Assembly: GCA_035084275.1 (NCBI GenBank)
Contig: CM068749.1
Span: forward strand, 16,740,001 to 16,804,000
DNA from: Hydrolagus colliei
Taxonomy: Eukaryota
Length of the DNA stretch: 64,000 nt
Direction of reading: 5' to 3'
This document shows positions 1 to 64,000 of this stretch, piece after piece. Made by a program: the position numbers and the translations under genes. The notes below the pieces were generated by a model. The model worked only from the letters and a program-made list of their open reading frames with translations, was not told the DNA's origin and did no database searches. The first letter of the stretch is position 1. Each line of letters opens with the position of its first letter.

Positions 1-104
1 TAATGTTTTAGACTGTATTATGCAGAGAACATACTTTGGCTGTCATTTGATAGTGTGTTAAAATAGCAACGGTGCATTGAGTGCATCGAAACCAGGAGAC
101 TAAC

Positions 105-3100
105 CTTCATTAACTCTTCTTCCCGAATTCTTCCACTTTGCTCTTCTTCCTTGTCTGTCAATCGAATTACCTTTGAAGCTGCCTTGGATCCTGTCTGTAT
201 TTCCAGCACGATTTTTTCAATTTCTGACTCCGAGCGAACTGGAAAGAACAGGTTTATTGTAAATCATATGTTGCCACCAATATGTAATGCCTCATTGCTG
301 GAAGTGAAAATGTCTCATTGGGGGTTCAAGTCACATGTCAGGACTTGGAGCTCATATAGTCTAGGCTGACACTCCAATTCATTGCTGGGGTTTGCTGCAT
401 TGATGGAGGTACCATCCTTTGGATGAAATGTTAATCTGAGGTCGTTCAATTCATGGCTGTTTGTGGGCCAAAGCTGTGCGCAAAATGTTTCCATCTCATC
501 CCAAAACGCACAGCCATTCCACTTTACAGTATATCGTATGAAGCGCTTTGAGATGGTTTCCTGACGTGAAAAGGCGCTATAGCAAATGTACAAATTATTT
601 TGTCTTTACCTGGTTTGACGGTTACATTAACAGCATGCTGGCCAATGAGTCGGTACAATAGACAATTTCTGATGAAGGCAGTGCTTTTCATTCTAGCATC
701 TAGACAAACTGCTAGTCCAAATTTAGTTGTTTTTAAACAGGTGTAATACGTCGAGGTAGATGGAGTACGTGGTTGCTGCTCTTCAGAGGATGACATTTCT
801 GGAGATATTGTTTCCGGAGACATGTGCATCTGCAAAGACACAAGAAAATGTAACTCCATTGAAATAGGAAAACATTTTTAATACTTTTGTTTTACTATTA
901 TGCTAGGCATCTTAATATCACGTGTTTTCCATTTCAGCAATAACTATCCCTAAAAACGGAATCATCAAAACAAATTCATTGTACTGCAGAGTTGCACGGG
1001 AATTTAAACCTCAATCCCTCTGCCTCACTCTCCATCCTACAGTCACTTCACTTTGCTTTCTCCCTTGCCTCCTTCATGGCTGGCCTTAAGACATTCCTTT
1101 TCGATCGTGCCTTAAGCCGCTTTCCCACCTCTCTCCCTCCCCTCCCCATTACTCTGCCTCTCCTCATGCTTGGTTCCCGAACCCCTGACTATTCAGCGCC
1201 TTGGGATGTCCTTCTGACATGAAAGGCGCCATACAAGTGTAATTTTGTTGTTCTTGTAGGTTTAAAACAAAGGAAAGGCACTTACAATGCTTCCTCTAGA
1301 CTCTTGTGTTGTGCGTTGTGATTTGAATTCTTGCTTTGTAATACTGGCTTCACTTGTTATAGGTAAAATGGGGGTCATTTTTGCTGCAGACAACTCCTCA
1401 ATATTTCTTGAAACAGCAAAAACCTGGGAACTACATGTTAAATGTTAAATATGAGACACCTAATGATTACAATCAAAGCTCAGTTGGTAGAAATTGATAA
1501 AAAATTGGCAACCGTTATGCAATATGATAAAATAGATTTTTCTTAAAAATTTTAGCCATTCATGGCGACTCAGAAATTATTCATTTGTATAGCCATTGAA
1601 TCATTTTTAAAAAAAAGTCAATAGAATCGAAAGAAAATCAGAAAAAAAATATTTTCATGACTTCGAGTTAAAGGTTATATTATGGAAGATATTATTATTT
1701 ACCTCAAAGATATCACTCTGCGCACCTCTACAGATGGTTTACTCTCAATCTTGAGATTTCTTTCCCTTATATTTATTTTTGCTGCTACATTTATAGGTTG
1801 ACTTATACGGACTCTTGTTTGGAGTTCGACTCCTGCCTGGATGAAGCGAGTATTGATTCCCATGACTGCTTTTGTGAATGTAACCACACTGAAAAACAAC
1901 ACAGAGAACATTAAGTGAAACAAATTTAATAATCTATCCATTTGCATCCTTGAAAATGTATAATGAACGGAAAGCCCACTGTAGACATCAAAAATTACAT
2001 CTCTTAATAATATTTAACCTTTTTCTAAAATTGATATTTTCTGTGAGGATTTGTTTAAAAAAAGAACCATTGTGGTGAAATACATACCTTGGGGTGACGT
2101 CTAGTTGAATGTTGGCACTCACCAATTCAGAAATTCTTGATAAGGAGGAAGGAGTTGTCTCTGCTTGAACTGTTTGAGAGAAGGGAGTATAAAGGATGAG
2201 TCCTCACCCTTGTTTTCAAATCCTTCTGCTGCTCTGCACCCCGCTACTGCTCTGACCTCCCCTCTCCTCAAACCAGCTCCCGTTGCCTTCGCTCCATTGG
2301 GTCTAGCTTCCTCCACGTCTCCTGAATCCTCCGCTCCACCCTCGGCGGCCGGGGCTTCAGCCACTACGCCACGAGGCTCTGGAATTCCCTTCCTCACTAC
2401 CTTCGTCTTCCCTCCTTTTTTCTCAGTTTCAGATCCCAGCTGAAGACCTTTCTCTTCAACTGCGCCTTTGGTCACCTTTCTACCCCTGCTCCTGGCTCGG
2501 TCCCGGGATCCGCTATTGAGAAGCGCTCTGAGACACCATCCGGCATGGAGGGCACTATATAAATCGAAGTTGTTGTTGTTGTGTAGAGTTAGTGACAATT
2601 GCTTAATTTCCTGCAACATACCCAGTCGGAGAGAAATGTCTCTTCTAATTCCTGTACTGCTAAAAGAGTTCCAACTTAGCAATTAACGGTTATCCACAAT
2701 GAAGGCTTGCCTGATACTCAACTCAAGTCCACTTCTGACAAGCTACACCTACTCCTTGCCATGCTGGCTGGAGTGAGGAAGAGGAGACGGAGGAACACAC
2801 AGACAGCATTCGTTGAGAGGGCAGTTGCTGTATTATTTGTCCTCCAAACTAAAGAATGAACTGATCAATGAAGGGTCATTCAGATAAATAAAATGGGGAT
2901 AGAAGCAAATATTACCATTGATTTTGGCCACTCCAACAGCAGAAGTAATCAAGGAGAGTTCCATGGGTAGACCGAGGCCTGTAGGTACAACACGTCGCAC
3001 CTCAGCTAATAGCAATGCTTTAGAAGGACGTGCTTTAATCCCCCTTTGGAGTTGTTCTGCATATCTCTTGAGTTGGTTTTGAAGTGAAGTGCCGACGGAC

Positions 3101-6100
3101 TGTGAAAAAGATGTAGTAATAAGAATGATTAGACTATATATAAAGTCTATAAAGAATTCTGCACCCGTCATCTTCATTTGGATGTACACTTTACAAATCA
3201 TATCTTATAAGGCTGTCTGGTACCTGAGTGACTTGTTGGATGTCATCCCTTCGGAGTTCAACGAAAGCAATTTCTTGGCCAAATAGTTTGAAGTATGTTG
3301 AGGCTAGCGGTACTTCTTCAGGCAATGATTTCCATCCTGAAAGCTGTGGGGAAAAAAACATTGTAAATGAATGAACAAATGTTAAAAATGAAAAATTCAC
3401 AAAACCTTAACCAGGGACAGAATCTTTGTAGAACAAATGATACTGCTGGATTGTTCTTACCATTTTTAAAATACGCTGAATCTTTTCAATATTCGGTCTA
3501 CCACTGAATGTTATTTTATTTCTCAGTAGGGCTTCCTGAAGACCTTCTACTCGCAAGCCAACCTTGGTGGATTGAACAAAAAAAAAAAATTTTTCAAAGA
3601 AAAATCCATGCAGATATGGTACATTCATGGAAAAGTTAAAGATGCGTTTCAGATAGAATTAGTTTGTTACCTCCACAAGATCTACTGAAGAGCCAAGGGC
3701 ATGACCTCGAACTTTGGCCAAAATTGATGTTGGTATGGCACTGCCAGCTCTGTTCATTAGAAGCACTTTAGCAGCTGCTCCTGTCATCAGATTATCTGAA
3801 CAAGAAAGATACATTGAATTACCCAGTTCTTGTGGTTTATTAAGCAAAATTAAATTCCAGCTAGCGAAAAGTTGCAACAGTCATTGAATCATCAAATAAC
3901 ATTTGAACCAAAGTCAATGACTTGTTTGGTTTACGATCCACCTTTAATTTAAATAAATATGTAGTATAAATATGTATTGTAATAAACATGTACATCAAAT
4001 AGAATCTATTCGATATTTGATGAACAACAACACTATGGAGAAAATATACTGATCAAAACGTGCTGTGGACATAATAGGGTAACAAACCGGATGATCTAAA
4101 CTCTTAGCTGCTTCAACTGTAGCTATAATATTTTCATTTACAAACGTGCCATTACAGTACTTACATCTAAACATATCAGTACGGAAGACCTTGCTGTATC
4201 GGGCACCAAGTCGGTCAAGTTTGGGACTTAACAATTTGACAGCCACATTGCAGGCAGCAGCCCTGTTAAAATAAATGGTAGTTGGATTACTGCATTGACT
4301 CAGTAATGTCCACTGCAAGGTGTTTGCTTCACTTTTGGAGGCATCTTTTGGGTAAGGTGTTGATGTTGAACTGTCTGTCAGTTCTCACTGTTCAAGCAGA
4401 GAAGGGAATTTCCCCTGGTTTAAAAAAATAGACTTGGTGATCATGACTATTTGCGGGACCCTGATCTGTACATATGGCTGCTGTACTGTATTTCCCTCAC
4501 AAAGTGACTAAGGAGACAGTAATAACTGGCGAAGTGTTATCAGACATTTCAAAACTGCTACAGCTAGTCAATAGCACTTTTGATTGCTTTGCTACCTTGA
4601 AGCAAATGCAAACCCCAGGGAGAGCATGTTAACCATCCAGGAGACTATCTGTTAAATAGGATAACCATGTTGTGAGCCTGAAGAGGTTGAAAAGAGGATG
4701 ACTACACCGTAAATTAACCCTTACATTTTTTGGCACCTAACTACACTAAGCTAATTGTTAATTATCACCAACATGTTTTCATTAAAATCTGTAAATACGT
4801 ACACTGAATTGAGAGAGGGAAGTGAGCTTCTTGACAGAGCTTTCATGTGTGAATATGTGAAGCTGGCAACCTGTAAGCTGGTCTCTTGTAGCAGAGAATC
4901 CGCTACCACTGCTACTAAAGCTAAACTAGGTTGGGTAGAGAACAGCACTGCACAAGCCATCATTCGGACTTCAGGGTGATTCCTTCGGTTCATAAATATC
5001 TGCATGGTAATCTCTTGCGCCTGTCTCAAAAGAAAGAAAATGATAATAATAAATAATCCTTGCATTTGATATAGCGCTTTTCACATCTTATCGACGTCTC
5101 AAAGCACTTCACAGAATATACCGTAAAGTGAATTGATGGCCACTATACTACAGCAGTACCGTGACAGACTACTAGATCCAGTATAACAAATGTTATTATA
5201 TTTATTTTTTAAATTAGGTGTGCAGATATGTAATGTACATATCATAGAATCATAGAATTTTACAGCACAAAAGGAGGCCATTCGGCCCATCGTGTCTGTG
5301 CCGGCTCCTTGAAAAGAGCTTTTCAAAGTCAATCCCACTCCCCGGCTCTCTCCCCTTAACCCTGCAAACATGTCCTCCTCAAATAACCAACCACCTCTCT
5401 TTTAAAAGTTGTTATTAAATCGGCCCCCACCAATTTTTCAGGCAATGCATTCTAGATTCGAACAACTCGCTGCATGAAAACATTTCTCCTCATGTCCCCT
5501 CTGTTTCTTTTAGAAAATATTTTAAATCTATGACCTCAACCCACTGATACACCCACCTGTTTACCCTATTGAATCCGCTCATGATTTTGAAAACTTCTAT
5601 TAGGTCTCCTTTTCATATATGATATTAAAAAATTCACTAACAGAAACATTTGTTAATTTATTCTGTATAAAAAAAGGAATTTTTTTTATGGTGTGTGGAT
5701 TAATAGATGTATGTTAGGTTATAGGTTTTTGAAAGCTTTAACAAGACGAATTTAGTCAAATTAACCTTAGTAGTTTTTTTAACTGAAATAAAAGGAATGC
5801 TTGTCTTGCCTTTCGTGGGTCTCTCCTTGCAATGTTACGCAGCGAAGCTACAGCATCAACCTGAATCTTTAGTGGGAGACTGGATGCTGCACTGCCAAAG
5901 CCAGGCAAGAATTTCTGAATGCGTTTTATGCTTATTGACTGTCCAGCATTACCGACTGCTTTGAGGCCAAGAACAATCTCCTGTTCGTGGGAACGACTGC
6001 CAGCATCGGCAAGCAGATCATGGAGTGGCTGGAACAAAAAAAAACCTCTGTGAGACATTCGTACAAACCATATAATACAGATCATTTCTCATATTATTAA

Positions 6101-9100
6101 ACCACATCATGTTACCTGCAGGACATCTTCAGGGCAGGATTGTCGCTCTGCGCAGAATCTGTACACCACAGAACCATATCCAAGAAGTACAATTTTGCGA
6201 AGGATGGGAGATTGTCTTATTTGATCAATGGCGAGGAGTTCCTATACAGAAGAGACACAGAGGAGATTAATCTTTACTTTTCTCATCTGACACCTCTAAC
6301 AATTGAGCACTCCCCAGCAATGCATCAGAGTGTCAGCCTAGATTCTGTTCCATACTCACTTTAGCAATAGGCATGCTCTGTCGGTCGGCTTTGAGTTGTT
6401 GCATTGCAAGAACCAAAACCTGAGCTGCTTCAATGGTTCTGATTTCCGAACTTTGAATTTTGCGTTTGAGCAATCTCAGGGTGTCAGCTGTTCCTGCTGC
6501 GGGAAGTGCTTCCAAAAGCCATTGTCTACATCTAGGAAATAAAGTGAGAACATTTTATTTCTATTCCTCTCACTCCACCGTGTATCCTTTTTTTCCCGCA
6601 AGTGTGTGGGTGGATGGAGTGTCTGGGACTACTTTAAGTTTTGGGGGGAATTTTGCAGTCATGAAAACAGATGATGGGGAATGGTTTCCACCTTTAATAC
6701 ATGGACATTAATCATTTAATAGGCAAACATACTGCAGTTGCTGTGCAGTGTAAAGATTATCATAGTTGTTCAATCAATTCTATGTATTCCAGCAACAGAA
6801 AATAAATCTGCACCCAGCTTCTTTTATAAGAGATTCTACTTTCCTTATATGAGATTGTCAGGTCAATGAAGATTTTAGGGGATTATGTACGATACAACTA
6901 CATTGATACAGATACATGGGGCACTAGATTGCGCAGATTTGTATAATCTTGGAAAATAGGTTGTGTTGTTATTCACTGCTCTAACTTGTACAAGGGGAAG
7001 TCAAATCATCATCAAAAACTTGGTTAGTTGCATTCTCTTTGAGTTCTTGATATAAAAATAATTGCTCCACAGGCACTACACAGCTAAACATCTATCCTGA
7101 CATTGATCTTAGATTTTACAATTAATGTCACTGTGATTAATTAGTTACCTGTATTCCTCTGTATCGTGCCTGCCCATTGCGTTTGAAAATCGCTTCCAAG
7201 TTTTTGCAACTGTTTCAAATGAGGCAAGTCGGAGAAGCTGGATAAGTTGAAGAAATTTATCTGGAGCGTCCATTCGGACCTCCTGTTGGTTGTATTGAGC
7301 CAGGTATCTCAAGATGTTAACGATCTATAGAAAGTAGGAAAGTGTAAGATATGAAGGTTTAAAATGTGAGGGTCACACAGCATATCCTAAAGTACAAATA
7401 TTATTGGAAATATTTACCTGTGCCTCTAGATTATCGTATTTCAGCAATTGAATTGGCTTCTGGAGTACACTATGGTCGGTAGTGTATTTCAAACTTCCAC
7501 GGGGCATCAATTTAACCTGTGGCACGGGCACAGCTTCTGCTCTGATATCATCTAAGATAAGGTTTTGCCTGCAAAGAAAAATATTGCATTGATATTTTGT
7601 ATTGATAAACAAAAAACACAAAATGCAGCCGATGCTGGAAATCTGAAACAAAAATAGAAATCGCTGGGAACACTCAGCAGGTCAGGCAGAAACTATGGAG
7701 AATGGAAAAGTGAATCAACGTTTCGGGTCCAAGACCCTTCATCAGAATTCATAAACATTTAAATGGAAATATGAGTGAGAATTTGTTTCTTTGGGATGCA
7801 GCTCCTTTTAGTAGATTCAGGTGAACTGGAATCGTTCGGAATTCTAAAGTCTAAAATTGTTTATGTACATGGATTTAAAAATGCCACATTATAGAAATAG
7901 TGAGAAATGAATACTGTAAAATAAAGTAAGAGAAGTCATAAAAACTGGTAAACTCTCCACTTTTATTCTAAATCAATGGAGAAAATCTGCACTCGATGTG
8001 AGTGAGCTCTGCCTATGACTCATGTGATGCATTCAATGCTTAAGTTGTAATTGAACTATATACTGTACTTAGGGCAGGCTGTATGTTGTTTATTTCAACC
8101 TGGACTCGAAATAGTACATCAACAATTCCTGTTTCTGTTTGCTGATTCTTGCAAGAGATGTCAGTGAGTTCAGTGTGAAACTTGGCTGCCTTTCCTCCAA
8201 TAATGAAGTAGCCAAAGCTTACATTGTCTAGACTCATGAAAACTGGGCAGTGTACCTGAGCACAACTAATATATGTGGCATCTCCTGTCTCATCAGTTGG
8301 CAGAGGAGAGGAAGGAAGTTGAAGGGGTTTAAAAACAAGATAATGCAATTCAATTGTAAGATATTAATAATCCAAGCATCAAACACTTACTTTGCCTCCA
8401 AAATAGCACTTCCATCACGTTCATGGAATGGCGTGAATTGATGCAATTCCTGTGATCTAGCTTCAATAATGAGAGCACCGGATGATTTTGTGGGTTTCAG
8501 AAGTTGGGTAATAGCTACAGTACCTCGGAGATTCTTGCCTCTCTAAAGACAGAAAAAAAAAAAAATTTGCAAAATGTACTGAAGAAAGTATATCAGAGTA
8601 GTTCGTCATGGCCCTATTAATTTACCATCTATCATAAGTCAGGTAACTATAATAATAAAACTGACTGTGGCATTTGATATAGTGTCTTATCACATTGTTG
8701 AGACATCTCAAAGCCCTTCACAGGATACACTGTAAATTGGATTGATTGCATTTTGCGGGTGAAATGTGGCAGCCAATTTACACACAGCAGTGTCCCATAA
8801 GCAACCACGAAATGAGTAACCAATTATATTTGGGGAACTTGTTAGGTAAAAAATCAACAGCTTCGCCAAATAAAATGATGTAAAAATCAGTGCCACAGTC
8901 GAAATCAGCGCACTGGCAAACAACAACAATCTGAGAAACTCTATTCTCTTTTTGAATAGTACAATAGGATTTTTAATGTTCACCTGAACAGGCAGAACTG
9001 CAATGCAATACAATGCTCTCCCAGCACTGCTTTGGAATGTCCACCTATGGTATGTCATTCTGCGGTAATTACAGTATAGTTTTACAGGGCTTCATGAATC

Positions 9101-10820
9101 ATATATTTAAGAAATAATCTGGTCCTTAGCTTGAGATATATAGATAACATAAAACATCGAGAACAAACTCAAAATAGCATGTTTACCTGTTGACAAGTAG
9201 GGCAGGGTAGTGCATAAGCCACACCAATTTGTTGAATGGCCCTGTCCTGACAATTGCTCAAATCCTTTGATTTTGTTACGATAATCTGGTTGGCCTTACT
9301 GTCTTGTTGAAGTATATATCTTGTAAGGCAGATGCCTTCAATTCCAGCCTGGTGGGTGGGAAAAGCAAAATGGTTTATTGTAAGGCTGCATGAATTTTTT
9401 TTTCAGGAATAACCTTGCGGTGAGGCGTGAGGTCTGAACCTTTTACCTCTTGTAACTCATAGACATTTTGTGTCTTCTTAATGGTGATCTGAAGCAAGTT
9501 CAAAATGCCTCTGTGGATGTTGAGAATATTATCTGGCAAGGTTTCAGGGGCGTCGATTCTTCCAACTCGGCCATTGATGTATTCAAACCTCACAGGTCTG
9601 GTCAGGTCTGCTGCCAGTTTCTGTGACAGTTTACTTGTTGTAGGTAATGGTACACTGGGTGCAATGCCATTGAGCTCCTGAATCTGAGGGTCTTTGATCT
9701 GCAATACAAATGAGCCGAAAAGAAAATCATATAAATTCTCAAAGCCGTTCATAGCACTTGAGCAAGACCTACTCTTGCTCAAAACAGACTGTGTGTTTTA
9801 ATGTTTTGATAAATTCAACAGTTCAAGCTAACGTTGATTTAATTGTAAAAATAAAGCGATTTCAATAGTATTTTAGAGGAGCTTTCTAAAAACAAAATGC
9901 AATTTGCCAACTGTAGATGAAATGTCTTGTGAATGCAGAGTGTGGTAACCCCTAAGAATCGCAAAGGATTGTTGTGAAAAATTTTAGTTAACTACACAGC
10001 ATTCTTTACTGTGAGTAATTGATACCACGTAATACAACACAGTGCAAAAAATTAGAACTTTGGTACTTTCCCGTTGGGCTTCTTGCAACTTTACTCAATA
10101 ACACAATAAGCATCCGATATACAAGAGTGACTTCAATCTTTTGTCTCTATAAAGCGCCTTGAGATGTCCTCCCGATGTGAAAGGCACCACATAAATGCAA
10201 AAATTGGTATTGTGTTGCTCCTGATTCCAAAACAAATTGTGCCACTTGGACCCTCAATAAGATTAATTTCTTGTAGGCACTCGCATTATTCATTTATTAT
10301 TTATATTATAAATCATCTTACCATCATCAGATAGGTGGTTTGTGCCAGTGCGCTGATTTGGACTCTGGCAGAGATTTTTACACCTGCTCTGTTCAGACCA
10401 TTTTCTGGAAGCCCAGTCAGAACCACACCATCATACTTGTAAACATAGGTCTGCCTTTCGCTGAAGTTGGGTTGAGAACTCTTTTCACTAGATTGGTCTT
10501 CTGCTAGCAAAACATAATTATATTACAGTATTGATAGGAACACACAGAAATAAACCCATATTGCAAAATATCAGTGTTCAGCAAGTAAAGTTATTCTTAC
10601 CTGTTCTCGACCTGTGACTCCCTGGAATTGAGAAACAAATACAAGTCAGGGAAAATATTCTATTAAATAATCTAAATTTTTTCAATACATTTTTCTAGAT
10701 TTAACACAAAATATTTTTTGAATGCAGTAAAAATAGCTAAACATAGCTACCGGTTCTAAGTAGAACATTTTCCAACTTACCCACGAGGGTTAGACCCAGT
10801 AAGAAAATGATTCCCCTCAT
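105..10820 (-). CDS. vtg: Vitellogenin, left copy (vtg-L); 5' part only (exons 1-22, lipovitellin heavy chain); gene continues beyond base 1
   Basis: ATG at 10820 (MRGIIFLLGLTLVG signal peptide; 40-bp exon 1, 21-bp exon 2). Approximate exons: 10781-10820, 10601-10621, 10322-10503, 9447-9698, 9187-9348, 8391-8543, 7418-7568, 7149-7324, 6360-6525, 6116-6242, 5810-6028, 4801-5020, 4164-4262, 3671-3795, 3461-3562, 3224-3343, 2916-3100, 2088-2167, 1702-1888, 1286-1431, 610-829, 105-238. Vitellogenin motifs: PNFSERQTYVYKYDG..GLPENGL, NIHRGILNLLQITIKKTQNVYELQE, ETSLQVASFTYSHMKAL, PTGLGLPMELS, EKIVLEIQTGSKAASK. Confidence 0.95.
1000..1252 (+). mobile_element. L2-type LINE 3' fragment
   Basis: ..LKTFLFDRA-like end followed by the tail gcgccttgggatgtcc..gacatgaaaggcgccatacaagtgtaattttgttgtt. 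Confidence 0.65.
2200..2584 (+). mobile_element. L2-type LINE 3' fragment in vtg-L intron 17
   Basis: Encodes a GGRGFSHYATRLWNSLP..LKTFLFNCAF-like ORF2 end, a 3' stem-loop region and a (GTT)n tail. Confidence 0.8.
5240..5612 (-). mobile_element. CR1-type LINE 3' fragment
   Basis: atcatagaatcatagaa is the reverse of the (TTCTATGA)n CR1 tail; aggccattcggccc stem; the upstream sequence resembles the CR1 ORF2 C-terminus. Confidence 0.8.
7612..7752 (-). mobile_element. Penelope-like repeat terminal fragment
   Basis: aaaatgcagccgatgctggaaatctgaaac..actcagcaggtcaggcag..aacgtttcgggtc..gacccttcatcagaa resembles a common chondrichthyan repeat (recognised from memory) and contains the hammerhead motif typical of PLE terminal repeats. 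A degraded relative occurs near 12210-12260. Confidence 0.6.
7711..7751 (-). ncRNA. Minimal type-I hammerhead ribozyme motif in a Penelope-like repeat remnant (vtg-L intron 6, sense orientation)
   Basis: The minus strand reads UGAAUU-CUGAUGA-A-GGGUC-UUG-GACCC-GAAA-CG-UU^GAUUCA. This gives both core boxes, a 5-bp stem II, a 6-bp stem I (UGAAUU/GAUUCA), a palindromic ACGU stem III and a GUU cleavage triplet. Confidence 0.7.
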
Positions 10821-10827
10821 GTTGATT

Positions 10828-10945
10828 GGTGAATGGAGGTTTGCTCATTCTGTCATCTCTTTTAAAGCATGAGCTTCTGTACCACGGGACCACTTACGTG
10901 GTAACCTTTGCTGAATAAACCACTTTTGATCAGTATCAAAGTTCA
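10828..10945 (-). promoter_or_regulatory. vtg-L core promoter: initiator ATTCACC (~10834), TTTAAAA TATA variant (10860-10866), HNF4-type CAAAGTTCA (10937-10945)
   Basis: The TATA-like box is ~30 nt upstream of the ATTCACC leader; the block aligns with the vtg-M and vtg-R promoters. Confidence 0.7.
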
Positions 10946-11029
10946 CAGGAGGTAGACATAACATATTTTAATTAAAATAGTTGTCAATTTATCATGGTAT
11001 TTACCAGATGATAAAGGGCCAACTATATA

Positions 11030-11245
11030 CACTAAAAGCCCATTCATCCGTGACCCAATCAACTGTACCCTCCATATAACCGGTACCTCAAAAAAAAGTC
11101 CGCATTCGATTAACCGGAATTTATCTGGCATAATGTATTTTTTCCCCAAAAAAAATTTTGTGTGTGTTTTCGGCTGAATATCCAGCAAGCACTTTAACTG
11201 GCATTGGCCAGGTCCTGAAGGTGCTAGATACATGGGCTTTTACTG
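11030..11245. mobile_element. Non-autonomous Tc1/mariner-pogo (Tigger-like) MITE, ~216 bp
   Basis: TA|cactaaaagcccattcatc ... gatacatgggcttttactg|TA: imperfect TIRs and TA target duplication; a second copy is at 56675-56886. Confidence 0.85.
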
Positions 11246-11358
11246 TATTATAGTTAGATTTTGTTTAATATAGGTTTGTTTAAAGAAACTGTTGAAACTT
11301 TAAAATAAGTTTTAAATTCATGAAAACTGGTTATGTACCTTGGCATGGACCATACGTA

Positions 11359-11371
11359 GGTTATGATGACC
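11359..11371. promoter_or_regulatory. Imperfect estrogen response element (vtg-L)
   Basis: (A)GGTTAtgaTGACC(T), one mismatch to GGTCAnnnTGACC; homologous to 32288-32300. Confidence 0.65.
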
Positions 11372-11474
11372 TGGATAGGTTGTGATCAACGTGTCCTTGC
11401 TGGGACAGTGAATATTGTGGCGTAAGTTTTATTTAATCACAGATTTCACTATCGATTTGTTCGGGTGTAGTTTG

Positions 11475-11487
11475 GGTCAATGTGACA
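11475..11487. promoter_or_regulatory. Imperfect estrogen response element (vtg-L)
   Basis: GGTCAatgTGACA, one mismatch. Confidence 0.55.
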
Positions 11488-14400
11488 CAAAAGAAAAAAC
11501 AAACAAAATACATTCTATGAAGAGTTTGAGATAGCAATGTGAGAAGAGGCTGCATCAGATTCAATGTTCATTATTATTACTTAACAGCTTAATACAACAA
11601 CAAAATAAAATGACCTTTATAGAGCGCCTTTCATGTTGGAAGGATGTCCCAAGGTGCTAATAGCAGGTTAACCTAAGTTACCTGGCCAATATTTTCAAAT
11701 AGAATCTAGTGTCATTTTTAAGAGCATAAGAAATGCTAGACGATAATAGACCAAGTTCTATCTAGTTTGAATTCCAGTTTCCTGGTGGTTGCATGTCAAC
11801 TAAAGAATAGCTCTATTTCAAAATTCTGTTGGATGGAGCTGAAGCAAAGGTTTAGTGAGAAACAAAAACAAACTAGACAATAAGAGAACAGAGGAAACAG
11901 AAATCTGTCAAGAATATTTGGGGGATTTCTTATCTTTCCAATATCCCCCAAAATTGATCTTCAAAGAAAAAAGGCAGAAACTCTATAAAGAGGTAAAAAA
12001 AAAGTTTTTTAGTGATTTACATCACCTTGAGATGTGAAAGACACTATGTTGTTATTATAATTTTTGGGTGAAATAAAATATTCCAGTCCCAACAACAAAT
12101 TAAGTATTTTTTCCAGTACTGTATCTCAAAGGACGGAGTATTTGTTTAAAATATTTATTTCAATAAAGTTCAACAACAAATTTTACATTCCATGTTAACA
12201 ATATATTTAAAACACCAAAATGCTGCAGATGCCGGTGGCAAAAGAAAAAACCTGGTAAACGTTATTAACATTCACCTGAAATCTATTTTCTAGACCGACT
12301 GAGTGTCATTTTCAAACAATGTCCATTTAAAGTTTGGTTGTGCCAATAAATTTGAGCTGTACGTTTTCCATAGGCAATGGACTGAGAAAGTATGAACTGA
12401 GAAAGAACAGTTCAATGTAACCATTTGCAATGTCAGATTAAATAAGCAAGGAAGATGTCAGTTAAATATATCATGTTGTCAACATCTGACCTTTTTTTCA
12501 TTATATTACTCAGAAATTCATCACATATAGTTGTTATTGATGTATCTGTGAGACATGCTTCTTGCAAATTGCTTGAAATGATACAACAACAACAAAATTA
12601 CACTCGTGTAGCCTCTAAAGGATAAAATGCTGATGCTTGGAAAACCTTGGGCTGAAAATTCCATAAGAAAATCAATGACATTAACGATGGAATTTGGAGT
12701 GTAAAATAAAGTAACCAACCTATTTTGTGACATTAAAAAATTCAACATTGTCAATCAAACACATTGTTAGTGTGTTTTGTAATTTCCATCGTTTTAGACT
12801 ACTTTAAGAATATTGCTGATACTCCATCCACGCGCTACTTTTGCTGACAGATAAAAGATGACTTTGGAACATAGGAAAAGTCAGATGGCACCAATCCTTC
12901 ACCTGTGAGTCAAAATGTTCTTGGTTATTGTCCACCCACAGATAGAGGACTTAAGAGTTCAGGGTTAGCTTGCATTTTGCAAACGTGGAATGGGCCAAAG
13001 TGGGAGGCAGTCAAATATGTTTCCTGATAGGTAGTAAACACAGGGGAATCGAACTGGAATTGTGTCAAGGAGAGAAAGAAGAACACTTAATACAGTGACA
13101 AGCATGACTGCAGATACTTTGTACAAGACATTGTGTGTATGCACCATGAGAGCTGTGTTGATATTATTGGATAAAGTTGTGACATGGCGAGCACCAAGTC
13201 AACTCACACTTCTAGATCTCTTTCAACTTCCTTCCCCTTTGACAAGTTTGATCTCATCCATGGAGTACACATGCATTCTATTTAAATTTCCGATAACCAG
13301 AACCTGGAATTTATCACCACTGTATTTGCTAGTGAGCAGATTAGCTACATAATAGGTACAGATTACCTTACATAATACTTTGGTTCCAGTATCCCTTTAA
13401 TTTGGTGTCATTTGCGAATTTAATTACATTGAACCTGAGAATCATCAATATATTCAGAATGGTCTCCATTTAATACCTTGGGTTGTAAAGGAGTCTTTCT
13501 TGTATTCCATTACATCATATGGCGTCCTACAGACAATTGGTTTTGTCATCTCTTTGAAAAATTCCATAGGAAGTAGTCAACCAAATACTTTCCCTCTCTG
13601 AAACCATGCAAGTTATTCTTTATTAGTGTACTCATTAGTAAAGACAGGCTAAGAGTCTGTCATTGTCAGTTATGGCTCTGTCAGCTTTCTTGAAGCAGGG
13701 AACCACATTCCAGTCTTGCCTTCAGTTTGTCTGAACATTGTTTGTTATGGTGATATATTTATCCAGCCAGCCGTCCCAGTGTATTGGTAGGACTTGGAGA
13801 AGCTGACTGGTGACTGAGGGCATGGATTCTTCCCACTAAACTCTTGTTGATTGTACCTAATGGGCCTACTCTAATTAACCATCTGCAGCTGCTGGGCACA
13901 CTTCTGAGTGTATATTTGTTTCATTCCAAAGTTTCTAATTTCTCCAATCTCCCATTTGTTTTTAAACACATTTAAATTTGATTTATTTGAATCTCTTTAA
14001 CTTGAATTGTTTACTCCTCCCATTTGTGAATGTGCTGCTTCTTCTATGTGTTGAACTAAGAAAAACCTGTTCAGATACTTTTCATACCAGGTCTGTACAA
14101 TAGCTCAGCCAAATTATGACAACCGTTTCTTGAATTGATATTGAACTAAATACAGTATATCTACATTGGAACTGCAAATCATACACCAGGCTAATCGTCC
14201 AGTGCAATAATGTGCTGAACTGTGAAGAGATAAGCTCAGTTGTTTAAATAACTAGAATGTCTAAGGTGGTTGGTGCACGTTAAAAATCACATGTTACGAT
14301 TTTGAAATGAGAAGGAATTATCACTTGGTGCCTTGACCAAGAATCATCCATAAAACTTGATCATTTATTTCACGCTGTGAAACCTTGCTGTGTACAAATT

Positions 14401-14639
14401 GGCTTCTATGTTGGTCAACAAATTAAAAATTATTCGACTTGACAACCGAACTATGCAGCCCAAAGACAAGTTGGTATACATCACCAATTTGGAAAATGTG
14501 TTCAGATTATAGGTAATTCCAATTCATCCTCAATTTCCCCCCAAATTTGGCATTTTTTGGCAAATATTTCTGCACTTTACTATTGGCACAGGAACGTCCC
14601 TGACAGGTTCATCAGTGTTGTTGCCAATTACTGTACTCA

Positions 14640-15900
14640 ATAATAATATTGAATGATATAGAAAATATCACTCACTGATATAGAAAAGTGAGATGTGATG
14701 CATTTTTGGAGAAATAATATGGAGAGGCAATATAAACTAAAAGGTAGTTTTAAATGGGGTTCAGGAGCAGGGAAACCTGGGAGTTCACATTCAGAGGTGT
14801 TTGAAGGTGTCAGAACGAGTTGAAAGAGTTGTTCAAACAGTTGTTTAAATGGATCCTTGGCTTGGTAAGTCACTGGCTAGGCCTCAATTGGAGTATTGTG
14901 TCCAATTCTGGGCAACACACTTTAGGAAGGGTATCAAGGCCCTAGAGAATGTAGAGAAGATTTACCAGATGGTACCAGGTATGAGGCACTTTAGTTAACT
15001 GGCGAGACTAGAGAAGCTGGAGTTGTTCTTCTCCTTAGAGCTGAGAAGGTTTCGGGGAAATTTAGCAGGTGTGTTTATAAAGTTATGAGAGGATAGGCTG
15101 GATAGGGTGGCAGGTGGGTCGGTAACTAGGGGGACATAGATTTATTACATAGGAGAGTTGTTATTCTCCTATCACACAGAGTAAACAGATCAAAATCCTG
15201 GTCCTCATCTTCAAAGCCCTCCATGGCCTTGCTCTCCCCTACCTCTGCGATCTGCTGGCCTCAAAGCAACCTCCTCTTTTCCATGCTTTCAATCAACCTG
15301 CTACCCCACACCTGCCCTCCCCAATCACTAGACTCAGCTCAGTTCCGAGCTGTCTAACACCTTGGGACATCCTCCCGATCCGAAAGGCACTACTGTATAT
15401 AAATGTAATTTTGTTGTTGTGGTTGTTATGGTCTGCAATGTACTGCCTGAAAGAGTCGATGAAAGCAGATTCAATAACAACTTACAAAAGGGAATTCGAT
15501 AAGAACTTGAAGAGGAAATATTTGCAACGATATGGGGAAAGAGTGGGGGAGTGGGACGGATTGGGTAGTTCTTCCAAAGAGCCGGCACTTCCAAAGAATG
15601 GAATGGCCAACTTCTGTGCTGTAATATTCTATGATTCCATAACACTTTAGAATGCACCAAGTTAGTAGAACAGGAGGACACGGGTTTCAAGAAACGCAAA
15701 GGACAATCTCAGCATAGACCCAAGCTGTTATCTTTTCTCAGGGGATAATTAATGACTGGAACAGGTTACCAAGAAGTGGTTGTGGACAGGATACTGGACT
15801 CACTCATTGAAACATACAGCTTGAAGCTGTTTTGAGAGGACAGTGGGGGTAGATGTTTAGCAAGACTGATGATCAAATGGGCCGAAAAGCCTTCATCATC
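14640..15900 (+). mobile_element. Degraded CR1 LINE fragments with a nested L2 3' fragment (~15180-15425)
   Basis: RPQLEYCVQFWA..RK.IKALE-like RT C-terminus at 14878-15060; CR1 tail ttctatgattccat at ~15628; L2 tail aaggcactactgtatataaatgtaattttgttgttg at ~15384-15420. Confidence 0.75.
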
Positions 15901-16568
15901 CAATCCAATTTTGTTTAAATGAATTGTTGGACAATGCAATTACCTCCACACTTTTAGGAGAGTGAGAGTATTAATATTTTCAATGATGACAATACTTGAA
16001 ACTCCTAACCTGAAACTAATCAGAATTAAAAAAGGTTATTTTTAAAACAAACTAAACATGTAATCCTTTGAAAAGTTGGATAGGTAGGTTAGATTGAGCA
16101 ATGGTGTCCTCTACCCGAAGTGTTACTACATATACGATTCTTCTTTATGCATGTGTTAGGTTCATTCTTTCAAAAATGCCCCCGAAAATTCAATGTAAAA
16201 TGAAATCAGAATTAAAGCTACAAATAGATTATGCTGATCAATGTTATATATTATTGTAACTACTTTGACTTTGGTAGCTCAGTCAAAATTTCAAGTGATG
16301 CTTCTTGTTCTGTTGCTATCTGCCCGATTTTATTCTTATGTATGTAAATAGTTGACAAACAATCTTTGGTATTTCAACTTGCTGAGAGAAGACTTTATTA
16401 GAAAACATTACTGAACATTACAGAATACCGAATTAAATTGTCAGTTAATCTGATTTATTATGAGACCCGTAGTGCATTAAAAAAAATTAACAATAGCATC
16501 ACAAATGTTACATTTAAGGCACTAGTAACACTAAGCTTATCCTTAGTGCAGAAGAAGGTAGATGAATA

Positions 16569-19500
16569 CTATTCTTCAATACAGTCACTGTGGGAATCCA
16601 CAGAGCGGCGTACATCAAAACTTAGTTCACTCATAAAAGGATCTGTTGAGAGAACAATATATGCTTAGTTAATGATTTGAATCGTGGTCAGATAGTAATA
16701 TTTTGCAGAAGAATATTTCAGTCTATCTGACACAAACATGAATTCTTCAATGAGTTTACATTTAGTGACATTTATAATATTCATCACCAGATTAATTTAT
16801 TTTTTACCACAGTCATTGTATGTTTTCTTTCTTATTTACTTATTTTCTTATTAACAAAAATAATTTAATGGTATAAACTTAGCTTCACAACGAGAGCATC
16901 CTCCAAAAAGAATACAGTACAGTATGTAAAAAGGCATCTGCAAAAAACTTACTGGAAGGTACACAATGGAAAGCAACACTGACTGGGACTCTTTCCGTTG
17001 GTGCGCAGCCAGGGAGACAGCGTTGAACTAATTCAATTGGCGAGCACCTGGATTCCCTGCCTTCAAAACTCAGTGATGAATCTACTTCCACAAATTCCTG
17101 TCGAACCTTGCACTCTGAAGTAAAAGAAGATACAGTGTTTTACAAAGAGCTGTTTTTTTCTTTTCTTTAGTGACACAACATGATTTAACGGTGATTCCAA
17201 ATCCCCTACCATCCTTGCAGGTGGTTCCTGAACATAACCACGACTGGAAGAAGACGTCAACGCTTTGAGTTTGGTTGTGATTTGGCATGATCATCTTTCT
17301 CTCCCCATCGTTATATCCACAAATACCACATGTCCGCTTATTCATCTGGTTCACTACAACCTTAAAACACAGTGTAACATTTTTTTATTAGTGCAATTCA
17401 ACCACAATACCCCAAAAATCTACTTGAAGAAGTTTCTTATCAATCAGGTCAGATACCTGCACTTTGTTTCCATCAAAGTATATTAAGTCCAAATTCAATT
17501 CAGATGCTACCAGAAGAATTCCAGTGCCATTTGTTTGAATCCGGACACCTAAAACAAGAAGGAACAGTGTTTTAATCAAGTTTAAAACCTACAGATAGAT
17601 TGTGTAACATACTGACAAAGTTGCAGTTATGTAGCAGAAACAAACTGTATTTTTGTTTAGCTCACCATGATCCCTAAAAACATACATTATTCACCATGAT
17701 CCTAAAAATGTTAAGTCTAGAACTGAGTTGTGTGACATGGTAAGTTGCAATGATAGGTAAGTTAAGCTTTCACCAGTTTGGAGTGGAACACAATTAAATT
17801 GTGTGGTTCCACATGCCAAACATTTATTGCTACCGTTTTGGGAAATATAACCCTCTGTAAAATTTGTTCGTCACTCACCTTGTTCAACTCTTGGTAGGGA
17901 ACTGATTGGAAGCTCCACATTGTTCATTTTAAGTTTAATATCTTGACCTTCTGGATATGCTTCAATGACCCTGTTTAGAAACAAAACCACAAATTCTATT
18001 CAAGAAACTAAATTTCAGGGAAGGCATCGAGAGAAGATACAACATTGTGTGATCTACTTTCTCCAGCTTTGATGGTGAGTTTTATACACAAAACTAGAGA
18101 GAGAAAAAAAGACAGCCTGTAGTAAAGCACAGGACACTTAATGAATAGAGTACTATCTCTGTTTCGTTTCTGTGGATTTACAGTTGGTGTCTACTTTAAG
18201 ACAATGATCTGCAACTTGCATTAATATATTCAAGCACTGACATGCTACTCAAAGATCTCAGGTAACTGCAACAAAATTTTAAGTTCTGAGTCTAAGGGAT
18301 CAAAGTCCTCAAGGTACTAGACAGTGATAATGCCTTTTAAAAATGTCGGCTTTGATTCATCATTCTCCATGCTCTTTGTCAACATTCATTTATATTCTAT
18401 AAATCTGGGTTTTTGCATTGAACTTGTAAACAGTATAAACTGTTTTACTGAACAGTATAGGACAGTAAAACAATCACTTCTGATGGTACTTACATGTTGG
18501 GATTTGACAGGATAAGTTTTATCCCCTTCCTTGTTTGATCCTTAGCACGTTTCATTAATAAAACAAATCTTGGTACACTTGAACAGTCTTGGGTCAGCAC
18601 ATAGTAGCAATCATTAGGAATTTGATATTTTAATGTCTGATTGTCAAATGTCTGAACTTTGCCTGGTTCCGCCAAACACCTACCTGCAACAAAAACAAAT
18701 AGATTACAGAACATAACGTTTTGTGAATAATAATAATAATCCTTATATTGAAACCTCCCAAAGGGCTTTACAGGATTTTACTGTAACATTAAAGTTTCAA
18801 CTCACATTCAGGATTCCAATGATTTAAATTAAAGCAACAAAACGGAATTCAATAAATCAATTAAGTTTGCTAAGTTGTCAAGCCAAGAGTAGAAATAATA
18901 GTTACGTTGGTTCACTGTCAGAAATATGTCTGGAATTTCAGTAATGCTTTTGAATCCTCTTGCTTTTATTCGTGGAGCAATTGCACTGATGGGAACGGCT
19001 AAAGGAATTTGAGCACCCAGATAGTAGGCCGTCATCTGAAAGAGGAGGAAAAGTTCTGTGTTATTTCAGCATAAAAAACATCAGTTCTCAACGCAAAGAA
19101 ATATAACAATAATAACCATCACTTAAAATGCAAGAGAAGTGGTAAATACAGATTGCAATACCTTGTAAACTTTAATGATGGTATCGATAGTCCGTGGTGT
19201 TGTTAGAGCAAACAAAACTGTAATCTGTCGAGAAGGATTGCTCTGATATCTTTGGGACATTCCTGACAGGTAGGCAATTCCTGGTAATGATCCTCCAACC
19301 CTGAATCCAGAAAACAAGCATCATTAAGCACGTCGCTTTCTGCAACATAGAAGGTGCACACTAAAACAAAATAAATATGTTATTCTAAAGCTTACATTCT
19401 TCCACTTGATTTCAGCCAATCAGGAATCCTGGACCATTGAACTTCAATCTTAAGTGCTGGATTTCTTGCAAGTTGACCAATTGATGCTTTAGCAGACACC

Positions 19501-22500
19501 TTATAGTCCTGGCAGTTTTGACCCCATCTCAATAATACCTACAGAATATTTTTGATAAGGTTATTTTCACTGAATAATGAAAAATATTCTTGATGCAGAT
19601 TCACGTAGCTACAGTAGAATTGTATATTACCATTGCTTTATTTCCATGAGGCATGATACCATCAGCACAGATTTTCCACCTGCTGTCTTCAGCCAGTTCC
19701 ACCACACGCAAGTGAAATCTGGGTTGACGATCTGAAACCTCTGCGAATCCAGTGATTTGATAGCCTTGCTGTTTCCTGTCAATCCTTACTGCCCGAAGAA
19801 GGATGGTGAGGATAGGGGAACCTGCGCTCTTGATGAGCTCGCCCTAGGGTTACAAAGAAATATATTTCATAAAGTGATTAATTGGACAGGAGCTCGTCTA
19901 AGTTCTCAAGCACCCTGGAACTTTACTGTTGAGCAGAAGACAAACCTGGCGAGATGATTGAAGAATTGCTGAGCTGCTGCTTATTGTTCGCTTTGAGGAT
20001 TGTTTACTTCCTAATATGCCTCCCAGTTCCATTCTTCTGCTTGAGCGCTAAATGGTTCAGAAGTAAAGTTACGCATTGTTATGCTGTGAAGCATATATCT
20101 ATATATATATCTATATATCTATATATATCTATATATATATAGCAATTATACAGCATCTATTTTAATAAAATATTAATAGGGATAAAGAATAATCGACATT
20201 TTCCATCTTTCAATTCATACAGATTAACTCTAAATAGTATGATATAATAATAATGAAAATCTGCATTTGATATAGCACTTTTCATGTCTTCTATAAATGC
20301 ATCAAAGCACTTCACAGAATATACTGTGAAGTGAATTGAATGTATATTTGTAGGCGACATAAGGCAGTCAATTGTACATATTAGTGTCCCACAAACTGTC
20401 GTGGATTGAAGTAACCAATTTTATTATTGTGTGTGTTTATTGCTGACCATTGTCAATGCTATCCAGGTGTGAAGTTTACCCAATTACGTACTAGGTTTTA
20501 AATCAGGCCAAGGTGTCAAAGCAGAATGTGGTCTTACCTCACTGCGATATGTTGACCTGAACCGAAGCATTAAAATCTCTGCACTCTTGAGATTTATTTC
20601 AAAAAGAAAAAAAAAATCATTTTCAGTTATCATTGGACATTATTTACATGGAAATCACTGTAACTGTCAATGCATAAATATTTATCGTTTGCAATTGTTT
20701 ACAACCTCTCTACAATACACTGGATACTGCATTTGCTGGCACCAGATTGTCAACTTCATAGAAATTAATCATTTTAACCATGATTGAAGGAGTCGCTACT
20801 CATCAAAACCCTGGGACACTTTCCCTCAATCCCTCCACCTTGCACCCTCCCGCATGAAAACCATCCTTTTTGTTCGGTCACCTTCCCACCGTCTCTCCTC
20901 CTAACTTGCTATCAGACTCAACAGCCGTGAAGTGCTCCGAGACGCTACTCTGACTTTAGGGCGCTATATAAATCCAAGCTGTTGTTGTAGTATGATTACC
21001 TCCATCCTCCTGGATGATCTCCGTCTGTCGCTGGATCCGCGTCTGTCACTGGATCCCCGCCTGTCACTGGATCCTCGCCTGTCACTGGATCCCCGCCTGT
21101 CACTGGATCCTCGCCTGTCACTGGATCCCCGCCTGTCACTGGATCCTCGTCTGTCACTGGATCCCCGCCTGTCACTGGATCCTCGCCTGTCACTGGATCC
21201 CCGCCTGTCACTGGATCCGCGTCTGTCGCTGGATCCGCGTCTGTCGCTGGATCCGCGTCTGTCACTGGATCCGCGTCTGTCACTGGATACGCGCATGTCA
21301 CTGGATCCCCGTCTGTCACTAGATCTGCGTCTGTCACTGGATCCCCGTATGTCACTGGATCCCCGTATGTCACTGGATAAGCGCATGTCACTGGATCCCC
21401 GCATGTCACTGGATCCCCGTATGTCACTGGATCCCCGTATGTCACTGGATAAGCGCATGTCACTGGATAAGCGCATGTCACTGGATACGCGCATGTCACT
21501 GGATCCCCGTCTGTCACTGGATCCCCGTCTGTCACTGGATCCCCGTCTGTCACTGGATCCCCGTCTGTCACTGGATCCCCGTCTGTCACTGGATCCCCGC
21601 CTGTCACTGGATCCCCGCCTGTCACTGGATCCCCGCCTGTCACTGGATCCCCGCCTGTCACTGGATCCCCGCCTGTCACTCATTCTGCGCCTGTCACTGG
21701 ATCTGCGCCTGTCACTGGATCTGCGTCTGTCACTGGATCTGCGTCTGTCACTGGATCTGCGTCTGTCACTGGATCTGCGTCTGTCACTGGATCTGCGTCT
21801 GTCACTGGATCTGCGTCTGTCACTGGATCTGCGTCTGTCACTCATTCTGCGCCTGTCACTGTTTTTACTAGATGATATTAGTCTGCTGCTGCTGCTGATG
21901 CTGCTACTGCTACTCTGCAACCTGTTACTTCTTCTTTCAAGTCCCTGATCATCTGGGGAATCTCCACGTATTCTATCAAGTGAACGTCTGCTCGATCGGC
22001 GATCACTTCTAGTAAAGTGGTATGATCTTCTGGAACTGGATGAGGAACCTATAGAGGTGTTTCTTCTTCCGCTCTGTAAATCAAATAGCATCTTAAGCAA
22101 GTTTTGCCCACAAAATATACAATCAATTAACTTTACAATGTATTCTGTAATGCGCTTCGGGATGTCGCGAAGGCTTGATAAAACCCTATATCAAATATAA
22201 AGAATACTATGATTATTTATCTTTTATTATAAGTAGTTTAGCTATAACTATTCCTCACTGGAGAGATCAGAGGGAAAAGAGGATCTGGAACTCTTTCTGA
22301 CTTCATTCACCAACTCACAAGGGTGTGAGAGGAGTCGCTCCTTCTGTCTGATATGAACCAAAGGAGGCATAAATCCCACTAAAGTTTTGACCCAGTTTTG
22401 GGTGGAAGGTAGAAATGCGATTCAATCTTCCTGAGATCTCTATGCTTTTTTTATTAAGAGACACATTAGTTCCACCTCGCAATGATAATCCAAATATAAC

Positions 22501-25500
22501 ACAGAAAAGAGTGAATATTATTCCTTTGGCGCATGGTTGCCTTAAATTGATATGGTGTTAAAAATGTCACTGAATGTGTCAGAAACACAGAAGATAAACT
22601 TAATACCTCTAAGTGCCTCATAAGAACTTCTTCCTGAATTCTTCCACTTTGTTGGTCCTCTTGGTCTGTCAATCGAATTCTTTTTGAAACTGCTTTTGAT
22701 CCTGTCTGTATTTCAAGCACGATTCTTTCAATTTCTGACTCTGATTGAACTGGAAAAGAAGGTTTATTATGAATCATATATTGCCATCGAACATAATATA
22801 AGAACGTGAGAAATGCGAGATGGAAAAAGACCAAAGGCCATGTCCTCTTATTTACTATTCTAGGCTAGTTGAAACATAATCTTTATGGTCTTGCCCCTTT
22901 AATATCTTAGAATTGAGATGCCTATTTGCTGAAAGTGAAACCTTTGTTGTTTCTGCCTCGTACTGTGAAATAACAGAGAGGATTTGGTCACGGTTGTTCA
23001 GGGACAGACATCACTGATTATCTGGGGAAATACCCAGCAATGGGAGACCCGGGGACAATCACAGGTTCTATTACCTATCTCACAGTTTCATAGCCAAATC
23101 CCAATTTTGCTGCTATGAGAGATCCACTCAATAGAAGTGGTGTTATTAAGGTTGTAATTCAAGAAAAGTCTTTGGTACCTGAGGTGTCCTTGGCCTAAGT
23201 CAAAGATACAGAAGTTTGTCACTCAACCAATTCCTGCATTTCCTACTACTGTATAATCGTAGTGACAATCATTGCTATTATGTAACAATTCTAAGTATGC
23301 ATTTTAGGATTGTTTCTTCATCCTCGGGAACCCATCAGAATAAAACAGTTTCCAATAAGATCTGAACAGATTATTGTTTCCCAAGACTTTTGAGAGGAGT
23401 TATTGTTTAATCATCACTGTGACGTAAGGATTTAAATGTAAAAATTCACAAAGACTGGCTTTGGCCTTTCACTATTAAACAATATATCGTTATAGAGAAC
23501 TATAAATAGCCTTTGGGGCTAAATCCGTCTTATTTAATCTCTTTACCTGGTTTGACGGTTACATTAACAGCATGTTGGCCAATGAGACGGTACAATAGGC
23601 AATTTTTGATGAAGACAGAGCTTTTCATTCTAGCATCCAGACAAACTTTTAGTCCAAATTTGGTTGTCAAAGCACAGGTGTGATATGTAGAGGCACGTGG
23701 AATACGTCGCTGTTCTTCAGAGGATGATGTTTCCTGAGATATTATTTCTGGAGACAACTGCGGCTGCAAAGAAACAACAGTCGATTGTAAGTGTAAAGAC
23801 TGACTTATTTTTATTATCATGCCAGACAGTTTAATATCACTGGTGCTTTCCGTGTCACACAAATTGTGGGGGAAAAAGAGTAGTGACTGTACAGTTGCTC
23901 ATTTACTACTTCAGGTAATAAGTCAAAGTCACTTACAATGGCTTGACGATAGCCTATTGATAAGCTATGTGTTGATCTGAAGTCTTGTGCTGTCAAGCTG
24001 GGTTCATTTGCTGAAGGTAAAATTGGGGTCCTCTTTGCTGAAGACAAATCTTCAATATTTATAGAGGTAACAAAAACCTGAGAACTACAAGTCAAATATT
24101 GCATTAGTCATCAATGAAAAATTCAGATCATTTGGTTATAGATGAAAGTAGGAAAATTGTAGTATTTACTTCAGTGATACGATTTGGCGTTCCTCTGCAT
24201 ATGGTTTGGTCTCAATCTTGAGATTTTGCTCTTTCACATTGAACCTTGCAATTACATTGATTGGTTGCTTTATGTTGACTGTTGCTTGGAGTTCCATCCC
24301 TGCTTGCATGAATGGTGCGTTAATGCCCATGGTTGCTTTGGTGACAATGGCCAAACTGTATGTAAAAAGAAAAAGACACGGAAAAAAAAGATGAATTGCA
24401 TGGGTTTTAATAAGTAAAATGCCTGATATGGGTGAGAAAATTAAAAATTGTAATCCCAATACTGACAATTGTTACCAGCAGAATTGAATTGGTATTATTC
24501 CAAGTTCTTTTTAAAGTTTTTTTAAAAAAATGAACATGTTGTAAAATTAATACCTTGGGTTAATTGTAGTTGATATATGAATGGTGGAACTTAGCAGTTG
24601 AGAGATTCTGGTGATGGGAGAAGAAGCAGAAGAAGCAGAAGAAGAACTCTGTGCTTGAACTGTTTGAGGGAAGAGAGAGTTACAATTACATTGTTTCCTG
24701 CAGCATATCTGATGATAGAGAACTCGAGACACTTGTTCCTCTATGTTTTTTACTGCTGTACCAGTTCCAACATGTTGACATGATACTGTTCTTGGTCTAT
24801 TGGTCAGACCTTGCGTGACGTTTAGCCCCGCTCATGACAAGTTGCACCACTTTTTGGGCAGGTGGAATGGGGCATAGCAGAGAACTGAGGGATGTCTCTC
24901 ATAGAGAAGTTAATGTTGTACAGGTAGACTTGCATAAGTAGTCTCATTATAAATTGTATAATTGTCGTTATATGTACATGTATCCGAGTCCTATTCATTT
25001 TCCTACCAAAACTCATTACAATTTCTTCCCACTAATCAAATTGGAAAAATGGCTATATGGTAACAGCTTCTTGGTTCCAAATAATCCTTATTGATTTGCA
25101 TATCATCTCCTAACTTGTATCGCCACTACTGCATTTAGCAGCTACATTGATGAAGTCCTACGTGCTCAGTGATGCGTTTGAAACAAGCTTTTTACACACA
25201 ATTCGTATTAAGTCGGCAGATTCAAACTTATGTGAGGTTTCCACTAACTCGTGCTGTGTGTAAATTGCATTAAATGTTGGTGGTCCTGACGGTATGCGAG
25301 TTTACCCGGATCATCTCTCTCAGCCAAAAATAAAATAAAACGTTTATGGCCTCCCAGGAAAGGAATTTGGAATTAGAAACAGCATTGCAAGCTCTTACCG
25401 TTTACTTTGGCCACTGCAATAGCAGAAGAAATCAAGGACACTTCCATCGGCAGACCGAGGCCTGTTGGCATAACATGTCGAATCTCGGCGACTAGCAATG

Positions 25501-28500
25501 CTTTAGCTGGACGTACTTTAATCCCCCTTGCTAGCTGTTCCATGGAGCTCTTGAGTTGGTTTTGTGCTGAAGTGCTGAGTGTCTGTGCAAAAGGGTGTAA
25601 TAAGAATGATTAGAATTGATGACTGCACAGAGTTCTGTTCTGGTCAGTTCCATCTAGATGTTCTTTTACGAATCATATGTTGCACAGCGTTCTTAGTACC
25701 TGAGTGACTTGTTGAATGTCATCCCTCCTGATTTCAGCAAAAGCTAGCTCTTGACCAAACAATCGGACGTACGCTGACATCAAAGGTACTTCTTCAGGTA
25801 AGGCCTTCCACCCAGAAAGCTGAAACATTAAATTGATCATGAGTAAATACAAAGTACAGTTAAATAGACTAATGTGTCAAAAAAAAAGACACAGTTTGTT
25901 AACCAGTAGTGTTGCTAAATCATTCTTACCGTTTTCAAAATACGTAGCATCTGTTCTGTGTTCGTCCTCTTGCTGAGGGGGACACGATTGATCATCAGCG
26001 CCTCCTGAAGACCCTCTGCGCGTACGCCAACCTGTGTGGATAAAAACAAAGGAATAATTCCATGTCGATGGGAAATCCATTGAGAAGTTTACGGTCCATC
26101 TGTTACTGAATTACTTGAAGGAGTGGTTTGTGAATTTAACATGATGTTGGGTTGTTCAATCTCATAATTTCTCTTTGTTTTGGTTTGGGCACGATGAATG
26201 GACACTGATACTGATTATTTAAGTTCTCAGAGGTTCTGCTAAGCATATTTTAGAACAAATACTTCAATACATCATGTAATAGTTATATCTCAAAATAGCT
26301 TCAGCCAAGCCTCTGGCCACACTCTTACCCTCCCTCCTCCTCAATCCCGACCCCCAGCTCGGGTCCAAATCCCTGACTGTCCAGCTCCTTCCTCCTGATG
26401 TGGAGAGCGCTATACAAATGTAATTTGCATCGTATTGTTACCTCCACAAGATCCATTGAACCTCCAAGACCATGACCTCGGATTTTGCCTAATATGGCTG
26501 ATGGAATGATGCTGCCAGCATTGTTTAACAGAAGCAATCTAGCAGAAGCTCCAGTCATTAGATTATCTAAATCAGAAAGGAACAATGAATTGGCCAGTTA
26601 GTTTAACATTTTAACAAAAGTAAGTCTTTATCCACAAAAGTTGATTTCATCGGTTAAACCCCCCCACTAATTGTGTGCTATGTTCAGTCGTACATTTATA
26701 TTTGAGCCAAACCTGTGACTTTTTGGTTTAAATTAGACATTTCAATTGATTAGTAAATACAGTTGCCCAATTTGGAATATAAATTACACATTTTCTAATT
26801 ATTTATAAGGTATACAGGATGGAAGCCAGTTGTGGTAGACAAGAAAACAAGGGAATTATATAATTTGAGACAAGTTAGCATGATTTGGTCAAGTATATAC
26901 AGTTTGTCTATTAAAGGTTTTAAGGAATATGCATGAAGTTTGCTCTCTGGTGCCTCGTCTAAACATGTAGATATGTACACTGCAGTTAGAAATCTTTCCT
27001 TTAAAAATTTGCTAGGACAACACTTACATCTAAACATATCAATGTGGAAAACTTTGCTGTATCGGATACCGAGACGGTCAAGTCTGGGGCTCAGGAGTTT
27101 GACAGCTACGTTGCAGGAAGCAGCCCTATTAACATGAACATTTCAGATTATCAATACAGGTTCCATGCTGGTGAATGCTGAGTTTCAGGACAATGAATTT
27201 TGCACAGGTAATAAGTTCATTATATTAAGTTATGTGTGCACTTACAATGTAGCGATTCCTGGCAGTGAGCTTCTGGACAGAGCTTTCATATGTGAATAGG
27301 TAAAGCTGGCAACCTGTAAACTGGTCTCCTTCAGCAGTGAATCAGCTACTGCTGTCACCAAAGTTAAACTGGGTTTGGTAGAAAACAACACAACGCAAGC
27401 CACCATTCGTACTTCAGGATGATTTCTTCGGTTCATGAATATCTCGATGGTAATATCTTGTACCTGTCACAAAAGAAAAATAAAGTAAGTTGACAGCAAT
27501 CCAAGCATCATTTAATAGATAGTTCTGTACTTCCAGTTCTAGAACTTGTAGTGTTTACATTTAAGCAAATGTTATTAAGCATTTTATGTGAGCTCGTTCG
27601 ACTTTAACAAAATGAATTTAGTAAAATAACTTTTTAAAGCTGAAATAAAAGGAATGCTTGTCTTGCCTTTCGTGGGTCTCTCCTTGCAATGTTACGCAGT
27701 GAAGCTACAGCATCAACCTGAACCTTTAGTGGGAGACTGGATGCTGCACTGCCAAAGCCAGGCAAGAATTTCTGAATGCGTTTTATGCTTGTTGACTGTC
27801 CAGCATTACCGACTGCTTTGAGGCCAAGAACAATCTCCTGTTCGTGGGAACGACTGCCAGCATCGGCAAGCAGATCATGGAGTGGCTGGAACAAAAAAAA
27901 ACCTCTGTGAGACATTCGTACAAACCATATAATACAGATCATTTCTCATATTATTAAACCACATCATGTTACCTGCAGGACATCTTCAGGGCAGGATTGT
28001 CGCTCTGCGCAGAATCTGTACACCACAGAACCATATCCAAGAAGTACAATTTTGCGAAGGATGGGAGAGTGTCTTATTTGATTGATGGAGAGGAGTTCCT
28101 ATACAGAAGACACACAGAGGAGATTAACCTTTGTTTTTCAAGCGTTGTAAACAAATGGCAAAAGGTATTTGATTTTTTGTTCTCTAAAACGTACAAAAAT
28201 GAGGTGGGATCATACTCACTTTAGCAATAGGCATGCTCTGTCGGTCGGCTTTGAGTTGCTGCATTGCAAAAATCAAAGCCTGAGCTGCTTCAATGGTTTT
28301 GATTTCCGAACTTTGAATTTTGCGTTTGAGCAATCTCAGGGTGTCGGCTGTTCCTGCTGCGGGAAGTGCATCCAAAAACCAGCGCCTAGATTTGGGAAAC
28401 AAAGTGAGAACATTTTCTGGTGTTTCTATCTTATTGCCGCGTTCAAACCATAAACCTTTTCCTCAAGTGCATGGATGGGCTAAATGTCAAGACTAAGATT

Positions 28501-31500
28501 TCACCCTCAAATATCTTACTCAAAACATTTTCAGTGCCACATTAAAGGCATTTAGATCATGTGTAATGCACAATAAAACACATTTTATAATTAATGATAT
28601 TGTAATGAAAAAATTACCTATAATCTTGATTTTCTGCAACTCTCTTCCAACTGTTTGCAATAACCTCAAATGAGGCAGTCCTCAAAAGCTGGATAAGTTC
28701 CAAAAATCTCTCTGGGGCATCAAAGTGGACCTCGTGGTCATTGTACTGACCCATGTGTCTCACGGTGTCAATTATCTGCAGACAAAAGCAACGAATGTGT
28801 CATTCAGGTCTTTATAATGTAGATGAAACACAATATAGAATGACATTGGGACTGTTTACCTGTGCATCCAGGCTTTGATATTTAAGCAACTGAATTGGTT
28901 TCTGCAGTAGATTAGCGGTACATTTGTATTTCAGAGATCCACGATTCTGTAATCTCTCCTGTGGTTCACGGACGAGTTCAACTTTGATGTCATCCAGAAT
29001 AAGGTTTTGTCTGCAAAGAGTAGCATTGATCAGTTTTGCGGCAATCATTTTTTTTAAAATCACACGGCAACACAGTACATAGGGGAGACACAGTTGAGTT
29101 CTCCTTTAGCAGTAAGTAATATCTACACTTCGATATAACCATTACTCAGACCTTATCCTAAATTACAAACATTGTACCTTTATTGTTGTAAAATGTTAGA
29201 AATAACAAAAATATAATTTAGAAAATAATAGAGAAAACTTTCTGCCCATTTTATGTCAGGAGCTTCATTGGTAAAACAATCGACATGACATAGAACAACC
29301 TTCCTCCCACCTTGAAAGGTACTCTAAAATGTTGTTGTTGTTAAGAATGAAATTGAGCCGTAGTGATCCAGAATAACAATAATAATCCTTACATTTGGCC
29401 TCACACCATATCACATATCGTTGATGCATTTTAAAGTGCTTCACGGGATTTTACTGTGAAGTGCCAGTTTAGACCCCTAGTCTGAGGTGATCCACCTAGT
29501 AATGGCAGTTGGGAAACTACTTTGATTTGTGTCCCTGAACTGGAAGATCACGTAAAATCAGACAGACAAAGAGGCCATTTAGTGGCACATTTATAATCTA
29601 AGGATTGAAATTTTACTTTGCCATCGTTCCTATAATTTAAGCATTGGAGGTTTATTTTGCTAGGATACCTATAAACAAAGCATTGGAATCTTACTTTGCC
29701 TCCATCACAGCAGTCCCATCGAGCTCATGGAATGGTGTAAACTGATGTATTTCCCGTGTCCTGGCTTCGACAATAATTGCACCAGATACTTTAGGCTTCA
29801 GAATGTGAGTGAGAGCCACGGAGCTGCGAAAGTTCTTGTTTCTCTAAAGATAAGAAAACAATAATAATGATGTCCTTATTACCCTTAACATCCTTCACGT
29901 CCTTAAGTCCTTAAGATCCATCACAATATGAAAACATGCTTGAATGTGACTATCTGGGAAATAATAAGATGAAACAGTTTACCTGCTGACAAGCAGGGCA
30001 GGGAAGTGCATATGCCAGACCAAGTTGATGCTGGACCCTCTCCTGACAGTTGCTCAAGTCCTTTGATTTTGTCACAGTAATTTGGTTGGTCTTCCTGTCT
30101 TCCTGAAGTACATATTTTGTATTGCAGATGCCTTGAATTCCCATCTAGAAGAAAGGCAAATTGGTTTATTATCCAGCAATAAAAATGCTGGTGTAAATAT
30201 TTGCTACAAAGTGTGAAGGCTGGACATTTAGTTACCTCTTGTAACTCATAGACATTTTGCGTGTTCTTCACAGTGATCTGAAACATGTTCAAAATGCCTC
30301 TCTGGATGTTGAGTATGTTTTCAGGCAAGTCTTCAGGGGCATTGATATTTCCAACTCGGCCATTGCTGTATTCAAACGTAATAGGTTTGGTCAGGTCGGC
30401 TGCCAGTTTTTGTGTCAATTTACTTGCAGTACTTGATGGAACATTGGGCCAAACACCATTGAGCTCCTGAATCTGAGGGTCTGTGATCTGAGAAACAAAT
30501 GAACCCAAACATATAAATGGTCAAAGCTGTGACACACTTGCTATCATTTTACTTAAGACAGTTTGGGTTTTAATATGGTAAATAATTAAAAATTGAAATA
30601 GTTTAAGCAAGATTATAAATGAATCGTGGATGCGGCAGTATTTCGGTAACAGTGTGCTTCTTTAATATATCAGATATTTTGACTGTAAAAAAAATGTAAT
30701 TTATAATTCTGAAATGAGCTGTGTTGTGATTGTAAAGTTTGAGAGTTCAGACTATACAATTCCAAAATGATGTTGCGAAAAATTTGTACACTGTACTTAT
30801 GGTTTTGTTAAGTAGGCAAAACTACTTTATAAGAGTTTATACTTTTGTTTGGCAGTGAAAATAAGGATACCAGGAAATATAACTGAAATGTACAATTCAA
30901 AGAACGAAATTATAAAGCAACATGCATTAGTAAAATAATCAACAATCTGACACTGATCAGAATTTTTAACTTCCTTCTCTTTACACTCTCTATATTTGTG
31001 AGAAGAACAGGGTTGTTGCATAAAATTAATATATCTTGAGATTTAATTTTGTACTGTAATGTTCTACTTACTTCCATCTGGAAGCTATGTTTACCTATTT
31101 GTTTGCCATATATATATATGTTTCATGGTTGATGGAGTCATGGTTGATGGAGTCATCTTGTGCGCCAATGAGATTAATGTCCTATAATTACTCAAATTAA
31201 TGAGTTATTATTTATAAATGATCTTACCTGCATCAGATAGTTTCTTTGTGAGAGTGCACTGATTTTCACTTTGGCATTGATTCTCACACCTGCTCTGTTC
31301 AAGCCCTTTTCTGGAAGCCCAGTCAGGACCACACCTTCATACATATAAACATAGGTATACTTTTCACTGAAGTTGGGTTGAGTCCTCCTTTCATCTGTGA
31401 ACAATGTAAAATTATAGTGCAATATTGATAGGAATACATAGAAATAAACTTAATTTGCAAAATATTAGTGTAAAGCAAGTAAAGCCTTACTCACCGCCAC

Positions 31501-31567
31501 TGGATCCTTGGCTCCCTAGAAATGAGAAACAAATAAAAGTGAGCACAAATTAAATATTCTCAATTTT

Positions 31568-31616
<49 letters not shown>

Positions 31617-31713
31617 AACAAATAGGTAAACATAGCTTCCAGATGGAAGTAAGTAGAACATTTTCTAACTTACCCACAAGGGCGAGAGCCAGTGCAAAAA
31701 TGATTCCCCTCAT
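16569..31713 (-). CDS. vtg: Vitellogenin, middle copy (vtg-M); complete, 35 exons: LvH, repeat-type phosvitin region, LvL, vWD (beta') and C-terminal domain
   Basis: ATG 31713 (MRGIIFALALALVG), stop TAG at 16569-16571 (..SVDSHSDCIEE*). Approximate exons: 31674-31713, 31495-31515, 31228-31394, 30236-30487, 29983-30144, 29695-29843, 28860-29010, 28618-28774, 28220-28385, 27973-28098, 27667-27886, 27246-27463, 27028-27126, 26442-26566, 25930-26031, 25699-25819, 25399-25582, 24553-24658, 24170-24355, 23937-24086, 23547-23764, 22607-22749, 21000-22073, 20538-20585, 19946-20047, 19631-19843, 19397-19538, 19162-19300, 18906-19035, 18494-18683, 17879-17971, 17457-17548, 17210-17360, 16953-17114, 16569-16642. 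vWD motif TCGICG present. Confidence 0.95.
20093..20141. repeat. (TA)/(TATATATC)n microsatellite
   Basis: Direct reading. Confidence 0.9.
20780..20990 (+). mobile_element. L2-type 3' fragment ending ~10 nt from the exon-23 donor of vtg-M
   Basis: Tail gtgaagtgctccgagacgc..agggcgctatataaatccaagctgttgttg. Confidence 0.6.
21000..22073 (-). CDS. vtg: vtg-M exon 23, phosvitin-position exon (358 codons; Ser/Arg/Asp-rich)
   Basis: Acceptor tttacag|AGC at 22073 and donor GAG|gtaatc at 21000, both phase 0. It lies within ORF 20964..22100, between the IVLEIQTGSK exon and the short SAEILMLRFRSTYRSE exon. Confidence 0.9.
21017..21860 (-). repeat. Coding minisatellite, 18-bp unit (TCCAGTGACAGRCGNGGA-type on the minus strand), about 46-47 copies
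   Basis: The plus strand repeats ctgtcactggatcc(c/t/g)cg(c/t); it translates to SSDRRG/SSDRRR/SSDMRL/SSDIRG units. Confidence 0.97.
31058..31662. repeat. Perfect ~62-bp inverted repeat pair (31058-31119 / 31601-31662) flanking vtg-M exons 2-3
   Basis: aatgttctacttacttccatctggaagctatgtttacctatttgtttgccatatatatatat is the exact reverse complement of 31601-31662. Confidence 0.95.
31573..31612. repeat. (TA)n microsatellite in vtg-M intron 1
   Basis: About 20 TA units. Confidence 0.95.
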
Positions 31714-31720
31714 GTTGATT

Positions 31721-31839
31721 GGTGAATGGAGGTTTGCCATCCTGCCATCTCTTTTAAAGCATGAGATTCTGTACCACATGACTCTGTAAGTGGCAACTTT
31801 TGCTGAATAATCTATTTTTTTGATCAGCATCGAAGTTCA
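31721..31839 (-). promoter_or_regulatory. vtg-M core promoter: ATTCACC leader, TTTAAAA (31752-31758), CGAAGTTCA HNF4-like variant (31831-31839)
   Basis: Colinear with and highly similar to 10828-10945. Confidence 0.65.
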
Positions 31840-32287
31840 CATTGAGCAATAACATATTTGGGTTTAAATAACAGTTGCCAATTTCTCATGGTACTGTCTA
31901 GATTATAACAATGCACAAACTAGACACGGCCTTTTCAGGTCCAACTTCTGTATATATAATATTTTAATATTTATGCTTAGTTAAGTAATAAGACAAAGGA
32001 AGTGATTTGTTGAGCACCGATGACAATTTGCGGGATTTCATCGAGCAGACTCAAAACAAGTCAACGTGGTTTCCATATTTAAGAATAATGCCATACCTGG
32101 CAACTCTAGATTCATTAGCCTGTTCTCAATAGTCAGAGAGTAACTATATGAAAATAATATGGTTAATGACTCCCAACATGGTTTCACATGGTGGTAAATA
32201 CTCTCTGACCATCCTTTGAGTTATTTTTGGAAAAAAGCATTAAAACGCATAAAATCAATTATGTAGCTTGACATGGGCCTTTGCACA

Positions 32288-32300
32288 GGTTACGGTGACC
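32288..32300. promoter_or_regulatory. Imperfect estrogen response element (vtg-M)
   Basis: (A)GGTTAcggTGACC(T), followed by GGAT as in the other two promoters. Confidence 0.65.
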
Positions 32301-32569
32301 TGGATGGTTTAAAATCAACTTGTTTTTGTTACAGCAATGAATTTATGGCGCATGTCTTGTTTTCTTTATCGATTTTGTTCAGACACAAGTTGGGGATAAA
32401 TTAGCTAATATTGTGTAAAGTATTCTCCCAAATTCAGCCATAAACTACTGAAAATTTTAAACTTTACAGTAAATTCTATGAAGCTTATAAACATCCTGCT
32501 GACATGTTAATAATGTATTAAATTTAGTAATTAGGAATCATCCATAAATAAAATGATGTTGTTCACAAA

Positions 32570-32910
32570 TAATAATAATACCGTACTGTACGGTACTTGC
32601 ATTTGATATAGCGCTTTTCACTTCTTCTAGATGTCTCAAAGCGCTTCACAGAATATACTGTAAAGTGAATTGACTGTATGTTTGTGGGCGAAATGAGGCA
32701 GCCAATTGTGCACAGCAGTGTCCCACAAACAGGCGTGGATTGAAATGACCAATTTTATTATTGTTGTTTTTTTGGAGGGATTATTATTACTGTATCCGGC
32801 GTTTGAAGTAAGCAAACTTGTCCAAGGATTCGCCCTGACCTGCCTCGATTTGAACACAGCTCTACACGCTTGTAAGGCGAGTGCTCTAACCACTGAGCTA
32901 CAGGACTCCA
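32570..32910 (-). mobile_element. Full-length tRNA-derived SINE (Deu-like body, L2-type 3' tail)
   Basis: Pol III A box TAGCTCAGTGG (32890-32900) and B box GTTCAAATC (32847-32855), body gggacactgctgtgcacaattggctgcc, tail gcgctatatcaaatgcaag..(ATT)n. Truncated copies lie near 5045-5150, 8650-8830, 20250-20420, 35290-35420, 38875-39025, 45510-45620, 59615-59910 and 63155-63260. Confidence 0.85.
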
Positions 32911-33576
32911 CTAGAAATGTAAGATATACACAAACTCACCTCTTAAAATAATTATAGGACACTAAGAGCAAACAAAATATGTATTACGATATAATCTGTC
33001 AACTGTTTACATAGTGCTATTTAAAACAAATTTCTTAATTGAGTTTTGACAATTGTGAGGCAGCAGATCTAGTGGATTCATGTGGTTGAAAACCAATAAA
33101 TTTCCAGGGCATTGAGAAAGACAAAGGAAGAGGTTCGTCAAGCACTGATGAGGATTTGCGGGATATCATCGAGCAGACCGAAAACACGCCAACGTGGTTT
33201 CCATATTTAAGAACAATGCCATACCCGGAAACTCTAGATTCATTAGCCTATTCTCAACAGTCAGTAGTCAAAACCAAGGTAGTAATTGTACCAAAATAAT
33301 ATGCTTAATGACTCTCAACATGGTTTCAAATGGGGTAAATGCTCTCTGACCATCCTTAGTTATTTTTTTGGAGATGGCATATGCATGGATGGGATAGAAA
33401 TTGCCATGAATGATGTTGGAAAGTCGCTCACTATATCCAAGCATTGTGAGATAACAAAACGCTCAGCAAATGGGAAACTGGGATTCAGCCAAATCAGTTA
33501 AGTTCAGATCATCCGCTGTCATGTTCAACCTACAGTGTTCTGTAATGAACACACCTAAAGTACTGTGTACTGTCCT

Positions 33577-33589
33577 GGTCACTGTGACA
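33577..33589. promoter_or_regulatory. Imperfect estrogen response element (vtg-M, distal)
   Basis: GGTCActgTGACA, one mismatch; it lies in CR1-like sequence. Confidence 0.4.
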
Positions 33590-33884
33590 TTAGGAGGCTA
33601 AATGGGCTCCAGCGACAGTGCAGAGGAAAACATATAATGTTTATATTAATAAACATTAATATTGATTCCCAGTGTTGGAAGGATGAGCCATGAAAGAATT
33701 ATTAGGTTAGTTAGAGCTCTTTAGCTGTTTAAAGAGACACCACACAAGGCAGCTCAGCCTAATAGATCATTACAGGGAACGTAAACCCAAAATAATATTT
33801 TCAAACATGTTAAGGCAGCAGGACAGTTGGGCACAAATTATGAAGGTAATTTTTTAAATAACCACTAGGAAGAGTTTGTTTACA

Positions 33885-34830
33885 TGGAGAGCATTAGAGC
33901 ACTCGTCTCGCAAGTGAGTCTTCCCTCACTCCCTTTCCCCACTTTCTCTCCTCCCTTTTCCCCTTCCCTCCCTCTTCCCTCTTCCTGATCTTGCCCCCAC
34001 CCATCTTTCCCTCCCTCTCTTCCTTACTCCCCTTTCTCCCCCCTCTTCTTCCCTAACCCTAACCCATCCCACCTTTCCCTCCCTCTCCCCCCTTACCCTC
34101 TTTTCCCCCTTTCTCCCCTGGCCCCATTTTCGCGATTGTTTGTGGGGACACTGCTGTGCGCAATTTGGCTGCCGCATTTCGCCCACAAGTATACAGTCGA
34201 CTTTCCTGCTTTTCTTCCCCCTGCCTCGACCCCTCCCCTTTTGCTTCTTTACCCCCTTTTGCCCCTAGTCCCACTTCCATGACTGATTGTGGGACACTGC
34301 TGTGCGCAATTTGGCTGCCACGTTTCGCCCACTAATATACAGTTACTTTTCCTACTATTCTTCATCCTGCCCTGATCCTTCCCACCCTGCTCTTGTCCTA
34401 CCTGACTGTACAGCGCCTTGGGATGTCCTCTCGACGTGAAAGGCGCTATATAAATGTAAGTTTTGTTGTTGTTGTTTGTTGAGAGACCTGTGCTCGATGC
34501 TCAACTGGACAAAATGTTGGGCAAGTTTCTTTACTCCACACGTCTCTGTTTACTTAGCAGTAAGTAAGAACCGGGTTATTATTCAATTGGCTGATCGCTT
34601 TTCTGGGAGTAATAATCCCTTCAAAACAAAATAATTATTTGGTCACTTGATCCATGACTGATGTTGGGACACTGCTTTGAGCAATTAGCTGCTGCGCTTT
34701 GCCCACAGTATATATAGTAAATTCACTTTACAGTATATTCTATGGGGGCATTTTGAATGACCTTGAAGACGGGATAAGGCGCTCTGTCAAATACAAGGGT
34801 TATTATACTATATTATTATTATTATCATTA
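33885..34830 (+). mobile_element. SINE interrupted by a nested ~560-bp insertion (33920-34480) carrying a polypyrimidine tract, two Deu-like domains and a (GTT)n tail
   Basis: The SINE head ttagagcactcgtctcgcaagtgag stops at ~33918 and resumes gagagacctgtgctcgatgc at 34481, continuing to the (ATT)n tail at ~34830. Confidence 0.7.
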
Positions 34831-36059
34831 TGGAGGGGTCAGCCTTGGTGACCCACACTCATCTCTGAATCAGCAGGTTGCATATTCAAGCCCCATTTCA
34901 AGACTTCCAACTTTAATGTTTGCTCTGTTTGAAATGAGAAGGCAGTTTCTTCTGATACCCTGGCCAACAATTCTTCAGATAAATTTATCATTTATTTCAT
35001 GGTTATTTGATTTACCATTTTATGTGTAAAATAGTTGCTGTGTTTGCCTAAAAAACTATATTGGATAATTACCATAATTACTTTCAGATCTTCTGTTATG
35101 ATATAAAATCCACTATAAAATATAAAATCCACTATAAAAAAAATATTTTTATGATGGGTGGGTGGTGGTAGACAGAGGAGAAGGCACTAAGTCAGATGTA
35201 TATTCATGATTTTCAAATATTCTGAATGTTTGCATGGCACAATATTGTCACAAGAAGAATAAAACTCTAGAAAGCATTTCCAGTGGCCACTTGGCTGCTG
35301 TGTTTCGCCTAAAAAGTATTCAATAGTCAATTCACTAAACAGTATACTCTGTGAAGCGCGTTAAGACATTTGAACAATATGATAATGTGCTATATCAAAT
35401 GCAAGGATTGTTATTATTACAGATTCCTTAAAAGATTATCCCTAAAACAAAGGTACAGTACTGGAGAGGACTGTAACATTACTTTACTGTATTTATTTAT
35501 CCTGTCAGTTCTTGGTTCATTCCTATTTGGAAATTCCACTTCAAACCCAAAACAATTCAGAATAGTTTTACTCCCACAAAGTCATACAATGAATCCTTCA
35601 GAACACTGATCAGAATCCTTTTAATTTACTTCATAAAAAGATATGAAAATATGGAAAGACTGAAGGCCATTTGGCCCAGTAAGTTCACTTCTTCTATAGC
35701 CACAGGAAACCAACACCGATATGGATTCCCATGAGGAACCTGTTTAATATCTCATCCAAAGGACGGCATTATTGCATTGGAAAGTTAATCTATATTATGA
35801 GATCAAGCCCCAATGTGAAGCTTCAACCTATTCTTTTCCCAGAATGCCGGAGAAATTTGATATAAAATCAAATCTGATATGAAATTACAATCGTTGATGT
35901 GGTGAATATTATATGATCTTCTTTGATTTTGGAAGGTCAAAGTGATTCTATTTTGCTCCTCATTCAGTTGCTATTTCCAGTGATCATTTGTTGCTATGCA
36001 TGCAAATAATTCACACATGGTACAGTATTGGGTTTTTAAAGTTGCTGACAGGTGATAAC

Positions 36060-36065
36060 TTTATT
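36060..36065 (-). terminator. Candidate polyadenylation signal AATAAA of vtg-R
   Basis: tttatt on the plus strand ~170 nt past the stop codon. Confidence 0.5.
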
Positions 36066-36234
36066 GGAATATATTAATGCATTTTCTGCAATAATTAGTT
36101 AACTGCAAAAGTTATACATTTGAAAGTTAACATGGAAAGCTGTATGACTGTGAGAAATTATACAATTGAGGCTTGAGTGAGTTTGATGTGCATGAAAACT
36201 GTAACCTCAACGCAGTCAAGGAAAATGGATGCCT

Positions 36235-39200
36235 TTATGCCTCAGCACAGTCACTGTGGGAATCCACAGAATGATGGAGGTCAAAACTCAACAGTTGGCT
36301 CACATAGGTATCTGCTGAGAAAGCGAAATATGCTTCATGAACAGTTTTGAACATATTTGGTTAAACAAACACACATATGACTACATATAATTAAAATGCA
36401 CACTATATATACATAATAAATAAGTCAAGTGATGATTTTTCCATATTGTTTGAATAATAATGCACTTGGAAATTAAACTAGCCACAGAATTCCAACACGT
36501 CACACCATTTCCTATCAATACAATTGATCTTGCTTTCTGCAACAACAAATGTTGTTGATTGCCAATTGTCGTAACTCAAAAGCATTTTGTTACAATTAAA
36601 TTAAATTTGAGAAAGAAAATACTACAGTATAACATATGTAATTACATCATTATTAGCCTGATCGGTGCCTTGGGATGTCCTCCCGACATGAAAGACGCTC
36701 TATAAATGTGTTTTTGTTGATACGAATGGACAGTTCGGATGTTTTAATTCTTAAATCGTACTTTCATATTTATTTAGAACATTACTACCAACCATCACTT
36801 TCACAGCTTTGTATTTTAAAATTCAACATAACAATAACTTCCTTGAAAAAGATCCACAAACTTACCCGTGGGTTCACAATGGAAAGCAACACTGACAGGA
36901 ACTTTTTCAGTTGGTGGACACCCAGGGAGACAGCGTTGGACTGGCTCTATTGGAGAACATCTGGACTCCCTGCCTCCAAACCTCAGTGGTGATTCTAATT
37001 CTACAAATGCACTCTGAACTTTGCATTCTGAATTAAAAGAAAAAAATGCATAAGGAATGGTTCAGGCATTTTTTTTGTTTTTGTGAGATAACATGATTTA
37101 AAAATCAGTCAGAATCTCCTACCATCCTGGCAGGTGGTTCCTGAACATAGCCACGACTGGAAGAAGATATCAACGCTTTGAGTTTGGTTGTGATTTGGCA
37201 TGATCATCTTTCTCTCCCCATCGTTATGTCCACAAATACCACATGTCTGTTTATTCATCTGGTTCACTACAACCTTAAACCACAGTTGAAATAAAACATG
37301 TATTAGTCACGTACATTTCTGAACAATCTACTTGGAAAATGTTCTGATCAGTTGGGTGAGCTACCTGCACTTTGACTCCATCGAAGTATAATAAGTCCAG
37401 TTGAATGTGTTTTGCTTCCAAAATAATTCCAGTGCCATTTGTTCGAATCTGGACAATACCTAAATTAGAATAAAGAAAACAACTCCAACAATGTCCTTAA
37501 ACCATGTGGTGTCAAAAGATAAGCGATAATAGGTAAATAATTAAACTTTTGTGCACATAAAGCTGAATTGCATTGGAAGTCTCACATTTTTGCTAGTATT
37601 TCAGAAAACTGTTTCAGGAAACATCTCTGCTACTGTTTACCAGCCAATGCAGTAAACACTCACCTTGTTCAGTTCTTGGGAGCGAGCTCACTGGGCACTC
37701 CACATTATCAATTAACAGTTTAATATCTTGACTTTCCGGATATGCTTCAATGACACTGTTTGGAAACAAAACCACAAATTCTGTTTAAAGAACTGTAAAC
37801 TTCCAGAAAGGCATCAACAGTAAAAAATATAATTGTGTGATGTACATGATCTCAAGACCCTCAAGTAGGATTTATACATGTATCTAAGGAAAATTATGTT
37901 GGTTGCGTTGAATGTGTGCTATTCTTTATCCGTCATTCATTTATTATTAAGGGATCAATAATGTCCAGTAACTAGAATGATGCAAACAAAAAAAAGTCAA
38001 ATATCATAAATATAAACCTAAATGTACAAATATCAAATATAAACCTACTCTATAAACCATGTGCATTTTCTTGAAGCAAGAAAAGAGTCAAAGTCAGTAA
38101 AAAAAAATCATTTGTAATGTTACTTACAGATTGGGGTTTGACATTAGGAGCTTTATCGACTTCTTTGATTGAATCTTCGCACGTTTCATCAATAAAACAA
38201 ACTTTGGAGCACTTGAACAGTCCTGTGTCAGGACATAATAGCAGTTATTAGGTATCTGATATTCTAACTGGGCGTTATCAAATGAAAGTACCTTGTTTTG
38301 TTCTGCTGTACATTTCCCTGCAAAAATACAAAATACTGTAAAATATTACACAATTTGGCAATCTACATATTAGAGTCTAGCAATGTAGTGATTTCTAACA
38401 GAATACTTTTATAAGTAAGCCAAGGGTTCCTTAAGATGGAAACAAAATGGAAACTCATTTATAACTTTCTAATTTGTGAGACATCTGAATGCAATTGATT
38501 TGGAATGGAATGCACTTGATGTATCATACTACTGTTTTTTTAAATGAATAAATCCACTCAGAAATTGACACAGATGATTACCCAAAATAGAAGCTGTACA
38601 ATTTTTATTTCAAATACAAATAAAATGAACTGAACTTTTTGTATTTCAAATAAAAATAATTGCTTATTACGTTAAGATACTTTACACTGAGTTAATTTGA
38701 AATGTCCTCATTGTCATAACATAGACAAATATAGTGGCAAATCTGTGCTGGTGAAGTCCCACAAACAACAATGTCCAACTAATTACTTCATGTAAACTTG
38801 GATAGGAAACATTTTTGGGTATCAATGGTAGTAATCTCTGCTGGTCTTAAATAATGGTAGGAACAGCAATCTAGAGTAATAATAATCCTTTTCACATCTT
38901 CCAGACCTCTCAAAGCGCTTCACAGAATACACTGTAAAGTGAATTGACTATATGTTTGTGAGTGAAACGCAGCAGCCAATTGCACACAGCAGTGTCCTGC
39001 AAATGTTCTTGGATTGGATGACCAAATGATTAAAGTAGAAAATAAAACATTTTCCACACTTTAATGCAACACAAAATATCCTTCCCATGTTAATATGTTA
39101 GAATAAACCCCGAAGGCGCCTCACTACATTGTTTTTTAGTTAAAATTATTTAACGAGATTTAATTGAATTAATCATTCGGTTATAGTTAATTGAGATTTA

Positions 39201-42200
39201 GAGGCGAAACTTGGAAGTACTAATTACGTTGGTTCACTGTAAGAAGTAGGTCAGGAATTTCCATGACGGATCTGAATCCTCTTGCTTTTATCCATGGAGA
39301 GACTGCACTAATGGGAATTGATAAAGGAAATTGGGCACCTTGATAGTAGACCGTCATCTGAAACAGAAGCAAAGGTTAAGTGTTATTCTGATGCAAAAGC
39401 AGTTATCAGGTAACTTGTAACAAAGAAATATCATTTGAAGTACAATGACATAAAGTAAATATAGATTACAATACCTTGGGTACTTTAATAACGGAATCAA
39501 TGGATTGTGGTGTTTTTAGAATGACCAACATTGTAATCTGACGAGAAGGATTGCTTTGATATCTTTGGGACATTCCTGACAGGTAGGCAATTCCTGGTAA
39601 TGCTTCTCCAACCCTGAACCCAGATAAAAAGCATCATTAAGCACGTCGCTTTCTGCAACATAGAAGGTGCACGTTAAAGCAAAATAAATGTGTGATTTTA
39701 AAGCTTACATTCTTCCACTTGATTTCAGCCAATCAGGAATCCTGGACCATTGCAATTTGACCTTAATTGCTGGGTGGCTTGAAAACTCACCAATTGAAGC
39801 CTTAACAGACACCTCATAGTCCTGACAGTTTTGACCCCATCTCAATAATACCTAAAGAATTTTTTTTGAAAGGTTAGATTTACTGAATAATGAGAAATAT
39901 TCTCTATGTAGATTCGAGTAGCTACAGTAGAATTGTATATTACCATTGCTTTATGTCCATGAGGCATGATACCGTCAGCACAAATTTTCCACCTGCTGTC
40001 TTCAGCCAGTTCCACCATACGCAAGTGAACCCTGGGTTGATGATCTGAAACTTCTGTAAATCCAGTGATCTGATAGCCTTGCTGTTTCCTGTCAATCCTT
40101 ACAGCTCGAAGAAGGATAGTGAGAATAGGGGAACCTGTGCTTCTGATGAGCTCACCCTAGGGTTATAAATAAATACATTTTAAAGTGATTAATTGGACTG
40201 CAGATCATCTCAGTTCTCAAGCATCCTGGAACTATACTGTTGAGCAGAAAACAAACCTGGCGAGATAATCGAAGAATTGATGAGCTGCTGCTGCTGCTGC
40301 TGCTGTGTCTTCGCTGTGTACCAGAGGATGGATTTCCTCCTGGAAAACTTCTCATTGACATTCTTGTGCTTGAGCGCTAAACAGTTCAGAAGTAAAGTCA
40401 TCCATGATTATATTGTGGATACAGAGGTCATGAATTGGGGCAAAATCTTTTATTTTTGATAGTTGTATTAATTATACAGCATTCGTCTGTGTTGGAAAGC
40501 TCAATAATCATAAAATTCTCTGGATGAATCATCATAAATTAAAAATGTATTTCCCTAGAAGGGAAGGCCAATAAGAATTACATTTGTATTTGCAGCAATG
40601 TTTTTAAGGAATGATCAGTAAAGTAATAGTGCGATTCTACAGTTGGATCAGGCACTTGTTTATTCATATTTTATTGGACACATTTCTGTCGTAGTTCATT
40701 GGAAATGATTTAGCAACGTTGTTAAATGTAAGAGTTCAATTCATAAGAGATGAATGTATCGCCATGATTTTTGGTCAATATACATTTTGCGCTGGATTCT
40801 TACAGTTTGCTGATTCTCCCATTGCATTAGTCGAATGACTTTTGAAGCTGCTTTGGATCCTGTCTGTATTTCTAGTACAATTGTTTCAACTTCTGACTCT
40901 GAGTGAACTGCAAACAAAAGGTTTATTGTGATTCATGCACTGCCAACAAAATTGCTTAAATGCAAAATGTGCTTTTTAAAATTTATTTACCTGGTCTTAC
41001 TAATATTGTAACAGCATGCTCGCCTATCATTGTATACAATGGGGATGGTCTAATACAAACAGCATCTTCGATTGATGCATCAAGGCAAAATTCAATCCCC
41101 AATTCACTTATTCTGGAACAAATCTTATATGTAGACGTCCTTGCAACTTGTGATCGTTTCCTCTGTTCAGTTTCCTCTGATATTATTTCTGAAGACCACT
41201 GAGCCTGCAGACCGACAAAGAAATGTCACATTTTTCCATTGGCATATAATAGAATTTTAAAATCACAGTATATTAAAAAAAACTAGGAACACAAGTCCAG
41301 TACACAGGAAATAGAAAACAGTGGGAAGGTGTATAAGAATGGAAACGTGCATATAAGACTGCTCAAAAATGAAAGCAGAAGTCTCCAATTGAGAGTTTGG
41401 TAGAGTTCATTAAAAAGTTATTGTGTTGTATTGTGCATATTCAACACAAATATTAAATATTATGAAAGTCATGCTATTGCATGTAAATGAAAAATCAGAG
41501 GTACTTACAGTTGTTTGCCTACTCTTTCTGGATGACCTCTCTGATGACACAAAGGCTTGGCTTGTATTTGTATTTGCTGGTAAAATTGGCGTCATTTTTG
41601 TCGCAGCCAAATTTTCAATATTTCTTGAAACGGCATAAACCTGTGACCTGCAAATTCAATATAAATATTAACATTATTAAGATAGCAAAAGCAATACTGT
41701 TTTTAAAAACAAACAAACCTACGTAAACAATATAAGCAGGGTCCACCTAGTCTCTCTGTGATATGTACACTGAATAGCACTGAGCCATGTGAAATGGCTG
41801 AATTCTTGGTCTGTCTTGCTATTGTTCGCCTCAGGCACATTGATGCTATAATCGGTTTAGGTTTCCTCCCTATCCCTCTACCCCTATAAGGAAGATGGGT
41901 TAGAATAAATTGACATAGTTCCTTCTTCTAATCAACAATAACAACAACAAATTAAATTTGTATAGCACCTTTCACATCAGGAGGACATCCCAAAGCGGTG
42001 GACAGTCAGGGATCTACACCCAAATGGCTGGTTGGGATCAGGATGGATGGAGAGCATAGAAGATAGGGGTAGGAGGGTGACTGAATGCACAGTCGAAGAG
42101 AAGTATCAATGTTCAGTTAATCTAAACTGAAAAAATATATATGTATAGGCATGGGCCTTAAGTAAGGAAGGATTCAGCTCTGCTACAATAGGTTCCAATC

Positions 42201-45200
42201 ACAAAAGAATGCAGTCACCAACTGGGTTCCTATCTGAAAGCAGTGGCTGCTGTCATTGATGGTATTGTATGCCAAGACGAAACAACGCTTTCAGGGGATT
42301 AAAAAAGAAAGACTAAATTTTATAGAAAAGAAAAATAATGAAGACATTTGACTTCAAATGTTTACAGTGAGGAAGATAATATAAATTACTTGAATGATAT
42401 GATCCGGTTCTCCTTTTGAGCTGGTTTACTTTCAATCTTCAGATTTCTTTCTTTTAGATTTATTCTCACAGCTACATTTACTGGATGATCCATACAGACT
42501 TTTGCTTGGAGTTCCACACCTGCCTGGATAAAAGGTGCAATAATTCCCATGAAGGCTTTGGTGTAAATGACTACACTGCAAAACAACACAGAAACCATTA
42601 GACAAAGATTTAACATAGAGAAGAGATGAATACATACAGAAAAATGAGATCCTTCCACTGCTACTGTTTAAATTTCAACAGAAATCAAGTGGTATTACTC
42701 TTCTTTTTTTTTTACATAAACACATACCTTGGGTTGATTGTTGTCTTCAATTGAATATTGGCATTGAGCAACTGAAAAATTGAAGAAATGTAGGAGGGAG
42801 AGATGCGTGCTTGAACTGTTTGAGAGAAAGGAATGAAATGAGTTAGGATCAAAGATTTATTTCCTGCAACATGTCCAATTAGTGGCATTTCTCTGTTAGC
42901 TTCTATATCTATATGAGTTGAAGTTCCTTAACAGATAATGATTCTTATTTCACATCTATGGAAAGAGCATGCCTGACCCTTAACTCAAAACAACCATTTT
43001 TATTCTGCTCGAAAATGAAAGCATAAGTCTCCAATTGAGACTTTGGTAGAGCTCATTAAAAAGGTTATGGTGTTGTATATTTCCACTATAAAACGAACTG
43101 TGGCTGTGGTTATCTAAGAGCCCTTTTCAGGAGTGGAAGCAAAGAAATTAGAGACAAAGTATAAATATGCTTCTCACCATTTGCTGTGGCCACTGTTACA
43201 ACAGATGAATGAAAGGACAGTTCCATTGGCAGACCGACACTTGTGGCTATAACATGTCGTATCTCAGCTGCTAGCAATGCTACAGAAACATGTAATCCAA
43301 TCTGGTTTCTGAGCCGATCCACAAATTTCCTTAATCCAGTGAGTGCTTTCGATCCATGAGTGTCTGTCTGTACAGTATAGAAAAGTGAAATGAACCGTGT
43401 GTCGTAACAATGATTAGAATGGGTGGCTGCACAGAATCCCGCTCAGATCAGCTCATTTGGACGTACATTTACAAACATATGTTGTATAGCTCTCTGATAC
43501 CTGAGTGGCTTCCCGGATGTCATCTTTTTTGAATTCAACAAAGGCTATTTCTTGACCAAGTAATCTGATGTATGCTGACACCAAAGGCACTTCTTCAGGC
43601 AAAGCTTTCCATCCAGCAAGCTGGAAAATCAAAGACATTAGGAACCAAGTTTTGAAGCATGCAAATATATTACAAAGACAGTATTTGTTAACCAGTGAGC
43701 CCTTCAAATTTGTTCTCACCATTTTTAAAATACTCTGAATCTTTTCAATATTTGGTTTTCCACTGAGTGTTACGCGATTTCTCAATAGGGCTCCCTGAAG
43801 ACCTTCTGCCCGCAAGCCAACCTTGGTGGTTTAAAAAAAATCAATTTATTATACTTAATCCACATTCCATGTAGACAGTAAATCCATCGTGAATTTGAAA
43901 ATCCGTTTCACATTGAATTTTATGAGGCGCTTGAATTCTTCAAATTAGTGGTCCATTACCTCCACAAGATTTACTGAGGAGCCAAGGGCATAACCATGAA
44001 TTTTTCCCAAGATTGCTGATGGGATTGCGTTGCCAGCATTGTTTATTAGAAGCATTTCAGCAGATGCTCCTGTCATTAGATTATCTAAAAGAAATAACAA
44101 TGAACTTCTCAGTTCTTCCAGTTGAAGTTTACAATTGTGTTAAGCTGTAAAATTTATATTTGAACTTAAATTGTCTATATTAGAAATTGAATTGTTTTAG
44201 ATACTAGAGAAAGTAACACTGCAAAATAATATTGATTAGAAATTGCCTATTTCCTGGATATTTACAAGGCACCCACAATTAACGGTACTTGACAAAACAA
44301 AAGAAAAGACAATTTTACAAATTTAATGAAATTTAATAATACGCTCTCAATTAAAAAGTCTCTTTTAAACACCCCATTTAATCATAAATTTAATGTTGCC
44401 TTTAGAATCTTGCTAGAACTTACATCTGAACATATCCATTCGGAAAACTCTGCTGTATCGGGAACCAAGTTTGTCAAGTCTGGAGCTCAGGAGTTTGATG
44501 ACTAGATTGCAGGATGCCGCCCTGTTAACATGAATTGTTAATGGATTATCAATAGAGGCTACACATGCAATTTTCCACTGGTCAAAACAGAAAATTATTT
44601 TTAACAGGGTAAATAAAATTGCCACCGGTTGCAAAGTGAATTACATAGTGGACATAAATTGATGATTATATTAGTAGAAAAAGGATGACGTTAGAAGGAT
44701 TTTTTTTGCACAGCATTTAAAAGGAAATAATATGAGAATGGGGGGAAAAAAATGATTGGAATAGGATTAGAGAAAATAAATACACCAGGACCGATTGGCA
44801 GCTTTCTAGGCAATGAGGATTCTGTGGTATAGTATTATACTTACAATGATCTGGCAGATGGCAGTGAGCTTCTGGACAGAGCTCTCATATATGAATAGGT
44901 AAAGCTGGCAACCTGTAAACTGGTCTCCTTCAGCAGTGAATCAGCTACTGCTGTCACTAAAGTTAAACTAGGTTTGGTAGAAAACAGCACAGCGCAAGCC
45001 ATAATTCGTACTTCGGGATGATTCTTTCGATTCATGAATATCTTTACTGTAATATCTTGTACCTGTCTCAAACGGAAAAAAAAGAAAGAAATGATCAATA
45101 AAATAATAATATCAAATGTATAGAATATTTTAGTCAAATTGCAGGTTCGGTAAGAATTATTTGAGTTAATGGAACTTGATAGTTAACCGGAGTTGTGGGT

Positions 45201-48200
45201 ATACTGATTTTCGTACCTTTCGTGGGTCTTTCATTGCAATGTTACGCAGTGTAGATACCGCATCAACTTGAATATTTAATGGAAGATGCGTGGCTGCACT
45301 TCCAAAATCAAGCAAGTATTTCTTTATATATTTTATACTTGAAGGCTGTCCTGCATTACCTATTGCTCTGAGGCTGAGAACAATGTCATGCTCATGTGAA
45401 TGATGATCAGCTTCAATGAGCAGATTATGGAGTGGCTGGAAGAAAAAAATCTCAGGTAGAGTCTTGTGGAACCCATGTGAACTCAATGGCAAACCAGCTA
45501 TTAATAATATAATAATAATTCTTGCGTTTGATATAGCACTTTTCATGTCTTCTCAATGTCTCAAAGACCTTCACAGAATATACTGTAAAGTGAATTGACT
45601 GTATATTTGTGGGCGAAACAAAGCAGTTTACAAAATCACAGCAGTTTACCTGAAGGGCATCAGAGGGGCATGTTTGGTGAACTGCGCAGTACCTCATCAC
45701 AACAGAACCATATCCAAGAATCACAATCTGGCGAAGAATGGAGGAATGCTGCACATGAGCAACACTAAGTAATTCCTGCAAAGCAAACATTAATTAAGAG
45801 TAACTTTGATGCACAGCTAAGCATCAAATTCATGTTGAAAATATGAGGGAAAAGGTTTTTTGGTGTGGCTTCTCTCTGAATCTCAGGTAACTGTAGGTCT
45901 ATACTCACTTTAGCTACAGACACACTCTGCCGGTCAGCTTTGAGTTGCTGCATTGCAAGAATTAAAGCCTGAGCGACCTCAGTGGCTTTCATTTCCGAAT
46001 ACTGAATCTTGTGTTTGAGAAATCGCAGGGCATCAGCTGTTCCTACAGCAGGAAGTGCATCCAAAATCCAGTGTCTACATTTAAGAAACAAGGTGAAAAC
46101 ATTTTCTTGTTCTATATTCCCCTACAAAATACACAGGGTTTAAATCCCTTGCAGTGAATCCTGTGCAGCTATTTAATACAATGTCCACAAATGACTTACC
46201 AGTGGATCGGATATAATTGGATCTATTATATCAAATATAAAGTATGTATGTGTTTGGGTTACCTAAATTCTTCTCCAGCCATAGGTGAATGGGGTGCTTG
46301 GCAAATCTTAACCAGGGGAGAATAATGTGATTATGTGGTTTACCTGTACACCCGTTTCGTGGCATAATTCTTCCACACACTATCAATGATTTTATCTGAT
46401 GCTGTACGCAAAAGCTGCACAAGCTGCAGAAATTGATTTGGAGCATCAGAATGAAGTCGTTCCTGGTTGTTCAGAGCCAAATGATTTAACGTTTCAATGA
46501 CCTATATTTAAAAAAAATTACAAATAACATGAAATGAAAGTGCACTATATCACACAGGGATAGGGGGCGACACACAATATCGTGTTGATATTTACCTGGG
46601 TTTCCAGAGTTTGGTATTTAATTAACTGGATCGGTTTCTGGAGTATATCACTATCCCAGTGGTGTTTCAAAGTTCCATAGCTCTGAAAATCAACTTGTGG
46701 TTCAGAAACTTTTGCAGCTATGATATCATTCAGAGTGAAGTGTTGTCTGAAAAGAAAAATATTATTCAGAAATGTACCATAGTTTGTGTATCATCATTCG
46801 ACATTCAAACAGTATTATATAGCCACAATCAGAGCACAGTTAATTAGAAATGGAAATATTAAGATAATTTTGCTTTGCAGCAATTTATTGCAACATTGGC
46901 ATAATCTGCAACCATATATAATTATAAATCTAACTTATAACCCACTACACTTGAATAGATTCAAAACATCAAAATTGTTTGAAATTCGAAGTAAACCTAA
47001 ATATACATGTTCTGCAAATTCCTTGTGAATTAATAATCTAATCATTGGAATCTTACTTTGCCTCCATAACAGCAGTTCCATCAAGTTCATGGAATGGTGT
47101 AAACTGATGTATTTCCCGTGATTCAATCTGAACAATGAGTGCACCAGATTCTTTAGGTTTCAGGGTATAGGTAAATGTCGCCATACTGCGTAAATTCTTG
47201 CTTCTCTAAAAATAGTAAAATAACAATATAATTACCATTCCATGTAATTCTGCTCATAAAATTAAAATGGTTCAAAATGCCTTTATAAACCATGTATTAA
47301 ATAGTTTTTGTTTAATCTCACACATATATTTTTAAGTACAACATAAAGATAATATCTGGAATAATAGAATGAAAAGCTAACAGTTTTACCTGCAGGCAAG
47401 TAGGGCATGGCATTGTATAAGCCATACCAATTTGCTTCAATGCCCTTTCCTGACAATTATCCAGATCTTTTGATTTTGTTACAAAAATATGGTTGGCCTT
47501 CCTGTTTTCTTGAAGTATGTATTTTGTATGGCAGATGCCTTCAATTCCAGTCTGGAGGTGAAAGAGACAAATTGATTTATTGTAGAATGTGTGACATGCA
47601 AAATGTTTGAATGTGCTGTGAAGCCTGAATGTTTACCTCTTGTAACTCATAGACATTTTGTGTATTCTTTATAGTGATCTGCAGCATATTCAAAATGCCT
47701 TTGTGGATGTTGAGTATGTTTTCAGGCAAGCCTTCAGCGGCATTAATATTTCCCACTCGGCCATTGCTGTATTCAAACTTCACAGGTTTGGTCAGGTCGG
47801 CTGCCAGGCTTTCTGTCAATTTATTTGCTGCACTTAATGGGACATTGGGCCAAACACCATTGAGCTCCTGAATCTGAGGGTCTGTGATCTGAAAAACAAA
47901 TGAACCCAAACCATACAAACGGTCAAAGCTGTGCCAGGCCTGAGAAATAGCATCACATCAATTTTGAAAGGAATGACACATTACCCAGTTTTGGTAATTA
48001 ACCAATGAGGTCTGTAGGCACAGTGTACGGGCCACAGAGAATTATAAAATGTGTTTGTTATAAATTAGAAAGAAGTTTGCATTCTTCATTTTTGAAAATA
48101 TTGCAGAGTCAAAATGGATAATGAAATGTTCTATGATTTTCCATTGGTCCACCGTAGTAGCTACCTCTCTTTGGGAAGAACAAGAAGCCTTGGTCAACAA

Positions 48201-48921
48201 GTCTCTGGACAAATTGATCATTCTGTTTCAGGACTCTGTTGTACACAAAATGGCGTGTGATTCAATTCAGACTGAAAACTTTCACTAATGTGGTTGGCAC
48301 AATCCCAGTTCTATTTTCTCAGTAGAGAATGGTATCTGCCTTTGCCACTTGTGTGAGCACGTGTGATTTTTGTGCTTGAGAAACAACATTACATAAATAA
48401 CCAGTTGTAGTTCCTGTCTTTTAGTTACTTTGCCAGTTCTATTTACAGCATCACATTTTTATTTAAATTGCTGATCATAATAGTATTTGAAATCTACTCA
48501 CATTAAGAAGGTGGATTCTTTGCGTCAGTCTGCTGATTTGAACTCCGCAGGTAATTTTTAAACCTGCTTGGTTCAAACCATTTTCAGGAAGTCCAGTTAG
48601 AATTATGCCTTCATACTGGTAAACATATGTTTTTCTTTCATCAAACCTGGGTGCTGAAATCAAGTTACAAGTAACAGTACTATATTGAGTAAAACACTTG
48701 AATTAAAGTCATGTTGAAAAACTATTTTTCAAACAAGAAAATGACACTTACCAAGATTTCTCTCACTTTCTGGAATTGAAGAACATATACAAATGAAAAC
48801 AAATAATCTGGTACTGTATAAAATATCTTAGAATTTTAAAAACAATTACAACTAGGAAGATCAATATGTTTATTAACTTACCCACAATGGTCAAGATTAA
48901 TAAGAAAATAATTCCCCTCAT
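36235..48921 (-). CDS. vtg: Vitellogenin, right (SSX2IP-proximal) copy (vtg-R); 33 exons, lacking phosvitin exon 23 and exon 24, retaining LvL, vWD and C-terminal exons
   Basis: ATG 48921 (MRGIIFLLILTIV), stop TAA 36235-36237 (..SVDSHSDCAEA*). Approximate exons: 48882-48921, 48752-48769, 48502-48653, 47637-47888, 47390-47551, 47058-47205, 46596-46746, 46343-46501, 45910-46075, 45650-45775, 45217-45435, 44845-45062, 44424-44521, 43959-44084, 43719-43821, 43501-43620, 43178-43367, 42728-42815, 42390-42575, 41509-41648, 40991-41204, 40804-40907, 40257-40376, 39944-40156, 39709-39851, 39475-39613, 39228-39357, 38128-38317, 37663-37755, 37365-37459, 37123-37273, 36866-37027, 36235-36314. No in-frame stop or phase conflict found on manual translation. 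Confidence 0.92.
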
Positions 48922-48929
48922 GTTGACTG

Positions 48930-49039
48930 ATGAATGGTACTTGGTTGAATTGGTTTCATGAATTTATACTAGATAGTTCTCTTCCATGTATGTGCTTATT
49001 TGCTGACCGATGCTCTTTTCAAATCAGTACCAAAGTTCA
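48930..49039 (-). promoter_or_regulatory. vtg-R core promoter: canonical TATAAA (48963-48968) and CAAAGTTCA (49031-49039)
   Basis: TATAAA lies ~30 nt upstream of the ATTCATCAGTCAACATG leader; the HNF4-type motif is at the same relative position as in vtg-L. Confidence 0.7.
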
Positions 49040-49222
49040 TCAAAGATTAACAATTTGATTTTAAATCATTTAAAAAAATTATTTAGTGTATATTAAAATA
49101 TCTTGGTTCTAATAATGGTGATCTGCAGGTATGTAAGATAAAGAAATGTTTTTATAATAAAACTTTTTTTGTTAAACAGTAAACAATTAATTGGGTTAAC
49201 TTGTGTTAAATTCCGTTGCAAA

Positions 49223-49256
49223 AGTTACAATGACCTGGATTGAGGTCAGTGTGCCC
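49223..49256. promoter_or_regulatory. Tandem pair of imperfect EREs (vtg-R)
   Basis: AGTTAcaaTGACC (49223-49235) and GGTCAgtgTGCCC (49244-49256), 21 bp apart centre-to-centre. Confidence 0.65.
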
Positions 49257-49909
49257 TTGTATGTGACACTTATTTTCTTTACTCATAGACTTCTTTATTT
49301 TGTCAAGATACACTTTGACCCAAAAATAAAATACCATATCACGTAATTCAGCGAAAGTGGCATTAGAATGTGAAAATAAGTTATATTTTTGCTGTAAAGT
49401 TTTACAGAGTCTTAAAAATATCATTTTCTTGTTGATATATTTAAAATCATTACACCTTTTTTCTGTTGAGGGCGCAAGGATAAGTCAATCAGGTGAAGGA
49501 GTAATACATTTATTCCAACTAATATTTGCTATAAACTATTTGGCTTCTCTTCTCCCATCTTTAACAGCAGATCGTCAAAGTTGATTCTCACATTAGAAAT
49601 GTTCTTCACTTATCGATCAGTTTCTTACTGAACAATTTAATTACTTGTCCATGATTCAGACTCAATTTGGAATGATTTCAACTGATCACGAAATCCACAT
49701 TCGTAACAGTACAGGGATCTGCTAGACCATATCCTTGTTACTTTGCCTTAACTTGGACAATCATCAAAACAAAAATAGTGTCATACTTTCAGAAGGCAAT
49801 TATTGATGACATATTCTGGTAAAAGAAAAAGTCCCACGGTCATGGATTAAATGAACAATTTAGTATTCTAGGAATTATCATCACTGGCAGGCAAGCAATC
49901 CTCCAATTG

Positions 49910-50060
49910 ACGAACAAGCGGGTTCCTACTTACTGCTAGGTAAACAGAGGCGTGTACATGGAGTAGGAAACTTGCCCAACATTTTGTCCTGCCGGGAATC
50001 AAATCTAGGTTTCTCGCTTACGAGGCAAATACTGTACTCTTAAACATTGAGTTACAGGAT
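49910..50060 (-). mobile_element. SINE 5' (tRNA-like head) fragment
   Basis: Reverse complement tcctgtaactcaatg..tgcctcgtaagcgagaaacctagatttgattccc..ttgggcaagtttcctactcca matches the head of the SINE at 32570-32910. Confidence 0.65.
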
Positions 50061-51426
50061 TTTTTTTTTTTTTAAATCTAGCTGACTCAGAATGAGACAA
50101 ACAATTATAGTTGTTTTAATGGTTGCAAAATGTCAGCAAAAATAAAGGCCATAAATTTTTTTATTCTTCTGCTTCTTATTGCTAGATGTTTAAACAAGAC
50201 AGCAGCAGGAAGCAGAAAAGCATTGTTTATGTTTGTCCCAAAAGTCCTAAACAGCTGAAGTCACATTTCATGAGTGCGTATTTCAAAAAGCTACCTAACA
50301 TGCATTTTTTCCCCCAAAACAACCCCCCCCCCCCAATTCATAATTAAGTTCTGGTTCCATCTAGTGTCCGTGGTTGCAAAGCATTTAATTCTTCTACATG
50401 ACGACCTGCTTTAAAGTACAGTCAAAAGAAAATCAGTTGTTGCTTGAGAGCACTGATGGTATTCCTTGTACATTAGGTTATTTTTAAATATAATATTTTA
50501 AAAACTGATTTCACTGATTACCAAAGTTGACATTAGAGCAATTTGCAAAAACATCTGAATTACAAAATAACCTGCCAATAAATATTATACACAAGGTAGT
50601 TGCAACGAGAAAGATTGACTGTATTCTGTCCACCAGGAAAATGTTAGCTGTCTTCTGAAACGTGCCCATATTGTTTTTACTAATGTAATAACATTGCAGC
50701 AATCCAAAATCTTAACATGCAAGTAAAATATTTCTAGAAATCACCAAAATGTATTCACTGCAGATTAAGTAATCAAAGTACCGCAGTTAATATTTTTTGA
50801 GAAACATTCAGTAGATATGTATGTAAATCATCTGATCTGAAACCGATAAACCTGCTCAGTTTAACTGTGGGAACATTTTAACAACTGTAGAATAAAAAAA
50901 ATTCAGAAACAAATGCAATTAACTCACTTTATTAAAATCATGTCTTCCAAAGACAAATATTCATGAGTTACAATTTTTCTTAAAAAATTAAAATTCTCTA
51001 GAGTACTTAAGTTCAGCAAAGAATTGCATGTAGTGGTAATTTTGAAGTGTGCAAATTTCTTCAGTATACACATTCTCTGAAAACCTGATCACTTATTATA
51101 GTGATAAAAACAATCTAGGTAAACAAACTTATAAATGACAAATGAATTTGCACCCAGACCTTAAATTATCTATAGCAAAAAAAAACCTCCCCTTAAAACC
51201 AATTCCTCAAACCCATTCATACGCATAGTGCATTTATTTTAAAAATCCAAATTATAGACTATAATTACAACAACCAACAGTTCCACTCACATTCAAAGTG
51301 CTATATGAAATAATTGATACAAATGTCACATTTTAAATGCTCCTGCATTATTTGAATGCAATCGCCTACATTCTTTGAACTTCCAAACAATCAAAATGTG
51401 GCACTGTTTTGGCCTTGTACAAATAG

Positions 51427-54400
51427 TCACTTGAGGTTAGGCTCAGCTCCAGTTTGTATAGAATTTTCATTAAAGCTCTCATCCCATGAATGTTTTAAAA
51501 GCATGGGAGATGATGCATCATAAAAGTCATGAGGTGAAGTTGATTTTGCTGGGTTTCTCCATTTCTCGCTTGGTGTTCCACAATTGTTTCTTTTATCGTA
51601 AACGCCACTACTATTTCCCCTTTTTGGTAGAGGTCTTGAGCTGTAAAGAAAAATAAAACATTCCATCTCAATCTGAACTTGTAATGTACTTATCCCAACA
51701 TATTGGTTGAATTTAATGATAAAGGAATAAACACGGAACAGCTAATTGCATTCACTTGACTACAATTTAACAAGTTAAACTGATTATTTTAAAACTCAAG
51801 GCACTAGTCAGTTGCCCTGAAGTGCTTTGAGACAGCCTCACAATGTGAAAGCTACTTTATGAATTATAATTCATAGCAATTGAAGAACACATACACACCT
51901 ATTTCCTTGAATATGACATGCTGTGCGGTATGGTTCAGTGGACATTGAACTACCTAGCGGAGGAAATCTGATTTTTGATGAGGTTTCAGGTGTTGCTACT
52001 GGAACTGTACTCGGTCGAAGGTAAACAGACATATTTATATTTGGTGGTGATTGCGTATTTTGCTTCTCTGGGTCTGAAACTGGAAGACATTATAAAAATC
52101 AGGCAAATAAGTGGAAACAACTTTGAAGTACAGTACTTCTGGAAATTAAGGTACACTGAACAGGAACTGGCTAACTCAAAACCTTCAATTGTTTTACATG
52201 AATACATTTCCCCACAACTACAACTTTGATGAATACACAGCAGAATTATGCTTAACTGGAAACAGAATATTGGTATGTCTTATGTGAAATTAGGATGCAA
52301 TGTAAAAAAAAAGTTTATTTGCCTGAAAGGATACAATGTATTCCCCATGCAGCTGAAGTAGAGAGCAAGAGGAAATCAAATAACTGTGTAGTTTTCACAC
52401 CCCAAAATTGGTCCCAATTAAGCCAGATACCAGGCTCATTCTTCACCCCCACCCATCCCCCGCTTTCTAGTTCATTCTAATTTTATGTAGGGAGGCAAAA
52501 CTACTCTTAGGATTTTACTAACACAGTTAGAAAAAGAGCCAATAGGTGGTGTACAAGAATGGCCTAGGTAGACTTGCTCAGATGTGTCTGAACACATAAA
52601 TTTCCCCAAACCCCACATAATTTTTTTTTAAAATTCTTTAATAACAATAAAAAAGTAAAGCACTTGGCAACAGAAAACGTACTTTGCTGCTTCATGATTT
52701 TTGGCTTCTTCTCTGCAAAAGGAGTCATGTTCAAAAATTGTTGCTTTAACCAACCTGCTCGATCTTCCTCAAATATTTTCCGCTGCAACATAGAAATGGA
52801 TTATTGAAATGCATCTCCTAAGCCCCTACTATTCTACATATAGGGAAACTATCCACTGAATTACCCAAATATTCTTGAAAAGGAAACACCATATTTGTCG
52901 GTATAATTCATCTTCTCTCAAGTTATTGCATTTGATGCTACGAAATTGACAAGATTTAGATGATGAAAGCCCCATAATTCAATCTCATCCTCCTTGAATA
53001 AGAAACCTCACTTTCTTCCCTTTAAACTTGGGAGTGCAACACCATATATACACGCTAAAATATATAGTACCTCATGCCCTAGTCTAATAGCTGCCTCTGT
53101 AAAATTTCTTCTCTCCTTTTCAAAGTTCTTTCGCTGATCATCAAATAATCTCCATTCTTCTTTCAATCGTTCCTTCTCTTCGAGCAAATAGCAATCACGC
53201 AGTAGTGCAGCTGTTTCATCATCACACTGGACATTAAGCTGTTGCTTCGGAAAGAAAATACAATTAATCTTCACGGTTAAAATGTTCGATGTTTTGATGC
53301 TTTAGGATGGCTCTTCACCTCACAACAATTATGCTTCTAATCTGCAACTGCTTTCCCCTTCCTTCTGTTACATTTAGTAATTTAACAAAACAACCGCTAA
53401 AATGCTTTATGTTTAGTGCAATTCTGGTTCATACAATTATCTATTGATAAGAGGACAATTCATGATACCCAAAATAAATCTCCACCTTATTACTAATTTT
53501 TTAAATATTAAAATGCTTCACATGTGCTAATATGCAGATTTTATTTCACAATTACTGAGGTTCTAGGTACTTTCACCACTATAATAGATGTTAGGCAGCA
53601 AAATGCACAAATGAAGACTGTATCTAAATCCAGCTGCAAACATTTGGTTCCAAAATCTTGTGAGATATCATAATACACATGGAGTAAGACAGGATTCAAT
53701 AGAATATTTTATTCCATTACCCTTAGGCAGTAACTTCCCCCAGGAGTGAGTGGGGTGGCATCAACAACAGAATAAACTTTGCTTTGGTCACAGAAGGAGA
53801 GTATGTAATAAGCCAAATAGATTCATCTCGCCCCATATTTTAGGCTCTTAATCAATGTGGCAATGGTTACTTTTGTTTGCACCAATCATTTCTCCCAGTG
53901 GTGCACAAAAAAACCCAACAACAAATAAATACTGCAGATGTTTGCGACTCAGCATTCCACCTGTAAAAAATGTAAACAAGATTTTGTTCCCCACCCCTAA
54001 TGGGTCAGATTATACAAATTTATATATGTACTGTATATATATCGCAGCCTTCATATGGGTAGTTCCCAGAGCGCTTTAGTTAAATATTACCTGTAGAAGC
54101 TGTTGCTGAGCTTTGATAACATCCCTGCATTGCTGGATTTCTAGTTTGAGTGTTTCCATCTCTTGTTCATAGTGCTCTCTGCTTATTATTTCATCACCAA
54201 CCAGAAAGCCAGATTGTACCAAGGAAGCTACAATAAAGTGAAAAAGTGGCCTATTAACTCTACAATATTCGATGAATTTGAAAGGAAATAACACATTCAG
54301 TTTGTACAAATGTTGCATGAAGGCTCTTTCACTACACAGAATATATTCAAATATTTCACAATTCCTCATACATTATACAAGTCATGGCAGACTCAGTTAA

Positions 54401-57400
54401 TGGCACTCCTAAATAACTCACTCCCCGCAATAAAAAATAGCTCTGGGCACAGGAACCATTTTGCTGCTTCACAATGTAATTTTTTTTTTAAACTGTATAA
54501 CTTAATTTTTGCAGCCCTATATGCATCAGTGTTTTGCAGCAATTAAACAAAGGAAGCAATCCTATACAGATTTAATTTTTTTTAATATAAAAAGGATGTT
54601 GCAAGAATGATAAAGTATTTGCAGTTTTCTAAAATGGAGTCATTGCCACAAGGAATACATCACTAGAAGAATTTTTAAACAAATGATGGCATTATGTTCC
54701 AATTATTTAAAACATTTACTTTGATATTCTGCAAAAAGTCAGTTAACACCAACTGTTCAAAGTAGTTCATCACCATTCAACACATTGAATGACCAACCTG
54801 TTTAGACCCTATTGTTTGTGCAGGGTATATATTATATATTAAAAAGTGAGTTGTTTTTTTTTAAAAAGGCACTTGTGCCCTTTGTTTCCTTTGATCGGTT
54901 GTGCTGCCTTGCATGAAAATAGATTTTTGGAAGTGCCAGAAAATTCTGTCACTTGCAAATTAACTTTCATTACCCAGTCAGATCATACCTTGGGAATCTA
55001 ATTTCTCCACATGATTTTTCAGCATTCTCCATTGCTGTCGAATACTATTGGTAAGTTGTTCTCTGACTACATCGCAAGACAGCTCCAATGTATTCTCTTT
55101 ATTTTGTTCACAAATATCCTCTTCATTGTCCGATTCAGCCTATGGGATTAGATGTTAAAGCTTGGTTAAATATTCTTACAATGACTTACAACAAAGCCCC
55201 AAAATAACAATGCATTTGCCTGGGTGTATTGGTATGCAGCAGGTGAAATTATGAATTTCATAATAGTACTCTATTAAAAAGTAGCCATATTAAAAATGTA
55301 TAAACCTGGGTGTATTGGTATGTAGCAGGTGAAATTATGAATTTAATAATAGTACTCTATTAAAAGGGAGTAGTCATATTAAAATTTTATAAACAAATGA
55401 ACAAACAGCAACATTTCAAACTTACTATGCCACTGCTATCTTCCGAGTTTTCCTTTGGTCTTTGTTTTCCAGGGCTAAGTATAGATATCATATCTTTTTT
55501 CATCTGCTGTAGAACTTGTTTTAGCTCCACATTTTCTATCATCAGTTCTTTATGATGTCTTTCATAGTTATTTATAATGGCTCGGTACATTTCGTTTTCA
55601 TTCCTGAACAATTATGATGGAGTTGTTGGGAAGAGAAAGAGGGTGGAAGAAAAAAAGTTCAAGTATTATGCAGTGAGAAAAAAGGTTAAGTCATTTAAAA
55701 ACCTATAGTTTTTATAGGTGCATGTAGCACACTGCACTTGTCACACAAAATGACTAAAGTACCTGGCTTCCGTTTTGAGAGTTCTCCAAGCACTTCGTCG
55801 CCCATCAGACCTCCCCAAGTAGTTAAGGACATCAATAGCTGTTCAAAAGTCATACAAAAAAAAACTATTGAATAAAGACAACATGAAATAATTGCAGTAC
55901 AAGTGGATCATTTACAGCATTATCTGCTTAGCCCATTCAATAACCAGGCTTTTGATTAAGTTGGGGCTCTGTAAAAGAGATGCCTGCAAAATGCATGACC
56001 GAGGTGGCCAGGTAGTAGGGTCCTTCACAACTCTTATATGAGTAGCCACAACTAAATCCAGAATAAAGCACACGATTTCCACATGAGGTAGCAGAATGTT
56101 GACTACTCTATATTTTTGTCGAAGCAAAACCAATTAAATTATAAAAACACACAATATCTTAAAGCAATAACAGCCATTTGACAACAATTAACAGCCAAAC
56201 AGAGAGTTTGTTTACTGTCAAGCATCATGCTCTCGCTGAACTGATTGCCACCTGAAATTACTGCAGCTGGGTAAGCATTTCAGCATCTCTTGCACTAGCA
56301 AGAAGTGGATAAATTACACTGCTAGTTCCACACCTCATGCAACTCATTTATACAGGTCAGAAAAATTAATGAACCTCAAGGCTATCGACAAGTATTCCAT
56401 CTCAAACGTAAAGCATCAGAAGCAGAAAGTATTGCAGTCATTATCATACCCTTAGATACATCTTTAAAGGCTTCAACAAAAGCCAAAGCCATAAGTACTT
56501 TCAGAGACCATTCCACTTTTATGTGAAAGCCAAAAATGTCTAAAAAATTTGCAGTTATTCTTAATGAAGGTGCTTGTCTGCCATTCATAACCAATAAAGT
56601 ATTTGAGTAAGAAATGCTCTGCCAATACCTCTAAAATCTTAGGTAACACAATAGATCACACAGGAATACCAATAGAGTAAAAGCCCATTTATCTGACATC
56701 CTCGGGATCTGGCCAATGCCGGTTAAAGCACGTGCCAGATATCCAGCCGAAAATACACACAAAAAAATTACATTAAAAAATATATATTATGCCGGATAAA
56801 TTCCGGTTAATCGAATGTGGACTTTTGAGGTGCTGGTTATATGGAAGTTACGGTTGATCGGGTCAAGGATAAACGGGCTTTTACTCTATATAAATAATCC
56901 TTGCTTTGGATACACCATCTTTAAATTGGGAGTATGTGTCTCAATGCGCTGCACATGATTTTCCTTAGATATTGGCTGAAATACAAAGTGTTTTAAAACA
57001 TGCACATTTTCTCCGCAACACTACAAATTTCTACTTACATAGCTTTTTTTCTCTTTTATCCATGACAAGCTGGTGCAAACGTTCTTTGAGTTTGTTGTAC
57101 TCCCGTTCTTTTCTCTTCATATCATGGTTGTATTGGGTTGCACGACTTGCTATGATATTCTGTAATTTCTGTATCTGAAAAATTCACATTTGAACATTCT
57201 GGTGCAGGATAGAAAAACAATGCATTTCCTAAATATTTACAAACTTGCAGCCAAGCCTTTTCTTCAGGATTGCAATGTACTTACCCATCAAAGATTCCAG
57301 AAAACTATAGACTAGATGCCTGAATTTTTGTACACAGTGTTTGAAAAATTGGCAGAATTCCCACTTAAAATGTAGGCAAAAATAAGTGCTTAAAAAAAAG

Positions 57401-60400
57401 GAAATATGAGACTAGCAACCGTGCATCAACATTTTAAAAAATGTGAGAAGGGAAGTTGAACTGAAATGGACTGATGGCATTGGTATTACTCAGCTGCTGC
57501 AACAGCAGGACTAGAAAGCAATCATCTTAAAAGGAGACATGAACTCCAGTGGAAAAAAATTTTGATGCAGAATTAACCATCTTTGGGAATATAAAGGAAC
57601 AGTGGGAGTATTCATAACAGGTGTTTCAAGCAGACATTCCGACCAGCATCCAGAAATGAGTCATGCTGATTTCCACTCCCAAATAAATTGCATCATGGTG
57701 GAGTTCCTGTGGTTCAGGGTGATGCACATCTAGCTAATCGGTGTGTTGGTGGGTGAGAGTCCAGTCACAACATTTTAGATCCCAGTATCTTAAATTAATC
57801 TACCAGACCAGTTGTAAAGAGAATTAGTTCAATCCACATTGAGGATTTCTGTTTTGAATTTTTTCTTAAAAACTCCTACACATACATTAAGGAGAAAGTA
57901 GCAACACAAGTAATGGCAATCTAATAATTTCACTGGAGAATCAGAGAAAACATGCATCAGTCCTTACTTCCTCCTTTTCACTTTTCAGTAAACTGTGTAA
58001 ACTTCTGTTCTTCAGTTGCAATTGCCGGTCCTTTTCTTGAAAGGATTTGACCTCCCTATGAGAGGACTCAAGCTGATCCTAAAAGAGAGAAGTCATGTTA
58101 CATGACCAATACTATTAATGCCATTCTAAAAAGTATTTACTGATTGGAAAATAATTTACAAATATTACTACAAGTTCCCACAACCTATCATGACACAGAT
58201 TATGCATATACATCCCACAGAGTAAATTAGGCAGATAGTGAGGAGACATTCTAACTGGACAAAATACTCTTCACTGTGTGAGGGCTTTTTTATTTATTTA
58301 TTTATTTTACACACATTTCCCAGGTACCATTTGAGAGCAGGAATTGCAGAATGAGACCGCTTTTTAAAGTTATAAATAATAATCTTTGCCTTTGGTATAG
58401 TTCCCTTCACATCAGAAGGATGCCCAAAGTGCTACACAGGTTTTGCTGTCAAGTGATTTTGTACTCCTCAGTGCACACAGCAGCCTAACTGCTCACAGCA
58501 ATGACCCACAAACAGCAATGAAAAAAATGAACAATTTTATTTGGGGATGATCAGCTAGGTCACTGGGAGAAACTCCCCTTGCGTTTCGATAAGTGGATCT
58601 TTAGCGTCCACTTAAAGAAGCAGACAGGACCTTGGTTTAACATCTCATGGCACCTCTGACAATGTAGCACCCCGTCAGCAGCACTACATTGGGCTATCAC
58701 CTTAGACTATGTGGGTTCTTGTCCCAAAGTAAGGTTCAAACCCACAATCTTCCGACTCAGAAGTCAGTGCTACCAGTGAGTTGACTAGGAAAATAGAGGA
58801 CTTTCAAAAATCACACAGTTGAACACTAAGCATCCACCCTCCAACTATCTGCATCAGGTTAAGATAACCAGGGCAAGGCCATGGAGGGCCTTAAAAGTGA
58901 GGACAAGGATCTTTAATTTGAAAATTAAGTGGCAATTAAGGGAGTAACTTAACATGCGTAGTATTTATATTCACATGGGCTGGTCAAATTAGTGTGGATG
59001 TTGACTCTCTACTGATTTGAGTTCATAAGCTAAAAGTTAAAATTAAACCGTGCCCATACAACTATGAGAATGTAATTAAATACAGAACTGCATTCATGAT
59101 GAGGTTATAGATCAGTCACAAGTTCTTTTCAACAAAGGCAGCTGCAGTGTGTTCAGCTGCCAGACTGATTCTGCTTATACAGCAAACAAAATCATTTGTG
59201 AAGAATTCAGAAATGCAAAAGTAATCCAATTCAGAATATCTGTACATATGGAAAAGGACTGTAGTGTTCCATCAAAGATCTGCCATTGCTCTGACATGAA
59301 GATCATCCACTAACAAAGCTAAAACAATTTGATACATTACCTTTAGCTTAAGTTGGCAATGTTGCAAATGGTCCAGATCACTACTAGACTTCAGATGTTG
59401 GGTTTCCAGATCTTCTAGTTTACGGAGACTTCTGCGATTAAGCTGAAGTAGATCATACATACAATTCACAATAGCCACCAGGTTTAGTTCCTTTTGTGCC
59501 TCTTCATTAGAAAATGATGTCAAACCCATGGAAGTAAGCTCCTAGAATATTGAGAGGATCAAATCAAATACTGCACTAAGTTCATTTAAAAAAAAAGTAG
59601 TAAATATAAAAATCGAATAATAATAAATAATAATTTGTGTATTTGATACAGCGCTTCTTCACGTCTTCTAGAAGTCTCAAAGCGTTTCACAGAATATACT
59701 GTAAAGTGAATTGATTTGTGGGCAAAACATGCTTCACATAATAGTAATAATTCTTGCATTTGATAAAGCACCTTATCACATTTTCAAGATGTTTCAAAGC
59801 ACTTCAGAATATACTGTAAAGTGAATTTGACTTCACATTTTGTGGGAAAAACATAGCAGACTATTGAGCACAGCAGTGACTCACAAATAATCATGAATTG
59901 AAGTGACCAATTTTTTTTTTTTTAAAAAAGGAATTATTAGCCCCAGAAAAGCGATCTGCCAATCGACTAATAATCAAGTTCCGACTTACTGCTGTGGAGT
60001 TAGGAAACTTTCCCAACACTTTGCCCTACTGAGAATCAAACACAATTGTAACGATTTAGGACATTAAGTATTAGCTTTTAGCAATTCTTCTTGCAAAAAT
60101 TGAATAATTGCATAGATGTTTAATCTGATAATTTACTGATCATATCAAACTCAAGATTTAAAATATCAGTTATACATTAAGGTGATAGTGGACATGTAAA
60201 AAGTTTGCTGAAGGCTAATAGACAACAACAACAAAATTGCATTTGTATAGCGCCTTTCACGTCAGGAGGACGTCCCAAGGCGCTGGACAGTTACTGCTTC
60301 ATAACATAAAATGCAAGCTTACCAAATAAACCAAACAGGTATGGTTGCTTACAATGGGAGAAAGAGGGTCTATGATAGATGAACAATAAAATGAACCTAA

Positions 60401-62209
60401 CATTCAGAGTTCACAATGAGGTCAATCCATTTACCCAGGTCGCTAAAGGTATTTCAACCAAAAAAGGGAAATCTTAATGGATTCCATTATTCTAGAAATG
60501 TCCCCCTTCCCTCCACAATAACGTCCTATCCCCAATAAATGTAAACTCTAAAATGTTCAAACAGTATTAAAATTGCTCACCTGATTGAGATATGATATAC
60601 ATTGCTCCACATTCGCATTTGTGCAAAACAAACCAAAATTGTTGCTAACATTAAGAGATTCAGGCAGTGGATATTGCAATACTGAATCAGAGTTGACAGA
60701 GGGAGACATTCTTGACCTGGATGTGTAGCGAAAAATAAATTCTTTGCTGTCTGTTGGAGAAGAGAAAGAGAGAAACGTTATTCTTTTGTGCGTAACAAAG
60801 TCATTAATCTTTGTCTCCTTGTACAACGGCCCACCATCTGAGGTCCCTGCACAGCAGCTCATCTTCTAACGTTTTAAACTTCATTCACTACTTCAACAAC
60901 CTAATTTACACACACCGATTTGGCACAAATATAAACAAAACATTGTGGTACTTCTTACAATAAACTGCAATCAGACTTAACTAAAATCTTGAACATTTCT
61001 CCTACCGCATCAACTACTGTACAATCAATCACTACAGGTTCATAATTAATCTCACCCCCACCAGTTCTGTATAGTTTTCAAAAATAAACCAGTGGAAGTA
61101 TTCACTTGTACAGAAAACGGTAGCACTATTTGTGCCCATTGAATCCCGAGCTCATATCTACATAAATAATACCCGAGATATCAGTGATGGACAGACTTGA
61201 ACAGATTACCGGCAGATCTACTACATCCATCTGTATAAGTCACACCACAGATTTGCTCAAAGCCTATTTTAGAAATTACATCTGAGCACAAGAAGCAGCT
61301 AGGAATTTTAGCATTTTACAATATAATTATCATTGATTAGCTGCACAAGGTTTGAGACTAGCTGGCGAGTATTACAGCCTATTATCAATGTTTAAAAATT
61401 ACTCAGAACAGCAAATGATTACTTAAAAATCACCAAATCTATCTGATACCCCCTGGTAAAGACTAAACATCACCAAAGCATAAACCTAAATCAAAGGAAG
61501 TTCAGTATTAGGGTTAATTTCTCTATTATAACTGGCAACTGAGACATCAGGTCTTGAGTATCCTTAACCAAACCTGTATTTTCACATGCTGAAGCCAATG
61601 TAACAAGTGAAACTGAATTAATTTAAATCTTAAACCTGCAGACTGCTGCTTCCATGGTTTAAAGTGGATTTCAATAAAGATTAACATTGTCTAAACTGCT
61701 AAAGCAAGTTGTGTCAACCCACAACAGACAGCACAGGCAAATTTAAAAAATGAACAAAGGCAAACTGAATCTGTAGATAGATATCAATATTTTAGTTAAG
61801 TTGATGTTCAAATTATTTTGCCATTTTCCTGTAAATATATTAGTTCAATAGTTTTGGTAATGCATTCCACCATGAAATATAAAAACTTTAAATGACAGAA
61901 ACACTACTTTTACCATTTACATTTAATATCTAACAATTTAAAGACATCGTAAAAAGATAGTTAAGCAGAATAATCACAAATTCAAAACACCTGTACACCA
62001 TATATGAGAAGGTGGGAATACACTATTGACATCAGCATCTGACAGCCACAGTTTGTTGGACAAGCAAAGCTCGGGTCTCAAATTCTAATATTCCAAAGAC
62101 AGTATAATAAAGATATTTCTAAGCTTCAATATGCCTATGCTCTTATTCTATAAAGCATTTGCATACCTGGTGATGGTTCTGGCATAGTTATAGCTTTCCA
62201 ATCTCCCAT
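51427..62209 (-). CDS. SSX2IP: Afadin- and alpha-actinin-binding protein (SSX2IP/ADIP/Msd1)
   Basis: Start [14 protein letters not shown] (62167-62209). Further exons approx. 60581-60750 ([16 protein letters not shown]), 59341-59541, 57968-58078, 57039-57174 ([38 protein letters not shown]), 55764-55838, 55426-55603, 54990-55140 ([24 protein letters not shown]), 54091-54228, 53071-53245 ([27 protein letters not shown]), ~52665-52782, ~51897-51956 and 51427-51640. These peptides closely match vertebrate SSX2IP as I know it; the last three exon boundaries are less certain. Confidence 0.93.
55219..55393. repeat. Two-copy ~86-bp tandem duplication in an SSX2IP intron
   Basis: cctgggtgtattggtatg(c/t)agcaggtgaaattatgaattt..tagtactctattaaaa starts at 55219 and again at 55305. 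Confidence 0.9.
56675..56886. mobile_element. MITE of the same family as 11030-11245, opposite orientation, in an SSX2IP intron
   Basis: TA|gagtaaaagcccatttatc ... gataaacgggcttttactc|TA; the internal sequence is the reverse complement of the first copy (e.g. ataaattccggttaatcgaatg). Confidence 0.85.
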
Positions 62210-63264
62210 AGCAACGGGGCAGCCAAAATACACGCACAAGCAGTTCAGCTGCAACACACAACTGACTGAAATAAATGTTTCTATGCAGGAAGCACCTAAA
62301 AATAGAAAGGCAGAACATTTTAAATTGACAGTATCTATAAAACAACAGATTAAGCTAACAGTGGGAGATCCAAGATTACCAAGGCTTATTACCCTCTCAT
62401 ATTTTTAAAAAATCATCTGGCCATAAAGAATTAAAATTTGGTGATAAGGCAATGATGTTCTCCAGACCTTGCAAGGCTATTTTGGTCAGGCAATATCCTT
62501 CCATTCTGCTGTGCAAGCTAGTTACTGCTCATCATTCAATCCTGGCCTTTGACTACCAGCAACAACAAAATGTACAGCACTTTTCACATTGGAAGGACGT
62601 CCCAATGCGCTGAGACCAGGTGAAACAATAAATTAAAGTTGAAACCCAAAAGATCTGAGCAGCACAAGATTAGAATTGTATGTGGAGCCTGTCCTTTTAA
62701 AAAAAAACAAGGAAGTCCATACTTAAAATGTACAAAATTTGATTCCTCCTCATTCAGCTTCCATTTACAAAATCAAGGTCACCCCATAGTAGAGAACCAG
62801 AAGCAGATTCTCAAAAAAACGGAATAAATACAGTACCCAAGCACTTGGCCTAACCCTGAATGTTCTTAAAGAGCTCTGAGATGCTACCTGGGATGGAAGG
62901 TGCTCTACAAGTGCAAGTTATTGTAGCTGTAGAGTTGACAGTCATTCCATGAAAAATAGCCATTTTATAGTTCTTGAACATGCTAAATATATCCTGTCGC
63001 CGGTCAACAACTCTCTAATGCATTATACATGATGTAAAGCAGCTCTTTCAACGATTGTCATCAATTGTGTGGTGCTTTATCAGTTGCTATAGTACTGTGT
63101 GAAAAATACAAACTTCTAGTTCCCTTTGTATAGTTATTTTCTTTTAAATAAAACCATGACTGTTCATGGGACACTGCTGTGCACAATTGGTTGCCGCATG
63201 TCGCCCACAAATATACAGTCAATTCACTTTACAGTATATTCTGTGAAGCACTTTGAGGCGTCTA

Positions 63265-64000
63265 ATTTTACCGCTCCGCCCTAGCCACTGCCAAATCAGC
63301 CTTCTACTCCAGGATAATCCTGGAAGCGAAGGACAACTACCACCTCCTGTTCGTCACCACCAACCAGCTCCTCCACTCCCCCCCCCCCCGTCTCGCTTCG
63401 CAGATCCTTTCCTCAAACGAACGTTGCGAGGAGATGTTGGACTTCCTCGAGTCCAAAATAGGGAGAATCCGCTCCGCGGTTTCCTCCCCCCACCTCTGCC
63501 CCTCCATCCGTTATTTCAACCCTCACCCAACCCCCCCTTCATACTTTCATCCCCACCTCCCCGTCTTCAATCACTAAAATAATCACCTCTATGAAACCCA
63601 CCACGTGCTCATTGGACCCCATCCCCACCCCCCTCCTCCGCACCCAGCTCCACCTTTTGGCCCCGCTCATTTCTGACACCATCAACCTTTCCCTCTCTTC
63701 AGGCACCGTCCCTACCTCCCTTAAAACAGCCACAATCACCCTATCCAGAAGAAACCCTCCCTTGATGCGTCGCAACCATCAAGCTATCGACCCATCTCCA
63801 ACCTCCCGTTTTTATCCAAGGTCCTTGAAAGAGTGGTTGCCTCCCAGCTCCGCTCTTTCCTTTCAACTCACTCACTCCTTGAACCCCTCCAATCAGGTTT
63901 CCGCCCTGTTCACAGCACAGAAACTACCCTGGTTAAGGTTACAAATGATATCCTAACCGCCTGTGACCAGGGCTCCCTCTGCCTCCTCGTCCTCCTTGAC
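63265..64000 (+). mobile_element. L2-clade LINE ORF2 (reverse transcriptase) fragment with frameshifts, running off the window end
   Basis: [30 protein letters not shown], then [50 protein letters not shown] in another frame; it abuts a truncated SINE at 63155-63260. Confidence 0.9.

What the first reader, a model, noticed from the sequence alone, without database searches (positions are those of the whole stretch)
21000..22073. Phosvitin domain replaced by an arginine-rich SSDRRG hexapeptide polymer
Seen: ~280 of 358 residues are ~46-47 tandem hexapeptides (SSDRRG, SSDRRR, SSDMRL, SSDIRG); only short polyserine runs remain at the N-terminal end. Established: canonical phosvitins are long polyserine tracts that become polyanionic through Fam20C-type phosphorylation (S-x-E/pS). 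Here each unit carries S-x-D, most carry R-R-x-S and a dibasic RR site, and the unmodified polymer is net basic. Inference: it could be a phosphorylation-switched mixed-charge polymer (RS-domain-like condensation, yolk platelet packing, mineral or nucleic-acid binding) or a precursor of many short cationic peptides. Together with phosvitin-less vtg-R, this suggests division of labour among the paralogs.
Basis: partly seen in the sequence, partly recalled or inferred. Interest (0 to 1): 0.8.

Follow-up and report, generated by a model that had tools for sequence, protein, structure and literature searches.

The report
Repeat-expanded phosvitin in chimaera vitellogenin
In one of three neighbouring egg-yolk protein genes of a chimaera (ghost shark), a six-amino-acid piece of the normally serine-rich, phosphate-carrying region has been copied 47 times into an arginine-rich repeat, an unusual but probably modest variation of a region that changes fast and is already arginine-rich in sharks and rays.

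Summary
Window 22073-21000 (minus strand) is exon 23 of an intact 35-exon, 1962-aa vitellogenin, the middle of three holocephalan VTG2 paralogs beside SSX2IP. It holds 47 in-frame 18-nt units (282 of 358 residues) with S-D-x-R invariant. The array is not an assembly artefact: a published small-eyed rabbitfish model carries the same exon with at least 20 units, unremarked. None of 57 named vitellogenins from other species has the motif.

The phosvitin was not replaced: its N-terminal 70 residues and exons 24-25 are homologous to the Callorhinchus phosvitin region, and the array appears to stand in for one serine run. All 45 comparison linkers are net basic, and chondrichthyan linkers are already arginine-rich. 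What is new is the periodicity, the aspartate and the length. The array has no S-x-E, S-x-S or furin sites; R-R-x-S is a cytosolic-kinase motif in a secreted protein.

Best reading: a slippage-amplified phosvitin variant, partly phosphorylated by Fam20C at S-x-D into a near-neutral polyampholyte and used as yolk nutrient. Exon inclusion and phosphorylation are untested. New variant of a known kind.

The parts
21000..22073 (-). Exon 23 of vtg-M, the main phosvitin exon; 1074 nt, 358 aa, phase 0/0
   Evidence: AG/GT ends and open frame; 23rd of 35 exons in an uninterrupted 1962-aa model; donor scores above 40 of 65 and acceptor above 24 of 65 other splice sites of vtg-M and vtg-R
21018..21863 (-). 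Coding minisatellite: 47 x 18 nt, consensus S-S-D-R-R-G; 17 distinct DNA units and 9 distinct peptides, arranged in blocks
21864..22073 (-). Non-repetitive phosvitin head (70 aa): Ser runs of 5, 5, 4 and 3, a DSPD motif, Arg-rich; homologous to the C. milii phosvitin exon
   Evidence: tblastn E 1e-8; alignment score 95.5 against shuffled mean 56, sd 9, 0 of 500 shuffles reached it
22607..22749 (-). Exon 22, end of the lipovitellin heavy chain; ends in phase 0
20538..20585 (-). Exon 24 (16 aa), aligning with the L-R-F-R/L-A-F-R type motif seen in shark, coelacanth and bird linkers; strong donor, weak acceptor
   Evidence: donor above 64 of 65 and acceptor above only 2 of 65 other sites, so its 5' end is uncertain
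19946..20047 (-). Exon 25 (34 aa, Ser/Arg-rich end of the linker)
   Evidence: 78% identical to the vtg-R counterpart
19631..19843 (-). Exon 26, start of the lipovitellin light chain (PF09175)
   Evidence: Pfam E 8e-14; 89-92% identical to four C. milii models
16569..31713 (-). vtg-M: intact holocephalan VTG2 gene, 35 exons, 1962 aa, 33 GT-AG introns and 1 GC-AG intron; counterpart of the rabbitfish 'VTG2-1' model
   Evidence: Pfam PF01347, PF09172, PF09175, PF00094; tree; comparison by eye
32288..32300 (.). Estrogen-response-element-like palindrome (1 mismatch) 575 nt upstream of the vtg-M start codon
   Evidence: all 5 one-mismatch matches in the window lie within 2 kb upstream of the three vtg starts; the total of 17 matches at up to 2 mismatches is at chance level (expected 20.3). 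Consensus recalled.
36235..48921 (-). vtg-R paralog: intact, 33 exons, 1563 aa; lacks exons 23-24, keeps the Ser-rich exon 40376-40257 and the vWD region
   Evidence: no remnant of exon 23 or 24 by blastn
1..10820 (-). vtg-L paralog, cut by the window end after exon 22; its phosvitin exon lies outside the window
   Evidence: 86% identical to C. milii XP_007885401

Best explanation
This is the phosvitin region of one holocephalan VTG2 paralog, enlarged by a recent coding minisatellite. The ancestral cartilaginous-fish phosvitin was already short-run, Ser/Arg-rich and basic. In chimaerids, an 18-nt piece at the start of the last serine run (D-R-R-x-M/S-S) was amplified by slippage and unequal exchange and now stands where that run was. 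SHOWN: sequence, exon position, intact gene, presence in a second chimaerid, absence from the other vitellogenins examined. INFERRED from known vitellogenin biology: the gene is estrogen-induced in liver and exon 23 is included; in the Golgi, Fam20C phosphorylates the remaining Ser runs and, less efficiently, the first Ser of each S-S-D unit; this shifts the array from +49 to about -17 to -39 if all 44 such sites are used, or to zero at 25-33 sites. The result is a disordered, self-neutralised Arg/Asp/phosphoserine polyampholyte that keeps the precursor soluble but binds Ca and Fe less well than a polyserine phosvitin. Cathepsin D releases it in the oocyte, it is stored in yolk platelets, and it is finally digested to Arg, Ser, Asp, Gly and phosphate. 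Selection is weak: it keeps the frame and the S-D-x-R core while copy number and position 6 drift.
For: Intact 35-exon ORF with ordinary exon-23 splice sites and an ERE-like site upstream. Head and exons 24-25 are homologous to the C. milii phosvitin region. The rabbitfish VTG2-3 model has D-R-R-Q-M directly before its last Ser run, where vtg-M has D-R-R-R-M before the array (by eye). The same exon with 20 full units is in the rabbitfish VTG2-2 model. S2, D3 and R5 are invariant in 47 of 47 window units and in 20 of 20 rabbitfish units (by eye), while position 6 differs between the species (G/R/V/L against R/G/E/K). 5 of 9 derived alleles are synonymous against 19-27% expected, P 0.02-0.07, with no stops or indels. 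Fam20C phosphorylates phosvitin polyserine (PMC7948968) and S-x-D sites of osteopontin (PMC8154273). Cathepsin D processing and low consensus of the polyserine domain: PMC1770952. Solubility role of phosvitin: PMC4632452.
Against: No transcript or protein evidence; exon 23 is phase 0/0, so skipping would stay in frame, and vtg-R shows that a VTG2 without it is an intact gene. The array has 0 canonical Fam20C sites, and Glu at +2 is the only significant Fam20C determinant (PMC12650399); the S-x-D sites shown in osteopontin need not predict use in an Arg-rich context. The selection signal rests on 9 non-independent alleles and is borderline. The rabbitfish model is a manual, apparently chimeric curation in which the array is cut short, so its copy number is unknown. 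The C. milii vtg-M exon 23 was not found, so the age of the array is open.
Confidence: 0.55

Rival explanations
1. Neutral passenger: a minisatellite tolerated in a barely constrained linker, little phosphorylated or often spliced out, with no role of its own.
For: Linker length varies from 84 to 628 aa among 45 homologs. vtg-R lost the exon altogether. Unit variants turn over between two close chimaerids. Smaller repeat expansions occur in Cetorhinus P0012 and S. canicula P0055 linkers. The synonymous excess is borderline.
Against: S-D-x-R is invariant in 67 of 67 units seen in two species; there is no stop or frameshift; the CpG in codon 5 shows no decay in 47 of 47 units and array CpG o/e is 0.79 against 0.40 for the window. 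Recent homogenisation could also explain this.
Confidence: 0.2
2. Nitrogen store: the array is a gene-encoded Arg/Asp reserve, loosely like cyanophycin, that supplies the ureosmotic embryo with arginine (direct urea precursor through arginase) and aspartate (urea-cycle nitrogen donor).
For: The array holds 96 of the protein's 225 Arg and 2.02 N per residue against 1.42 elsewhere. vtg-M is 11.5% Arg, above all 20 chondrichthyan (5.5-9.9%) and 25 bony-vertebrate (4.0-5.9%) proteins. Catshark yolk-sac membrane makes urea early in development (PMC11136554 citing Takagi 2017).
Against: The array would give 22-51 mM Arg if vtg-M were a third of an assumed 150-350 g/L yolk protein, small beside 424 mM urea in shark Ringer. 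The three coelacanth proteins are not Arg-rich (5-6%) although coelacanths also retain urea (recalled). The Arg bias extends outside the linker (R/(R+K) 0.55 against 0.39), so it may be a general compositional drift. The group comparisons are not corrected for relatedness.
Confidence: 0.12
3. One reading: a phosphorylation-switched condensing polymer, like RS or Arg-rich mixed-charge domains, that drives yolk-platelet packing or binds nucleic acids.
For: Charge crosses zero at 25-33 of 91 phosphoserines and the fraction of charged residues is 0.51-0.82. Arg/Asp mixed-charge domains target membraneless organelles (PMC9324279, search listing only).
Against: The protein is secreted and then endolysosomal, away from cytosolic and nuclear kinases, so there is no known reversible switch (PMC12650399). 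There are no alternating RS dipeptides (read from the sequence). Evenly mixed charges give weak blockiness (general knowledge). Sharks pack yolk platelets without the array.
Confidence: 0.06
4. One reading: a precursor of many short cationic (antimicrobial) peptides cut at RR sites.
For: RR occurs in 37 of 47 units. Zebrafish phosvitin and a 55-residue fragment are antimicrobial (PMC4632452). Cathepsin B accepts Arg-Arg substrates (recalled).
Against: There are 0 furin-type sites. Hexapeptides carry -1 to +2 charge before phosphorylation and almost no hydrophobic face; phosphorylation would make most neutral or anionic.
Confidence: 0.05
5. Assembly artefact.
For: Tandem arrays can be collapsed or expanded in assemblies; no reads were available.
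Against: An independent rabbitfish assembly has the array with different variants. There are 17 distinct units and the longest exact internal repeat is only 116 nt. The window has no N.
Confidence: 0.02

Closest known systems
Small-eyed rabbitfish 'VTG2-2' peptide in Supplementary Data 2 of Ohishi et al. 2023 (PMC10015161), curated from GCA_012026655.1 (Hydrolagus affinis; Latin name recalled, lineage)
   Same: Same exon head, the same upstream intron read through in frame (37 of 39 residues alike, by eye), and 20 full [SM]SDRR[RGEK] units.
   Different: The array is cut at 20 units; E (3) and K (1) occur at position 6 and the M/I/L/V variants do not; the exon is joined to the vtg-R body, probably a curation chimera. 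The paper's main text has 0 hits for phosvitin or serine.
Callorhinchus milii VTG2 models (UniRef A0A4W3HS18, A0A4W3IAF2 and others; XP_007885401)
   Same: Same gene cluster and clade (100/99); short Arg/Ser phosvitin with a DSPD motif, homologous to the head of the exon.
   Different: The phosvitin exon is about 100 aa, with Ser runs up to 9 and no repeat. It appears to be the vtg-L exon, so the true vtg-M counterpart is unseen.
Elasmobranch VTG2alpha/VTG2beta phosvitins (e.g. S. torazame AEM05867.1, A. radiata XP_032883741.1)
   Same: Net basic, Arg over Lys, Ser 20-37%, Ser runs of 5-11.
   Different: 94-246 aa, Asp 0-5%, no hexapeptide period; vtg-M is 436 aa, Asp 12%, Arg 28%, longest Ser run 5.
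Chicken phosvitin (VTG2, P02845)
   Same: Same position in vitellogenin; also encoded mainly by exon 23 of a 35-exon gene (recalled).
   Different: 123 Ser in 216 aa, up to 90% phosphorylated, strong Fe/Ca binder (PMC12224593). In vtg-M only 21 of 134 linker Ser lie in runs of 3 or more.
RS domains and Arg-rich mixed-charge domains of nuclear speckle proteins
   Same: Low complexity, Arg/Asp/Ser, charge tunable by phosphorylation.
   Different: Those are nuclear, dipeptide-alternating and modified by SRPK/CLK kinases (recalled); this is a secreted yolk precursor with no homology to them (no Pfam hit; no Atlas hit).

Membership tests
Vertebrate vitellogenin, VTG2 cluster (gene) | Domain order Vitellogenin_N, open beta-sheet, linker, beta-sheet shell, vWD | tested here: met
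Vertebrate vitellogenin, VTG2 cluster (gene) | Tandem cluster next to SSX2IP | tested here: met
   ADIP domain PF11559 at 59275-59541; synteny described in PMC10015161 section 7
Holocephalan VTG2 | Clade with C. milii VTG2, apart from elasmobranch VTG2alpha and beta | tested here: met
   IQ-TREE on the first 1040 aa of 25 proteins, support 100/99; group named in PMC10015161. Gene conversion among the paralogs may inflate the grouping.
Phosvitin region (by homology) | Ser-rich linker between lipovitellin heavy and light chains, homologous to other phosvitins | tested here: met
   31% Ser, within the 15-43% range of 45 homologs; homology to the C. milii region
Canonical polyserine phosvitin | Most serines in long runs, about 50% Ser | tested here: not met
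   longest run 5; 21 of 134 Ser in runs of 3 or more; chicken values
Canonical polyserine phosvitin | Heavy Fam20C phosphorylation and metal binding | not testable with these tools
   motif count only: 0 S-x-E, 0 S-x-S, 44 S-x-D in the array; 10 S-x-S in the head
Canonical polyserine phosvitin | Released by cathepsin D as a separate yolk protein | not testable with these tools
   needs yolk proteomics
RS domain / Arg-rich mixed-charge domain | Alternating RS, RD or RE dipeptides in a nuclear protein | tested here: not met
   no alternating dipeptides in the unit list; host protein is a secreted vitellogenin
Polyprotein precursor of cationic peptides | Convertase sites flanking cationic amphipathic units | tested here: not met
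   0 R-x-x-R sites; units carry -1 to +2 charge and are polar
Phosvitinless VtgC (for vtg-R) | Loss of phosvitin and of the vWD region (PMC1770952) | tested here: not met
   vtg-R keeps the vWD exons and a 40-aa exon with 16 Ser

The most novel reading that the evidence does not exclude
Chimaerids have turned the phosvitin of one VTG2 paralog into a periodic Arg/Asp/phosphoserine polymer selected as a charge-neutral nitrogen store for embryonic urea synthesis, the extreme of an arginine enrichment shared by cartilaginous-fish vitellogenins, while the sister paralogs keep a short serine-run phosvitin (vtg-L) or have mostly dropped it (vtg-R).
Probability: 0.12. Interest if true: 0.7.

Novelty: new variant of a known kind. 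Interest (0 to 1): 0.4.

Why it matters
What vertebrate phosvitin phosphorylation is for is still unsettled; PMC7948968 says the functional consequences remain to be determined. This cluster offers a natural three-way comparison in one animal: a periodic S-x-D/Arg polymer (vtg-M), a nearly deleted phosvitin (vtg-R) and a short-run form (vtg-L, inferred from relatives). The array is also a clean natural substrate for asking whether Fam20C uses S-x-D in a basic context. The side result, that chondrichthyan phosvitins are biased to Arg over Lys, suggests a testable link to urea-based osmoregulation. If the array is a neutral expansion, its value is small: a lineage marker and a warning that holocephalan vtg models in databases are chimeric across this exon.

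Tried and rejected
1. Homolog search with the whole exon among longer proteins: 0 of 8000 scored candidates passed; weak evidence, because the query is low in complexity.
2. Pfam: no family for the exon. ESM Atlas: no usable hit.
3. The C. milii vtg-M exon 23 was not recovered or 49 (best representative 60% identical to exon 26).
4. Other reading frames of the array: the two other sense frames have 2 and 45 stops; one antisense frame is open. I rejected the antisense frame because only the sense frame joins the vitellogenin exons in phase.
5. Internal cryptic donors score at most 5.4 against 7.8 for the true donor.
6. My first automatic model cut exon 23 short and my first hand coordinates were off by one; both were corrected.
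7. No protein among those fetched has a Ser run above 11, while the tuatara peptide in the supplement has about 19. The protein collection probably filters long runs, so my comparison understates canonical polyserine.
8. Literature: 10 searches found no paper describing this repeat; the library lacks most subscription papers. Cozza 2018 is not held. Yamane 2013 on catshark vitellogenin was not seen and may already note an Arg-rich phosvitin. In the Ohishi supplement, Fig. S1 is a picture and the nucleotide transcripts of Data 1 were not searched in translation (I read parts 1, 7 and 8 of 9).
9. PMC8164579 and PMC6185446 passages added nothing on the array.
10. No structure or complex prediction was run: the region is a charged low-complexity linker.
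11. Metagenome and viral collections stayed unchecked; they are not relevant to a vertebrate exon. The species and assembly of the window were not determined beyond Holocephali, probably Chimaeridae.
Full report
OBSERVATION. The finding is in the sequence as stated. Window 22073..21000 on the minus strand is 1074 nt between an AG and a GT and translates to 358 residues without a stop. From 21863 to 21018 lie 47 units of exactly 18 nt, 282 residues; TRF reports period 18, 92% matches, 0% indels, score 1087. Positions 2, 3 and 5 (S, D, R) are invariant in 47 of 47 units; position 4 is R 37, M 6, I 4; position 6 is G 30, R 12, L 3, V 2; position 1 is S 44, M 2, N 1. The array is R96 S91 D47, net +49. 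Its lag-6 periodicity (z 19.7) far exceeds the best value (4.9) of 46 other vitellogenin linkers.

CONTEXT. The window holds three vitellogenin genes in tandem on the minus strand next to SSX2IP (Pfam; tblastn), the VTG2 cluster of PMC10015161 (section 7). A spliced alignment with hand curation gives vtg-M (31713..16569) as an uninterrupted 35-exon, 1962-aa gene with 33 GT-AG introns and 1 GC-AG intron; the array exon is exon 23, phase 0/0. Its donor scores above 40 of 65 and its acceptor above 24 of 65 other sites of vtg-M and vtg-R. All 5 one-mismatch estrogen-response-element matches in the window lie within 2 kb upstream of the three start codons, one of them 575 nt before vtg-M; the 17 matches at up to two mismatches are at chance level overall (consensus recalled). 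A tree of 25 lipovitellin heavy chains groups the three window genes with C. milii XP_007885401 at 100/99, apart from elasmobranch VTG2alpha and beta. The animal is a holocephalan other than C. milii (86% identity for vtg-L), probably a chimaerid. vtg-R (33 exons, 1563 aa) lacks exons 23-24, with no remnant by blastn, but keeps a 40-aa exon with 16 Ser and the vWD exons, so it is neither fully phosvitin-less nor a VtgC.

IS IT REAL, AND HOW WIDESPREAD? Supplementary Data 2 of Ohishi et al. 2023 prints a small-eyed rabbitfish 'VTG2-2' peptide with the same exon head and 20 full [SM]SDRR[RGEK] units before the model breaks off (counted by eye, consistent with the search counts of 16 and 6 given one line break). 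The model looks chimeric: a vtg-R body, 39 residues of vtg-M intron read through, then vtg-M exon 23. The main text has 0 occurrences of phosvitin, serine or polyserine. So the repeat is in print as raw sequence but unremarked there. Its variants differ from the window's (E and K at position 6; no M, I, L or V variants in the part shown), which argues for a real, fast-turning array. In the window the longest exact internal repeat is 116 nt among 17 distinct units, so assembly error is unlikely. None of 57 named proteins (C. milii, 14 elasmobranch species, bony vertebrates) and none of 40 unnamed vitellogenin-like representatives, many of them fragments, contains even one SDRR. The C. milii phosvitin exon that I could see appears to be the vtg-L one; the vtg-M counterpart was not found, so the array is known only from two chimaerids.

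WHAT IS AND IS NOT UNUSUAL. Across 20 chondrichthyan and 25 bony-vertebrate linkers, all 45 are net basic before phosphorylation (+2 to +48) and Ser is 15-43%; vtg-M has 31%. Chondrichthyan linkers are Arg-biased (R/(R+K) median 0.76, range 0.59-0.94; bony 0.47, range 0.28-0.60), not corrected for relatedness and with several near-duplicate catshark entries. vtg-M is the extreme: 436 aa, Arg 28% (others at most 22%), Asp 12% (others at most 6%), longest Ser run 5, and only 21 of 134 Ser in runs of 3 or more. The collection seems to cap Ser runs at 11 (tuatara has about 19), so canonical phosvitins are under-represented here; chicken phosvitin is 123 Ser in 216 aa and up to 90% phosphorylated (PMC12224593, passages). 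The first 76 residues of the exon align to the C. milii phosvitin exon (score 95.5; 0 of 500 shuffles reached it), and exons 24-25 align too. In the rabbitfish VTG2-3 model D-R-R-Q-M precedes the last Ser run, where vtg-M has D-R-R-R-M followed by the array and then S-R-R (by eye). I infer that the unit arose from this junction and that the array took the place of one serine run of about ten residues, not of the domain.

SELECTION. Among the 44 core units, 9 derived alleles occur, 5 of them synonymous, against 19-27% expected under four mutation models (P 0.016-0.07). All 4 alleles in the S, S, D and R5 codons are synonymous (a post hoc subset). There is no stop or indel. This points to weak purifying selection on a translated S-D-x-R core, but the alleles are few and homogenisation makes them non-independent.

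MECHANISM. Known steps: vitellogenin is secreted by the liver, endocytosed and cut by cathepsin D (PMC1770952, passages); phosvitin is thought to stabilise and solubilise the precursor (PMC4632452, passages); Fam20C prefers S-x-E/pS and also phosphorylates phosvitin polyserine (PMC7948968, passages; the primary paper was not held). The array has 0 S-x-E, 0 S-x-S and 44 S-x-D sites. S-x-D is a minor Fam20C motif, shown at three osteopontin sites (PMC8154273, passages), while Glu at +2 is the only significant determinant overall (PMC12650399, section 3.1). Inference: at most the first Ser of each unit is a motif-based target, giving a net -17 to -39 when all are used and neutrality at 25-33 phosphates. 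The product would be a self-neutralised, disordered polyampholyte with isolated phosphoserines next to arginines, a weaker metal carrier than clustered phosphoserine, stored in yolk and digested as nutrient. I put this at 0.55. R-R-x-S is a motif of cytosolic basophilic kinases (recalled) that a secreted protein does not meet. There are 0 furin sites.

RIVALS. Neutral passenger or skipped exon (0.2): the exon is symmetric, vtg-R does without it, and linker length ranges from 84 to 628 aa. Arg/Asp nitrogen store for urea (0.12): the array holds 96 of 225 Arg and lifts the protein to 11.5% Arg, and the catshark yolk sac makes urea early (PMC11136554, passages); but the yield is only 22-51 mM if vtg-M is a third of an assumed 150-350 g/L of yolk protein, and the coelacanth proteins are not Arg-rich. 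Condensation switch (0.06) and cationic peptide precursor (0.05) lack the kinase access, dipeptide pattern, cleavage sites and charge. Artefact 0.02.

COMPARISON AND NOVELTY. The gene is a member of holocephalan VTG2 on every feature tested. The region is a phosvitin by position and homology but fails the long-polyserine feature, so I do not file it as a canonical phosvitin; it works like one only by inference. It is not an RS domain. Ten literature searches found no description of the repeat; Yamane 2013 and other subscription papers were not seen, and Fig. S1 and the nucleotide Data 1 of the Ohishi supplement could bear on shark phosvitin composition.

VERDICT. Real, lineage-restricted and apparently undescribed, but an expansion within the most variable part of a well-known protein, on an already Arg-rich background, with no functional evidence. 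New variant of a known kind; interest 0.4. The boldest reading left open, a selected Arg/Asp nitrogen-store phosvitin with division of labour among paralogs, has probability about 0.12 and would merit 0.7.

Noticed in passing
window 28385-27667 (vtg-M exons 9-11) and 6531-5810 (vtg-L): Gene-conversion tract: exons 93, 97 and 99% identical and intron 10 100% identical, against 67-84% for the other exons; both genes share a GC donor at exon 11.
   Followed up: partly
window 19843-19162, 30487-30236, 17360-17210 (vtg-M) against the vtg-R counterparts: Patches of high vtg-M/vtg-R identity (exon 4 90%, exons 26-28 84-91% with introns 85-91%, exon 33 95%), suggesting further conversion.
   Followed up: partly
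window 40907-40257: vtg-R has deleted exons 23-24; exon 22 probably ends at 40804 and splices to a 40-aa Ser/Arg exon with a run of 9 Ser. The exon-22 donor is inferred.
   Followed up: partly
window 11359, 11475, 32288, 33577, 49244: All five one-mismatch estrogen-response-element matches lie upstream of the three vtg start codons.
   Followed up: partly
proteins P0001-P0056: Chondrichthyan vitellogenins are richer in Arg than bony-vertebrate ones both inside and outside the phosvitin linker (whole protein median 7.5% against 4.7%).
   Followed up: partly
proteins P0012 (Cetorhinus) and P0055 (S. canicula): Independent short tandem duplications in shark phosvitin linkers: about five 12-residue units in P0012 and one 18-residue duplication in P0055.
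   Followed up: no
proteins P0001-P0004; PMC10015161 Supplementary Data 2: C. milii UniRef models and the rabbitfish VTG2 models appear to mix exons of different paralogs and to read through introns around the phosvitin exon (by eye).
   Followed up: partly
window 24659-24554: vtg-M exon 18 carries a small Ser/Ala insertion from a 9-nt repeat (24619-24644), making it 106 nt against 82-88 nt in the paralogs.
   Followed up: no
window about 53000-59541 (minus strand): SSX2IP exons (ADIP domain); gene not modelled.
   Followed up: no
window 63250-64000 (plus strand) and many 100-190-nt copies such as 20240-20430, 32598-32771, 45504-45627: A LINE reverse-transcriptase fragment (PF00078) and a dispersed SINE-like repeat in introns and intergenic DNA.
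   Followed up: no

What the first reader, a model, noticed from the sequence alone, without database searches (positions are those of the whole stretch)
40257..40907. Intact phosvitin-less vitellogenin that keeps the vWD/C-terminal domains
Seen: in vtg-R, exon 22 (40804-40907) is only 427 bp from exon 25 (40257-40376), with no Ser-rich exon and no exon-24 equivalent in between. In vtg-M the same interval is ~2.5 kb and holds both exons. All other exons translate without stops, and TATA and EREs are retained; only a short Ser run in exon 25 remains. Established: the known phosvitin-less form, teleost VtgC, also lacks the beta'/C-terminal part and is not the SSX2IP-adjacent cluster type. Inference: this is an independent loss of phosvitin, giving an LvH-LvL-beta'-CT architecture that possibly supplies lipid and amino acid rather than phosphate and metal.
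Basis: partly seen in the sequence, partly recalled or inferred. Interest (0 to 1): 0.82.

Follow-up and report, generated by a model that had tools for sequence, protein, structure and literature searches.

The report
Chimaera yolk gene lacking phosvitin
One of three neighbouring egg-yolk (vitellogenin) genes in a chimaera fish has lost the exons for the phosphate- and metal-carrying phosvitin segment but otherwise looks intact; this seems unreported for this gene type, though similar phosvitin-poor forms exist in other vertebrate gene models.

Summary
Observation confirmed. The window is the holocephalan VTG2 tandem cluster (R, M, L). vtg-R has 33 exons, a stop-free 1562-aa frame, and a 427-nt intron where vtg-M has 2.56 kb holding exons 23 and 24.

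R groups with holocephalan VTG2; grouping with VTG1 (the VtgC orthologue lineage) is rejected (AU p 3.6e-6). Branch dN/dS is about 0.42, like its paralogues. No repeat marks an assembly collapse, and published H. affinis models hold only two distinct phosvitin exons for three VTG2 genes. A real loss in a working gene is therefore likely, but no transcript was available.

The novelty was overstated. C. milii VTG1 has 17 linker serines (R has 16) and keeps vWD/CT, possum VTG1-like models have no serine run, and shark and ray VTG1 isoforms skip the phosvitin exon. What is new is a fixed loss in the VTG2 lineage beside a sister gene whose phosvitin grew into 46 tandem repeats. New variant of a known kind; moderate interest.

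The parts
36235..48921 (-). vtg-R: holocephalan VTG2 paralogue, 33 exons (1-22, 25-35), 1562 aa, LvH-short linker-LvL-vWD-CT
   Evidence: open frame, GT..AG; tree; Pfam Vitellogenin_N, Vit_b-sht_shell, VWD
40804..40907 (-). R exon 22, end of LvH; 13 codons shorter than M and 10 shorter than L because of a new in-frame donor
   Evidence: donor score 6.6, rank 15 from the bottom of 88 donors, above M's own exon-22 donor (6.0)
40765..40803 (-). former 3' tail of exon 22, now intronic; read-through hits a stop after 20 codons
40377..40803 (-). 427-nt fused intron replacing exon 23 (phosvitin), exon 24 and their introns; 40377-40559 aligns to M intron 24
   Evidence: score 83, 0 of 500 shuffles; no tandem array and no self-BLAST hit between 40418 and 40791; only 11-18-nt chance-level repeats
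40257..40376 (-). R exon 25: 40 aa, 16 Ser, one 9-Ser run (GCT x7.3 at 40284-40305); by position the N-terminal arm of LvL, not phosvitin proper
   Evidence: lamprey LV-2 residue 7 aligns 2 residues before the exon-25 start of the C. milii model
39228..40156 (-). R exons 26-29, lipovitellin light chain; introns 25-27 are 85-91% identical to M (gene-conversion tract)
36235..38317 (-). R exons 30-35, vWD (beta') and C-terminal part; AATAAA at 36060-36065
48963..49256 (-). R promoter: TATAAA 48963-48968, ERE-like site 49244-49256, and an ERE-like element at 49224-49240 conserved in all three promoters
16569..31713 (-). vtg-M: complete 35-exon paralogue, 1955 aa
21000..22073 (-). M exon 23: phosvitin expanded into about 46 copies of an 18-bp unit (Ser 119, Arg 113, Asp 52 of 358 aa)
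20538..20585 (-). M exon 24 (16 aa), absent from R
105..10820 (-). vtg-L exons 1-22, cut by the window edge; orthologue of C. milii XP_007885401.1 (86%)
52564..60865 (-). coiled-coil gene upstream of R, taken as SSX2IP
   Evidence: exon-like ORFs; the name is recalled from the peptides and fits the published synteny (PMC10015161); the one exon tested gave no Pfam hit

Best explanation
vtg-R is a working holocephalan VTG2 that has lost phosvitin in the genome. A deletion in the tandem cluster removed exon 23 and exon 24 (shown: both absent, and the 3' end of the fused intron is the old intron 24). A G>T change made a new donor that trims exon 22 and keeps the frame into exon 25 (shown in DNA; its use in splicing is inferred). 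The gene is probably estrogen-induced in liver, secreted, taken up by oocytes and processed to LvH, LvL and beta'/CT (inferred from promoter, signal peptide and family knowledge). It would deliver lipid and amino acids with little phosphoserine: 16 linker Ser, against 134 in M and 52 in the C. milii L-type model. Phosphate, calcium and iron delivery would be left to M and L (inferred).
For: Open 1562-aa frame over 33 exons. Three-way branch estimate over LvH: dN 0.172, dS 0.408 for R (about 0.42), M 0.33, L 0.43; R-M 0.27 in vWD/CT; 15 of 15 Cys kept. R exons 1, 3 and 4 are 88-92% identical to R-type exons in a C. milii model, as conserved as L against its orthologue, across a Chimaera-Callorhinchus split put at about 187 My (PMC12952989). 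The new donor is the only in-frame GT with a normal score before the first stop. H. affinis models (supplement of PMC10015161) show the same exon-22 read-through, an R-type exon 25 with its R-type intron, and only two distinct phosvitin exons for three VTG2 genes, one used twice. No repeat at the junction, while M's 0.8-kb array is assembled. ERE enrichment.
Against: No transcript, read or yolk protein was available. Three protein searches found no C. milii model with R-type exons beyond exon 4, so the loss could not be checked in a third species. The published H. affinis VTG2-2 model, taken at face value, puts a phosvitin exon after R-type exon 22; I read it as stitching. The exon-25 acceptor is weak (3.6, rank 4 of 87) and an AG 178 nt upstream scores 10.8; using it would bring a stop. 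9 of 35 long introns have a higher-scoring decoy, but R's gap is the largest, though M's own exon-25 acceptor is as weak. R's branch is the longest of the three in both dN and dS.
Confidence: 0.74

Rival explanations
1. The deletion is real, but R is a recently disabled or barely expressed copy (mis-spliced or silenced) whose frame has not yet decayed.
For: Weak exon-25 acceptor with a strong upstream decoy that brings a stop. Longest branch of the three. No R-type database protein beyond exon 4. Finn and Kristoffersen note that vtg genes can be present yet little expressed (PMC1770952).
Against: No stop or frameshift in 4.7 kb; dN/dS like the paralogues; by eye the H. affinis R-type model shows no stop across LvH, LvL and vWD; promoter elements kept.
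Confidence: 0.13
2. Assembly artefact: a repetitive phosvitin exon dropped out of R.
For: Phosvitin exons are low-complexity and often missing from automatic models. Several short-linker database models (Polypterus x2, Scleropages partial, Acipenser fused model) look like that. I could not see reads.
Against: No repeat or gap at the site (no N in the window). Exon 24 and both introns are missing too. Exon 22 is remodelled, and the same remodelling is in H. affinis. An independent short-read assembly also yielded only two phosvitin exon types.
Confidence: 0.07
3. The phosvitin block has been exchanged between R and M (by recombination, or by a switch in one assembly), so in H. affinis R carries the repeat exon and M lacks it.
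For: H. affinis VTG2-2 (R body) has the repeat exon, and VTG2-1 (M body) goes from exon 22 straight to the R-type exon 25. Gene conversion between R and M is evident just downstream.
Against: Those models were curated on a short-read assembly (the supplement names TBLASTN in a neighbouring legend) and are mosaics. Their first exons look swapped too; one block is used in two genes and out of exon order. The piece before the repeat exon is M's intron-22 tail and begins right after an in-frame stop, and the R intron-25 piece ends right at one.
Confidence: 0.05
4. R is the VtgC/VTG1 orthologue, so its lack of phosvitin is the known, inherited one.
For: C. milii VTG1 is similarly Ser-poor and keeps vWD.
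Against: Tree and AU test; tandem position with two VTG2 genes next to the SSX2IP-like gene; H. affinis and C. milii have a separate VTG1.
Confidence: 0.01

Closest known systems
Holocephalan VTG2 trio (C. milii; H. affinis VTG2-1/-2/-3; Ohishi et al. 2023, PMC10015161; read: abstract, parts 1-3 of 6, passages, supplement parts 7-8 and searches)
   Same: Three tandem VTG2 genes by SSX2IP. R corresponds to H. affinis VTG2-2 (66 of 71 residues identical in exon 21, counted by eye). A chimeric C. milii model runs R exons 1-4, M 5-12, L 13-32, so the gene order is the same.
   Different: The paper never uses the word phosvitin (0 in text; 0 in supplement), and its stitched VTG2-2 model includes a phosvitin exon, so the loss was not noticed there.
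Teleost VtgC / zebrafish vtg3 (Finn and Kristoffersen 2007, PMC1770952, passages; Schilling et al. 2015, PMC4651544, passages)
   Same: No phosvitin exon; LvH joined to LvL by a short linker.
   Different: VtgC has also lost beta' and CT and belongs to the VTG1 lineage. In white perch it does not bind LR8 or Lrp13. R keeps vWD/CT and is VTG2.
Chondrichthyan VTG1, the VtgC orthologue (C. milii XP_007885428.1/429.1). Andersen et al. [quoted passage not shown]
   Same: Full-length with vWD/CT and a very short Ser-poor linker (72-87 aa, 17-18 Ser, against 51 aa and 16 Ser in R). S. canicula and Pristis have RefSeq isoforms without the big Ser exon.
   Different: Different lineage and locus. In the sharks and rays the short form is a splice isoform, whereas R has lost the DNA.
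Brushtail possum vitellogenin-1-like RefSeq models (XP_036610974-979)
   Same: N-terminal domain plus vWD, 27-aa linker, no Ser run of 4 or more in the two isoforms checked of five.
   Different: A marsupial gene of uncertain yolk role; predicted models; its genomic exon loss was not checked.

Membership tests
Vertebrate vitellogenin | Signal peptide plus Vitellogenin_N / lipovitellin heavy chain | tested here: met
   Pfam PF01347 on exons 4 and 12; hydrophobic exon 1; signal peptide judged by eye
Vertebrate vitellogenin | Lipovitellin light chain | tested here: met
   PF09175 and lamprey LV-2 match for exon 26
Complete-type vitellogenin (LvH-Pv-LvL-beta'-CT) | vWD (beta') and CT | tested here: met
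   PF00094 on exon 30 above cut-off, exon 33 below it; 15 of 15 Cys kept
Complete-type vitellogenin (LvH-Pv-LvL-beta'-CT) | Phosvitin polyserine exon between LvH and LvL | tested here: not met
   Exons 23-24 absent; 51-aa linker with 16 Ser against a median of 135 aa and 38 Ser in 97 full-length models
Vertebrate vitellogenin | Estrogen-induced liver expression and uptake into oocytes | not testable with these tools
   Only promoter motifs
Holocephalan VTG2 | Clade with C. milii VTG2 inside chondrichthyan VTG2 | tested here: met
   SH-aLRT 99-100 in two quick trees (40 and 16 rows); no bootstrap, as the careful search did not finish
Holocephalan VTG2 | Tandem cluster next to SSX2IP | tested here: inconclusive
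   Three tandem copies shown; the neighbour's name is recalled from ORF peptides, with no Pfam hit for the exon tested
VtgC / VTG1 | Orthology to VTG1 (VtgC lineage) | tested here: not met
   p-AU 3.6e-6 against R plus four chondrichthyan VTG1; teleost VtgC not in the tree
Teleost VtgC | Loss of beta' and CT | tested here: not met
   Exons 30-35 present and open
Teleost VtgC | Lack of phosvitin | tested here: met
   shared state, separate origin

The most novel reading that the evidence does not exclude
Chimaeras have divided the phosvitin job among three tandem yolk genes: R carries none, L a normal polyserine, and M a greatly expanded Ser-Asp-Arg-Arg repeat. Together with the already Ser-poor VTG1, phosvitin was cut down twice in this lineage without losing vWD/CT. 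This gives a natural set in one species for asking what phosvitin adds to receptor uptake, yolk platelet packing and Ca, Fe and phosphate supply, apart from the C-terminal loss that confounds VtgC.
Probability: 0.4. Interest if true: 0.58.

Novelty: new variant of a known kind. Interest (0 to 1): 0.42.

Why it matters
Reviews treat phosvitin loss as tied to VtgC and to loss of beta'/CT (PMC1770952: true for all VtgC forms then sequenced). A VTG2-lineage gene that deleted only phosvitin uncouples the two and shows the loss is repeatable. It also corrects the published H. affinis models, which are stitched across paralogues. The gain is limited to vitellogenin and chondrichthyan specialists: linker length is a continuum (27 to 588 aa), and phosvitin-poor full-length forms already sit in databases.

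Tried and rejected
Decayed exon 24 in the R intron: a 14-of-17 match by eye at about 40508-40524, but 46 of 1000 shuffles and 7 of 54 control tiles score as well, and the stretch also aligns to M intron 24, so inconclusive. Homology of the intron's 5' part to M or L intron 22, M intron 23 or the start of M exon 23: not above shuffles (889, 681, 236 and 154 of 1000; 42 of 300; 435 of 500), so the left breakpoint is not mapped. An alternative small exon from the AG at 40554: stop at codon 18 and no good donor. A displaced Ser-rich exon in 32000-52000: none. C. milii orthologue of R around the junction: the exon-21 search found nothing (22 candidates), and the exon-4 and N-terminal searches gave only a chimeric model (proteins over 2755 aa not searched). 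H. affinis VTG2-2 as evidence that R has phosvitin: rejected as a mosaic. Andersen et al. 2017 is not in the library. The careful tree did not finish; quick trees were used. No structure prediction was run. Eight paper searches listed nothing on a phosvitin-less holocephalan VTG2; subscription journals are mostly not covered. Read collections and eukaryotic genome assemblies could not be searched here, so the junction is unchecked in raw data.

Full report
Setting. Self-comparison shows three tandem minus-strand vitellogenin genes. I built exon models by coordinate. R has 33 exons and 1562 aa, M has 35 exons and 1955 aa, and L is cut by the window edge after exon 22. The best named relatives are Callorhinchus milii models at 65-86% identity, and Hydrolagus affinis peptides in the supplement of PMC10015161 are closer still (66 of 71 in exon 21, by eye). 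The window is therefore from a chimaera, probably a chimaerid; I did not fix the species. That paper reports three VTG2 genes in holocephalans by SSX2IP. A chimeric C. milii model that takes exons 1-4 from R, 5-12 from M and 13-32 from L shows the same order there.

The observation. It holds as written. Exons 22 and 25 of R are 427 nt apart and join in phase 0. M has 2559 nt there, with a 1074-nt phosvitin exon and a 48-nt exon 24. No Ser-rich open stretch other than exon 25 exists in 32000-52000 on either strand. The 3' 180 nt of R's intron align to M intron 24 (0 of 500 shuffles); the 5' part has no significant match beyond the old exon-22 tail, and a possible exon-24 remnant is not significant. 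Where M and L read GGA AGA, R reads GTA AGA, a new donor 13 codons before M's, and the old donor is gone. It is the only in-frame donor with a normal score before the first stop. The trim removes the segment that in other vitellogenins holds the LvH/phosvitin cleavage motif (recalled). Lamprey LV-1 ends at the conserved part of exon 22 and LV-2 begins about at exon 25. So the 16 remaining serines lie in the arm of the light chain, and phosvitin proper is gone.

Real or artefact. The window has no N; no tandem array or self-BLAST hit lies inside the fused intron beyond its exon-adjacent ends, and only 11-18-nt chance-level repeats were found. M's 46-copy array is assembled. The H. affinis models at first seem to contradict the finding: VTG2-2 (R body) carries the repeat exon and VTG2-1 (M body) lacks it. 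They were curated on a short-read assembly and are mosaics. Their first exons look swapped. One phosvitin-plus-intron block appears in two genes, once out of exon order. The piece in front of the repeat exon is the translation of M's intron-22 tail, starting just after an in-frame stop, and the R intron-25 piece ends just at one. Read piece by piece, they confirm R's new donor and R's exon 25 in a second species, and give only two phosvitin exon types for three genes. That is supportive, not proof, and the face-value reading stays as a rival. Three protein searches found no C. milii R model beyond exon 4.

Working or dying. The frame is open. Over LvH the R branch has dN/dS about 0.42 (M 0.33, L 0.43), and R-M is 0.27 in vWD/CT; gene conversion among the copies makes these rough. 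15 of 15 cysteines are kept. R exons 1, 3 and 4 are 88-92% identical to C. milii. TATA, an ERE-like site and an element shared by all three promoters are present. Against this, the exon-25 acceptor is weak, and a stronger AG 178 nt upstream would bring a stop; 9 of 35 long introns have such decoys, but R's gap is the largest. No expression data were available.

Lineage. On LvH alone R is sister to M+L inside chondrichthyan VTG2 (SH-aLRT 99-100), and grouping with VTG1 is rejected (p-AU 3.6e-6) (quick trees, no teleost VtgC). The loss is independent of VtgC.

How unusual. Of 189 stored proteins (R and M included), 151 had both anchors and 97 also had the N-terminus and vWD; one fused two-gene model was dropped, leaving 96. 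This set is redundant and drawn from top hits only. The median linker is 135 aa with 38 Ser; R has 51 aa with 16 Ser. 5 of 96 are shorter than R, and 7 besides R have 16 Ser or fewer. Most of these look like automatic models that skipped Ser-rich exons (inference), but possum VTG1-like RefSeq models lack any Ser run in both isoforms checked. Among 46 chondrichthyan rows, only three Ensembl isoforms of C. milii VTG1 are shorter; its RefSeq form has 72 aa and 17 Ser. The next-shortest row placed in VTG2 by the tree is Pristiophorus (90 aa, 20 Ser). S. canicula and Pristis VTG1 have isoforms lacking a 409-aa and a 358-aa Ser block. The title of Andersen et al. 2017 already places a phosvitin-less VtgC in chondrichthyans (reference list only). 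So the architecture is not new. A fixed deletion in a VTG2 gene was not found in eight literature searches, which miss most subscription journals.

Mechanism. Shown: deletion of exons 23-24, new in-frame donor, intact LvH, LvL and vWD, constraint. Inferred: estrogen-driven liver expression, uptake and cleavage as for other VTG2. Fam20C phosphorylates phosvitin's serine runs (PMC7948968, passages), so R could carry roughly a tenth of the phosphate M could in this segment, and M and L would supply phosphate and cations. In white perch VtgC does not bind LR8 or Lrp13 (PMC4651544); R would show whether that follows from phosvitin loss or from other changes.

Papers seen: PMC10015161 (abstract, parts 1-3 of 6, passages, supplement parts 7-8 and searches); PMC6185446, PMC1770952, PMC4651544, PMC7948968, PMC12952989 (passages only); the others as search listings. 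Verdict: real and probably functional, a new variant of a known kind, interest 0.42.

Noticed in passing
window 21000-22073: vtg-M phosvitin is not polyserine but about 46 tandem 18-bp units coding a six-residue Ser-Asp-Arg-Arg unit (33% Ser, 32% Arg); strongly basic unless phosphorylated. H. affinis has the same repeat.
   Followed up: partly
window 5736-6556 vs 27602-28416: Recent gene conversion between L and M: exons 9-11 are 93-99% identical and intron 10 is 100%.
   Followed up: partly
window 39214-40417 vs 18892-20088: Conversion tract between R and M over exons 25-29 (82%; introns 25-27 85-91%), starting just inside R's fused intron; exons 4, 12 and 33 are also 90-95%.
   Followed up: partly
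window 27665-27666 and 5808-5809: GC-AG intron 11 in both M and L; R has GT.
   Followed up: no
window 11024-11249 vs 56671-56892: A 226-bp element (80%) is shared, inverted, between the L promoter and an intron of the SSX2IP-like gene; it splits the L promoter from its ERE.
   Followed up: no
window 31990-32228 vs 33118-33367: Local duplication (83%) in the M promoter.
   Followed up: no
window 31058-31119 vs 31601-31662: Perfect 62-bp inverted copy between M introns 1 and 3, next to a TA microsatellite.
   Followed up: no
window 36235-36311 and 16569-16642: R and M end two or three residues after a single last-exon Cys, shorter than the Cys-x-Cys ending of the VTG1 and tuatara models.
   Followed up: no
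database models P0001, P0011 and PMC10015161 supplement: Ensembl/UniProt C. milii VTG2 models and the published H. affinis VTG2 peptides are chimeric across paralogues.
   Followed up: yes
database models P0105/P0107, P0178/P0179, P0059/P0192: Elasmobranch VTG1 RefSeq isoforms skip the phosvitin block; possum VTG1-like models have no serine run; Rhincodon and Stegostoma genes named 'vitellogenin 3, phosvitinless' have 441- and 471-aa Ser-rich linkers.
   Followed up: partly
window 63270-64000: C-rich stretch that looks like the start of a LINE reverse-transcriptase element, by eye.
   Followed up: no
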